Below, piece after piece: positions 1 through 64,000 of a stretch of 64,000 nucleotides of DNA (positions are counted from its first letter, which is position 1; every line of letters starts with the position of its first letter). The notes beneath the pieces are model-generated. The model searched no databases. It was not told where the DNA came from and saw only the letters and a program-made list of their open reading frames with translations. The translations under genes and the position numbers were made by a program. The DNA comes from Marsupella aquatica (Eukaryota; Plantae; Marchantiophyta): positions 15,878,816 through 15,942,815 of the forward strand of contig OZ316895.1 in NCBI GenBank assembly GCA_973895155.1, given 5' to 3'.

Positions 1-859
1 CCATGGAGTAAGTTCATCCCTTTACATTACTCCAGTACCGATCACTGGGACACTTGATGATCAAGTCTACAATCCTATATGGAAACCTCACGAATTGTGA
101 TAATAGTTGTGATAATACTGCAATAGCCAATAACCGTGAACTGTCTGCGGAACTGTCTGTTCGGTGCTAACAAACTTACCGAACCACCAATCTCACAAGC
201 TTATGAACTTTTACAAAACTAGCAATTGTAACAATCAAACATGAAAAATGAAACCAAAACGCAGTCCACAGCCTGAATCAAGAACAATTCTATTGTAACA
301 CATGTGCACATAATTTTCTTTCGTTGGAAAACAAATCTTAATTTGATCAAGATCACATCCAGAGGAATAAAATCTTCCATCCTCCAATTCTCAAGTCAAT
401 ATCCAAACTTCCACACGTGTTGGAAATTCTACAATTTAGCCCTGCGGGGTCATTGCTGAAACCATGAAATATTCATGATCAGACTTTGAAATTATGGAAC
501 CAACGTTAAATCAATCACGCTCTAAAATCAATCGGACCCTGAATCACTGCTGCCCTAAACTCGAGGTGGCCCGTTACCGATCAGCGTTTCTGCCAAGCCT
601 CGGTTGAGAATATTGCTCCATCCACCTTTGTAGACTTACCATTTTCCACAAGGTAGGCCAATAATAGCGCAGACCCAAGGATTCTGGGATCACTGGTGTG
701 GCTTGCTACGAAATTCGAGTCCAATTGATCCGCTCCACATGCAAACAAACATGTTTTTGGCAATGTACAGAGTGGCAACGAACCAGAAGTAATGCAGACA
801 CCTGGTAAAGATCAACTCACAGAACGAAGCCCAACCAGAAACGCGACCCACATATTTTT

Positions 860-3800
860 TCAGTCAATCTCGTCTTCGTACGGCTCATCGTCAATCCCAC
901 CATGAAGAGTTCTCAAATGATCATAGCAAGCAGTGGGATCTGCAAATGTTGACAAGCACACCCAGCAGACATGCTTTCCACATTTGCATGTCATGTGATT
1001 GCAACCATCGATCTTTTCAATAACACTGAAACAGCCTGGACAGTTTTTGACATGCTTCTCTTTCCCCTTCCTCCACGCATGCAGAGAAGCATCTGGATCT
1101 AACTTGAATTGGAGATACTCTTCACAGGAGAGATCCTCATGGTATTCGACATGGCAGGCTGTGCATAACTGGACGGAACAAACTGCACAAGTGAAAGAGT
1201 GCCCTGGAGCAGGGGAGATCCGGTATACATTGGGACAATCAGGAGTGGTGCAGAATCTATACTTTCCATGGCTTTGAGCCACAAAGGCACTGAGAGACGC
1301 GTTTTGCAGCTCCTGCTGCTGCTCCTCCGTGAGGAGCACACGAATGTCGGTTAGTTGGAAGATCTGGTGACATCCGTTATGGGCACAAGTGAGAGGAAAC
1401 CCGTCTCGGTGCCGAATAGCAGAGTTGATCTGGTCAATGAGGCATGACCGGCAAAATCCATGGCCGCAGCCCTCCAAACAGTGCTGATCTTCCATTGGAC
1501 AGAAGCAGATTGAGCACTCGTCAGCGGGAGCTAGTCCTCCATTCCAATGTTCAGGGCCGTCCTCCCGACTTGATGCCGTACCATTTTGGCCTAACAATCG
1601 AGCAACGTCTGCAACAGCTACCTGCACTTTCATCACTGCATCTATGTCCCCACCGTCCACTAAGAGCAAGTGATCACGATGGTCAATATTTATATTTACA
1701 CCAACACCAGCTAACTCTCGGAGCCCCAAGAGATCAGGACCATACAGCTTCACAATCTCTCTCATCAAGCCAGATGGAAGGCCCTCACCTCGCAGACTAA
1801 CTTGCCTGCACTTTATCTCAGAATGGAGTTTCGCCAGTCCAGACAGAAGCTCCTCCAGCGCAATTGATTTCTTGTCCTTGGATCCATATACTTTGGCTAC
1901 TTGTGTCCTTTTGTCACACATCACAAGCGTTTTCGTCTTCGCCTCCACTGCTTTGGTCAACTGTGCACCTTTCTTTGTCCATAGGAGCCGGATGCAAGAT
2001 TCTCCCAAGCTACCATCTACCACCACTTGCCCCTCCATAAGCTTTTCAATGGCAGATTTGCAGCCAGCAGCCACAGCCAAGGTTGTGCCATTGATCTGTA
2101 TTCGATGAAAACGAAGTTCTTTATCTGAAATGAAGATTTTGGTGCCAGGATGTTGCTGCTGAAGGGCTGTCAACAAATCCATCAGATCCTCATTAATAAC
2201 TCCCAAAACCAATCTGGAGCAATGTACCTGTGTCGAAAACACTCTCTGATAACTTAACTTTTGCCATGTATGCAAGCCAGGTAATGGCAATCCCTCCAGA
2301 TGTGTCAATGCGAGTGTTCCTTCTCGATGGATACTGTCGTCAAACCTAATTTGTGCACGTGCTACATAGTCTCTCTCATTGGGTTCAAACACATTCACCT
2401 GGAACTTTTCTTTGGGAACAAAAGCGGTAATCTCTTGAGTGAGACTTTGAGTCAACTCAGTTACTGAAGGTTGCCAAGGTGGTGCAGGATAACGTGGCAT
2501 GTACACATCAAGAACCCGACATCCACAGACATCAAATATAGCATCTTGCAGAGTTTTCTCGTCAACAACACCGTCCAGACCAATAAGGAAGATAGCATTG
2601 GCTTTGGTGCGGTCGGGCTTCACAGACACAGGTGTCCCACAAATGAAATTGCTGAGACAGGAAACCAAAACTTCTTCCTTGTCCTCTGGAGAACAAGTGA
2701 CAATGGCCCAGCCTTTCCGTTTTCTTCGAGCCCAAGCCAAAGTGGCCTTGACAGCAGGAAAGGGGCCCCTGTAGAAGCTGTTGGCAATTGACCCAATTAG
2801 TGGTCTCAGGCACAGTACGGATTTCCCCACAGTTGCACCATTCATGAGCTCAACAGCAACTTCCGCAGATGACGTTGAGCAGAATCGTATGATTCCCCAT
2901 TTGTAGTTTTGATCATCGGCATTTTCTGGAGCAGAAACAGTTGAGAACTTTTCGTATCCACAAATACCCTCCCCACATTGGTCAAAAAGCTCTAAAAGCT
3001 CTTCATCATCTTCCTCTTCAAATCTGGAGCACTTTTCGTACAGAACTTCCACAGCCGCACAGTCTCCAGGCATTAACACATCCTTGATCAAAGCACCTGC
3101 ACCAAATAATAAAGTTGGGGAAGATACCTGCCTAGAAGAACTGGTAACCAAAGGCTTCTCAATGCACTCCTTGTCCATCCATTGCCGCTCCCTTTGAATA
3201 GACCTTCGAACCAAACGTTGAGCCTCTGACATCTGAGCAGTGGTAGTGGAGACAATCAACATGTTGTTCTCATAGCTGTGATCAACAATGCAGCGCTGAT
3301 TGAACTTTTTCGTTATCTTATTCCTCAAAAGCACCAAGTTCTGTCCTTGCTTGCCACAAACACGCATCAAGAGACTAGTGCTAGCAACCGATACCGCCCA
3401 TTGCCTCATTATGGACGCCATTAAGACATCCACATTATATCCTAAAGGTGGAGAAAGCAACCCGATCCAATCGGGTTCCACAATAGTAACGAAGACTAAG
3501 AAGGTGCACGAAGTGTGCAATAGCTCTCCGTACACTACAAACTCTGGCATCGTTCCATAGACCAAAACAGCAGAAGAAGGATGCAGATAAGCTTGCTGCT
3601 GGTCCACTGAAACAACATCGTATCCCATGCGATCATGCCCAGAAAAGACAGCTAGATTGGCTGCCATAGCTGAGAAGATTATTTTCCGCAAAGGAGTGCT
3701 ATATCCAACTGGAAGATTAGGTGACCAACCCCACTTAGTGGAGACTCTCAACTTGAGTTCATACGTCAGGCAAGCTCTCATCTCATTCACCTGATCTCGA

Positions 3801-6800
3801 CACTTTCTGAGGGCTTTGGCGCTGATGCTGTTCATGACACACCACTTGTTGCGGGAGTGTTCAGGAACTGAATCCCACTCCTGATAAACCGACAGCAAGG
3901 TGAATAAGTCACCATGAGGATGACAGAATCTCATTTTCAGGCGATCAGCTCGTCCCTTCAGTTCCTCAGACCCTGGCCGGTAGAAAATGCTTCGGCTGTT
4001 TGACATCAGTGCTGCAATAACAAGTCCATCTTGACCATAACCCTGTTCGATGCTATCAAGGAGAATTTTCCCCAGTCGGGGTTCAACACCCAATCTCACC
4101 AACTTCCATCCGAGACTGGTTAAATAGCGCTGCCCAGGATCACTTTGTTTTACTGCTCCCAATTGTTCCAAGCCTTTAACAGCCAGGAAAATAGATTGCT
4201 TGTCTGGAGCCTCAACGAAGCCAAAATTGGTAGGCTCTTGTATACCAAGCGCAAGAAGCTTTAAAACGGCCAACCCCAAATGGACACGCTTGATTTCTGG
4301 CAACCTATGGGCAACCATCTCATCAAAGTCGGCTTCGCTATACAAGCGATAACATATTCCAGCTCGTGTGCGTCCTGCCCGCCCTGCCCGCTGGATTGCA
4401 GAGCTTTGGTCAATCTTCACAACATTCAGAACATTCATACCAGTCTGAGAATCAAATGCGCTATCCTTCGCCAACCCACTATCCACCACAAATTTCACAT
4501 CTGGGATAGTCAGAGATGTTTCGGCGAAGTTGGTTGCAAACACAATTTTGCGTTTGCCTGAGGAGTTCTGTTGCATTAAAAAGCCAGTCGTTTGCTGGTG
4601 TCAGCTTACAGAATTACATCTCGCAAAGAGTAAAGTTTTTTCTGATTCATCTGATTATACACAAACGCGATCTTGCAAATGTACGGTGTCACATGTGAAA
4701 GGGACCAACACTGTTGTGGGATTTAATCGAAAGGATGCTGAGATCTCCACGACCCTCTTTTCAAGTTGGTACATCACATCAATAAATGTAACACTCCAAC
4801 CATTCATATCTGATTTGCTATAGTTCCAGACAACAAGTCCCAACGAATCGAGAACAAATCCGAAAGCAGCAGAGTAGAGTTTAAAATTCATACCTGGAAA
4901 ACCTTCTCCAAGTCGTCATTTGGAAGCTTGCCATAAAATGGAAGCACCAAAGCTGAGGAACCAAAGTGTTGCCGACACGCCCAGTCAACATCTGATGGAG
5001 AGGTTAGGAACGCAAGAATGGTACCTTCTTTGTCCTTCTCATGAATAGCCTGCACTTTCTTAATGACTTTGCTCAAGTATCCAGTCTCTTCCTTCTCACT
5101 AATTTTCCATCCGTCGGCGAGTATTTCTGGTTCGTAAATTACCTTCACCGGAAATTTTCTGCCTGGAATATGCAAAACCTCACCGATACCAAAGTACGAG
5201 GATAGCAAGCCGGCATCAGCAGTGGCCGACATGATTACAATTTTTAAATCGGGCCGCTTTGAAATACAGCGCTTTAACAAAGCCAGCAAAAGGTCGGTAT
5301 TCAGGCTGCGCTCATGAGCCTCATCAACCACGACGCAGCTGAACTTCCAAAGGAAAGGATCTGTGAGACAGAGCTGGAGAAGGACATAATCGGTTGCAAA
5401 ATTGATTTTTCCCCAACGTGTATGTCGACTACAACTTGTCACACAACCCACAGGGTATAGGCTCTGAATACAACCATCACTTTCTTCCTTAACACGTTCG
5501 GTAAGAGCGAAAGCAGCAACCTTCCTAGGTTGTGTGCAGACAACAGATTTACCACTTCCAGTATACCCTGCATCAGCCAAGTACTGCACCACCTGGGTGC
5601 TCTTCCCTGATCCAGTCTCTCCTATCAACAAAGTCACCTGCAGAAAAAATAACACAACAGGATCATTGATCGAGGAGGAAGTTGATGCCACTTGCCATAC
5701 TTTCCCATACCAGTTGCATAAGCCCTACAGATGCTGGCACAAAGGATGATGGAGGAAAGTTAAGAACAGTAGATGATACCGGAAGAGGGTCAATAGATTC
5801 CTATTGGAGTACACTAGATGAAATATGGGACACAAGTAGCAGGAAGCGAAAAAGAATTAGATTTCGTGTTCCTCAATGCCTCAAAGGTGCGAGGGAAACA
5901 GGGTACAAACGGGCACAACGGCGAGCAAGTGATTGTAATTTAAAGCACCACAATAACATGATGACAGGAGAGTCCGGTCTAGAGTTTTGTGTCATCATGG
6001 AATGACATTCCTTGAGAAGACCCTGAATACCTTGACACGCCGGAAAACAAATGAAAATGAAATGGTAAATTTCTCGAGAGTTATAATGATATCGAAGCTT
6101 GAGAAGGAGGTATCTCCTTTCCAGATGTGAGGAGTCTAGACTTGAGAAGAGTTTGTATAAGGACAGTCCTATCTTGGACAAAGAAACATCAACACTCCAG
6201 ATCTCAACGTCGGACAGAAAGAAAAGAAAAGAAAAGAAAGGGAGAAAAACAACAACACAAAGGAGAATTATGTGCGCCAAATTGCAATCGCAAAAGCTAA
6301 TGCCATAAAAACGGGAAATAACGGTTGCAGCGGGGAGATTGTCAATGACTGTCACCTGGTTATCGAAAATTTGAGATATGATATCCGACCGGCGTCCATA
6401 CATAGGCAACTGGGCACGTAGTCGCTCGCATTCTCTTTCCACGATTGCGTGAAGTTGGCACCAGGTCCATTGACGACCCAACACAAACGCATCAGCTCCA
6501 CATTCCTCCTCCGCCTGTCCTAATCTAGTTATTGCGTGTACAAGTCTATCAATCGCCTTCTGAAATTCACTAATTTTATGAGTTATCTGGTCGGCCCGAA
6601 ACGACAAGTCCTCGTGAACTACCTTAAGCTTACTGTGCTCCGCTAGTTTTCGGTACTTATTCCTCAACTTGCCCTTAGTCTCCTGCATTTTCTGCCGCAG
6701 TGTCGTCACTTCTGTTAAGAGTTCCTTAACGAGTTTTCCATTGCGTAGTTCCAGCAGGTGCGCGAGAAACAACCCGCTGAGTTCGTCGTCCAATCCTAAA

Positions 6801-7267
6801 TTGATCTTTTGACTGCTCGTAGGGACAGTCGGAGTCAACCAATGCACACCTCTGAGCCGAAGCTCCCAGACGCCGAAAAGAGCTTTCATTAGAGAGTCCT
6901 CATCACGGAATAAAAAAACCGCAACGAGTGAAGATCCTTTCCCTGCCTCCATCCTTACAGCCTCAATCGTGTTTGGGCAGGCTTTGCAGACCATCTCCCA
7001 TGTTTCCTCGTCCCAAATCAGAAACTCTGCCCTGTTCTTGCTTCCTGCTTTCCTTCCGCTAAACCCCACCCCTGTATGCAACTCCATCACCAGTGCTGTT
7101 GCCTCATTCTCTAATTTCGCCTTCTCCTTCTCCTCCCCTACTGCCCCTATGATAACATCATGATCAATTTGCCTATTTTCCATGTCTCGATCGTCTGCCA
7201 TTATTGACAGTTCAGTAACCTGTTCGCTGATTTTCTCCACCTGGACATCCCCCATCGCCAGCGCCAT
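860..7267 (-). CDS. ATP-dependent RNA helicase DEAH11/DEAH12-like (DEAH helicase, RRM/KH-like region, C-terminal RBR E3 ligase), 3 exons, 1787 aa
   Basis: Exons 7267-6356, 5637-4894 and 4567-860 join in phase 0 with GT-AG (CAG|GTGAC, TGCAG|GTG, CAG|GTATG, ACAG|AAC). Motifs: GETGSGKST (I), TQPRKVAA, DEAH, MSAT, ATNFAETSLTI, QRAGRAGR, HA2 region. C-terminal RING1 (CSIC...CGHGFCRSC), IBR (CTTPDC...CAVC...CTAC) and RING2 (CPGC...DGCNHMTCKC). This is the architecture of Arabidopsis DEAH11/12. There is an in-frame TGA upstream at 7301-7303. Confidence 0.95.
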
Positions 7268-8580
7268 CGACAGCTCACTACACTTTACCGCTGATGCGCG
7301 TCACCTCCTTTCTGCTTCGTCCGTCCTGTGTGCTCCAGAGTCTCGAGAACAAATAATGATCAAACTCGATCGACGCAACAATTGTATCCTGGCACTTCTA
7401 GATACATTTCCCTCGCACGTGCTGTACTTCGGTAATAGGTTGCAGACAAACTCCCTCGAGTCTCCCCCTTGCTATGCGCGAACAGAACAACACGCTTCCT
7501 CCCTGTCTTCGGAGAGCGTCGACCACGCCACGCCTTGCCTCTCCTGCCAATTCGATCACGAGGCAGTCAATCCGATCAATATCTTCTCCTTCCAGAAGCT
7601 ACTAAAGAGATCTCCATTGTCATGCCGTTGATTTGCAATTGTTGGCCACTAGAGACCCAGCGACGAAACAATCTATTGGCTCACAATCCTCACTATGCGG
7701 TGCGTCGTGCAATGTACCGTGTTGTGCGCTAATTAGCTCCTCCTACTGCGCTAACATCGACTCGTCAGGGATCCAATTGCCCGTCGGCTAGTCGGCAAAA
7801 GAATGCAATCAACCCACGCACACCAGTGCTAGCTCTAGATAAGCCCACTCCGAAACGTGTAGAAGTCTCAGCACAACAGCTGACCTCCACACGATCGTCG
7901 ACCCATGCTGCTCCTGGTCTCTATCTCTTCTATGCTGTCTGATTTGCTCTGCTCTCTTTCACCAGGAATGCGAAACTGGTTTAGCACAAAAGTGCCGTGT
8001 ATTTTCTTACAATTTCCGAACAAACCAACCCAATTGAAACAAGGAGTCCGCATCCAAAGCACCAGAGCTTTGGTACAACCGGTAGGTTGTTCTACTCTAC
8101 ACGCGAGCGAGGAGTTGTTTATCTGGACAACTGGACCAATTACTGTCCTGGACAACTGGAGTACTGGACCATTTGGTGTCGGGCATCCGCGCATGTTTAG
8201 TTTCGGGGAACAGCGAATCTCACCGGGTGACGACTGACGACATCCTTATATCCCTTCGGTATCTTCGCTCCTACGAAATGGTTGCTCGGAGTCCGAGTTT
8301 TCTCAGGATAATTTTGCAAAGTACAAAGTCAATCGCGATCGCGAAGCAGGTCCCTACTACGGAATGGCTCTCCGGCCCACTCCGGACAATTCTTATAGCA
8401 ACCGCAGTACAAACAACCGGCTGCTCTAATCGGCTTTCGAGTTGCCAACAATCGTCGTTCGTACTCTCTTCAGACTACGCAAAATCGACACTGTCCGGGT
8501 CACCAGAAATCCAAACCGCCAGAGAAAAAGATCGCTCCGCCGTTTCGCTTCTATTTCATATTATTACACACTACAGCAAC

Positions 8581-8720
8581 GAGAAGAGAAGAGAAGAGAA
8601 AAGAAAAGAAGAGAGGAGAGGAGAGGCGAAGCGATCTTTTCTCACGAGACTGCGGTTCGCCAGAAGTCCAAAATCGCCTGAAAGGAGAAGGAGAAGGAGA
8701 AGAAGAGGAAGAAGAAGCAG
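8581..8720. repeat. Purine-rich low-complexity tracts, (GAAGA)n and (GAA/GGA)n-like
   Basis: gagaagagaagagaagagaaaagaaaagaagagaggagaggagagg at 8581-8626 and ggagaaggagaaggagaagaagaggaagaagaag at about 8684-8718. Confidence 0.8.
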
Positions 8721-9341
8721 CAGGCAGATCGCCGAATAATGCGTTGTTTCGATTCTGTCAACAATGAGACACAACAATGAAATCAATCATGCCGGGTGTG
8801 CAAACTACAGTCACAAAGACCCACCTGCATGTCACAAAGCCACTGACTACAGTAGCGCCCCGGCATCAGGCCGACTGCGTGGATACCGGTACCGTGTCGG
8901 GAATCGGTCGGGATGGTGCAGGCGGGCCTGCCAAGGTACCATAGTGGCATCCAATGAAGCGCTCGTACTGTGGTCTAGTTTACCTGGTTTAGTGAGCCTG
9001 CTGTACCCTACTCCAGAGTATTGGTGGCTCCACGCAGTTACGTAGTCGTGCTATACTAACACGTTTTCTGCGCTTGAAAAAGGTTATCTTATTTTATTTT
9101 GTATCACATTGTTTTTTTTCTTGAACCGAGTACTTTACTTATGAGACAAGTAAAACCCCAATAAAAAAGGGAGTAGACAGGCCTGACCCAAAAATGGTTA
9201 CAGACGGAACTCCATTTATCGCACTTTGGCACACCTGTGCATAGCAAGTATTTTTAACTTGTTTGGGGAATAAAGGATTTGTTCACAATCTGCTATAGCC
9301 ATTGGATGCAATAGACTTTATGGAATGCAAATTGAACTAAT

Positions 9342-9523
9342 GGATTTCTTGAGGCACATTGTGGCATTTGTGATTGATTGTGTCAATGACTTGATTGATT
9401 GATTGTTTGCTTGATCTGGGAGTGCTATAAGTCTGTATTTTGCCAGAATGTGCCTCAGAAATCCAGTACGACGTACACCATCAGATTGATTGATTGTGTC
9501 AATGACCTATAGCACTCCCAGAT
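9342..9523. repeat. Interleaved inverted and direct short repeats
   Basis: A (9342-9366) is inverted at 9441-9464; C (9414-9429) is inverted at 9508-9523; B (GATTGATTGTGTCAATGAC) is direct at 9372-9390 and 9488-9506. Confidence 0.8.
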
Positions 9524-9702
9524 GTAGAAGCAGTGCAAACCGGGAGTGCTCAGTACTAGACCTAATGCCCTTCATGATTTTCCTCTTTGTCATTTTTTGT
9601 GCTTTCTAGAGAAGAATGCATAATGCATAATGCACATGAAACTTTTCCTTTACTTTTAGTACTAAAAGAAAAAAAAAATCCAAATCTCCAAGGCCTTTAA
9701 AT

Positions 9703-9815
9703 GTATGAAATCCCTGTTATGAGGCATTGTGGGTAATAATAGCCACTCAATACTCCTGCTAAAGCACTCCTTTACAAGGTGGCCCTAATGCCCTGTTACC
9801 AGGACATTACTATAT
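9703..9815. repeat. Dispersed repeat (probable DNA-transposon end); inverted copy at 22209-22316
   Basis: Its reverse complement ATATAGTAATGTCCTGGTAACAGGGCATTAGGGCC... matches ATATAGTGACTTCCTGGTAACAGGGCATTATGGGCC at 22209, with weaker similarity for about 100 bp. Confidence 0.7.
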
Positions 9816-11929
9816 TAAAAAAAGTAATTGAGGCAAATTAGCAACCAAACCCTACTCTACCCTAACTTAGTCATGGGGCCCTTGAACAAGTGAGGCCCTC
9901 ACCAAGTAATGGTCATCTTTACATGTGACCTGTATCCGTAGCTACAATATCACCGAGTAAAGGTCCTAATATGCAATTTACCCAGGAGCTCTACTAGGCT
10001 TTATGGTTTTAGGTATTTTGCTATTTGGGCTTTTGGGCTTTTTGGCTTTGGGGCTTTTCGGTGTCCCAGTTCTTTCAGCCCCTTTATTGTTTGGGATTCT
10101 GACGCCCGGCACTAGTGATGTGCTTTTTGTTCTTGGCAGATATTTATTATATAGTTGTTATATTATATTGGAGATGGAGATACCACTTATAAGGGACTGT
10201 ATATATGGGACCGGCCAAGACAATCCCCCGCGAACTCTTGGAATCCCAACCAAGTGCTTGCCGCCACAGTTAAGTGCTTGCCACCACGAACTGGGTGGCT
10301 ACTCTACTGGAGACTACTACAACTACAGTATCTAGGTGCAGAGCACACACGACGGTAACAGGTCCCCTAGATGAGCGACGCTAGCTGGAGGTCCAGCCCT
10401 ACAGAACGTCTCGTACCCCAGGTACCCGGCCCTCACGACCGGTGGTCGCTGTGTCAAACCGCATCGCCTCCCCTTCGGAGGTATAAAAGTACAGTCGCCA
10501 CTAATCATGTACGGGACCGTACTCGGATATCACTCACGAATGCCGTCTGAAATACGTAAGGTACTGTCGTCAATAAACTCACCACTCCTGTACAGTATTC
10601 GGCTTCGTGAATCGTTATCCTGAACTCACTGCACTTCACTTCTCAAGCTCTGCCATTGCGCTATTGCTCACCTTCGTCGAAGGCTGGAACGGAGTGGAGG
10701 CCATTCAGGTCATCAGCGATTTGGAATTTCAATGGAATATGGTGGGAACTTATCCTTCAGCTTGACAAGTTTTTGGAGGTTCTCGTGTTGTTTCCGTCGG
10801 ATTCGTGATAGATCAATTCTGTAGCGTTGAACATTTCATTGCCGTCCTTCCCTTCAGCCTCGCCGACCCTGTGTGGTTGGGGGACCGCTCTGCTGTGCTC
10901 TGCTCTGCTCTGCTGCGCTTTTCATGGGTTTTCCGTTTCCTTTGTGTGGCTTTTGCCTCGAAGGAATTTTTTATTGAGCTCCCTTTTCTTTTCTGTGTGC
11001 GTCACCAGACACACTTTTGTTTCGATTGCACGTTGAAGAGGTGAGCTGAGGACAGACATCATTATGAGCTTATGACACTTATTGCCGTCCGACATTTCTT
11101 TGAATCTCAGGTCCTCTGGCTTCTTGTCTCATACCAATCTCCTCTCCATACACTACTCTTTGTAAAATCTACCTTCTACATGCATGCTTACAGAACGTTG
11201 CGCCTGAAGCCCTGAACATCGCCTGGATTTACACGAAGTAGGGGCATTCTTGACTTTTTCACACCAGGTAGACTGGAGGGCCATTTCTTGTTCTAAAGAC
11301 AAATTCCATGAAGTTCAATAAATGTAAGTCTCTTGAGTGAACCCAATTTTTGGAAATGTTTGTACCATCTCTGGAAGTGTGATAAGATTCCAAACAAAAC
11401 AGGCATTTCATATTGGCATTTACTTGGACCCACTACTTGCCATGTAATCAAGAACTATAATACACTCGTCCGCCTTTTGAACTAGTGGTTGTCTTTTGAA
11501 TTTGAAGGGCCCAAAAAGCAAAGAATCTGACCAAAGAGAAGGAATAAACCCAAATAGAATTATATTTAGTGTGAAGTAACCAGTGACACATTTCCAAGCA
11601 AGAAATAAAGAGGAATGCCAGGGAATGCCAATGCACAATAATCAAGTGCTTTCTACACCATCTATCCATAGTACCTTCCATGCATAGGAAGCCATCTATG
11701 CATAGAAAATACTCCTCTCCATGCCTACACATCCATATTAAGTACCCCCATGATAATCTATGTCATACCAGGAATTACATTGATTACAAATATTACATAA
11801 TGTGATACAAAAACCTTACCTTAATATTACATAATGTAATAAAAAGGTTTAAAAGAAATTAAAAAATGAAAATACAACGACAAAAGTCATTTTTACCTCG
11901 TGGTACTTTGTGGTTGTTGTAGCTTATTT

Positions 11930-12335
11930 TTTGTGCCATGACATCTTTTACTAGATAACATTTTTTATGCAATGAGATCTTCTTAACAAATTATTTTTTT
12001 ATTCAATGATATATTTTCCACCATGACATTTTCTCAAGAACATCTTTAGTATAATGGCATCCATTATACATTGACATGTTATGCCAAATGATATCTTTTA
12101 TTACTTAGGCATCTTTTGCGCAATGATGTCTTTTACTTAATGACATCTTTTGAGCAACAACATATTTTTTTATCCACATTTTTTGCACAGCATCTTTTAC
12201 TTCACGGCGTTAAATAATGCAACGACATTTTTAACTTCACAGCATCTATGAATAAACCATTCTTTACTTGACGACATCTCGGATGACATCTTTGGAGTCA
12301 ATACATAGTTTTACTTGACGACAACTTTGACATTC
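11930..12335 (+). repeat. Degenerate minisatellite (GACATCTTTTACTTGAC-like units); probable truncated plus-strand copy of the adjacent Helitron family
   Basis: Repeated atgacatcttttact/ttttacttgacgaca units that are the reverse complement of the units at 12450-12900. No intact CTAG terminus was seen. Confidence 0.6.
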
Positions 12336-12418
12336 TTGTGAGATTAACTTTGAACCACATACAGTGGTTGAAATTGGTTTTACAAGAACTGGGTCCATTT
12401 AGGTAATGTTAAGGTATA

Positions 12419-12900
12419 CTAGCTCAAATACCCGTGCGTTGCACAAGATATCATTAAGAAAAAAGAAGTTATGTTGCCAAAGAGTCTTTATGTACAAAAT
12501 GTCGTGAAGTAAAAAGATTTTGTCGCCAAAGATGTCAATGAAGTAAAAAGGTGTCATTCAGAAGAAGAAAGTCACATCACCAAAGATGTCGTGATGGAAA
12601 AAGATGCCATCAAGTAGAAAAGGATGTTGTTATGTGAAAGAAGTCGTGATGTAAAAGGATGCCATCAAGTAGAAAAGGATGTTGTTATGTAAAGATGTTG
12701 TCAAGTAAAAAGATGCCATGGCACCAAAGATGACATTACGTCAAAGATATTGTCAAGTAAAACGAAGTCATGTTGCCAAACATGTTGTGAAGTATAAATG
12801 TAATCAAGTAAAAAGATGTTTTGAAGTCAAAAGGTGTTGTGATGCCAATAATGTTGTTATGTACAAGATGTGATCAAGTAAAAAGATATTGTTATGGGGA
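12419..12900 (-). mobile_element. Non-autonomous Helitron (about 480 bp) filled with a degenerate minisatellite
   Basis: The minus strand ends CTTGTGC-AAC-GCACGGG (hairpin), TATTTGAG, CTAG|T (CTAG at 12419-12422). A candidate 5' A|TC lies at 12901/12900, where the GATGTTGTCAAGTAAAAA-type repeats stop. This fits AT-site insertion without TSD. The 3' end is firm and the 5' end is inferred. Confidence 0.75.
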
Positions 12901-15101
12901 TACCAATGGCCCCAACTCCTCACTTCTTGTCAAGCGACCCCAACTTGTTAAGCCACCCTAAGAGGTAGGCTCCCAAGTGCTGGTTCATGTGGTTTACTGT
13001 ACAGTATACCTCTGGGCTGGAAAATGTGGCGACATTAATTATGCACGTGCTGGTAATTCCCACATGAATAAAAACTCTGGATGTACACCAGAGAAAGCCC
13101 ATCAGGCCCACTGGCTCTTTTGCTTTTTGATTGAAAGATTAGGCACGTACTGCATGGCCCAGACAGTGTAGTCTGTACTATAGTTCTGCTACTGGAGCAA
13201 TCTACCTCGGAAGTCACATTTTCCAGATCCTAAGATTTCGAATAACACGCCAAAATCTGTACAGTGTTCAGTAGTCTGGCAAGTCTATTGCTGTCAGCAG
13301 GAAGGGCATGCAAATCAGCATTCAGTTTGTGTGAACAGAATATACAGATTGGATGCAAGAAATTACTCAGATTTGGGTGGGGGGGGGGGGGGGGGGGTTT
13401 GCCATATTTCTAGAATCAGTGAAATTGGTTCACCAAGAGATGATTGCAAAATGTTGACCCCCATGAGAAACTGTTCTTCAAAGTAAACAAATTGTTTGCA
13501 TCACAACGTTAAGTTCTGATCCATTCCCACAAAGTGTCCATTAGAGGCAAGAGAGAGAAAACGTCAATCAAAGATAAGGCAAGCACAAGTGAACACCGAA
13601 GGTGCCCATAGGGAAAGCACCAAGGAGTTCCTCCCTAGACCCAACAATTATGCAGGACTTTTCATGTTGGGTTAAGAAGTTTCTAGAATTATTGGGCAAG
13701 TGTGGTTGACACAATTCCAACAAGCTTACTCAGAGCCACTTGCGGCACTCCAGCTGCACAAATAAAAGGACTTATGACCTACTCGACTATGCTAGAATAC
13801 CTTATGGCTACGACTGGGCCATGCTCCACATTTGATTCAGGTAGAAATCCCTTGGGTGCATTCCAGAGAACTTTCCCTCTGATTGTCTTCTCCCTTCTTT
13901 TATCTCAAAAGACTTTTACTTGTAACATCATGTTGAGCTGAAGAAATGCTTCCCACCAAGGTAATGTTCTTTCCATCTGAGTGCCACCAGTGAATACTTA
14001 CATTTTTCCGTTGCAATGAAATGCTAGTTCAACTTGTGTTGGCTGTTGTAGTGCTGCACCATGTCTTTGCTCGACAAAGAAGTTTCATCAGATATTTCGC
14101 AATGATAGTCATTCTGTTCTCGATTGCATTTCTGTAGGGCCTTCTTGACAAAGTCCACACCAGTCCTCCATGTTCGCCCTCATTCAACACAAAACATGAG
14201 CAGGTCACCCAGTGAAGGAACCGCATTGTTTTAAAATTGTCCGTAGTCGTATTCAGTCCGGGATGAGAACAAAGTAAATAGTTTTGGATGCTACACGGGA
14301 GCAAAGATTCACACTTAGCAGGCATTACTCTTTCACCAAGCGTCTCTACTGCAAGGAAATTTTACCCACCCAGCCCTGACAGTTTAAATGACACTTTAGA
14401 AGCTTCAAAATCAAGTTCATTTCACTAGACATCAGTGGGCATTCTGACAAACTAGACGACAGGAGTACAACAGGACATATGACTGCCATGTCTTAGACAC
14501 AGGCATTTTTACTTTTAATTTTTTTTTATAGATACGTACATATAACTTACAATCGTCTCTATGGTGGGATGCCTTCAGGTCCGTTTTCGTTCAGACAAAG
14601 TCAAGATCAGACTCTCATTCAAGCTGAGCACGAGCAATTAAACAAGTCTCCATATGATTAATATGCTCAGACCGTTTAGAACTGTGGTCAGGTTGACTTC
14701 ACAATCCATGGCTTTCAAGACAGACTGACGGTGCTGGCTCCAGTAAGGCTGAAATACGCATTGTTTTCCATGTGATGAATTAAGAGAACAGAAATGCTCA
14801 ATCGTCCCATCGAATGACAATAATTTATTCACCACTATTCAGCCACACACGATTTGTTTCTTCGAACACTTCGTAAAACCTCTGACATATTTATGCAAGT
14901 CATCAGAAAAATAGTAAAACGTCCTCGGACCATACCATCCTTGGCTCTAACTTAAGGGGAGCACGTTTTACAAAGAAGACCTCAATGGCGCAACAATTTG
15001 CGCAACCCCATTCATGAGATGCTTGGCTTGAAACATATTGACAGCTGAAAGAGAAGAGAATTATCTGTACAGAAGGTTGCCACTGGTAGATTGATGGCAT
15101 C

Positions 15102-18100
15102 TCAATGACGATAAGTTTTCACAACTTGGTCAATGCGCCTCCGACAAAGAGGACAGCTAGAGAGCTGGGAGGAACACGAGGTGCAACAGCACATGTGACC
15201 ACACCTGGCACATGAAAGGAACTGGCTCAGAACATGCCTTGGGGATTTGACAGTTTTTGCTCAATCAGCTCAAACACAATTGACAAGAGTTTCAAGGGAT
15301 AAGATACTTACGGAACAAATACAGCATTGTAATCCTGCTCAAGACAGATAACACAAAGATCTGGCATTGACGTGTCTTTCAAAGTTGTCGACTCGCTCTC
15401 GCTCTTATCTTCATTTCCTTCCCTATTAGCTGCTATGGGAAACATAGCTAGGTGAGTAGAAAAACAAGAAGTCTATGAATATGCAAGACGGACCACACAC
15501 GCCCACCAAAAATTTTAATTGTAGGTGAAATGGAACTTGGGGTGTACATACCATCTGGATCAGCCCCATTCTCTAGTCGTTGTGCTGCTGCTTCCAACAC
15601 TCTGTAGAAGTTCCAGGGACAGGCTTCAATCAGATCAAATTTGTACGAAATTTCATAGAGCATTTACAAGTTCAAACTTAGGGGTAGACAATAAGATATA
15701 ATAAAAGGGCCACCTTCTCTGCAGAGCTGCTCGTCTCCGCTTTTCTAAAAAATGCCTGACCACGTGGGATGTCATCATGTATATCCCAAAAGCCGTGAAA
15801 CCAAGCGACAGGTACTTGTACCATCTGTTGCACAGATCCAAGTCCAACTGTCAATGTCCAGAGATCAAGTAGTGAGCATCAGCTAGCTCAGATACACAGG
15901 CTACATGAGCTCATGATGAGAAGAAGCCCCAGCTGGTACTGAGAATGGCGGCTTACTCAAACATGAACTAATAAGTATCGATCCCTGATTTCAAACCAAA
16001 TGGAAACAAATCTCACAGCTTGCGCATTCCACTTTCGTCAACTGGGCAAGTTCACAAGTTGCATCTTGTGGGATACAAAATTCCAAACGCATCTCAGACA
16101 TTCGTCTACCTTGACCACTTTCCCAGGTTGGCAATCAACTGATCTATGCTTCTTGGAGAAACATAAAAAGGGCCTTTATGTGGTCTTTGAATGCGAACTA
16201 TTCCTCGGTCATCCTTGACAGCCTGTGAGCATGTCCACAACTTTGTCAGGAGAGCTTGATTATTCTTTCGTAAATTGAAAAATATTTTGAAGTCCAAATT
16301 GTCACTGAAATTTGAACCAGAATGCATCCTGAGCAATCCAGAGTTCGAAGCAAAAAGAGTTGTTCAGAATTCGATCAGAAAAATCCTATTTGTAAAGAAG
16401 GTTCTCCTGCAAGGTGACTGTCTGACCTTTCTATCTATTTTCATGTTTGTTCTACCCGCCAGTGCCACCTAGAACCTTTGTCCCATGATAAGTATCCCAT
16501 GATACGGATCCTTATGAAATACCAAATCCTCGTTGACCCTATCTGAGCATTGATTTATCTGCTTTGTTAAATGATATATTCTGTTCCATCTCAGTCATGG
16601 CAGCAAATTCTTTCCAGTTGCAATGCTCAGAACCTAAATTATTCAGGACCTACGCAAGGCCTTTGCGCTACAAGATGAGAAATCCGGAAAGGCGCGAAAA
16701 GCGCGAAAAGCAGAAGTAGAAGTCACCAGATCACTTACTTCTCCTACGACAGTGAGAGCAGTCCCTGTGGGTAGAACTCTTTCAACTCGCTTTACGCCAA
16801 GCATCTTTCAAAACAGAAACCAACACTGAACAATTCAGTCATAGTTGCAAAACGAGGGCAATTAGAAGAAAGTTTCAAGTTTGTAAAATCCCGTCAAGTG
16901 ACCTTGTTATCTTTAGCACATACAAAAAGGACCGATTACAGGACTTTGTAGACACAGACCTTCAGTCCTTGGAGATAATCAAGAGTCCCACGAACTAGAG
17001 ATCGACCAGATTCTTCAAACACCTCACTAGCAACCGTGAGCTCCAACCCGGTGGCACCTCGTGCGCCCACAACGTATACACGACCGGAGCCATCCTCCTG
17101 TAAAAAGCTACTGCTTTAGGAAGTTGTGTATGAAAAATCCTGGATTGCACGTGACTTCTGAAATATCTTGTGAAAGCAATTCGGCCCAAAATTGACTGGT
17201 CCTCAAGGACATACCAGGTACCAGGGGACCTCCTTGCTGATTGACAACATAAGGGCAGAATCTTGAATCCATGAACCAGTATCATTATGCTTCAGAAAAT
17301 GCTGCTCAGCCTTGCACCAGTGCACAATGCACGCATCAGTCCAGGTTGTGAATATCTTTGTCAAATGTAAAGACTCAAAAATATCAGTTAGATAGATTAT
17401 TTATTCCTCTTTCCTTAACATTGCTACACCTATCTGAGTTTACTTACTGTTTCCTCCAAAATAACGCCTCTGAGGCTGCTATGCTCACAATTAATCGGCG
17501 TATCAGAGCCAACTCGTCCTGCAACGGTGACAACAGCTGGAAGAGCCTTGCATGCCGACTCCAGTAAAATTGCTGCCAAAAGAGGAAGACGTGAGGCAGC
17601 AAAACACAATAGCAATATTTTTTAACCATATTCTTTAGGGTAAGTCAGATACTTTGGAATTCTGTTAGTAGTAAGACACAAACCCTACTCCTCTGCAATT
17701 CATAATGCGACCACAAAGTTCGGGCAGAGAATTGGTAATCGAAAAAGTATCACCAAAATTTCTACTGCCGAGGAACAGATGCCTCAAAAGTCAATTACGC
17801 CAGCCAAGAGGGGGAGAGCGTCGAAGGACAGAACCCACTCACCAAGGTCTCTTAGTTGATTCACTCTCTTTACGGACTTCAAGGCCGCTGCATCTCTGAG
17901 GTATACACAAACGAATAACGAAGATCAAGATGTGGATTTAACACAAATTACGCATAATGAACATTGGTCACTTGTAAGTACAACACCTAGTAGATCACTC
18001 GGCATCACTACATCAATACACCCAGAAAGCAACCGGAATAGAAAGGCTCAAATCAAGGTGCGAATTATCCACAAAAAACGACTTCTTCCTTAGACAAGAA

Positions 18101-18289
18101 CTCAGACTTGAAGAAAGGGGTTGTGAAGCATAAAAGACAACAAACTGAGCAGAAAGATTGCCATTCGAACGCTGCAGCGAGGAAGGTACCATTCGCGTTC
18201 GTATTAGACACGTACCTGCCACTATTACAACTCAAACAGTAGAGAGCTGCGCCGCTGAGGCAGAGAGTCAGACCACCCCACGACAGCAT
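15102..18289 (-). CDS. SP1: Chloroplast outer-envelope RING E3 ubiquitin ligase SP1 (GIDE domain + RING), 11 exons, about 349 aa
   Basis: Exons 18289-18216, 17895-17843, 17572-17448, 17310-17215, 17097-16960, 16804-16739, 16222-16110, 15824-15714, 15601-15552, 15432-15312 and 15204-15102 (1050 nt, all GT-AG). The protein MLSWGGLTLCLSGAALY...GRVGSDTPINCEHSSLRGVILEETAEQHFLKHN...DQLIANLGKWSRWYKY...PDLCVICLEQDYNAVFVPCGHMCCCTSCSSQLSSCPLCRRRIDQVVKTYRH is colinear with Arabidopsis SP1. Confidence 0.95.
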
Positions 18290-19275
18290 TTTCTAATTTT
18301 TTTTATTTTTTTATTTTTTCTCTCCCCTGACGAGTGGAGCGCAAGAAACGCCAAATTCCAACCAAGAAGTAGGTCGTCGGTCAATCTATGGGGAAACCTC
18401 AATTCAGCCTTCAGAGTTGCGCATTCGGGACCCCAGACAAATCTCCGGCACAAGGCCTTGATCATCAGATACGGCCATCATCGCAGACGATGACGCCATA
18501 CCCCTCCCTCCTCTTCTCTCCCTTCTACTCTCCCTCACCCCGCCCTCATTCCCCGTCGCAGTGATGATGACAACAAATTGCAGCACAGCAGTGTGTGTCA
18601 CGATCGGGGCAAAGCAAACGTTCCTCCTCCTCGCACTGCGGCTCGATAATCAAGTGCGGAAATTCCGGTTGAAGAGCTTTGCCCCAATCCCCGAAAGTAC
18701 TCCAACTACGGTCCGGGGGCTTCTTCCGAATCCACCAAGGCTCTGAAATCACGGTCTTCTCCAAATCCGCAAAAGCGCTGCAAATCAATGCCCTCCGGCT
18801 TCTTCCATCCGATTGTTTGGTTCTTACGGTAACAGATTTTCTCGTGGCAAGAATTTTACATACACCACTGCAAAAACCCAAAAGAATCACCAAGATCGGG
18901 AGAGGAGAGGAGAGATCAAGCGACAGAAGGATCGAATTGGAAATTGGAAAGGCGGAGCGGAATGACACTCGAAGAACAATTCTTCGTAGGCAATAATAAC
19001 ATGCCGCTGACGCAGGGGAACGCCTGAGAAGGACAGAGTAGGTACAGACGATAAGCGCGATGTCAGCTTTCGGACTGTGGGCCTTCCCGGGAAAGGAACG
19101 ATTCCCTGTTACTGCTACGGTCGTGTGCAGGTATTTTTTACAAGGATTTTACTTTTTCGCCAGTGGCGAATGTACAGTGAGTGTGTGAAGGAGAAGAAGA
19201 TGCTCAAAAGATTCACTGTCCAATTATTTTCCTGACCGTTAGATTCTGGCTACTGGGGCCTGGGATTAGGTGGAA

Positions 19276-19383
19276 CACTGGCTAATGAGACAGCAAAACA
19301 GTAGCGAATTTTTCCCAAATGCGGCGAAAGATTTTTGGGGAGGTGGAATTTGGTGAATTTTTGCCACTAAAAAAAACGCTGGT
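19276..19383. repeat. Dispersed repeat; related inverted copy at about 63040-63290
   Basis: TTTTTGGGGAGGTGGAATTTGG and CACTGGCTAATG recur as reverse complements at about 63069-63090 and 63274-63288. Confidence 0.6.
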
Positions 19384-19501
19384 AGTGTGTGTACCATAGA
19401 GATCAGAGTCATTAACTCGGATGGGATCTCCATCCAAACCTTTGAGCTCGAATGGGACTCCCTAATGCTCTTTGCATGAATGTCAATCCACCTATATAGT
19501 A

Positions 19502-19842
19502 GGGCGTCTCCAACTTGCTCTCTCGCATTTCTTTCTGGTCAATCATTCTAATAAATTCAACTTTAGGGCCAACTTTCAGGTTCGAGATGGGTTTCAGGTT
19601 GCTCCTGTGGGTCAGCTGGGCACCAACAATTTATAATGCTTGCTGACAATTCTTCAAGGGTGCAAACAATTCTTGAAGGGCACCAATGCAATGTTGCACG
19701 AAGCAACTTTTGGTGCAGATGGTGGTGCGGTGACCACCCGAGTTATTGACGGTCACCTTTTGCAGGAACCGCATATTTTGGTCTGTGACCCGGGCTGCAA
19801 CATTCTGGTCACAGGAAACCTCCACGAATAGGTGAGACGCCC
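19502..19842. mobile_element. MITE (341 bp) with GGGCGTCTC terminal inverted repeats
   Basis: TA|GGGCGTCTC...GAGACGCCC|TA. The same termini occur at 31629, 31884 and 31890. Confidence 0.7.
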
Positions 19843-19942
19843 TAATACAGTGCAAAAGAACAAAAACATATAACCGGGAGTCACGGTCCTAAAGGCAAAC
19901 AACCCAATAAAGTGAAAATGCCAATCCACCCCTCACACAGTA

Positions 19943-20400
19943 GGGATTGTCAAAACAGTGCCCTGAGTGAGGTAGGGGCAAGGACATAAAGGACCAAAAC
20001 TTTTTGGGCTACCTAAATACATTGCCCTTAAGGATGAGATCTCCAACAAATAACAATCATAAGACTTTCATTGTGGCAGTGCTTTGACACACTAATAGGG
20101 CGTGTCAAAACAGGGTCGCAAGTGAGGTGTGGCAAAGGACATAAAATAGTTTTATGACCAGGACAAATACCTTACAGGCTACCTAGAAATGTGCCCCATA
20201 AGGATCAGGCATCCAAAAAGTCACACCACAAGACCTAGCTTATGGCAATGCTTTGACACACCCTAAAAGGGAGTGTCCAAGCAGGGCCTAGGTGAGTATG
20301 GCCAAGGACATAAAGTAGTTTAATGGCCAGGAAACTAACTTGCAATGGGATACCCATAAACATGCCCGTTAAGGTTCACACATCCAAAACCTAATTATGT
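19943..20400. mobile_element. Head-to-tail array of about three 150-170 bp MITEs with GGGCGTGTCAAA / TTTGACACACCC termini
   Basis: Units begin at about 19943, 20098 and 20268. They share GGCAAAGGACATAAA...GGCTACCTA...TAAGGAT, and the first two end in GCTTTGACACAC. A further copy lies at about 34596-34755. Confidence 0.65.
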
Positions 20401-21269
20401 GTAGAAGCAGACCATAATCCATTTCTTAGAGTAGCCAACTCATGAAGTGTCATTAGTATGCAATTGTGTCATATTTTGTTGCCAGCCGCAAGTAAAAATT
20501 ATAACCCATGACTACTCTTTATGGGAGCAGTCAAACTACCCACATCTTGCACATAAAAAATTGGCCATGAATAGATTCACATCTAAACATATATACGAAT
20601 ATTCTTTTCTTATGATTCTGTTTGACATTCCCTAATATTCGAGCAAAGTGAGGGTTATAGACAAATAGTAGTGTTCCCTCCTTCTGTGTGCAGGGCAAAA
20701 TGACAAGTGAGAGGGGAAAAGAGTGGGCAAAAGAGCCCTTTGGAAGTAGTAAGTGCTCGGACCCGGGTGGCCGAATATGTGAAGCCCTTTGCAACTACTA
20801 GGCACACAAGCTGTGAAGGTGACGAGGTAATGCGCACAAGTGGTGAGGAATAGGTGTTGGCACAAGCAACACTTGCTCGAGGACTTGGGGGGGGGGGGCA
20901 AAGTCTCACATCACACAAGGGTGTGCAAAGGTTTGGGTCTGGGATTCAAACCCAGGAGCTGAAGGTGCCAACATGGTGAATGCAACCATATGACAACATA
21001 AGGTGGAATGGTGTACTTATTGAGGAAAATTAATAACAGTCAAGGGTCCAGTCTTCACCTGGCCTTGCAAGTACTAGCATAATCATTGAGTGTGTATTTG
21101 GTACAATATGGAGGTACAAACCTCACTTGGGATGCCCTAGTAGTGTGAGTAAGCCATCATAGGATCTGCTCAAACATGTGGTTTAACCAGGATGACATCT
21201 ACCAAGACTGAAAACTATTTTAGCTTTTGCTTGAGAGCACTTACACTTTTGTGTGAGGAATTTAGAGTA

Positions 21270-21545
21270 CACGTCTTGCATGGTCCATATTAGTGTAAGC
21301 TCTCCCAAAGTAATAGCAACACATCTTGCATCCCCAATAGAAGCCTAAGTGCTCCCAAGAAATGGGGACAACACCTTGCATATGACCTATCAAAGTGCAA
21401 GTGCTCCCATTCAAGCAATAGCAGCATCTTGCATCACCACTAAAAGTGTAAGTGCTCCCCAACAATGGCAGCAACATCTTGCATGACCCAGTGCAATAGC
21501 CAATGTAAGTGCTGGCAAGCAATTGCCAGAATATCTTGCATGACC
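21270..21545. repeat. Degenerate tandem repeat, about 50-60 bp units
   Basis: Recurring GTAAGTGCTCCCAA...AGCAACA(CA)TCTTGCATG, about 5 copies. Confidence 0.7.
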
Positions 21546-22626
21546 TTTATACACACTAAACAAAATCTCATATGACTTGAAGTTTGTAGTGGAAGTGTAA
21601 GAGGTTATATACACAGGAACTATGGTCTCAGGGGTTTCACTTCCACAAGAATGGCACATCACATGCGACGAAGTAAAAAGTCATTTTATTGGTTCAAAGG
21701 GAAGACTTAAGAATTTTCTGAGAAGAACAATAGGGTTTTTTAAATCAAATTTTGAGACTTATAAGAACATTAGGGTCCGTATAACCAAAATTTTGGAATA
21801 TTCCAACTTTATCGGGGTTGAAAAATAATTTTTTTCTTCTTACATTTTAGGGGGTCCCATGCCTAAAAACATTGCAGGTGATGGGGAGGCATCCATATAG
21901 TGAGACCCCCGAGACTATGGTAACCAAGGAAAACCAAGTGAACTCCTTTGGTTGAATGAGAACAGAGATGTTGTATGCACAGAATACCCAGGGAATCCAC
22001 TGAAAACCTTCTATATGCATGTTTACATGTCATATTTGGAACAAAAGTCTAATACTATATGCAAGTTAACTTTAAACATTTAATTTGTGTCCATCAATCC
22101 AGGCATTATGTCAAAGGTTTGTCTTCATCCAAGCTTCATGCCGGTCATGTGAAAGTACATAATCAACCTACAGCCAAGAAACAGCCACGGTTGCTGTTGT
22201 GACTTTGTATATAGTGACTTCCTGGTAACAGGGCATTATGGGCCATAATGCCCCCCAAAATGAGGGCTTTACTTAGAATTTTGAGGGGCTAATATTGCCC
22301 TAAACAGGGTGTTCATCTTACTAGTAATTTGCAATAAAAATCTACTTCTATGCCCCAGGTCTAGAGTGCAGGGAAGGCTACAAATCATAAATGAATGTAA
22401 TGAGAATAGTAAGGAATCTTTCTTGTGCAAGGTTTTCTTGTACTCACCTATATTTATTTCAAAAGAACAGGCACAGTAGTCAGGCTTCTATACTTGAAGG
22501 CCTGAGAGAAATTTAATTCTTACTCTATTGATAGTGGCCTAGGAGAATTTGATAATGACCCGATCCAAACCTGTAACTGTGCATTCTTAGCTATAAAGCA
22601 CCAAAACTTAGAAAGAGAACAAATCA

Positions 22627-22946
22627 AGCAACTGGCTTAGGTCAGTTGGCCAGGGGATGAGCCTAGAACTGAAAAGTCCCAGGTTCAACCCCCCGGAGAC
22701 ACACAGGGGTGTATAGGTGTGTGAGTGAGATGGGTTTTGTGGGTAATGGATGGGAGTTCTGATTATCTACTCGGCCCCTGGTTGTCCACTTTGTGGCCCT
22801 ACTTTAATCCTCTTTGCCTCCCGTTGCAGCCCCTGTTGGACCCATGGGAGCTAAAATAGGTTCCCGACAATGAATGTATGTCACTATTGAGGTGGGGAGA
22901 GACTACTAAGTGTTCTTACTCATTTCAGTTCAAAACAAAACAAAAA
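22627..22946 (+). mobile_element. tRNA-derived SINE
   Basis: Pol III A box TAGGTCAGTTGG (22638-22649) and B box GGTTCAACCCC (22682-22692) at tRNA-like spacing, but no pairing acceptor stem. A-rich tail CAAAACAAAACAAAAAA. Imperfect flanking duplication AGAAAGAGAA(C)AAATCA at 22610-22626 and 22947-22961. Confidence 0.65.
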
Positions 22947-23432
22947 AGAAAGAGAAAATCACTCAGGGTAGAGTCTCCCATTGGGGCTCACCCTGAAATG
23001 AGTCCCTAAATATATGTCACTATTGGGGTTGGGAGAGACTACTAAGTGTTCTTACTCATAGTTCAAGGGGCTCACCCTGAAATGAGTCCCTAAATATATG
23101 TCACTATTGGGGTTGGGAGAGACTACTAAGTGTTCTTACTCATAGTTCAAGCCACAAGAGAGACTACCAAGTGTTCTTACTCATTTCAGTTCAAGACATA
23201 AGAAAGCCAAAAATCACTTAGGGTAGAGTATCCTACTGGGGCTCGAAAAGAAGAAAGAGAAAAATCACTCAGGGTAGAGTCCCCGATTGGAGCTTACCCC
23301 AGAGTCCCCAGTGGTGGGCTCACCCTGAAATGGATCCCTAAAATGAATATATGTCACTATTGGGGTGGGGTGGGGTGGGGAGACTACTACGTGTTCAAGG
23401 CAAAAAAGAAAGAGAAAAATCACTCTGGGTAG
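22947..23432. repeat. Tandem reiteration of the SINE 3' end plus a hairpin module (core period 84 bp)
   Basis: GGGGCTCACCCTGAAATGAGTCCCTAAATATATGTCACTATTGGGGTTGGGAGAGACTACTAAGTGTTCTTACTCATAGTTCAAG at 22983 and 23067. Partial copies continue to 23432. Confidence 0.85.
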
Positions 23433-23570
23433 TGTCACCTCCACAAGATCTCGCATGTACCTTGCTGGAGCAGCTACCTGTAGTTCATTCTTCACGAGGA
23501 CTTTGATCGAATGCCAAACAACTGCCAGTGGCGATTCCATCACACTCGTCTTCTCCAGATTGTTAGGACG

Positions 23571-24664
23571 ATGGCAAGTTTCGGTATTGATTCGAAGGTC
23601 TTGTTAAACACGGGGTTCGAAATTCCGGATTTGGGATACGGGGTGAGTTGCCTCCCATGGAATTGCTGTTGTGTAGAAAATAATTGAGATGGAGATCTGG
23701 AAACTGACGAGGACCTGAATTGCAGGTTTTTCAAACGCCTTCAGACATCTGCGAAGCAGCTGTCAGTCATGCTCTGAAGGTCGGGTATAGACATGTAAGT
23801 GAGGACATTCCTCCCCGTCTGTCAATTTCCATGACTTCCATTCCGATTCAATTGTTTTTCCATTCCGGTTGTCCTAATTGCTGAAATGGAGCACGCGGAT
23901 TGAATTTCCTCATGAGCTCACAGGTGGATTCTGCTATCGCCTACCGCAACGAATCCCCTTGCGGCCTCGCCATTCGCAACAACTCCTCCTCCATCCCCCG
24001 CTCTGAAATTTTCTTCACGAGCAAAATCCCCCCTGGGTCACTCAGCTACGGAAAGGCGAAAGGTTTTGTGGATGCCAGTCTGAAAGCGACCGGATTCGAC
24101 TACATCGACCTCATGCTTATCCATGCTCCCTACGGCGGGTCCTCCAACCGCAAGGGGGCCTGGAAAGCCCTCGTCGAAGCTCAGGAGGCCGGCAAGGTTC
24201 GCAGTATAGGCGTGAGCAACTACGGCGTCCACCACTTGGATGAATTAGAGACGCACATAAGGGAATTGGAAGAGGAGAGAGGTGGTCCAGGGCGCGGAGG
24301 CAAGATCAGTGTAGGGCAATGGGAACTCCATCCTTGGCTGCAGCGAAAAGATATAGTGTCATGGTGTAGAGAGAGGGGGATTGTGTTGCAGGCTTACAGT
24401 CCCCTTGTGAGGGGGCAGAGGTTCAATGATGAGAAGTTGGTGGAATTGGGGAAGAAGTGTGGGAAAACGCCTGCTCAGGTGCTGTTAAGGTGGAGCTTGC
24501 AGAAGGGGTTTGTGCCGTTGCCAAAGAGCGTGACCAAGAGTAGGATTGAGGAGAACGCGGATTTGTATGACTTTGAGCTGAGTAAGGAGGATGTGGATAG
24601 ACTTTCAAGCGATGGGTATGAGCCGTGTACGTGGGATCCAACTACCAGTTCTCTGGAGCAGTAG
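23571..24664 (+). CDS. Aldo-keto reductase (2,5-DKG/glyoxal reductase-like, ascomycete-type), 3 exons, 293 aa
   Basis: Exons 23571-23642, 23726-23794 and 23924-24664, all phase 0 (GGG|GTGAGT...CTGAC...TGCAG|GTT; CAT|GTAAGT...CACAG|GTG). Protein MASFGIDSKVLLNTGFEIPDLGYGVFQTP...ALKVGYRHVDSAIAYRNE...IFFTSK...DLMLIHAP...VRSIGVSNY...QAYSPL...LLRWSLQKGFVPLPKSVTKSRIEEN. The catalytic tetrad D-Y-K-H is intact. Confidence 0.95.
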
Positions 24665-27306
24665 ACTGTTTCTTACCAGTTCTTCGAGAGGCACTGTAGT
24701 GTTGAAAACACCTTTTCGGCTGACAATGAGCTTCAATTTTGCTCTCTGCTCCTAAGAGACCATACTGCAACGCTGGCAACACCAGATCATAATCAAAGCG
24801 TGTAATTGGATGCCAGTGAGCTAGAATTCCTAACCCCATAATCAATTGCGTATTGGGTTGCCAATGCGTTCTTCTGCTCGTTGTAGGATAGGATGACTAA
24901 CCATAATTAAATAGGGGGTCCGAAATGTACAGACATCCTTCATGGGGCCGTGAAGTTTAGAAATGACTAGATGGGTGGTGCCCCACGCCACCGTTGTCTT
25001 CTTTACTGTAGCAACCTTACTAAGCTGGTAATTAGAGCTCTAGTAAACACCTAACTTTTGTAGGTACCGTGTATATTAGTAGGGTGTGCGTCTGCAGTGT
25101 TTGCAGAAAATTTCGATTGGGCACACTCTGCTTTTTGGGCCATGCTTTGCTTGGAAATTAATGAAGTCGATAGTTCGTGTTCGTGTTCGTGTTCGTGATT
25201 ACTTCAAGCTCGTCTTCAAGGGAGCATGGCTGGGAGGAGATGAAATGGAACACGGTATTGGTGACGCTGAGGAAGGCAGCGATGTGTAGGAATTGATGCA
25301 TAGACAGCAGTTCTTTGCAGCTACTGTGGCACAGATGTGTAGGAATTCCGTGGTGCAGATCTCTGATTTTATGTCGAATTTTTCTTCAGGGTTGGCTTAG
25401 TTTTGTACAAGGGCATGTTTGTAAAGACAAACGGGCTTTTACAATCCTTTTCTGTTTTTTGGTGAATGGTATATTGGCTGTGTTTAGTCTTCATGTCGCC
25501 CTCTCGTACCTGCATACTTGTCAAACTGGCATTCTACCCCAGATAAGTTTGAATTCATGTATTCTGGAGTCTGCGAATACATCGTCCAGACTAGATTGTG
25601 ATTGATGTGGAATTGCGACTGTCTGGAATGAAAGCTCTCCCTCCCCTGTGACGTTTCTCTTTAAGTATACCAAAGCATAACGGCCAAAGAGTCCCCTGTC
25701 TGGAGCTGCAAGCTATGGATCGGCTGACGAGGCCTGAATGTCTTATTCTCCGGTGAGAAGGATGAAGGATGGGCACTGGGGCAGGGTCAGCGATGGAGCG
25801 AATTATGATGGCAGGGCAGAGCACGGCAGCAGGGTCAAGGTAGGACACGCAAAGGGCCAGGGAGGCAGCAGTAGCAGGAGCTCCTGCCTCTGGTCCTACA
25901 GGGGCAGCAGCAATAGCAGCTGATGAAGTTCAAAGCCGTGCTTTCTGGCGATTGAATTCGGGTTGCTGTCGTGTTCTTCACAATCATGGGTAGTAGAGTA
26001 GCTCCTTGATTTAAAGATTTTCAAAAGCGCTCCCTCCCCTTTGACCTTTCTCTTCAAGTATACCAGAGTCCTTATAATTTAGGTTCGCTACTTTGGGTAC
26101 ATTCTTTGAACAATGATAGAGAAGCATTGAAAGGGGAAATGGAAGCCAAGAGTGTGTGAGGTTGCATGTCCTTCGTTACGCTGATACCCTACTTGTCTGT
26201 ATGGTCATTGGCCTAGTTGTGGTATGTCAGCTGTATGTTCAGATATTCATTTGACGTGTAAGTGGAACGCTACTGTAGTTTGGGCGTTCATTAGCCGGTT
26301 TACCTTGACTGGAAGCTTGCTCCTTACCCGGAATAAAAGTTTGCTCCCAAAGGCTTCTTGCTGGTACGCGCTACTGAGACGGTTTCGCTAGTTCATCAGA
26401 AGGTTCACTAGCAAACCCAGGTTTCCTACTTTAGTTGTTCCACCACAGGAGAGTACAGGCGAGAGCTTGATATCTAATTCGCTTAATATCAAATTCGCTT
26501 CATATCAAATTCGCAGACATGAATTCATAACCATTCACTCGCTGATGCAAACGCATGATACATTGATCAGGGCTGTACCAACCTAGAAAATGAGTCAGGC
26601 ATGCGCAACCAAACAATGCAAAAAGGCGATATCAAGCACAACCTTACCCTAAAACCATCTTGCTCACCAGAATAACAGATTCGTAAAGAAACACGAAGCT
26701 TATAAGATTAAGCAACCAGCAAAATAATTATAAACGGACCGTTTGATCTCCCTGCATCTGAATACACATACCAGAGTGCGGTAAGAGTATCCAACGATTC
26801 ATGAGAACTTGCATGTTAAGACATTATGATCTCTACTCGGCAGTGACCACAGTTTGCATGAGAGAAAGCACAGCCTCAAAGAATTTTAACTCGTGACCTG
26901 ATCCTTCGGCGTTTCTTTCGATTAGGATAAGAGATCATTGTTCCGTTTGAGGTAGCTCATGTCAATTTCAGAGTGAACAAAAAAGCCTGCAAGGCTCCCC
27001 AGCTAGCAAGGGTGCCCAAAAGCAAGCTAGGCCTTCTGACTCAATTGGCTCTGAAGCATGCTAGTATATATACAGCCTTTGAGAAACTCATGTAACTCAC
27101 GACAAGCACATGAGGAACCTCACAGTACTACATAGCACTAAACCCGTTACCAGCTCTTGATTCCTAACTTATAGATACATGACACGCTAATTACCTATCC
27201 AACATTGGAGCATGAGATTGAGTACTGACTCTGACCGGAATAAATAAGCAAGCATTTCAGAGAATCCTACGGTACAGAAACTGAGACGAAATGGGAGTGC
27301 AGACTA

Positions 27307-30011
27307 CTATTCTCTCTTGTCCTCTTCGGTTTCATCATCGAGACTGAAGACATCAGTGTTGACCGGCTTTCGCGGGTCCGCCTTGATGGAAATTTTCTCA
27401 TTCTCAACTGCTAATCCAGTGGAAGTTAGCGCCACGGCCTCCTCATCGTAATCTTCCCCAACGTCTTCCGAATAGGCAAACCTGAGCACACACATTTTTC
27501 TGGTCATGACCTATTCAACTGATGGACTGGCTCGGCACATGACAGCACCACTGAGAAGAAACTGACATGTTATTTGAAATTTATAATCCATTACCGTCGT
27601 CCTTACCTTGTGGAGTTGTGCGATGGTGCCCACAGAAGACAGATGACAATGAGGAGCACAAAGGTGAAGATACTCCAGAACGCCGTAATTGTCCAGGAAT
27701 TCTCCCATCGCTCACTGAACTTGTCTGTTGCTTTGAAGTACAACTGCATCAATGATGAAAACAAAAGTTCATTTTTCTCGAGTGTATGATAGGATCCCTC
27801 CATATTTAAGTAACAGGGTTGAAAAATATCTCTCTAACTGCCGTCTCTCATAAATAGAATCTCTCGCTATGGTCGGAAACAACCAACGATTGTATCCTTA
27901 CCTCATAGCCAATCCACAACACAGCAATGATAACAGCAAGCGCCAGAGCATTTGTAAATTTTCTATACAGTTCCAATTTGGCGTAGCGTTTCCTGGCCTG
28001 CCAGAAACGATGAAAACAAACATGAAAATAAGTATAAATAAGTAGGCCGTTAGATATTTACAAGAAGTGCTAGCCCCAAACAGATCAGTACTTGGCAATA
28101 GAGGAAGCACAATCGCAGGAACCAAATACCAACATGGTAGAGATGCACATTCCAATTCAAGGGCATACACAAATATATTATTTACCACGAGCCCCACTCC
28201 CTTGTAAAAGAAGAACAAATTAGGATGAAAACCTACCTGCAGCTTCTCAAGTGTCTTGGACAAAGAAGTAAAAATCCAGAGAATGAAAAAGGCATCCAGA
28301 ATCGCGACAGGCAGCACAAGGAAGAGACGGGCATTTCCAGACGCGTCATTAATAGTCCCGACGTTCTCGACTACATCCAACACTTCAGCGGCTGCGAAAT
28401 ATGTTGCTCCGAGCAAAACCACTTTGGAAGTGAGCCCACCAAGAGTTGGAAGAACGACACCATATCCCATCGACACAACCAAGATCAGAAGACGAGAGAC
28501 CGTTTTCTTAACCGCACTGAAGGTCACGGCCCACACCGTGATGCCTATGGGCCTCTTTCCAGTTGCATTGAAGTTCACGTAATCAAAATACCAAGTCGCC
28601 ATCTCACACATCCCAAGCGCTATGACAGCTGTGATGCAGTTTTGAAGCTGTAAAATTTCCTTCCAGTACCTCACATACTGGACAAACCAGATCAGCCCGA
28701 GAGTAAGGTATGCAAGAGACATAATGCCACAGAATATTAACGAGGGTGTCATCTTTCCGGGAAGATATCCTCCTGGATTCTTCCAAACTGTTTTCCCATT
28801 CAAGGTCAATCCCTGGAGCTCTGGCTCACAGAAAACGAAGTACAATGTGTACATTCCTTTCTTCGTAATCGGAATGGTATCTGTCGGCAATTGAGTCGTC
28901 ATTTCATTACCAGTAAAGGAGGCCCTTCTCGACTGTGGCCAATCCGGGTTCTCAGCGTCTTTTTGAATTATCACTTCCCCTTGCTTACATCCTGTGCTCT
29001 TCGCCAGATCTTTAGTGCAGCACAAATCTCTTTGACTGCCATCAATATAAGACGCACCAAAATTGTCTTTATCTGCTAGCTCAAAGATGATAGCTTCGAC
29101 TGTAATCTTTGCAGTCTCGGTGGTGACCTTACTTGCAGAGTCAGTGGTCCTTGTAAATGTGAGTGTAGGGTCAAATCTGTTTGTAAGACAAGACGAGGGC
29201 AAGTTAGGGCACTGCTGTGAACTTGACAATGAAGAATACAGTCCAACCCAGTCAAATTTGTCATGCAGTTACCTCCCAAACTTTTGACACCCGCCTCAGT
29301 ACTGAAAGGAGAGAAGGTAAGCAGAGGGTTTCATGGACTGCTTTTGTCTATAGCGATAGTCCAAGTAAGTAAGTAAACAGCTATACAGTACGCACACGGG
29401 CCCTCCCTATCGACTGCTTTCAGTGGATAAGCGCAGAGAGATCCAGTAGCCAATCTACAAAAAAAATGAGAATGGAGGGAGTAGGGAGAAAGCGAGAGAA
29501 GGGAGAAAGACACAAAAATGAGTTTTCGTTCCTGGTCCTGGCCACACGATACAACGTAGATGTACCCATTGACTTCAGACCTGTATCTGATTTCTATGTT
29601 AGAGATAGACAGGAATAAAGCGAGAGAATGGATAATCAATGAGTAATGAATGTCTACGGGGGGGGGGCAGAAAGCGCCATGGACCAATATTGTACAGAGC
29701 TAAGGCAGAGTCCATGATGGCAAGGCAGAACAGGAGGTCCCAGAGCTCGAAAAAATTGTATAGAGAAAGGCCAACCTGATAAATGATTTGCCGTTGGCAA
29801 CGCCACTGCTGTTCTTGCTGGGTACACTTGCTCTGAGACCCTCCATTCCTCCATATAAGAAATAAGCATTTCCAATCTGCTTAAATTTGGCATTATGATA
29901 CTCGTGCACTGACGCACCCGCTTGCTTGAACCCAATGCCGCTTAAAACGACTAGCAGAAAGCTTGCTAGGGCTATAGATCTCCAACAACCCATCATCTTC
30001 ATCGATATCAT
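27307..30011 (-). CDS. TMEM87/GPR107-family (lung seven-transmembrane receptor, CAND7-like) protein, 5 exons, about 527 aa
   Basis: Exons 30011-29776, 29176-28237, 27997-27902, 27743-27607 and 27481-27307 (1584 nt, GT-AG, in phase). Signal peptide then ASVHEY, luminal CC...GC domain, VWKNPGGYLPG, LILVVSMGYGVV-PTLG, KLELYRKFTN, LWAPSHNSTRFAYSE and C-terminal EEDKRE. Confidence 0.93.
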
Positions 30012-31628
30012 TGCAGGTGGCTATTGTGACGCAATGCACTACGTCCTTCACCTGCAAGCCTTCAAGAATGCCCACAAGCGCGACGTTAGACGATCTGACC
30101 AAAGATGGTTTGGACCAAAGGCTCCTTAGGATCATCGATCGTTGCCAACGACCTTGGAAGCTTCCAAGAACCTAAAAGAACTAGGACTGTATCTAGTGCA
30201 GAAACGTCAGCGACGATCCACCGATCTTGGTCCTTGTGAAAAGTTCGCCACCTACCTTCTATAACTCCTCCTGCGAGACTCGATCTGGAGGGCCTCAACG
30301 ACGTGTGGCAGGTCAGCCTAACCTGAACGTATACATTCCCTCCACATGCACTCCATCCACCCTAGTCCCGTCCCAAACACCTGTAAAAAGTCGGTTACAA
30401 ATCGAAAACTCCACATGCACCAAACTTTTCGTACCGAGAGTGACCCTACACAAACCTCTCTCGCCCCTTTCCTCCCTCCTCTCCTTCCTTCCCGGCAAGG
30501 ACGAAACCCAAATGAGCAGCTACGAACGAAAAGCAAAACAGCAATCGAGCAGCTTTGAACAAATGGCCTAGCTATCCAAACGCATACATGAAATCGACCT
30601 CCACCGTCATTCGTCCAGGTGACGCTCCGACCAAGCTCTCATCGTTCCCAAAGTACAACCCAAATCCGCTGCCTCCTCCTCCTCGTCCTCCTCCTCAATG
30701 CCGGACACAAACGACGACACCACACGTCCAGATCCTGCAGGAGAAGAATTCCTTCCCAAGAACCCCGCTGATCCGTGCCCTGACCCAGGCGAGACGGCAG
30801 AACTTCTCTTCTGTACGATACCCTATTATTGCCTCGTGACCACACTGACCTCCTCTTCGGTCTCTCGGTCGAGGCGTGGAGCAGAATGACCAAACGGACG
30901 ACGAAGACGAGAATCGAAGCGTGAAAATCAACTTCGCAACTGCGAGAAACGAAGATGACTCAATAATGAATGAACGAATGCCCCGAGCAGTCAAAACCAC
31001 CGTCGAACCGGATGCAAATCACAATGCTGAGACAAGACAGAGCACGATGACGATACGGGGCCCAACCCAGCCCATCCCTGCCGACCCGAGCCGCCGACCC
31101 GAGCCGAGCCGAGCCGAGGCTGGAGAAGGGTGGAAAGAAGGGGGAGATACTTCACAAAGAACAGAGAGAGCGTCGGAATAATAAAAGAAAGGCAAAAGAA
31201 AAGAAGCCGGAAAGAAAGGGGGTCGCCGAGCCGGGGGCAGCTGAAGCGATGGTCCCATTGCCCCCAAACGTAGAACGACGAATGCCGGTGGGGTAGAACG
31301 TACATGTACGGTTGGCAATGGCGTACTCGGGAGCACCTACAGCTGCTGCGCACGAATCCAGGACGGGACTGACAACGGGAACGGGACGCGGTCTGTGGTG
31401 GTAAAAGGAAATCCGGGATCGCTTCTTCCGTCCCCATACCCGCGGGAATTCTGGCTGGTCTCAAATCCTGTTGAGAAGTAATCGCTCACGGAAAAGTAGG
31501 TTAGTCCGTCAAAAGTTCTGGATTTCCTAAAATGGCAGTCGTTAACTGTTACGGATGTACGTGAACATCTTCTTACCGCGGTGGAAGATGAACGCCAAAC
31601 CCATGTTTCAGACGCCCTATTATTGTTA

Positions 31629-31884
31629 GGGCGTCTCAATGGTCCTCTTTCGAGGGTTCAGAATTCTCTTGTTACAGAAATGATGTTAACATGTTAATTA
31701 ACGACACCTCCCCATCTGATCTTCAACTTTTGGGCATAAGAAACAACCTTAACCTGTGTATGCATTGGCAAGTTTTGAATCACAATTCTAAAAAAACTTT
31801 GCTTTCTCTTAATGATAGGGCTACGGCCAAATCACTAGCCAGGGCCAAAGTCCCATGACCATAATATCCGAGTTTGGGACGCCC
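31629..31884. mobile_element. MITE (256 bp) with GGGCGTCTCAA / TTGGGACGCCC termini
   Basis: TA|GGGCGTCTCAA...TTTGGGACGCCC|TA. Another element's right end lies at 31611-31617 and another left end at 31890. Confidence 0.7.
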
Positions 31885-31889
31885 TACTA

Positions 31890-32053
31890 GGGCGTCTCAA
31901 ACCTTCGAGTTTTTGCCTCCGGTCACACTCAAGGTCATTTTCCTGGAACTAAAGTGGTGCACACTAAAATGCTTGTCTGCACATTTGTGACCGCAGACCA
32001 AAACTACTTTTGGGCAAGGGATATTTTTGCAGACTTAAAAGTTTGAGACACAA
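31890..32053. mobile_element. MITE of the same family, degenerate right end
   Basis: TA|GGGCGTCTCAAAC...GTTTGAGACAC. An internal TGTGACCGCAGACCAAAA motif is related (inverted) to the 19502-19842 element. Confidence 0.55.
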
Positions 32054-32599
32054 CATTATTAGTATACTGCCAGATAGGTGCAGATGTGGAAGCTGTTAGT
32101 ATAAGGGAGAGAAATCTGGAAGCTCTGGCTGCGTTATCACAAAGGAAAGGGACAAGACACTGTAAAATTTGGATGTGTCAAAACCTACTTTCCACAGGTT
32201 TTACATGTCTCAGGGAAGATAGTTGTTGCTGTTGTGAGAAATCAACCCAAGAGCAACCCTTGAACCAGTCAGGGAAAAAGATTATTGGAGTTAGTCTAAG
32301 ATCAACTCTATCCATTGGATCATGCAAACTCTGTGTACATGGTCAACTTAATATGTGAGCAAAAAGAGTGACAACCTACAAATTAAACTAAATAATACCA
32401 TGCCTAAATCAGATGGCAAAGTAGTAATTTTGGCAAAACCATTCAATTGTCACTAACCTGTCCCTCAACCTGTCCCCCAAACTGACCATTCTAATAAATT
32501 ATCAACCTGTCCCCCAAACTATTTTAGTTACTAGGTTGACCCCCATTTTGTATACGGGTTACTCTGACTTACTCCTGTACTTAACCCAAGGTCATTTTG

Positions 32600-35500
32600 C
32601 ATTGGTTGTCTGCCATGTGGCATGGTGCTATTGGCCCCATCCACAAATGCCCTAACCCAGGCCACCTCATTCCGATTATAAAAAATGTAGGAGTACAGGA
32701 CCAGCTCATTTCAATCTCAAATGCATGACAACGAGCCATGTAGTTGCGGCAAGAGTGTAGGTCCAAGTGTTCATATCATTGAAGAAGTACAGGCCGTCTA
32801 GGTCTTGAATGGGGTGTTTCTGGTTGCTAAGGACAGTGGAGGGTCTTTGTGGGTCTTCTGCTTGTCTCTTGCCAAACATTCTTGAGTTTCAAATAGTCAA
32901 GGTCTTCATCTTCAAATAAATAGTTGTTAAAAGACAAATGAATGATTGTTCAAACGACTCAGATTAAATTATATTTAGGAATCAATATTTCTCAAGGTAA
33001 GCAGTTGTTAATTTTTAACAGGCAGCCATTGGACATAGAATTGAATTTAAATGATCTCCCAGCTTGACCTGCTGCAAGAGGAGAATCAATATCTTGTGAG
33101 AGTTACCACTTCAATCAAGCACAATCATGTTCCCTGAACTCAATTCAAACTTGAGGGGTTAAACCAAGCCACCAGGGCTAAGGTTTCATGCTGGAGGTGT
33201 ATTTGCAAACTTGAGGTTCATTCGTACTTTCTTAGGGACGGTTGGGATTCCCACAAGGCTTCTAAATGACCAATCACAATACTATGCTGTCATACAGCCA
33301 TGGGCCCCTTATGCTTTACACTGCCACTGTCCCCAAAGCTGTGGGGGTACAAAATAGTCCACTTGTTTTTTAACTTTGTGAAGAACAATTATGACAAATG
33401 ATGGTAACCTGGATCCACCAGGTTTTTCTTCGGGGACAGCAATAGTGGTTTAAGACCATGTTGGGGTTTTGTGTGCATTGCTTCTCTTCTGCATGTGTAT
33501 ATTTCTTTTCATGATATGCCATTAACTAGGATTTATCTTCTCCCCAACTCTTGTGAAACTTTGTGGTACTATATTCTTAATCCCAGATGGACCACCACTT
33601 TTGGCAAAGAATCTAAACTGATCATCTTGCAATGTTACTTTCTGTTCAGATTATACTTTTCATGTTACATTTTTTGGTGTCAGAAAAGTTACTGGGTTCA
33701 TCAGAGTCTCTAAGTTGAAGGTGGTGGTAGATCCGGGCCACAACTTCACTTGTTAATACTCTAATTTCACAGATATCACATTCATTTGCTTGTCCTGCCA
33801 TGCTAAGCCAGGGGCCTAAATGTACCTTTCTCATCAGTCAAGTTGGAGTGTAAAGCCAGTCATCCTTCCCTCTTGGTCTTATGAGCAGGGTAACATCTGT
33901 TCATAGGGGTGAGGGAGTAGGTTTTAGGGCCTCTCTTGGGGCCTCTAGTCAAATTCCTTTGTTCAACTTACCTATGCTTTCATACCGGAGTTTTACCAGG
34001 CTCTTCAGTTTGTCTATTAGTTCCCGGCTGTTGCTCGGCTGGACTTCTGCCTGGGTCGTTCATCCTTATGCTCCTTGGTGGACTACCTTTGGTTTGGGTC
34101 TTTTGCCTGTGGGATTGCATCTCCCTGTTGGGCGCCTTCAGTCCATCACACTGCTCCATCACCAGCTTCCATCACCAACTACTCTGCAATGTCTTGGTTT
34201 GAATGTCAATACCGACTGGTTGCGCATTCAGCTACACAATTTAATCTTTAGTCATTGTGCATAATCAACCTACTGCCCCCTTGTCATTTTCCACTCCCAC
34301 CCCAAGTTTTAGTAATGCCCTCACAGTCATGGTCTAGAGACTTCACTCTAAATCGTAACCTTAAACAATAGGTTTCGATTGCAATTTACCAGTAAGATGG
34401 TGACATGGTTTTCCTTTGGACCAATAGGGACCTGTTGTCTCACAAGACAGTGACAGGTTTAGGCACCATTACGCACATTACCTGAGATACAATCTGCCTA
34501 CCCGAGCTTAACACTGCCTGGAGCAACCTTGGGTTCTCAATCAAACCACACCACCTCCAGTCCAAAGTGTGGTGGCCCATAGTACCAGTTTATTAGGGCA
34601 TGTCAAACAGCACCGTAAAGGAGGTACGGGCAAGGATGTAAAATTCTTTTATGGCCACTCCTTATGGGCTGCCTAAATACAAACCGTGTAAGAATCTTAT
34701 ATCCCAAATGTTTTCATCCTTAAAACTTTTCTAATGGCTGGACTTTGACACTCCCAATTGACCCACCCCAGTCCAGACCTGGATTGAACTTGGACATCTT
34801 TGCCATCTGTGCAAATTTTCTTTTGAGAAGCTCTGAACCACCCACAAGGCCTTCGAGGAGACAGACAGACATGGCGCGTTACCGTACTCAGTCTAATGAG
34901 TGAGTGAGTGAGTGCTGACAAACTCCGTCCAAAAATCCAGCGGCATCACCGGTTGGTGAAGGGCTGACCACTTTAATTAGCGATGCAGGTGGTGGAATGG
35001 AATTGCAGTCCTCCAACGGTGCCATGATTGAGACATGACTGGCATTGTGTGGGGATGGTTATTGTCTCCAGATCGACGTGGGGATAGAGTGGCTTACCGG
35101 TTGTCATGTTTTCCACATACATCCATTGAAGAACCATTCTGGTAGAGGAGCCGGCTTCCCCTTGATTCGTCCTTAGCATGGCGATTACGATGGTGAATGA
35201 GTCCATTTTTGGGTCAGGTTTTGCTGGACCCAGTGGCTGGCAGAGTCTTCCAGTAGATATTGATGACAACAACTTAACGGATGTAGCGAGGTATGCCTGG
35301 GGTTGAGAGGCAGCCGCTACCAGAAGGAGACAATTGAGTCTTCAGTGAATTTGGAAGTATAGTATTACCCACCTGGATCTATCTTACAGGTTGGTAAATG
35401 AGTAGGGTTGAAGACGGATTCCAAGGCGGTACGAAGGAAAGGAAAGGATCACACTGTCATCACCCGAGCGCTGCTGATGTTGCAGAATCCAGTGAAAAGT
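32600..35500 (-). mobile_element. Possible heavily decayed LINE (L1-like) remnant, interrupted by a MITE
   Basis: Broken minus-strand frames: CQSCLNHG (zinc-knuckle-like ORF1 end) at about 35020-35045 and TTIAVPEEKPGG (reminiscent of the post-RT W..I..PK..GGLG block) at about 33415-33450. Motif resemblance only. Confidence 0.3.
34596..34755. mobile_element. Solo copy of the MITE found in the 19943-20400 array
   Basis: GGGCATGTCAAACAG...GGGCAAGGATGTAAAA...GGGCTGCCTAAATAC...CTTTGACACTCCC. Confidence 0.6.
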
Positions 35501-36899
35501 GCAAAGAATCAGTGTGCCGGCCTTGGGCAATTATCTCCAAGTAACAAAGGGAGCTGCTAAATGAGATTGAGAACAGTGGCTGCTGTGACCCAGGCAATCT
35601 TTGAGACAAAGTGGATGTTTTAGCTTACCCGACTTACATGGATAAGAATCAGGCATGCACAGGACAGGGTATAAAGCCACCATTGAAGCATCAACAGCTC
35701 GCAGAATACATATTGTTTAACAATCCCAAGTCATGGAACAGTCTCCGCCCTTAATCTACTTGTTTACATAGTCTGACAAACAATCGCTTGAATTCTTTGA
35801 AGGCAATGGGCCCAGGAAAAATTACAGTGGCAGGACAGGATGCTGAAGCTCTCCTTCATGCCGTTGAGTAACAGAACAATTGATATGAAACAGGAGAGTC
35901 CAAGCTCAGCCGATTCCTGGTTATCTCATTTTCTATCTCCCAGAAAGGTCAGATACAGGAGACCAACGCACTTTTTATCTCAAAAATAATCTTGCTATGA
36001 ATTCAACGCGAGGACTGGCATGCTCATCGATTCCGTATGAGACTCTTTTGAATTGACTGCCCACAAATCTCACCTAGTCATTGTCAATACCAGCGTTGTA
36101 TTTCTAGTTCGGAAAAATGGTGAAAGAGTGTAGGACTACACATCCTTCAATTTGGAAGCAATCGACAATATTAACCAAATTTACTTTCTCTTTCTCTTCC
36201 TCCTCCGAGACCAGCTCCAGCATCTGAAGGTTTTCTTTCCGGGTGCAACTTCCCTGGTCGATTGCCTTCTACCTGAATGAGGAGTCACCATTAGGAAATC
36301 TTCCCTCTCTGCCTGTTCGCGGGTGGCTTTGAATCTCACAACTTTTGGGCGCAGGATGTACGACTCTGGAAAATGGCATAAACAAAAATAAACAGACAGA
36401 TAAATATTTTTATACTGAACACTCCAAAGAAGTCTACATAGCCCTTAGAGCTCTGACAATTGACAAAGCTCCATGGAATGGAGAATGCTGCAATCAAATC
36501 CTCACCCACAGGCAAACATTCATGAAAACTCGTGATTCTTAGGCAGAAGCACCAGTCTGGTCATTTAGTAGATGTATGCTGATCATCGCAAGGCTCAATG
36601 CTGGAAAACCTACAGATTTGAAGTTTTCACAAGTCTTCTCTGATGGTCTATCAAGTCTTGTAGTGACTGTACTATTTCAGTACAAGCCTGGAGGTTAGGG
36701 ATTTAAACCTAGGGGATATGATGATACCTGAGTTCCTGCTCCAAAAGTATCCATAGAGTACTGGTTAGGGAGGTTCCAATATAGGGGCTAAAACTGCAAA
36801 CGTAACGACTTGCAAAACAATCCTGTGCTCGAGATTGTTCAAGACATCCAAACTGGACACTCCAAACCGAACGATTTCGTTTCGTTGCTGAAGATAGGC

Positions 36900-39800
36900 T
36901 CAATAAAGGAAAAGACCTTTGCTTTCGTGTGGAAGAATCCACTCATATATTTCTGATTTGACCCGGCGATTTATTCTGCGCTTTCCATATTCCTGCACTA
37001 TAGTCCATAGCTCCGAGACGCACCAGTTCTCGTGACGAATCCAATCAACTACCTGCTTGATGCAAGGCATAAAGTTACAGAAGAACATAAGGATAATAAT
37101 TGGAGTCGACCAGCCATTTTTGCTACTTGAAGTTTGTAATGCAAAGTATTACCTGTTGCAGCCTCTGTGAACGGGGGTCTCCAAAACTATAGTAAAGCAA
37201 TGCAGAACATCCAGCCTGTTAAAAAGTAAAGTTCTATTAATCAGTCTGCTCAAACAAACAGAAGCATGAGTCTCACATGGTAACTACGATCTAGTATAGA
37301 GAATAATGATTTGCCAAAGTATGATGCGTAAAAAGTGATTTCTTTGTTTGAAGAACAAAACAAAAGAAAATAAAGCTCTTGACAACAACAAAAAAATCTC
37401 TTGATCGAATTGTCAAGGCTCACAACTTACTTGAGAGGCAGCTAGCCACTGTAAAAGGCTTTTAAGTTGAAGGTTACCCCCAAATGCACCAGCTCCCCAG
37501 TTTCCAGTAGATATACCCTTAAGATTGTGGTGCATGACACAGCTTCCCGTAGATTCAGCTTTCTGGCTCCTATCTTGTCTCGCGTTCTCATCGATGTCCA
37601 TAAATGAGAATGAGTTCTCAGCACTGTCAGCGTCTAGGCTCACTTCATAGTTGGCATCATAATCAGGAACCTGCCATGCAATAAGTCACATCGGGAAAAA
37701 CACAGAATAACTTACTGTACTCAACTCTACTTTCGCTGGTGGAACTCACAAAGCTAGGAGGCAACGCTTTTGCCTGTTGAACCACCATAGATTCAGAGCT
37801 AGAGAAACGTCCCATCTCAAAGCTTTGAACATTGACTAAAGCATTATCACCGTGAGCAGGTGTTCCGATCCAACTTACAGATTCTGGACGGTCCTTAGAA
37901 GCCGAAGGTCCCGACGAGATTTCTCCCTGACCACTAATAATGCTTTCCGTGCTCGCAAGGTCTGGAGCTCCATTATATCCGCACAACGCCGAGTGGTTTA
38001 AGAAACCACAGTATGCTTTATTGAGCTCCCTGCTCACAACCCAAATAAAGAAGGAACTAAGGTTAGCAGAGCTGTCTTGAGGTCCAAAAAATTCAACGGC
38101 TACCCTTGTTTCACAAACCATAGGATAAAATTGAGAGACCTCGATCGACGTCCCTCTCTTGGGACAATCATTGGAGTTTCCACATTACAAATTGTGGCAT
38201 GAAGAACTATCATTCTAAGGCCAGGTACCAAGGTTTAGCTTCCTGAAGACCCGCAAACTGCCTCCATAGGTTCTTAGAAAGCAGTTGTAGCACCGCGTAG
38301 GTCAGATCTGTCATGCAGAACGCTGGATACCTGATCATGAATTCATCCTCGAACTGACTCTCTCCTGGAAGGCATAGAGCATCAATGGCACCTATACATG
38401 TCTTTCTTCGTCCCCAGGAGTCTCTAGGAGTGTTGTCGGGGTGATCACCAGTAAAGCGGAAGCTCTGACCATATCTATAAGCACCAGATACACAACAACA
38501 GCACAGTAGAAGGTCCATATCAGCCTCCAACCATCATTTTCCAGCACAAGCAGAAAAACTCTTCATCACGTCTGCAACGAACAGATATAAAGATTTGCCT
38601 GTGTCAAAAGCTACCATGCACTACAGGTTTTTGAAGCTTTTAAGCAAGTCTAAGGTTTTGTGTTCCGTATTCAATTCAGATTCCCTAAAAATGTGCTTGG
38701 AGTCCAGTTAAAAAACACACCTCACGCAACTCACTCAAGATCCTCCTTGGGACAAGCATTCTTGCCTTGAAAATGGATATTACTTACTGACACTGAAGCA
38801 GGACAACTATTGCGCTCATCCATCAAGAAAACTCCGGCTGCGATACAAGCTACAGCACTACTTACCCTGTATATTCCGAATAAGTCTCCACACCAACTAT
38901 CTCTATGGACTCATTGTCGGTCATAGTTGGCAAGAACAGCATTCCAGCTATACATTCAGGACTGATCATGAAGCGAATTTCCTCCTGCAAACAGGGAAAA
39001 ATCATTCGATACTATCGTTATTGTCCAGATGGGCCCAAACATCGTACCAACACACATTGCATCCACGTATGTGAACGGATAAAGGAATGAGCTTAAGAAG
39101 GAATCAAATCAAAGGGCGCAGGAGGTTTTAAGAGCTAATCAACCGAAATGAACTTAAAATTTTCTGTATTTATTGGACGACGTGCACACATACGCAAACT
39201 TTGCCTATAACATTCTTGTGCAACAGAATTAGGACTGTCTTACTGAACAGTTTCTCCCCAAACCCAACTTAACAAGATTATAATTGGTGATTAGGATGTA
39301 GGGTTTGCAGACGAGGGCCAAGAAGCATCAACCATTGCTTGAGACAAATTGACGTACTTGTACACATCCCGAATGAAGGGCACCACCTCCAAGTTGCTCA
39401 TTAGCAAAATCAACCTGTAAATAGTCCGGCCCAGCATCTGCTATTGATCCATCATTAAGTACCTGCAAAGGCTTATCCATATTAATTAAGGAATCATATC
39501 ATTCAATCAGTGCATTGATGCGAGTATACAAAGCGAGAGTGACTTTGTTCGACGAATCCTATCATCAGCCAAAAACTCCTAAACAGACAACATGTTTCAT
39601 GGAGGGTCGAACTCCGGATTTCAGTTCCTATTGCAAGTGACACCAACTGGGTTTCGTATACTTTATCTAATTTAGTCTGTCAGCTACGCAAGCAGTACTA
39701 TTTCCAAATTCAAACACTATTATTCAAAGAAGCTAAAAGATTTAGAAAGCTATTCAAAGACGCTAAGACTTTACAGCTCATCGAATGCCTGTCGTTCTGT

Positions 39801-42522
39801 CTCACTTCAGTGGTGACATAGCACATCATTCTAGCAGATTTCTGACCGTCTGCACTAAATTGCCTGCATAATCTACTTCCTGAAAACGTCTATCCCATTT
39901 AAAGATTACACACTTTCTTCCTTACTTTCATTTCACACAGAGGTTTCTTGGTGTTACTCCAAAAGCTACCATTTGGCGGTAAAGGCAAAACCTTCCGTTC
40001 AAATGACACCGTTCCTGCTGGCATACTTTTACCCACTCTTTTGAAGTAATGTACAAGGCATAGTAATTTTTGTACGTTGCTTGATTTTGCAAATCCCCTG
40101 CACATGCACTAGTTTCGTAAACCCGACGACAACTCAAGAAGAAATCATTGATATACTAAACACGAATCTGGACAAATCTCCTAAGATTTCATTTCATTGT
40201 AATGAGAGATATGAAACAGAAACCAGGCAGTTTGCGACCGTTCGATATCCAAAATACAAACTGATGCTGTAACATACTCTGTAATCTCCTACAGATGTTG
40301 AGAATAGTCTACATTCAATCAGTTCATTTATGACGAAGACAGAGCTACATACAATTAACATTTTGACGGAGAAATGGCAACTATCCCCAAGAGACCGCAA
40401 CTCAGAACTTGGAGGAAAGTGACTCACAAATAAAGGCCATCAAAGTTGATGTTGGTAAGGCCAAGCTTTCGCTGTTCTCGTGGATGGGGGTATAAACATA
40501 AGAATGCACATGCTAGGAGGGCTGCAATCAAGTGCTGACGACCAGTCCAAAATGCATGCTGTTAGGTTTTGGAGAAACGTGCGTATGATCAGATGACAAG
40601 TCTTGTGTTCTAATTACAACCTAAACAGTCGGAAAATGCATGCCATAAACCCACAAAGCATTCACTATCTCAAAAACTATAATGGCAGCCAAAGGGCCAC
40701 GAGTGTTTTACCGGACTTCCTGGAACGTGATGCCGCTAAGAGTTTCTTATGATCCTAATAACAGTATTCAGAAAAAAAACTCACTTGATTCAGGAGCACT
40801 ACTCCTGATTTTTGAGGTGACAGAATACGCAGTATCATTGATGTAGTCATCCCATCAGGCAAGCTTTTTATTTCCCTTTCATGATGCCCCAGCAGATCTG
40901 GTAGTTCAAGGGCAAGCTTTGCAATATGTGGAAGTGTAAAATTAAAAAACTCTGGTGCGTCTTCCATCTGCCACAGAAAGAAATGACGTGGCAGCATGCT
41001 TGAGTATGTTTAGCTCATCTTGCAGTCAAACAGGTCGAAACCATGAAAACAGAATATTAAGAATTAGATGGCTATTTGAGCTACACAGATTACTTTACTG
41101 GACATTCCAAGTGGAATACAAAAGGTTCTTAGCCAATTTCTAATCTTGAACAATTTGAGCCCAAGAGAGTGAGATCGAGGCCATTGATTTTCTTCATGCC
41201 TTCGTCATGGCAGCTGCACCATCAATGTCAGGGAAATTTACGATCCAACTCGGTTTTCATTCTTTCCAACCACTCTAAGCGTCAAACCAAACTAGAACAG
41301 TTACTGACGACAATAAGGATTTAAGTATCACCCTCATCAATAATGTTTCAAGGCATTCAAACCATCACAGCAAACCAATACAAGTATAGATGACTACTTA
41401 AGTATTACACTCTGTTACAGATGTCCATAACATTAAAACCATCAAGACACTCCTGGCCAGATTCAGTCTCAAGTTTACTCGACTTTTATTTCTCTTGATC
41501 ATCAAATGGGCCAACATCGAGCTGCGAATGATTGATGCTTAGAAGGGAGACCAGGACGAGAACAATTTGAAGTAGAGAATAAGGGCTCAAACGTGGAGAG
41601 AGTAGAGAATGCAGTAGGAAACTCTTGTCTACGATGTCAAGTGGAGTTGAGCTTTGGAATAGGAGCTTGCTCGTATCTTACCAAGAACGTATTTTGTGCA
41701 TGCTTAGTATTCCCAAGTACTTCACTTTACTCAGGCCAAAGTCCAGAACGGCTGATTTGCCTTCCACCCTAACAGTTGGCGGAGGCAAGAAACCTCGACA
41801 GCTCATCCAGTATCCTGAATTTTATATCAGCATCCTAGTGGATAAGACAGGTCTGCCCGTACTCTAGAGTAAGTACCTCTGCAAATGATAAAAGTATTCC
41901 CTCCACCAGAGAGGAATTGAAGCATGCAAATCCAGGATTCAAAGAAATCATTAGGGTATTCTGTCTCCTTCCCCATGGCTGCTTGTGTGATTGTGAAGCG
42001 ATGAATCTGTGAAACTAAGGGGGATTACAAAAGAGAATAAAATGTTCTGAATAGATTATTTTTGGGCCGTAGGTCGCCAAGTCATTCATATTTATTTGAA
42101 AGGCGTGTTGGTAAGCTTCAAGAGCATGAGAGTACTCGACTAACGTAGTGTAGAACCACTCATTCCCACACGGGTTCTTTGATGCGGATCTACTTAAATT
42201 AAAAAGGTATGACGACTATGGCCTTCAGCCTTGAGGGGCGACGAGAACGGAGCAAATTTAGAAAGGTCAGTGTGGATACCTCATCACAGAGACGTTGAAG
42301 ACCAACAGCAACTTGCGGCGCAAGTGGCTTCAAGTCACCATTCTCGTTACGAATGTCCTCAATGAAGTCGTACAACGCCATAGGACTGTTCACCATACTC
42401 GTGTCTGGACCCCTTACAACACTCTTCAACGCATGAACTGCAGAGCTCATCCATCGCAAGGAGCCTTCAAATCCGTGGAGCGGCAAATATGGAGCGATCG
42501 AAGAGAAACTTCCGGCAGACAT
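36900..42522 (-). CDS. PARG: Poly(ADP-ribose) glycohydrolase, 11 exons, about 602 aa
   Basis: Exons 42522-42280, 40967-40785, 40534-40428, 40097-39926, 39462-39358, 38984-38866, 38474-38331, 38029-37750, 37670-37431, 37215-37153 and 37052-36900 (1809 nt). Motifs: [21 protein letters not shown]|[10 protein letters not shown] (GGG-X-QEE catalytic signature), [20 protein letters not shown] and [12 protein letters not shown]. The exon 8 donor and the 3' end are less certain. Confidence 0.93.
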
Positions 42523-44086
42523 GCTTTCTGGTCTCCAGCTCCAGCGCCACTCTAGGCGCAATTTTCCTTCTTAACAGCGATGTTTCCTCTCCTGACGCAT
42601 CGTACGGTACGTCATTGTCACCGACTCTGTCCAAAATCCTCTTTGCTGGTTAGAAAATGTGAAGTGAAATTTCGCAGATATACGATCGCGGAGACAAATT
42701 CGGAGAGTCCACAGAAGGTCAACTCGTGACCACGAGAGATTGAATTTTTGAAATAGATTGAAGAAGCCGCTGATCTGTTTCTGTTCACTAGCCCGAGGTT
42801 TCCACTTTCCACAACGACATTGTAGAGAGAATCTCGAACTCAGCAAACTACCTTGTCTCATACCTAGATTCAATCCGGAAGCTGAAATTGGCTCGCATAT
42901 GACCTTCCTTGTCTCACCAGCTCTCCATTACTGGCACAAGGAATGAATTTTATAAGCGTCCATCGAAGCCTCTGTCCTATTCATCCTAAACCCCACTGCT
43001 TTCACCTACCCTTGAGTCATAAACTTCTCGCACAATGACTACAATGTCCATCACAATATAACGCGAGACCCAGCTGGTGAAAGCGTCTGCTTCAGCGTCA
43101 ATTCGCGGCCTCGATCTGTTTTCGCGGCACTCTTTCTTATCATAGAACAAACTCTCGAACCCAGCCTGCGCGGTATTTAATACTTAGAAAATCACTTAAT
43201 GTCTTTTAATCTCGCGCCAAATTCCTCCCTTTCCACTCGCTCTGTCTCAAGTGATCTGGAATCCTTCTCTGAGCATATCGTTGTTATCTACTGTTCGGGT
43301 GGTTCCTAAGCGAAGCATTGTCAGGCATCGAATACAAACAAATCTTACATTGATATTCCACCATATGCCCAGAAGATAAATGCAACGATCCCGAAATTGA
43401 CTTGCCCCTTCATTATTTTTGCAAGCGAAAATGATTGAATCTCTCCGCGGGCCAGTTGTAGAATCCCATGCTCAGGAAACAATCCAACCATTTTGACTAC
43501 AAATCTACAAAATAATGGAGCAGAAACAGACAGCCAACCTAAGCTCTTGTTATTTCCACAGACCACAGACAGATTTCTAGTGAAGTATGCTATAGGACGG
43601 AAATAGAAGGATAAAGCGATAAATCCTCAACGCCTACAAATAAGCTCTACACTTCTGCGCAAGTAAGAAATGCAGAGATGCTAGTGACAGGAAATGTCCG
43701 CAAACCTTTAGATTCATGCTCGACCTCGCAATCAGAGACAATTTCTTTTCAGGTAGTTCATGAGAAAAGAGCTCGAGTTTATGCCAACTTAGTCCTGTAC
43801 AGTACAGGCTTTGTGAGGGTCTGCTGACAATACCTGAGGAGCCAGACGGACGACTGCCCTCCGAAGAGCACGTTGCTTAAGTAACTCCGTCGCGACGAAC
43901 TGTACAATCCACTGTGTAGCCATGTGGCTACACCATGAAACTGACATGGCTACACCATCAAACTGACAGCAACGACCGACCTCGAGTTTTTTCAAGACAA
44001 CTTACAAAGAGTATGAGCGGGTTTCATGATCTTAAGTAGTCACCCCCGAACACACCCAACGGTAGACCGTAGACGTACCTTTACCA

Positions 44087-44314
44087 TGACTGTGATCCAA
44101 TTCCCCATTACTCTCTTCGAATCGACTTTAAGCTACATGATTGTGTCCGAATGAATGGACCTTTGACTGTGATACAATTCCCCATCAGTGTCTTCGAATC
44201 GACGGTAAGCTACATGATTGTGTCCGAATGAATGGACCTTTGACTGTGATACAATTCCCCTTTTACTGTCGTCGAATTTACGGCAAGCTACATGATTGTG
44301 TCGGAACGAATGGA
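44087..44314. repeat. Tandem repeat, 77-bp unit x3
   Basis: TGACTGTGATACAATTCCCC...AAGCTACATGATTGTGTCCGAATGAATGGACCTT starting at 44087, 44164 and 44241. Confidence 0.9.
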
Positions 44315-45315
44315 GCTTATATACAGTGAGGGACTGTGAGAGAGTGAGAGGGTAACGGACGGGGTCATCGGAGTGGCAGCGTTGATGCCGTTTGGCCCGA
44401 AATTGCCGGGTCGTGCTCCAGCTGGCGATTGAGTAGCAGGCGACAGTCATGGAACATGCCCGCCATTTCATCGGCACTTTCCCGGCTACATTTGCCGACA
44501 TGGCGTCTTTTATCCGCAGCCACACTGCGTTGACCGGCGACTGGGTCCTTGTGTTGTTTTTTTCTCTGATAATGTCGCCGGTCAGTTCGTTAGGAATGAT
44601 GAATTGATGAAGGCGGACAGGGTAATGTTTGGAGATATATCTTTAGTAGACCCCCTTCTGGAAAAAGTTTGATCAATCAACCCCCTCCATACTTTTCCCT
44701 AATCTGGATCGTTGATGAACCTTTCTATGTCAGATCTGGACTGTTGATAGACCTCAAGGGGTCGATCAAGTAACAAGTTTTATTTTGGGGGTTGATCAAG
44801 CTTTCTGGTTTATTAGTCACAATGACCAGTGTTAGAAGCTGAAGGTAGGTTTGACATTGCTACTTCAATGAATATAGTAGGGGTGCCAAAAGGCAAAAAT
44901 GTCAAACCTGGATACATGGTCCCAATAGCAACGCAGCCCAATAAAGGGGGGCACCTACTAGAATTGGAGAATTGGGCTGCTTTGCCATTGGGTGATTTTG
45001 GTTATAATTTAATTTCCTTCATGGATTATTGCTGGTGGACAGTTGCTCAGTTTGAAAAACTTAACAGGGCCCCTAGCTCAGGAAAATTGATTCCAAACAG
45101 TATAGTTGATGGACTGACTTAGATAATTGTACAATCATGTCACAATTAAAAAATGGAGAAACTAATATGACAGGTCCTGAGAAAGGGTTACAGGGACAAG
45201 GGGCCCTGTTAAGTATATTTGAAAAGTTAGGGGCTGGTCAGGAATATCTTTCGCTAAAGGGGCCCCATCAAGTATTTTGCTGTTAGATTGGGTGTGCACT
45301 CACTTTTGAGGTAGT

Positions 45316-45615
45316 GGTTTAGTTGTTTAGGTATGCTTTGGTCGGGATGGGTGTATTGTCTCCTTGGACCTGTTGTTACTGGTTTTTACCCTGTCCCTCT
45401 TGGCTGAATGAGTTCGGTTTAGTTGTTTAGGTGTGCTTTGGTCGGGATGGATGTATTGTCTCCTTGGACCTGTAGTTACTGGTTTTCACCCTGTCCCTCT
45501 TGGCTGAATGAGTTCGGTCTTTGAGCTCGTCTTTGAGTGGGTTGTGGCCTTTGATCTGTTCTTTATTGGGTTTTACTTTTAATTGAAGTAAAGTGCTCTG
45601 TTCAATATTAAAAAG
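45316..45615 (+). repeat. 100-bp tandem duplication (45321/45421) followed by a T-rich tract and A-rich end; possible 5'-truncated non-LTR retroelement 3' end
   Basis: AGTTGTTTAGGT(A/G)TGCTTTGGTCGGGATGG...GGCTGAATGAGTTCGGT occurs twice, exactly 100 bp apart. The retroelement interpretation is inference. Confidence 0.7.
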
Positions 45616-46147
45616 GGAGGAGGGGGGCGTGGGGCAAAGGAAGGGGAAGAGGCCTTAATCAACTTATTTTTTAGATGCTAAATTTCTTGCCAGATTCCAT
45701 CTCCCCAAAAGGATTGTTAGTTGTTGTATTCGATCCGCCAGTTTCCCACCTAGTGATAGACCCAATATTCCAGATTTGAACGGGCATCCATAAATCTAGG
45801 GGGATCTCAGTCAAGAAATAATTCAGAAAAAAACAAGTAGTGCATATCTCTAGCATTGTCTCATCATAGAGGCCGGCATTCAGTATAGTGGCAAAAAAAT
45901 ATAAAAATGTGTTACAAATGAGCTGGTCTCAATACTCTGCTATATCAAACTCCTGTAAAAGCTAAGGCTCAACCCTTAACTAATAACTTTGACAAATTTC
46001 TAGTAACTTTAGCTAGGGCCAAATACAAAAAGTTATAATTGAAAACATATGGGCTTTGTGCTCGACCTGATGATGGCTACTGCAAATGAGGTGGCAGTTG
46101 AGGAAGGAAAATGGAAATATGCTATGAGAGTAAGGTGAGGCTCTTGC

Positions 46148-46491
46148 TGTTAGATATTGCTCTAGTCTTGTGACTCATGAGCTAACCACAGTTAATCTAA
46201 CTCAGGTTAGGACTTAGCTAATGTTAGCGGTAGTGCTGTTGTGTATATAGTCAGGGCTAATGCCAGACCCTGGTGGAACTTAGGCTCATTGTTATGGAGC
46301 TAGTTGAGAGATAGGGAGAGCTTGTGCTGTGGATGCTTGGTATGGCCGGTCGGCCTAGAGTGCAGTAAAGCTCTTGTGTGTTCCCGTGGACGTAGTCTCA
46401 TGTGGAGGTGAACCACGTATCTCTCTGTGTTAACTCTTGTGCATTGGATGGTTCATGGGCTTGCCGTTACGAATGTCGTCTATGCTCAACA
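46148..46491 (+). mobile_element. Solo LTR (344 bp), copia-like
   Basis: TGTT...AACA termini with a perfect 5-bp TSD CTTGC (46143-46147 and 46492-46496). Internal TATATA box at about 46245 and a CCCGTGGACGTAG...GAACCACGTA motif typical of plant copia LTRs. Confidence 0.88.
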
Positions 46492-47789
46492 CTTGCCTTA
46501 TGGAACGGGTCAGTGCTATCTCCCCCCATTTTTTAATTGGGTCTCATAATTAGAGTTGCAGTATTGGACCATAAATCCAGAACTTTCAGCCATGGCCCAA
46601 CTTTGAGACATTCTAGTGAATAAATTTCTGATGTCACTCCACTATTGGAACCTTAGAGCATTCCCATCAGTTACACTAGCTCTGACTCAGTGTCAAGGCA
46701 TATGGCGAGGGCAGGGCAAGGGCCAAATACTTGTTGGTGAGCTTTACCCTGGATGCAATCCAGGTCTAAACTGCAAACTTGAAGCATGCAAGAAGAGCAC
46801 ACAGCAAAAGTTGCACTTCACTATGTCTACGGCTGTCCATGCATGTTATGACTGTTGCATTGTAACCATCTCCTGACATTGGGAAGGGACATTGGAAGGA
46901 GGTTATTTACGATAGGCTTTGCCACTTAATTTTAATGTGCTTAAAACAATTTTGTACGGCCGGGAGGATTGGTCTGAACTTGGCGCAGAGTGGTGTGGAT
47001 AATAAAATGGCAATAGCAAGCCAGTGTCATGCAACTCATCAGTGCCCTGGCTTTTTGTAGGGCCAGTGCAAATGCTCTCAGAATGTCATGATATGAAATA
47101 TATGTAAGAGGATATATACAGAATGTAAATGTCAACATTTTATTCTTGTTCACCGTTCTTACAATAGACCTATAAAGGTGGTGAATGTTTTAGTGCAAAC
47201 TTTACATAAAGCTTTCAAAACATAACCTATCAGCAAATGTGCTGAACCATGAGTGACCGATGACTCTTTCTCTCAACAAAAAGTAGTAGTCCAAGACAAA
47301 AGTAGCAACAAAATTTGAATGAAAACTTTTTTGACAAGCAAATTGATGTAAACAACAATTCATAATAAGCAATAACACATACAAAAGTCACTGGTTATAG
47401 ATAAGCCCGTAGATAGGTATAATGCCAATGTGATATGTAAATGTAAAACATTAGATAAAATTTCAAACTTTTTATTTACGAACTCCCATGACGGAAAGTT
47501 CTTAACAAAATCCTTGGCACAATGTGTACCCACATCAGCACATTCAATCAAAAACAGGACTGATGATGTTTTCAACAAGAAACTGGTCAATCACGTCTAA
47601 TGCAAACCCGAATGCAAGCCAAGGAAACATAGTTAATACCAGTAACTATAAAAGGCTGAAAAAATTGAAAAGTAAAATTTATTATGTTGACACATAATGG
47701 CAGGGGTAAATCAAAAGAACTGATTGCTGAGAGGCCTCATCCCAAACAAGGGGGGGGGGGGGGGGGGTCCCATATCACACACCACATTT

Positions 47790-49340
47790 TGGGGTCAGAA
47801 CAAACACCTTAAAAATTAGAAAAACATTTCTTTATTGTATTTTTCTACCCCAATTTTTTTGGAATATTCCTAGATTTATAGGGTTTTAATTGTTTTAAAA
47901 TTTAGTCAATTTAAATTTATAGGGGTTTTAAAAAACTAAATCTAGAAAATTCCAAAAGTTTTGGGGTAGGAAAACACAATGAAGACAAATTTGGTAAGTT
48001 TTGGAATATCCCTAGATTTATAGGGGTTTTTAAAAATTAGTACATGAACCTCTTAGTACTTGACTAAATTTGTCAGTGTTATATTTATTTAAAGTCAATG
48101 TAACTTTTGTTATACTGATTAAAAATTTTAACTTCATTATTAGTTTCATTTGTCTTGGGAGTTATGCTTCACTCTAAACCTAGGCCTCGGTTGGCGCTTT
48201 TATGGATTGAATGTGCCAAGGTTATGTTCATTGAAAAACTATGTGAAATTGATGTTTTTTGCAAATGTAAGGCTCATTAGAAAACTAAAAATATATATTA
48301 ATAATTTTTAAAATCACACGTTCTTCTTAATACTTGACAAAAGCTACCAATGATGTAAGGTGCACGGGAAAGCTAAATATTTTTGGAAACTCATTATTTT
48401 CTTAGTGCTTGACCAAATATGTTAGTTTTAGAACTCATGATTTTTTATATTACTTGACAAGATCTGGCAATGTTAGGCTCATTGGAACTCTTGTCTAAAA
48501 CATTTCAAATGTTTAATTCGTTGAGAGATCTCACATTACTTGACAAGATCTTAGGCTCATTGGAAAACTGTCTAAAACTGTTCTAAAGTTTAATTCATTG
48601 GTAGATCTCATATTACTTACAAGATCTGGGAATTTTAGGGTCATTGGAAAAATCTGTCTAAAGCATTTCTAAATGTTTAATTCATTGAGAGATGAATGAG
48701 AAATTGGAATTAGGTTTTAGTCCAGGACATAACTAGACAGGACATAACTAGACATCCAGAAATTTGTGAGCTCTTTAATATTGAATGAAGATTTTCTTTA
48801 AATAGAGGTCACGAATGAAAAACCTTTTCAATGATCCTAAGAGTCAAATGGTTCCAAGAATTCAAAGCATGACATGTTTCATCAAGAGATTAGGCACCAT
48901 CTGGAATTGGGTTTTGTTGGCGCTACACCTAGGCATGGTAGAATAATCTAGAAAATCATGATCTCTTGGTACTCGATGACAGACTTATTGAAAAGCTCTT
49001 TGAGTCATTGGAAATGGTTGAGGGATATTCAAACTTTCAAGCTAACTATTGTAAAATGTTGAGAGAAATGGGGAGAAATAAACTGGTGATGGCGCGCGAT
49101 GGGAAGCTTGGGTTGGATTTATAGTGACTTGGACAATATGATTTGGACACAACTAGGAGATAAAATAATCAAGGGCAACAAAGCTTGGGTTGAATTTATA
49201 GTGAGTAAATAATTTAGACACACCTATGAGATAAATAATGAAATGCAACAGTCAAGCTTGGGTTGGATTTATAAAGTGAGCCAATGTTTTGGACACGACT
49301 ATGAGATAAACAGTGAAGGGAACCAACCTTGGGTTCATTC
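47790..49340. repeat. AT-rich repeat block with degenerate internal tandem units (probable non-autonomous transposon relic)
   Basis: GGAATAT(T/C)CCTAGATTTATAGGG repeats (47861, 48003); TTACTTGACAAGATCT...TTAGGCTCATTGGAA units (about 48330-48700); AAGCTTGGGTTGGATTTATA...TTGGACAC units of about 75 bp (49100-49340). Confidence 0.65.
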
Positions 49341-50212
49341 CATTCAATTGATTTGCACTCTCGATCGTTAGCAAGATGTTTTAAGGGGGGTCTGCTTTGA
49401 CTCAACAGGCTTCTACCTGATATTGAGATCCCGAGCGCGTTGTAGCTTCCAGACAATGTCATTTCATAGGTACCACACCTGATCATATAGCCTTGTTCAT
49501 CGCTGTATACATCACAGCAGCGCTGAGCCCCATTTTGTCTGTTCTTGTTAAAATATCACATATGTCTAAAAGTTTGCTCGTCAAGAAAACTGTAGACCGC
49601 AAGTGTCTCGCAATGGTCCATCACGGCAGGGTGACCGAACTCTACCGCTGCAAGTTTCGAATTTCCGGCAAGACTCTCCGAACTCTAATTGCCCGACTTC
49701 AATGCCTCATACTGCACTCGAATTTGATTACGTACATTCAAGTAAAGAACATTCAAGGTTGTGCCGGGAGTGGAAGACAGATCTTAACGAGCTAATTACC
49801 TGCTGAAACTGTGAATAGGAGGTGCAAAATAGGTACTATGTGATTTTATTGGTACAAGCGAATCATGGTTACACTGAGTATTTTCATGAACTTATCCAAG
49901 TGCAAGTTCTTGCTTTGATTATGTTGTTCCATAGATATTTTCAGGGCGTGGTACAAAGCACTTATTCAAGAAGTGCACTAAACATTATCCAAAATTGCAA
50001 CCCGTGTAGTTTGTGCAGTTAATATGCATTACTACATGTCGATGGACGACAGATAACAGTACATGTTCTCACTTGTGAATTGCTTTGATTGGAGCAAACA
50101 TTACTTGTGAAGGATACTCTACAATGAGATTAGATCAAAATGCTGCTGAGCTCCCATTTCCCATGATGTATGTACAAGCTGAAATTGTACCTGATCGTGA
50201 ATCCCGTCGTTT

Positions 50213-50490
50213 AGACTGTACAGAATGAAGTCGGGCTCCAGCACTTCAAGCATCCGAACCGTACTGAAGCCAAATCTGATTTAGATTAAAGTTGTCCTCG
50301 ATCTCCATGCCTCCCTAATCGCCATAGGGTAGCATACCTGCTCTTCCATCAGCAGACTGTATAAAATGAAGTCGGGCTCCAGCACTTCAAGAATCTGAAC
50401 TGTCCTGAAGCTAAAATTCATTTACATGAAAGTTATCTTCGCCATGCCTCCCTAATCGCCATAGGGTAGCATACCTGCTCTTCCATCAGC
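50213..50490. repeat. Tandem duplication, about 141-bp unit x2
   Basis: AGACTGTA...ATGAAGTCGGGCTCCAGCACTTCAAG...CCATGCCTCCCTAATCGCCATAGGGTAGCATACCTGCTCTTCCATCAGC at 50213 and 50354. Confidence 0.9.
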
Positions 50491-51000
50491 TGTCTTGGCT
50501 GCAATGGAAAAGTTCGCATGCCCAAGTACTGTACAAGCGTGCCTTGTTAATTCATGTGCGCAAATACATGCATTCCGAGAAAGTGCATGTGGCAGGAAAG
50601 AGCAGCAAATCCATAGAGTAAAGTGCTGGTCCCTAAATTGCATCCCAGCTGCCTAGCAAACCAAAACCCAGATCTCAAACCGCGCTTCTCCCGGGTGACC
50701 TGCAAACCGTTGGCACATAATTGCATCCCGGTTGTCGCCCTAACGGCAAACCAAATTACAAGCCTCGCCCCATGTGATCTTCCTACTAATGGTCCAAGGA
50801 TTGCCAAGTAGCGACCAAAAGCGCCCAGTTGGCAAACCAATGGAAACCGAGCCTGTTACGTTCAAATACTGTGAGTGTGCCTTATGTTGGACATGTGCAA
50901 GTCTATACAGGCGTACGTTAAAAGAAATTGTCTGTCGCATGAAGGATTTACTAGATCGATGGGTTCTTCCAGGCAGGTAATCTTCAGACAGTGGCCAAAA

Positions 51001-54000
51001 CTAGCAACCCGAAATCCATTTCTCAAACCGAGCCAAATATGAGTTGATAACCCCTTCGGGAGTCGGGTCGAACTCTTCCATAGATATATGCGAGCCTCCG
51101 TCTACATTCTCCAACCTTGTATTCATCTGCTACCAGACGTCCTTGGTCATTATATATTTGCTTTACAGTCCTAGAAAACAATGCATGAATGAACTAAAGT
51201 TGCAGCTCTACATGTTTTGATGTGCTATGTACTCTTTCAAATGTCTCAAAACATATGTAGTGTAACTTAATATTTTTGACCTCAAGCTGCTTAATTAGAA
51301 CTAGCTGCTGAGACCTGTATTTCTGAGTAACCATATCGCGACGTCGAGAACGTTATCTACCTGGCAGACGAAAAGATTGGTCATGACCACAGGTGACTTA
51401 CAAGTAGTCAACGAAGAGTACAACTTGTATATAGCCTCGTTTAGAACTCGGTTTAGCATGAGCAGATAAGAGACATACTTGGACCATCATAGGTCGCGGC
51501 TCCGCCGACATAACTCTTTGATATTTCAGCATGTATCTGGGAACTGTTGTAAGCTACACATGAACCAGTCAACCGTGAACCATGAGCCATGAGCCAATCT
51601 GATTAACGAGCATTCATTGATGGAGAGAGCATCGTCAAACAGGGAACGTTTAAATGATTGATCACGAGAATGCCAAATTGGGACTTCATACAAAGGTATA
51701 GACCAGGAGATTCATAAGCAAAACATAGCGTTTATACAATGCTTAGATTGGTTCAAAAACATCTCCAAATCTTCGTGTCAGAACTCAATAGACCTGCCGT
51801 GTTAAATATTGACAAATATTTAGATAGCACAAATCAAAATAGCGACTACTGCAGTCCACTGACTTCTGGACGGACGATACAATCTAAATGCAATCTTGTG
51901 CACGAAGCAATTCTCAGTATTTAGAAAATATTTATACCTCAGTGAAGAATTCTCGACCTCTGTCTACATCTGCTGTAGACCTGTAAACTTGCAATTTTAT
52001 AAGCAATTCGCTAATTGCAGGCAGCCCAACGGCTCTGATTTTGTCACGGTTCAAATGTAGAACAAATTCATCGTCGCCGCGAAGTCCTAGTTCTAGAAAC
52101 TTTTTCCCATCAATTGAGCCTTGAGAACTTGTGCTCCATGATTTCGCATCGCGATCTGAAGCGTCTATCAACGTCCGCAGTATAGCAAATCGTCCCTGGT
52201 ACACTCGCTTACAATCCATCAGCATATTTAACAAACTGTATATATGGCAGGCCATTGTATGGACTATGGTAAGTTTTGACCCACTACCTCCGCAGTTTCC
52301 TGATGCATGCAAGCTTGATAGTTCGTGAATCTCTGTTACCGACTACTATGCTTGATGCACCTATTCGGGAGCTAGGATGGTAAGGGTTCAAACGGTTAAT
52401 GTACCTGCATGTGCGCTTGCCTCCAGTTACCGGTGTCGAAGGAGTAAAAGTTTAGAGCTATAAACCCTGCTTTTACCTGCAAAGAGTCCACAGGTCGACG
52501 CCAGTACGTGTACATCATGATTTCAGAATTATCTTCATCGAGGTAGTCTGTTAACACCATTTTCTTAACCCTATTAAAAAATCTAACCTGCGTACGTTTT
52601 ATTCACCGGAGTCACATGACTATCACCATCACTCAAAGTCCAGCTGAACATTGCAATTCACTTCTGTGGATTTCGTTTTAAAGCATCTAAGCTTCCTGCA
52701 AGTCCATCATCCCAAAGTTTGCTACCGCCGGTGATTATGAAAATCTGGAGCTCACCATAGTGAGCCAGTTAATGTACATAATGTCCTCTGCATGCTGACC
52801 ACAATATCCGAAAATTTCCAGTACCTGCAGGGACAGGCATGGTATGTTTTAAAGTTGAAGACTCTCACTCATCTATCTTCGTCGTCAATTCGATATTTTT
52901 TTCGTTATATATCGTTATAGCACCAATGCACAATGTCCAATCTTCAAGTACTAGCGCGAGGGATTAGACCAACAGGGTTTGATATCCAGACTACATGCTT
53001 TCCGGTTAAGTGATCATTCTTTGAACGAGGTACTTCGATTGGACCTGTGACATAATAATCTGGAAACTGTCGAGCTACATATATCAGAATCGCCACGCAC
53101 CTGGGGAAAGGTACTGAGATATATCCCAACACAATCGGCCCGGCATTCTTCGTATGATGAGCTTATTTGGCCGAACACAGAATTCCATGATTCACCCGGC
53201 CTGTAGCACGTTCGTACCATTTCGTCGAACAATGGATGCCTTACCTGCACACGTACAGCAACAGTCGATCGAGAATTAATGAAAAGTACTTTCCAGGGTC
53301 GTCGGCCTGTTGCTGATTGTCGCAGCTAGTAAACATAAGTTTTGTCGATGTTGGAGACTCAAGACATAACACAAGACACTGAACGGCTTATCAGTGATGA
53401 AAGTACGACACCCGCTGGCTACGTAGTGAAAGTCGGGCGTCGTGAACAGAACCTATATATCCAGCCAGTATTAACGTCAACCATTCTTTTAATTCATATA
53501 TGAGAGGAAGGTTGGTCATCACATTGATCAGCCTCTAGAACTGTACTTTGAGTAGGAAATTAAAGTAACTTATCCTCCGACCTGCTCCGCGGAAAGGTTT
53601 AGGACTTCGACTTATATCGTCAAGGGTGGTGGCTAGTAGCCTCAGAAATTTATAATTGAGCTTTTTCAATTTTTAATGGAGATTCTACGATGGTGAACCT
53701 TACCTTTCCTCGAGCAAAGTTGTAGGCACCCTCTCTGTCTTGAGTGAAAAGCTTCCCGGATCCATGCCCAAGAAGTTCATGACAGCCAAGCTGAACGCTC
53801 AACACGTCTTGCTGGATTTTCTTCAAAAGCTCCGAATCTTCATCCGTCACAAAGGAAATCTATATTGATGGATCCAAGTTAGCAGTACCCTCAAGAGAAG
53901 GGCTATGCTCGACTGAATCATATTTATGTTCTGAATGAGAATCGTTTGCGAGAATCAGACCGAGAATCAGATCGACATATAATGACCTTTAAGAACTTAG

Positions 54001-57000
54001 GTTTGATCTATTTTTATATGGGCCGTACCTTGTTGACGCAATCACATGCATCAAGAGCGTTCGAAACGCACAGATTTCTTGAGCCGTGAACCTGGAACAA
54101 TCTCAGTTATGTGACACAATTAATTTGGATCTAAAACCTGAGTTCGACCTCCTGTCCCAATTCGCTCTGAAAGATCTGGTAAATATGTTCCAGCATGCTA
54201 CAATGGATAGCTTCCTTATGAATTTGAGTTTCGAAATTTGATATATAAACGAACAGTAACAGTGGACAGCTTCCTAACAGATTTGAGCTTACAAACGAAC
54301 AGTACACCCCGCCCTTTTGCAATCTTGAGGCAAAAAAGTGGCCTTCTTTTCTGAGAACACAGATTATGTTGAAAATTACATTCGAACACTTGAAGAAATT
54401 GAAGCACCTACGTATATGGTGCTTAATTACCTGGCGTACATCTTCATAGTTTGGAAGGTTGAACGCGGCTGGAATAGTGCTATTTACATACACAAAAGCC
54501 TGCAGTGAGAGGTCACACGCGGCACAAATTAAGAGTGGTACTCAGCACTTGGACGAAAAGTGGGACTGGCAGCTAGCAGGTGATGGCCACAGTAGTCTCT
54601 AGCTTAGAATGCTGGAAATAAGGACTCAAACTCACTAATTATGGACAGGCTGAAATTGAATCATTTTTAGTTCCCAAGGGCCTCACCTCGATACACGTGA
54701 ACGCTGGACAATTAAACGCGTCGTTCTCGAACTCCTTTGGCCATGGCAGAGAGGGTATCAGAAGATTCGCGTTGTCGACCACTGCCTCAAATTGTTTGCT
54801 GGCAACCTAGGCCACGATGAAAAACAAAAGATGTCAAGAACAGTCTTTATGTTGGATGTAAATCGCAGCCAATCAGGGCTACCTTGAAGGGACACACTTA
54901 GCTGGCAGCAAATGAACCAGTTGACACTACTAAATCCGGAAGTGTGTTTCCGCCGGACCAATTCAAGTGTGTATTCGAAAGGAACAGTGTCTTAATCGTA
55001 CACCCTAGCTAGTTTTCATTTCCGTAGGGTCAGAGGCGATTTATTGATCTAGTAGGAGATCACTCAGCGAGAAACCAACTCCAAAGTGGCGGAACTATTA
55101 CAATGAATTAAATAATGAACATCATGATACTTCTGGAGTGTTGCGCTTTATACATTCTGCTTTCCAAAAATGTGTTCAGGTCCATGGTACCTTATTTACA
55201 GTACCGATATATCCTTCAAATTCCGCCCGAGAGCCAATAGGATCACGGTACGTTTCGATGAATCTGCTGGCCGGGATGACAGCGAAGAGAAAATCACCAA
55301 TTAATATCATGACTAACTTGTCATTACGTGCGACCTCAAAGTACACAATGGTCTCTTTCACGGCACCGACCGATATCAACATTCCCCGTCACGGTTGCGT
55401 TTCCAAATAATTTCGGAGAATGAGCTTTGAAAATTGTCAATCGGCTTGAATTCTGAATTGTTCCCTAACAGTTTTCTGTCGACCTTGGAAAGTCGTACAG
55501 AAGACAACTTTGACTTTCGCCCTACGTATTATCATTAGTAAAGGTATACTAAAGGCATCCAGTTTGCGACCGAGCCATTTTGAATTGTACACTCATTGGA
55601 CCTAGGAGAAAAGCGACGACAATCAGAACATTGCTCCCGTATGAAGAGCATAGGCGAAATTTGTACTGAATCAAGCATATTCGTACACCTTGCGTTCTAC
55701 TGCTGATCCGCAACTATCTTAATGATCCAAGATCGAAGTATCGAGAGTGGAACATAGTCCGTATGTGTTATATCCATGAGGCCTCGATATAGGTACGAAA
55801 TATTAGTTAGACAACATTCATAGAAAACTGAAATTTGTTACTCAGTAATTCGCATACCCTTATATACCATTCAGGCGAGGGAATCCGAATCTTACCCTAA
55901 ATTGCCATCGATGACATTCTCGTGCCTCAGCCAAAGGACTTGACTAGTTTTATGGAAATTAATCGACCCGGTCTGTAGATAGTTGATGAAGCTGCATGTA
56001 TGCAAACCGAACAAGATGAAGTTCAAGTTATCGCATTGCCTTTCAGGAGAGAAGAAGTGAGGAAATGCGGACACCCATTTTGTCCAGCATTTTTTGCGTA
56101 ACTTCCAGTTCAGTTGGTTATACACTATCATCTAGGCGTCTAACTCACCAATTTAGCATCTCACGTTGAGCATCACCGTCAGCGTAAGGAAGTGCTTCTT
56201 TCAAGTGCCCCACCACATCTTCTAGATCGGTCCTAAAATCTCCATGGATGACATGAATGACGCACTTATTCTGCAGCCACAGACGCAAACCACCTCGTTG
56301 GTCAACCACTTTCATCGTAGTGTTAGGACTGGTCATTCAAACATACCGTCCCAATTCAATCGGCACCACTTTAGAAGATTGAACGTCAGTAAATTGTGTT
56401 TGTCAAAACATATATGTGCCTCTTCTCCTCTTGGAACTTGCTGCCTTTCGTTTCGCCGGAGTTGCACAGGCTACGTGAAACACCCTCACAAACTCTACGC
56501 TTCTTAGCAAGTGACCTCTCTAGGGAGTTAGACCCTCTCTGTGGAGTTAGACCGATCTTTCTGGACACTGTTACAAATTGTTGACATCTGACCCATGTTA
56601 GTAATCGCACCTTGTAGACATGGCTTGTCTTAGGAGATTCTAAGGAAGAGGCAACTCGAAGATCGAACTCCGGAAGTGTTCCATAAAGTCCTGTGCTTTC
56701 GCTCCTCCAGATTCGTGTATTCCACGGCTCCAAATTTGCATCTCTCATCCATTCCTGCAATTTATCAAGCGCAAGCCGGACCGACATTATATATATCCTT
56801 GCACCCTGTATGGATCGGCAAAATATCTTAAATTAAATGATTCCAAAGTCCCACGTAACACGTGCAGATGTTTCTGTAATCGATGCCAGTTGGTTGACCA
56901 TGAGCAAACACTACGTACGAAGGGACAAAAAAACTTGAGGTCCCAAATTTTGCAACATGATTTTCTTTAGTAATATATTTTGAATTTGAGATGTACACAC

Positions 57001-59108
57001 GGGATGATTATCAGCTTGACACGTATAATTTCGTACAGATTGCTTGTATGCCAAAATCTAGCAGCTGAGGCAACATATCACCATCGATCAGATCCTCGCT
57101 TCACAACCATAACCTTATCTTCTAGAATTTTAATAAACTTTGTTCACTGATAGAGAACATTGTACAGATTAATATTGCTAACCCAAAGCCATGCCGATCA
57201 ATGCTCTAAGAACAAAACTGTAATTATGCATTCCTTCATGCTTACCGCTACGAGTTCGGCTTCCTCCCGGGTTACATCCTTCGAGTAGTAAGCAGAATAG
57301 CCGCTTGGCGGCATTCCTAGTTGCCGTTCTCCTACGAAATGAACACGACCATTCAGGACGTTTGCAAAAGCCTTGGAATTGTCCAAATTAACGCAAAAAT
57401 CCAAATCTGATATGCTTTCCGATTCGTCTCAGGTATCATGGAGGGTGCAATCCAGCTTACAGGAAGGATGGATATATATATGCACTAACTATTTATTTTA
57501 TCGCATGCTGGACCAAGGCTAGCCAGGGACAAGGATTTGTTTCTACACTCTTTTATCCATGTGAGCGTACGCCAAAAACAGATCGATCAACTTAATTTCA
57601 TGGAAATGTTTGGCACATGACGTGTGTCTGAGGCTGGCAACTGACGGCGTCACTGATCAACAAATTAAATGACTTACTGGGCGATAGAGAGTAAATACGT
57701 CGTCGTCTCTTATCCCAGAGCGAGAGTAATCTATCCTTTCTGTGTCCCTGTGAGGGAAAGTAAGAAACAGCAGGCCAAGATTTAGTAACGGATCACTTAC
57801 TGTTAACCATCGTAGTTTCACTGCCAAATCGCCACTTCACAGATATTAAACAAGATCAATCTTAGAGTGTAAACTACGGAGGCATCAGATTATAATTGCT
57901 AGACCGAATTGAAAGGCCCTGGCATGGATGGAGACGTTGCAATTTTCATCTTAATTACCTGTAAAGGAGCATCTCGGACAATGACATCGAGCTTCTCCTC
58001 AGGGATTCCGGGCACAATTTTAAAATCTCCGAAACCGTAATAGTTGCCTATGCAGTGTTTATTATTAGCGAGCAGTGTTGGCCAGAGAGAACAAAAAAGC
58101 GACATCTGTAAATATTAAAATGCTGACGACTCACTTCTTCCAAATATACAGCTGTAAGACGACTCACTTCTTCCAAATATACAGCTGTAAGAGCAGTTAT
58201 GTACGTTCCGCGCCTTATGAGGACATTGCCTACCAATCATACTGGCGACGAGCTGATTCATCTGAAGAATAATGTACTCATGATGCTCGCTCCGCATCTA
58301 TCGTCTCATTTGAACTCACTGACACCATGAGATGACCGAGAGCAGTTGAAGTTGAAGACAAATACTACACTCAGAACTGTATACTACCAAACAGAATCCG
58401 TACGCACCGCCAATCCAATTTCTAAAGCTTTTACATACCAAGATTGCTGAGAAAGCAAGTAGAATAAGATATGAAAAATTTCCATTCTGTCGGTGTGACT
58501 CCTGCGAGATAACTTCGACTTTGTAGAACTGGTAATTCTGCTGAGGATAGAATAAGCAATAGGATCTTCAGAATATCCGGACTTTCCTGAAGTAAGGATA
58601 CAATTCGTTCATTAGATTTTCGAAGCGAGGTCGGTCAATCCACATCTGTCATAAACTTGCCTTGTATAGTACATGTTCCTTACGAACTTGTTGTTTACAT
58701 TGATTAACGTCAAAGAAAACAAGAAATATCTTCTATGATTCACAGCCTGTCCATATCTCGCACCTCTGAAATCTGGTGAGCACAGATCCGAGATCCAGAC
58801 CACAATGCCTGAGCGAAGTGATGAACAAACTGCCTCTGAGCGCCCGACAGCGAGTCCCAGGCTTCTTTGCAAGGAAGCCGACTCACTGGCAGATCTGAAG
58901 GAACCACATGGAGTCGTCTGATGTGCCAATCTGGTGACTGTTCGGGGACATTTCGTCTCAGTATCTTCGATGCCTTCTTAGACTCGAAGTCCTCTGTAAT
59001 CGATCTTGGCCTCGGAACTAACATGTCGAAACACCTTGCATTGACGGAGGTCGAGGAAGATAGTGAAACGGAACAAAGACTGCACAAGCAGAGCAACGGA
59101 AATTTCAT
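51001..59108 (-). CDS. DPP3: Dipeptidyl peptidase III (peptidase M49, HELLGH type), 19 exons, 774 aa, with a signal-peptide-like N-terminus
   Basis: Exons 59108-58764, 58586-58439, 58047-57959, 57747-57678, 57331-57246, 56754-56611, 56270-56149, 55991-55896, 55263-55191, 54806-54687, 54499-54431, 54091-54029, 53859-53704, 53244-53101, 52824-52756, 52476-52405, 52195-51938, 51553-51479 and 51126-51001 (2325 nt, GT-AG, no internal stop). Motifs: NLGNYYGFGD, GFIETYRDPIGSRAEFEG, LPWPKEFE, NLPNYEDVRQ, HELLGHGSGKL, SYEECRAD, WRQAHMQGR and LQVYRSTAD. Confidence 0.93.
58125..58191. repeat. Perfect 33-bp tandem duplication in DPP III intron 2
   Basis: GACGACTCACTTCTTCCAAATATACAGCTGTAA at 58125 and 58158. 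Confidence 0.9.
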
Positions 59109-61698
59109 TTTCTGAGCCAATGGAGCAGCTACAATCTAACACATATATGGCTGTTAAACTGTTTTACCCAGAGCTGGAATCGAAACAAGTTGTTCCCTTC
59201 CAATTATATTTCAGATATTTCACAGCAGTAGTTTTGTTGCTTACGAGAGCTCAAAGCCTCCAACCGATAGAGCAAGGCATACGGCGATTATGCTCTGAAG
59301 GCATGCACTAAATAGCAACTGTGTTCGTTCTCAAACGCGCCCGGCAATGAACCTCTACAAATCTGTTCAGCAAGGCTAGAAAATCTACAAGCCTTTTCAG
59401 AGAAGGGCAGAAAAACTAAGCCAGCAGACAGTTTCAGACCAACTGGTCGCATGCAGCTTCGTCATCCTCTATACTTCCAGTGCGCGGCTGATCGTTCTCT
59501 TGGGTATTGGATCATAAGTGGCTCTATGACTTCCCGGGTGTCAAAACTGTAGGATCGCCATGCGAGTTGTGCAGCGCCACTCAGCTGACTGTCGTTCATG
59601 AACATTGATCGACACATCCCTGTTTTTGATTTTGGAAGATCCAATTGAAACCAAGAGGTAGCTCGGCTATCGACGCCTCAGATAATGGATCCGTCAGAGC
59701 GAAGCAAAGAGAGTTACCGTAAGCGAGAGAATCTTCCCCGCATTTGAAATGCGGAGTGGGCTTTCCATTTTATCGCTGGTGTTCAACCTTCGGAAAGCCT
59801 GTGGATCTCATAAATGTCATCGGACGTAAGACAGAGCATCTCGCAAGGTGTCTTCAGAACGAAGAAATCTTTCTAATCCTCTCCACCAACTCATGACGCG
59901 AATTTCTTCAGTGCAAAAAGTACGCCACAAAAATGCACAGTATCTTCCATTTTCGCGATTACCAATCCATGTTCCCGATCAATTACAGTAGGGCAACTTC
60001 ATAAGTTTTTTACTCTGCACTGGCCTCCGTGCAGCAAGACGTGGAATCAATGCCATATGAACCCTGCAACGCTGTACTTCACAGTGACTAATATTTTATC
60101 TCTGAATCATAACTTGCCGGGGGTTCCTATCAGATAACAAGTTTTAGGGAGGGCAACAATCTTCAGGGAATGCTGAGGTAAGTGTGTAATCCTCCTACAT
60201 TCCGCACCCGCCTCACTCGATCTGATCGATTTTGGATCTAGACGACTCAATAGCTATTCCATCGGAAAAGGACGGATCTAGCTGCAGCAATGCGGTATTG
60301 GTAAGGTGCGGCCTTGTACACTGCTTCAAAGCTGAAAAGAAGAGAGTTCACACATGAAATGCGCCAGACCACAAGTAATCGATAAATCACGCTAAGCTGA
60401 CTACGATGGTGGAGGAAAATGCTGATGTGCTGCTAAACCGATCAATGGAGATTGCATTGAGCCCGTAGTCGATTTCGAAAGTCACGATGGATAGTAGGAG
60501 GGAATCCGAACGAAGACCTTGTTGTCAAGATGGAAGACAGGAAAAAGCTTCTGGACTGTACACTCATGCCAAACGATGTGTGATTTTGTTTGTTTCAGGG
60601 ATAGAAATCTTCCAGAGGGGTAGGAGTAAACCGGTTGTCTGCATTTATTGATCTCCATTCCGGGGTTAAAGCCTCGCCGACTTCATCAGTGCTATAGCTA
60701 CCGGTATGGCGTAATGTAGCATGAATGCACCATCAATAATTATAATTTCCGTAACGTATCGTGAACGCATCATACAAGCATGGTCATTTTCGGCGGCCGG
60801 TACGGCCAATGGTTAGGAGATCCAGATCCCTTTTTATAATGATCCAGCAATCTCCTTGTAATGTCCAATGACTCCATGGTTCTAGTGAAAATGCCTCTTA
60901 AAACGGAAGAGGACTTCAAAAAACGACTCGAACTTCCTCCTGGGCTACAAATTCTCCAAACAGATTGCCTCCTCGGATACAAGGATGATTCCAATCGTGA
61001 TACATAATTGATATATGATATATAATGTTATGTTTGTGTACGTTATCATTCTCATTCTGGATTGACAAACTAAAATCGACCGAGGGAAAGTCGATCAAGG
61101 ACTGGCCAGCAAACGTAGCTGGCTCGAGGTTAGTGAGGATATCAACATCCCTGGTCTGTACGCCCTCGTTTGGGCCCAAGAAAGCAATACAAAGAATTGA
61201 TCACGACAGCAATTATCAAGAGGCGCACAGCTTGGTTTTTTCTCATAGGTGACGTTGTAAATGCTACAAATGAAATTAGCTGTTAGTGGTCACTAGAATG
61301 AGCACTGCCCTGCCAGAAGACATCTTACCGGAAGCAAGATAGTACACTCGCCTACGTTGCTTCTCCTCGAGATCACATCCTATCATTCGTCTTAGCCTGT
61401 CAAAGAACAAAACCAACAAAAATGAGTCTTCCTAACACAAATTAAGCGGTCTGTCACGTTGGTCGATATCCAAACTAACTCGCTGTCAATGATATATATA
61501 CACCTCTGGTAGGAGACTGACTGCCTCGGATTTGCGAGTATCTGTCTTTGTACATTCCATCCAGCTACCAACTCTAGAACAGTCAGTGAAATTGTACGTT
61601 CCATCCAGTTATCAACTCTAGAAACAGTCGACAGTGAAAATGTTCTCTCGCGTACAAAGTGCTGACGTGCAGTTCGGCAGCGGTTCATGGACTGAAGG

Positions 61699-61921
61699 AA
61701 CTGCCATCATTTCAGAACGCCGGCTGAGTAGCGCCCTGTCGATCGGATCGCATGCCGAGACGATCCTGAAAGTGCCTCAGGTTAGTTGCCTCAGTGCTCA
61801 CTGATCAACGCAAACTGCCATCATTTCAGAACGCCGGCTGCGTAGCGCCCTGTGCCCCTGTCGATCGGATCGGATGCCGAGACGATCCTGAAAGTCAGAA
61901 ACTGCCTCACTGATCAACGCA
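61699..61921. repeat. Tandem duplication, about 114-bp unit x2
   Basis: AACTGCCATCATTTCAGAACGCCGGCTG...GCCGAGACGATCCTGAAAGT...CTCACTGATCAACGCA occurs twice. Confidence 0.9.
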
Positions 61922-62033
61922 CGGTGATGCTCGGGATGCCATTGGTTACTGTAGCCCTATCCCGGGAACGCTGCCTGACATCCGATTTACTCGGTACTCG
62001 TCTACTCGATCTTGGGGAGTACGGGAGCCTAAT

Positions 62034-62278
62034 AAGGCTTCCGGCATCGTTTGCAAAGTGAAAAAGTAGGTGGTTTCTGCCGAATGGAGTGCTGCCGCTG
62101 GGCCAGGGACAGAGGCTTCTGTCAGCGTTTCCGTAATGAAGCGTCTGGCGGTTCCGGCCCAATAGGGTGCTGCCTATGGGCCAGGGACCGGAGGCTTCCG
62201 TCATCGTTTCCGTCGTGAACAGTAGGTCTGGTGGTTCTAGCCCAATGGGGTGCTGTGGGTGGGCCAGGGCCAGGCCCA
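62034..62278. repeat. Diverged tandem repeat, about 80-bp unit x3, each with a CCAAT-like and a TGGGCC motif
   Basis: AGGCTTC(C/T)G.CA.CGTTT...C(C/G)AAT.G.GTGCTG...TGGGCCAGGG occurs three times. Confidence 0.75.
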
Positions 62279-63909
62279 CAACTCATGCAATTTAGTGACT
62301 AAGCAATGGGCGTCGGCAATCATTACTGTGCAAGGACAGCAGCACAGGTACTTCGACTTCGCGTTGCTGACTACCCTCTGGCATGAACGTCGTCGGACGT
62401 CGTCTCGTCGAACGACAGTTGAATCTCGAAAGCAATCTTTACGGACTATAAAAATAAAGACCTGACAACCCTCACGTTGGATGCCGCCGGTAGAGCAACA
62501 ACTACTGCGTGTAGACTAAGGTAGAGTAACAACAACTGAGTGAACGCTATATTATAAATTACTGAAAATGAAAACGAGAGGGAGCCAGCCCGAACGAAGG
62601 CCAGGGTAAATGAAGAGGCGAAACTGAGAAAGGAGACTTAGATCTGCTGATCTGTGCTCGTGGAACGGCGATTCACGCGGAGTGGACCCACTGTCCCACC
62701 TGCCACCATTATTTGTGTAGTGGAGATTCATGCGTAGTGGACCCACTCTCCCACCTGTGAGATTGATGAACCTCTCTCTTCTCTCTGGGTGGCTTTCCAA
62801 GAAGTGAGCGACTTTACAGGAAGGGAGGGGCACTTTTGACCTTTTTTCTACGACGAAGCTGGAGAGCACTTCTTGTCCTATAGGTATACTCTACGACCAA
62901 AACTTTCTTTTATAATGAAGCTCAATAGATAAAATTCTTCCTAGTAAAGTACAATCAAAGCTGCTCTCACTAGATGCAAATCTTACTAGTAAGGTGCAAT
63001 GGAAAGCTACTCCTTAGGTCTCCCGTGTAGAGCGAAGGACCTGTGTATTTTCTAAGTGCCAATTTTAGCCAAATTCCACCTCCCCAAAAAGTGTTTGCCA
63101 ATTTAACGTTCCTCACATTTTTCTTGTGTCATTGCCGCTTTCTCACGTAATCATGTACCCTATTCACCAAAATCTAATGGTCATCCTTAAATTTAGGGAT
63201 ATCTGACTGTCAGATATAATCCAGAGAAAGCTGACAAAAAAAATTCCTAGCATCTACTCCCTTAGAGCTCCTCACATTAGCCACAGTGGCTAAAAATTAA
63301 AAACCTTAAAAAATACGCTGTCTGGACTGTGACTTGGGACGCATAACTAAAATCTGGGGTGGGGGTGGCGAACAAACATTGGGGGCAAGGTCAGTCCCTG
63401 GACACGAGTTCAATGCAAGTACATGAGCAACAGCTGGGGCAACGGGCTTGCGTTCCACAGTGGGTGAACAGGGAAGGGAATTGAAATTCAATACCTATGA
63501 GGTGAACTCCTAATGACAGCAAAGGTGGCGCAAGGCATGGCAATGGAACTGCATGGGCATGCAAGGGAGCTTTCCGGTCCACACTCCACAGAGTGTACCC
63601 CGTGTATGCTTGAGGCCAGAGCAGGCTGAAATCTGGAAGGGGCAAAATTTCATCCCAGAGCAACAGCAGGAGTGGAACGTGCATGTTTGGATCAAAGCAC
63701 AATTGCAAGCTCGCGATGTCAGTTAAATGCATAGTTGGCTTGTGAAGTGTATTCCATGTGTGTTTGAGGCAACGGCAAACTGAAATCCAAATGGGGCAAA
63801 ACTTTATCCGGGAGCAGCATTAGGGGTGGAAGCTGCAAGTTCAGATTCAAACCCAATCAGAAGCTGTGGATGTGAGATGGCATACTGACTTAGATTGTAT
63901 TATTGACAA

Positions 63910-64000
63910 CTAGCCCCATGCCCGTGCGTTGCACGAAAGATTTAGAGTGAGGGCAAGATTTCGAGGGGATGGCAAGATGTCGATGCGAGGTCAAGATGTT
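63910..64000 (-). mobile_element. Helitron 3' terminus (element runs beyond the window edge)
   Basis: The minus strand reads TTCGTGC-AAC-GCACGGG hairpin, CATGGGG, CTAG|T (CTAG at 63910-63913). This is the same hairpin as at 12431-12447. Confidence 0.75.

What the first reader, a model, noticed from the sequence alone, without database searches (positions are those of the whole stretch)
23433..24900. Intact ascomycete-type aldo-keto reductase embedded among plant genes: candidate recent fungus-to-plant gene transfer
Seen in sequence: a complete 293-aa AKR with intact D-Y-K-H tetrad between plant SP1 and TMEM87 genes. It is the only plus-strand gene in the window. It has two short 5'-biased introns (83 and 129 nt); the first has a textbook CTGAC branch site 17 nt before the AG and no polypyrimidine tract. 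Knowledge (from memory): the insert ELEEERGGPGRGGKISVGQWELHPW, the LIHAPYGG motif and the C-terminal YEPCTWDPT are features I associate with filamentous ascomycete AKRs, not plant AKR4/aldose reductases. Inference: DNA-level transfer, because introns are retained, from an endophytic or symbiotic fungus, possibly for carbonyl detoxification or polyol metabolism. Chimeric assembly of fungal contaminant DNA is the main alternative.
Basis: partly seen in the sequence, partly recalled or inferred. Interest (0 to 1): 0.85.

Follow-up and report, generated by a model that had tools for sequence, protein, structure and literature searches.

The report
Old fungal reductase gene in liverwort
A leafy liverwort carries an intact sac-fungus-type enzyme gene, with two fungal intron positions, between the same two plant genes as in the liverwort Calypogeia fissa; it is likely a real but old fungus-to-plant gene transfer, not contamination, and is predicted to reduce reactive aldehydes or sugars.

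Summary
The gene is real: three exons (23571-24664, +), 293 aa, catalytic tetrad intact. The host is a leafy liverwort: both neighbours are closest to Calypogeia fissa. C. fissa has the same AKR (86% identical) in two copies on 14.8- and 10.8-Mb contigs. On the first, SP1, AKR and TMEM87 carry consecutive accessions, the window's order. Runs of three studies hold it at about host depth. Contamination is therefore very unlikely. Of the 61 top-120 hits with an organism name, 60 are ascomycetes (62-74%). Both introns sit at positions common in fungal-type homologues, a third is absent, and exon 3 keeps a fungal C-to-G codon gradient. The liverwort copies form one clade (100/100) inside an ascomycete AKR clade (100/99). 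The donor is unresolved, and an AU test does not reject a sister position (p 0.146). 'Recent' is not supported: the gene predates the host/C. fissa split (crudely 75-100 Myr), and synonymous sites look saturated against the 8 fungal loci compared. Likely function: cytosolic NADPH-dependent carbonyl reductase; expression untested. It is a clean new case of a known phenomenon, in a lineage that hosts ascomycetes inside its cells.

The parts
23571..23642 (+). AKR exon 1 (24 codons; the start codon lines up with C. fissa and fungal homologues; an in-frame ATG at 23511 would add 20 aa)
23643..23725 (+). Intron 1, 83 nt, GT-AG, phase 0, after the GxG motif; same position in 39 of 61 scorable metagenome homologue loci
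23726..23794 (+). AKR exon 2 (23 codons); in 46 of 61 scorable homologue loci it is split by a further intron that the window lacks
23795..23923 (+). Intron 2, 129 nt, GT-AG, phase 0, just before the catalytic Asp; same position with canonical ends in 43 of 77 loci with a call
23924..24664 (+). AKR exon 3 (246 codons plus stop): D49, Y54, K81, H114, cofactor motifs, ascomycete-type insert; fungal-like C-to-G gradient at fourfold sites
15105..18289 (-). Left neighbour: plant SP1 RING E3 ligase, 348 aa, 10 introns, 96.8% identical to C. fissa CAM6101627.1 (stop codon not included in the coordinates)
27310..30011 (-). Right neighbour: plant TMEM87/GOST protein, 527 aa, 4 introns, 88.8% identical to C. 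fissa CAM6101629.1 (stop codon not included in the coordinates)
22847..23449 (.). Cluster of a high-copy repeat (includes an exact 2 x 84-nt tandem) directly upstream of the gene; summed contig depth 1,800-13,000 in the bin 22604-23070 against single-copy depth of about 10-100

Best explanation
This is an intact ascomycete-type aldo-keto reductase gene fixed in a leafy-liverwort chromosome between SP1 and TMEM87, as in Calypogeia fissa; it likely entered as genomic DNA from an ascomycete before the two lineages split and is predicted to act as a cytosolic NADPH-dependent reductase of aldehydes and ketones. Shown: intact ORF, conserved catalytic and cofactor residues, the same gene order in C. 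fissa, two intron positions shared with fungal-type homologues, fungal-like codon gradient. Inferred: (1) a fragment of fungal DNA with introns was integrated in a Jungermanniales ancestor, plausibly from a fungus living in its cells; (2) the host spliceosome handles the introns, and the middle intron was lost before or after transfer; (3) purifying selection has kept the frame open in at least three copies for tens of millions of years (crudely 75-100 Myr or more); (4) the enzyme uses the standard AKR chemistry (hydride from NADPH, Tyr54 as general acid, supported by Asp49, Lys81 and His114; textbook knowledge), most likely to detoxify reactive carbonyls such as methylglyoxal or aromatic aldehydes (about 55%), or else to reduce aldoses to polyols (about 30%).
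For: Homology: best hit C. fissa P0002, 87% on exon 3; of the 120 listed hits (of 7,559), 61 carry an organism name: 1 liverwort and 60 ascomycetes at 62-74% (that these genera are ascomycetes, and their classes, is recalled). Synteny: C. fissa SP1, AKR and TMEM87 are CAM6101627.1, CAM6101628.1 and CAM6101629.1 on one 14,812,252-bp contig; a second copy of all three lies on a 10,824,149-bp contig. Depth: X1 has one contig 23122-25718, no differences, depth 8.2 against 9.7-13.3 for the single-copy neighbours, overlapping by 30 nt into pieces that reach TMEM87; X3 (another study) has exon 3 at 56 against 48-54 for most neighbours (two pieces 33-38); X3 shows two versions of the 5' part, as for host DNA, and X5 (third study) holds exon 3 at 5.1 against 3.4-5.1 for TMEM87. 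Introns: 27 of 61 scorable loci have both positions plus a third. Codons: fourfold C/G skew 0.45 to -0.60 along exon 3 (p 1.3e-5), same direction in 31 of 33 fungal-type loci; GC4 0.70 against 0.39-0.48 in five host exon stretches, none with this drop. Tree: liverwort clade 100/100 inside an insert-bearing clade 100/99, within a 90/95 group of Leotiomycetes, Sordariomycetes and Lipomyces. Constraint: 113 of 115 near-invariant fungal columns kept; 86% identity to C. fissa against 89% for TMEM87. Function: top solved relatives are YvgN, prostaglandin F synthase, 2,5-DKG reductase and conjugated polyketone reductase. Opportunity: C. fissa hosts Hyaloscypha hepaticicola in rhizoid cells (10.1101/2025.04.01.646537).
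Against: The AU test does not reject a tree with the liverwort rows as sister to all 22 fungal rows (p 0.146), so strict nesting is not proven. No plant AKR was in any tree. Absence from other plants rests only on their not being among the top 120 hits (cut-off about 62-65% identity). No close donor was found, and the backbone is unresolved. None of 61 loci has the window's exact intron pattern. On the second C. fissa contig the accession order differs (AKR 6106777, TMEM87 6106779, SP1 6106783). X1 may be the window's own source, and no listed contig spans the whole interval. Expression and activity were not tested.
Confidence: 0.82

Rival explanations
1. Fungal contaminant DNA mis-joined into a plant scaffold.
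For: Calypogeia species are colonised by ascomycetes (PMC7062687). A high-copy repeat lies just upstream, where assemblies can mis-join. No listed contig spans the whole interval.
Against: The same three-gene order exists in the annotated C. fissa assembly, with the AKR on two different Mb-scale contigs. Depth matches host single-copy DNA in runs of three studies, and the gene shows the same two-version pattern as host DNA in organism B. The liverwort copies form their own clade with 18 residues nearly absent from 20 fungal proteins.
Confidence: 0.02
2. A vertically inherited eukaryotic AKR subfamily, kept in ascomycetes and leafy liverworts and lost in most other lineages ('last-one-out').
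For: AU p 0.146 for a sister rather than nested position. Such losses can mimic transfer (PMC13047068, passages).
Against: Liverwort-to-fungus distance (65-71% identity) equals the distances among ascomycete classes. No other named plant appears in the top 120, although Marchantia, Riccia, Physcomitrium, lycophytes and ferns are in the collection. The codon gradient and GC4 are fungal-like and unlike the host's.
Confidence: 0.05
3. A recent, species-level transfer from a present-day endophyte, or two independent transfers into this host and C. fissa.
For: Codon composition is still fungal-like.
Against: Same syntenic position and one clade with C. fissa. Fourfold-site identity to the 8 fungal loci compared is 25-42%, and no nucleotide similarity was found in the flanks. 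Host/C. fissa neighbour divergence is 0.25-0.33 of the distance to Marchantia.
Confidence: 0.02
4. Same origin, different role: the enzyme serves the ericoid symbiosis or desiccation tolerance by interconverting aldoses and polyols rather than by detoxification.
For: Yeast YJR096W, which I recall as the likely yeast counterpart (orthology not tested), is listed as a xylose and arabinose reductase, though it also reduced vanillin (PMC4818428, passages). The related C. fissa forms a nutrient-regulated intracellular symbiosis with a Leotiomycete.
Against: No expression or substrate data. The main text of the C. fissa symbiosis preprint never mentions a reductase. The closest solved relatives are broad carbonyl reductases.
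Confidence: 0.25

Closest known systems
Ascomycete AKR subfamily with the acidic/glycine-rich insert (e.g. Bisporella sp. KAH8601142.1; Lipomyces, Rutstroemia, Neurospora homologues)
   Same: 65-71% identity over the full length; same insert, C-terminal motif and two intron positions; same codon gradient
   Different: Lies in a plant chromosome; lacks the middle intron; intron 2 is longer than in most fungal loci (129 nt against about 50-75); 18 liverwort-specific residues. No named member in my results has a tested function.
Calypogeia fissa CAM6101628.1 / CAM6106777.1
   Same: Orthologue by position and tree: 86% identity, between SP1 and TMEM87 on the first contig
   Different: The window protein has a 2-aa insertion and 41 substitutions against CAM6101628.1; both C. 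fissa records are 'unnamed protein product'
AKR5-type reductases: Bacillus YvgN (3d3f), prostaglandin F synthase (1vbj), 2,5-DKG reductase A (1mzr), conjugated polyketone reductase C2 (4h8n)
   Same: Best solved relatives, E 6e-48 to 7e-40; about 44% identity to YvgN (94 of 212, counted by hand from the alignment); tetrad and cofactor motifs shared
   Different: They lack the 14-residue insert; the DkgA and DkgB equivalog cut-offs are not reached
Known fungus-to-plant transfers (Fhb7 from Epichloe into wheatgrass; fungal MTPSL genes, macro2 and KP4 genes in bryophytes)
   Same: Gene of fungal origin fixed among plant genes in a host lineage with intimate fungal contact (PMC12448838 passages; PMC12513842 passages; macro2 from a search listing)
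   Different: A different enzyme family, apparently limited to part of the leafy liverworts; not found reported in my searches

Membership tests
Aldo-keto reductase superfamily (PF00248) | Pfam match above the gathering score | tested here: met
   110 bits against cut-off 24, E 1.4e-31
Aldo-keto reductase superfamily (PF00248) | Catalytic tetrad Asp-Tyr-Lys-His and cofactor-binding motifs | tested here: met
   D49, Y54, K81, H114; S145-N146, Q179, Y205-S-P-L, K248-S249...R254...E257-N258 (roles recalled)
Aldo-keto reductase superfamily (PF00248) | NAD(P)H-dependent carbonyl reduction | not testable with these tools
   needs an assay
AKR5 family | 40% or more identity to a named member (threshold, and YvgN's place in AKR5, recalled) | tested here: met
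   about 44% to YvgN over exon 3, hand count
2,5-didehydrogluconate reductase DkgA/DkgB equivalogs | NCBIfam cut-off (425 / 327 bits) | tested here: not met
   162/126 bits for exon 3; 211/156 for the full C. fissa protein
Yeast YJR096W orthogroup | Orthology by tree | not tested
Plant AKR4 / aldose reductases | Groups with plant AKRs | tested here: inconclusive
   No plant other than C. fissa among the 61 named top hits, but no plant AKR was placed in a tree
Fungus-to-plant horizontal gene transfer | Physical linkage to host genes | tested here: met
   consecutive accessions in C. fissa; overlapping contigs at host depth
Fungus-to-plant horizontal gene transfer | Groups with the donor kingdom with strong support | tested here: met
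   inside the ascomycete insert clade, 100/99
Fungus-to-plant horizontal gene transfer | Nested within the donor group, alternative rejected | tested here: inconclusive
   nested at 90/95 in the best tree, but AU p 0.146
Fungus-to-plant horizontal gene transfer | Donor-type gene structure and composition | tested here: met
   two shared intron positions; fungal codon gradient
Fungus-to-plant horizontal gene transfer | Patchy distribution in the recipient kingdom | tested here: inconclusive
   only the top 120 of 7,559 hits were seen; more diverged plant copies cannot be excluded
Fungus-to-plant horizontal gene transfer | Expressed and spliced in the host | not testable with these tools
   no RNA holder listed

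The most novel reading that the evidence does not exclude
An ancestor of ericoid-mycorrhizal leafy liverworts took this reductase from the Helotiales lineage that colonises its rhizoids and now uses it at the symbiotic interface to handle fungal carbonyls or to trade sugars and polyols. That would be a plant running part of its mycorrhiza with a gene taken from the mycorrhizal partner's own lineage.
Probability: 0.12. Interest if true: 0.85.

Novelty: new member of a known kind. Interest (0 to 1): 0.52.

Why it matters
A 2025 review counts about 20 well-supported fungus-to-plant transfers (PMC12448838). A bryophyte survey reports a mean of 229 horizontally acquired genes per species from all donors (PMC12513842). 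So the phenomenon is known, but cases with conserved synteny, donor introns and donor codon signature together make unusually clean examples. This one sits in the lineage of an emerging model: C. fissa has axenic cultures, a long-read genome and RNA-seq with and without its fungal partner. Whether a gene from ascomycetes is used in an ascomycete symbiosis can therefore be checked with data that already exist. The gene also offers a marker for dating fungal contact in leafy liverworts and for how slowly foreign codon patterns fade.

Tried and rejected
No whole genome is held, so copy number and other fungal genes in this genome were not examined. No RNA holder was listed; this says nothing about expression. 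Run X6 (organism C) gave only short partial matches at the AKR and about 82-91% matches at TMEM87; lack of cover is not counted as absence. Fungal DNA in the flanks: 0 of 94 blastn hits outside the coding span; 6 of 1,003 tblastx rows fell outside it, 11-32 aa long, judged spurious. Branch site and weak pyrimidine tract as fungal marks: rejected, host introns show them too. Empty-site test: not possible, because SP1 and TMEM87 lie about 570-870 accession or locus numbers apart in Riccia and Marchantia. Faster evolution in the window lineage: 24 against 15 derived sites, p 0.20, not shown. The 56-row mixture-model tree did not finish; only its quick version was seen, with an implausible root from two distant bacterial rows. 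The FastTree run dropped 5 proteins lacking the anchor motif. The 37-row LG+G4 tree is the one relied on; its 12 outgroup rows are unnamed cluster representatives. Leotiomycete donor: neither recovered nor rejected (AU p 0.376). Prokaryote genomes gave only 2 loci at 37-39%. ESM Atlas nearest clusters were AKRs, mostly Ascomycota; treated as a lead only. Earlier scan findings: none. No structure was predicted. Literature: five searches bearing on prior reports showed no paper on this gene. The HGT lists of PMC12513842 (Supplementary Data 8-11) were not among the one supplementary file held, and bioRxiv supplements are closed, so it may be listed there.
Full report
Observation. The gene is as described. 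Exons are 23571-23642, 23726-23794 and 23924-24664 on the + strand, with phase-0 GT-AG introns of 83 and 129 nt, giving 293 aa without an internal stop. Exon 3 matches PF00248 at 110 bits. The tetrad is D49, Y54, K81, H114, and the cofactor motifs are present. The neighbours are SP1 (15105-18289, -) and TMEM87/GOST (27310-30011, -). Of the 145 longest + strand frames scanned (of 276 of 50 aa or more), only the AKR has a Pfam hit above its cut-off.

Host. The TMEM87 exon is 90% identical to Calypogeia fissa and 75% to Marchantia polymorpha. The SP1 exon is 100% identical to C. fissa. Full models give 88.8-89.2% (TMEM87) and 96.3-96.8% (SP1) to C. fissa, and 70% and 88% to Marchantia. The host is therefore a leafy liverwort related to, but distinct from, C. 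fissa.

Integration. C. fissa encodes the same AKR twice: CAM6101628.1 on a 14,812,252-bp contig and CAM6106777.1 on a 10,824,149-bp contig, 85.9% and 86.3% identical to the window protein and 96.9% to each other. On the first contig SP1 is CAM6101627.1 and TMEM87 is CAM6101629.1, the window's order. On the second, all three are present but numbered 6106777, 6106779 and 6106783, so the order or annotation differs. Two copies fit the recent genome duplication reported for C. fissa (10.1101/2025.04.01.646537, parts 1-2 of 4 read); I did not establish that the NCBI record is that assembly. In run X1, which may be the window's source, one contig covers 23122-25718 without differences at depth 8.2, against 9.7-13.3 for the single-copy neighbours. 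It overlaps by 30 nt into a short piece and then an 18-kb contig holding TMEM87. In X3, from another study, exon 3 has depth 56 against 48-54 for most neighbouring pieces (two at 33-38), and the 5' part exists in two versions (0 and 17 differences; depths 35 and 30), as host DNA does in that run. X5, from a third study, holds exon 3 at 5.1 against 3.4-5.1 for TMEM87. No listed contig spans the whole interval. Contamination is very unlikely.

Origin. Of 7,559 hits the best 120 were listed; 61 carry an organism name: C. fissa first (87%), then 60 ascomycetes at 62-74% (fungal class labels are recalled). Marchantia, Riccia, Physcomitrium, lycophytes and ferns are in this collection, yet none appears. 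Eighty metagenome loci were fetched. They are unnamed and partly redundant; L001 has a Dom34/pelota-like and a dihydroxy-acid-dehydratase-like neighbour by eye, and such loci group with named ascomycetes in the trees. In the 61 that could be fully scored, intron 1 is at the window's position in 39. Intron 2 is at the window's position with canonical ends in 43 of 77 with a call. Twenty-seven of 61 have both plus a third between them, 15 have none, and 0 have the window's exact pattern. Shared positions argue for transfer as DNA, followed or preceded by loss of one intron (inference). At fourfold sites exon 3 shifts from C-rich to G-rich (skew 0.45 to -0.60, p 1.3e-5) with GC4 0.70. Thirty-one of 33 fungal-type loci shift the same way. 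Five host exon stretches (one lying within another) have GC4 0.39-0.48 and no such drop. In a 37-row IQ-TREE analysis (LG+G4) the three liverwort proteins form a clade (100/100) inside an insert-bearing clade (100/99) otherwise made of ascomycetes and unnamed rows, within a 90/95 group of Leotiomycetes, Sordariomycetes and Lipomyces. Against this: forcing all 22 fungal rows together without the liverworts is not rejected (AU p 0.146), a Leotiomycete sister group is neither found nor rejected (p 0.376), and no plant AKR was in the tree. Vertical descent with mass loss (discussed in PMC13047068, passages) would need plant-to-fungus divergence no greater than that between ascomycete classes, plus a fungal codon pattern, which I consider unlikely.

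Age. The gene predates the split of the host and C. fissa. Poisson distances of the neighbours to C. fissa are 0.25-0.33 of those to Marchantia. With the 293.7 Ma estimate for the Marchantiopsida split in the preprint, this gives roughly 75-100 Myr, assuming a clock; that is a crude minimum age. Fourfold-site identity to eight fungal loci is 25-42%, and no nucleotide similarity was found outside the coding span. 'Recent' is not supported. The surviving codon signature suggests the transfer is not as old as land plants.

Function. The frame is open in three copies. 113 of 115 columns nearly invariant in 20 fungal proteins are kept, and both changes are shared with C. fissa. There is no significant rate difference between the lineages (24 against 15, p 0.20). 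This points to purifying selection (inference; dN/dS could not be computed without C. fissa DNA). The N-terminus aligns with the fungal starts, so a cytosolic protein is likely; an upstream in-frame ATG at 23511 exists. The best solved relatives are YvgN, prostaglandin F synthase, 2,5-DKG reductase and conjugated polyketone reductase; the DkgA/DkgB cut-offs are not met. The Lys-Ser...Arg motif suggests NADPH (recalled). I commit to a broad NADPH-dependent carbonyl reductase, most likely detoxifying reactive aldehydes, with aldose-to-polyol reduction as the main rival. Yeast YJR096W, recalled as the probable counterpart and not tested, is described as a xylose/arabinose reductase that also reduces vanillin (PMC4818428, passages). 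Calypogeia species host ascomycetes (PMC7062687, passages), and C. fissa takes Hyaloscypha hepaticicola into rhizoid cells. That supplies opportunity, but the tree does not name the donor.

Novelty. Fungus-to-plant transfer is established: about 20 well-supported cases in a 2025 review (PMC12448838, passages) and frequent HGT in bryophytes (PMC12513842, passages, whose main text has no mention of Calypogeia or of a reductase). Searches showed no report of this gene. The survey's HGT tables and the preprint's supplements were not available to me and could list it. Verdict: a real, old, well-supported new instance of a known kind, readily testable in C. fissa. Interest 0.52.

Noticed in passing
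window 51935-55388 (-), likely extending to about 59135: A many-intron dipeptidyl peptidase III (Pfam M49) with a six-residue HELLGH-type zinc motif and an EECRAD motif. I recall this as the animal/fungal form rather than the Nudix-fused plant form; its origin in liverworts may deserve a look.
   Followed up: partly
window 863-7300 (-): DEAH11-like RNA helicase with KH, RING and IBR domains, in three very large exons.
   Followed up: partly
window 37416-41009 (-): Poly(ADP-ribose) glycohydrolase gene.
   Followed up: partly
window about 19232-19376, 21680-21914 and 22629-23450: Short very-high-copy repeats (summed contig depth up to 160,000 against single-copy 10-100) in the SP1-AKR interval, with shared loose ends in four runs; possibly MITE- or SINE-like.
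   Followed up: no
runs X3/X4 on window 17000-31000: Organism B carries one version nearly identical to the window and a second a few per cent diverged across host and AKR DNA, as expected of an allopolyploid or hybrid with the window's lineage as one parent.
   Followed up: partly
window 25610-26584: A version in X3/X4 skips 973 nt here, and 25631-25675 / 26024-26068 are 89%-identical direct repeats: a small insertion or deletion polymorphism downstream of the AKR.
   Followed up: no
L001-L080 (AKR exon 3): A 5' C-rich to 3' G-rich shift at fourfold sites is common in these fungal-type genes (31 of 33) and could serve as a general marker of ascomycete-derived genes in plant genomes.
   Followed up: partly
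P0020, P0023, P0025 (Lipomyces): Lipomyces copies of this AKR group among filamentous-ascomycete sequences; slow evolution or a fungus-to-fungus transfer, not examined.
   Followed up: no
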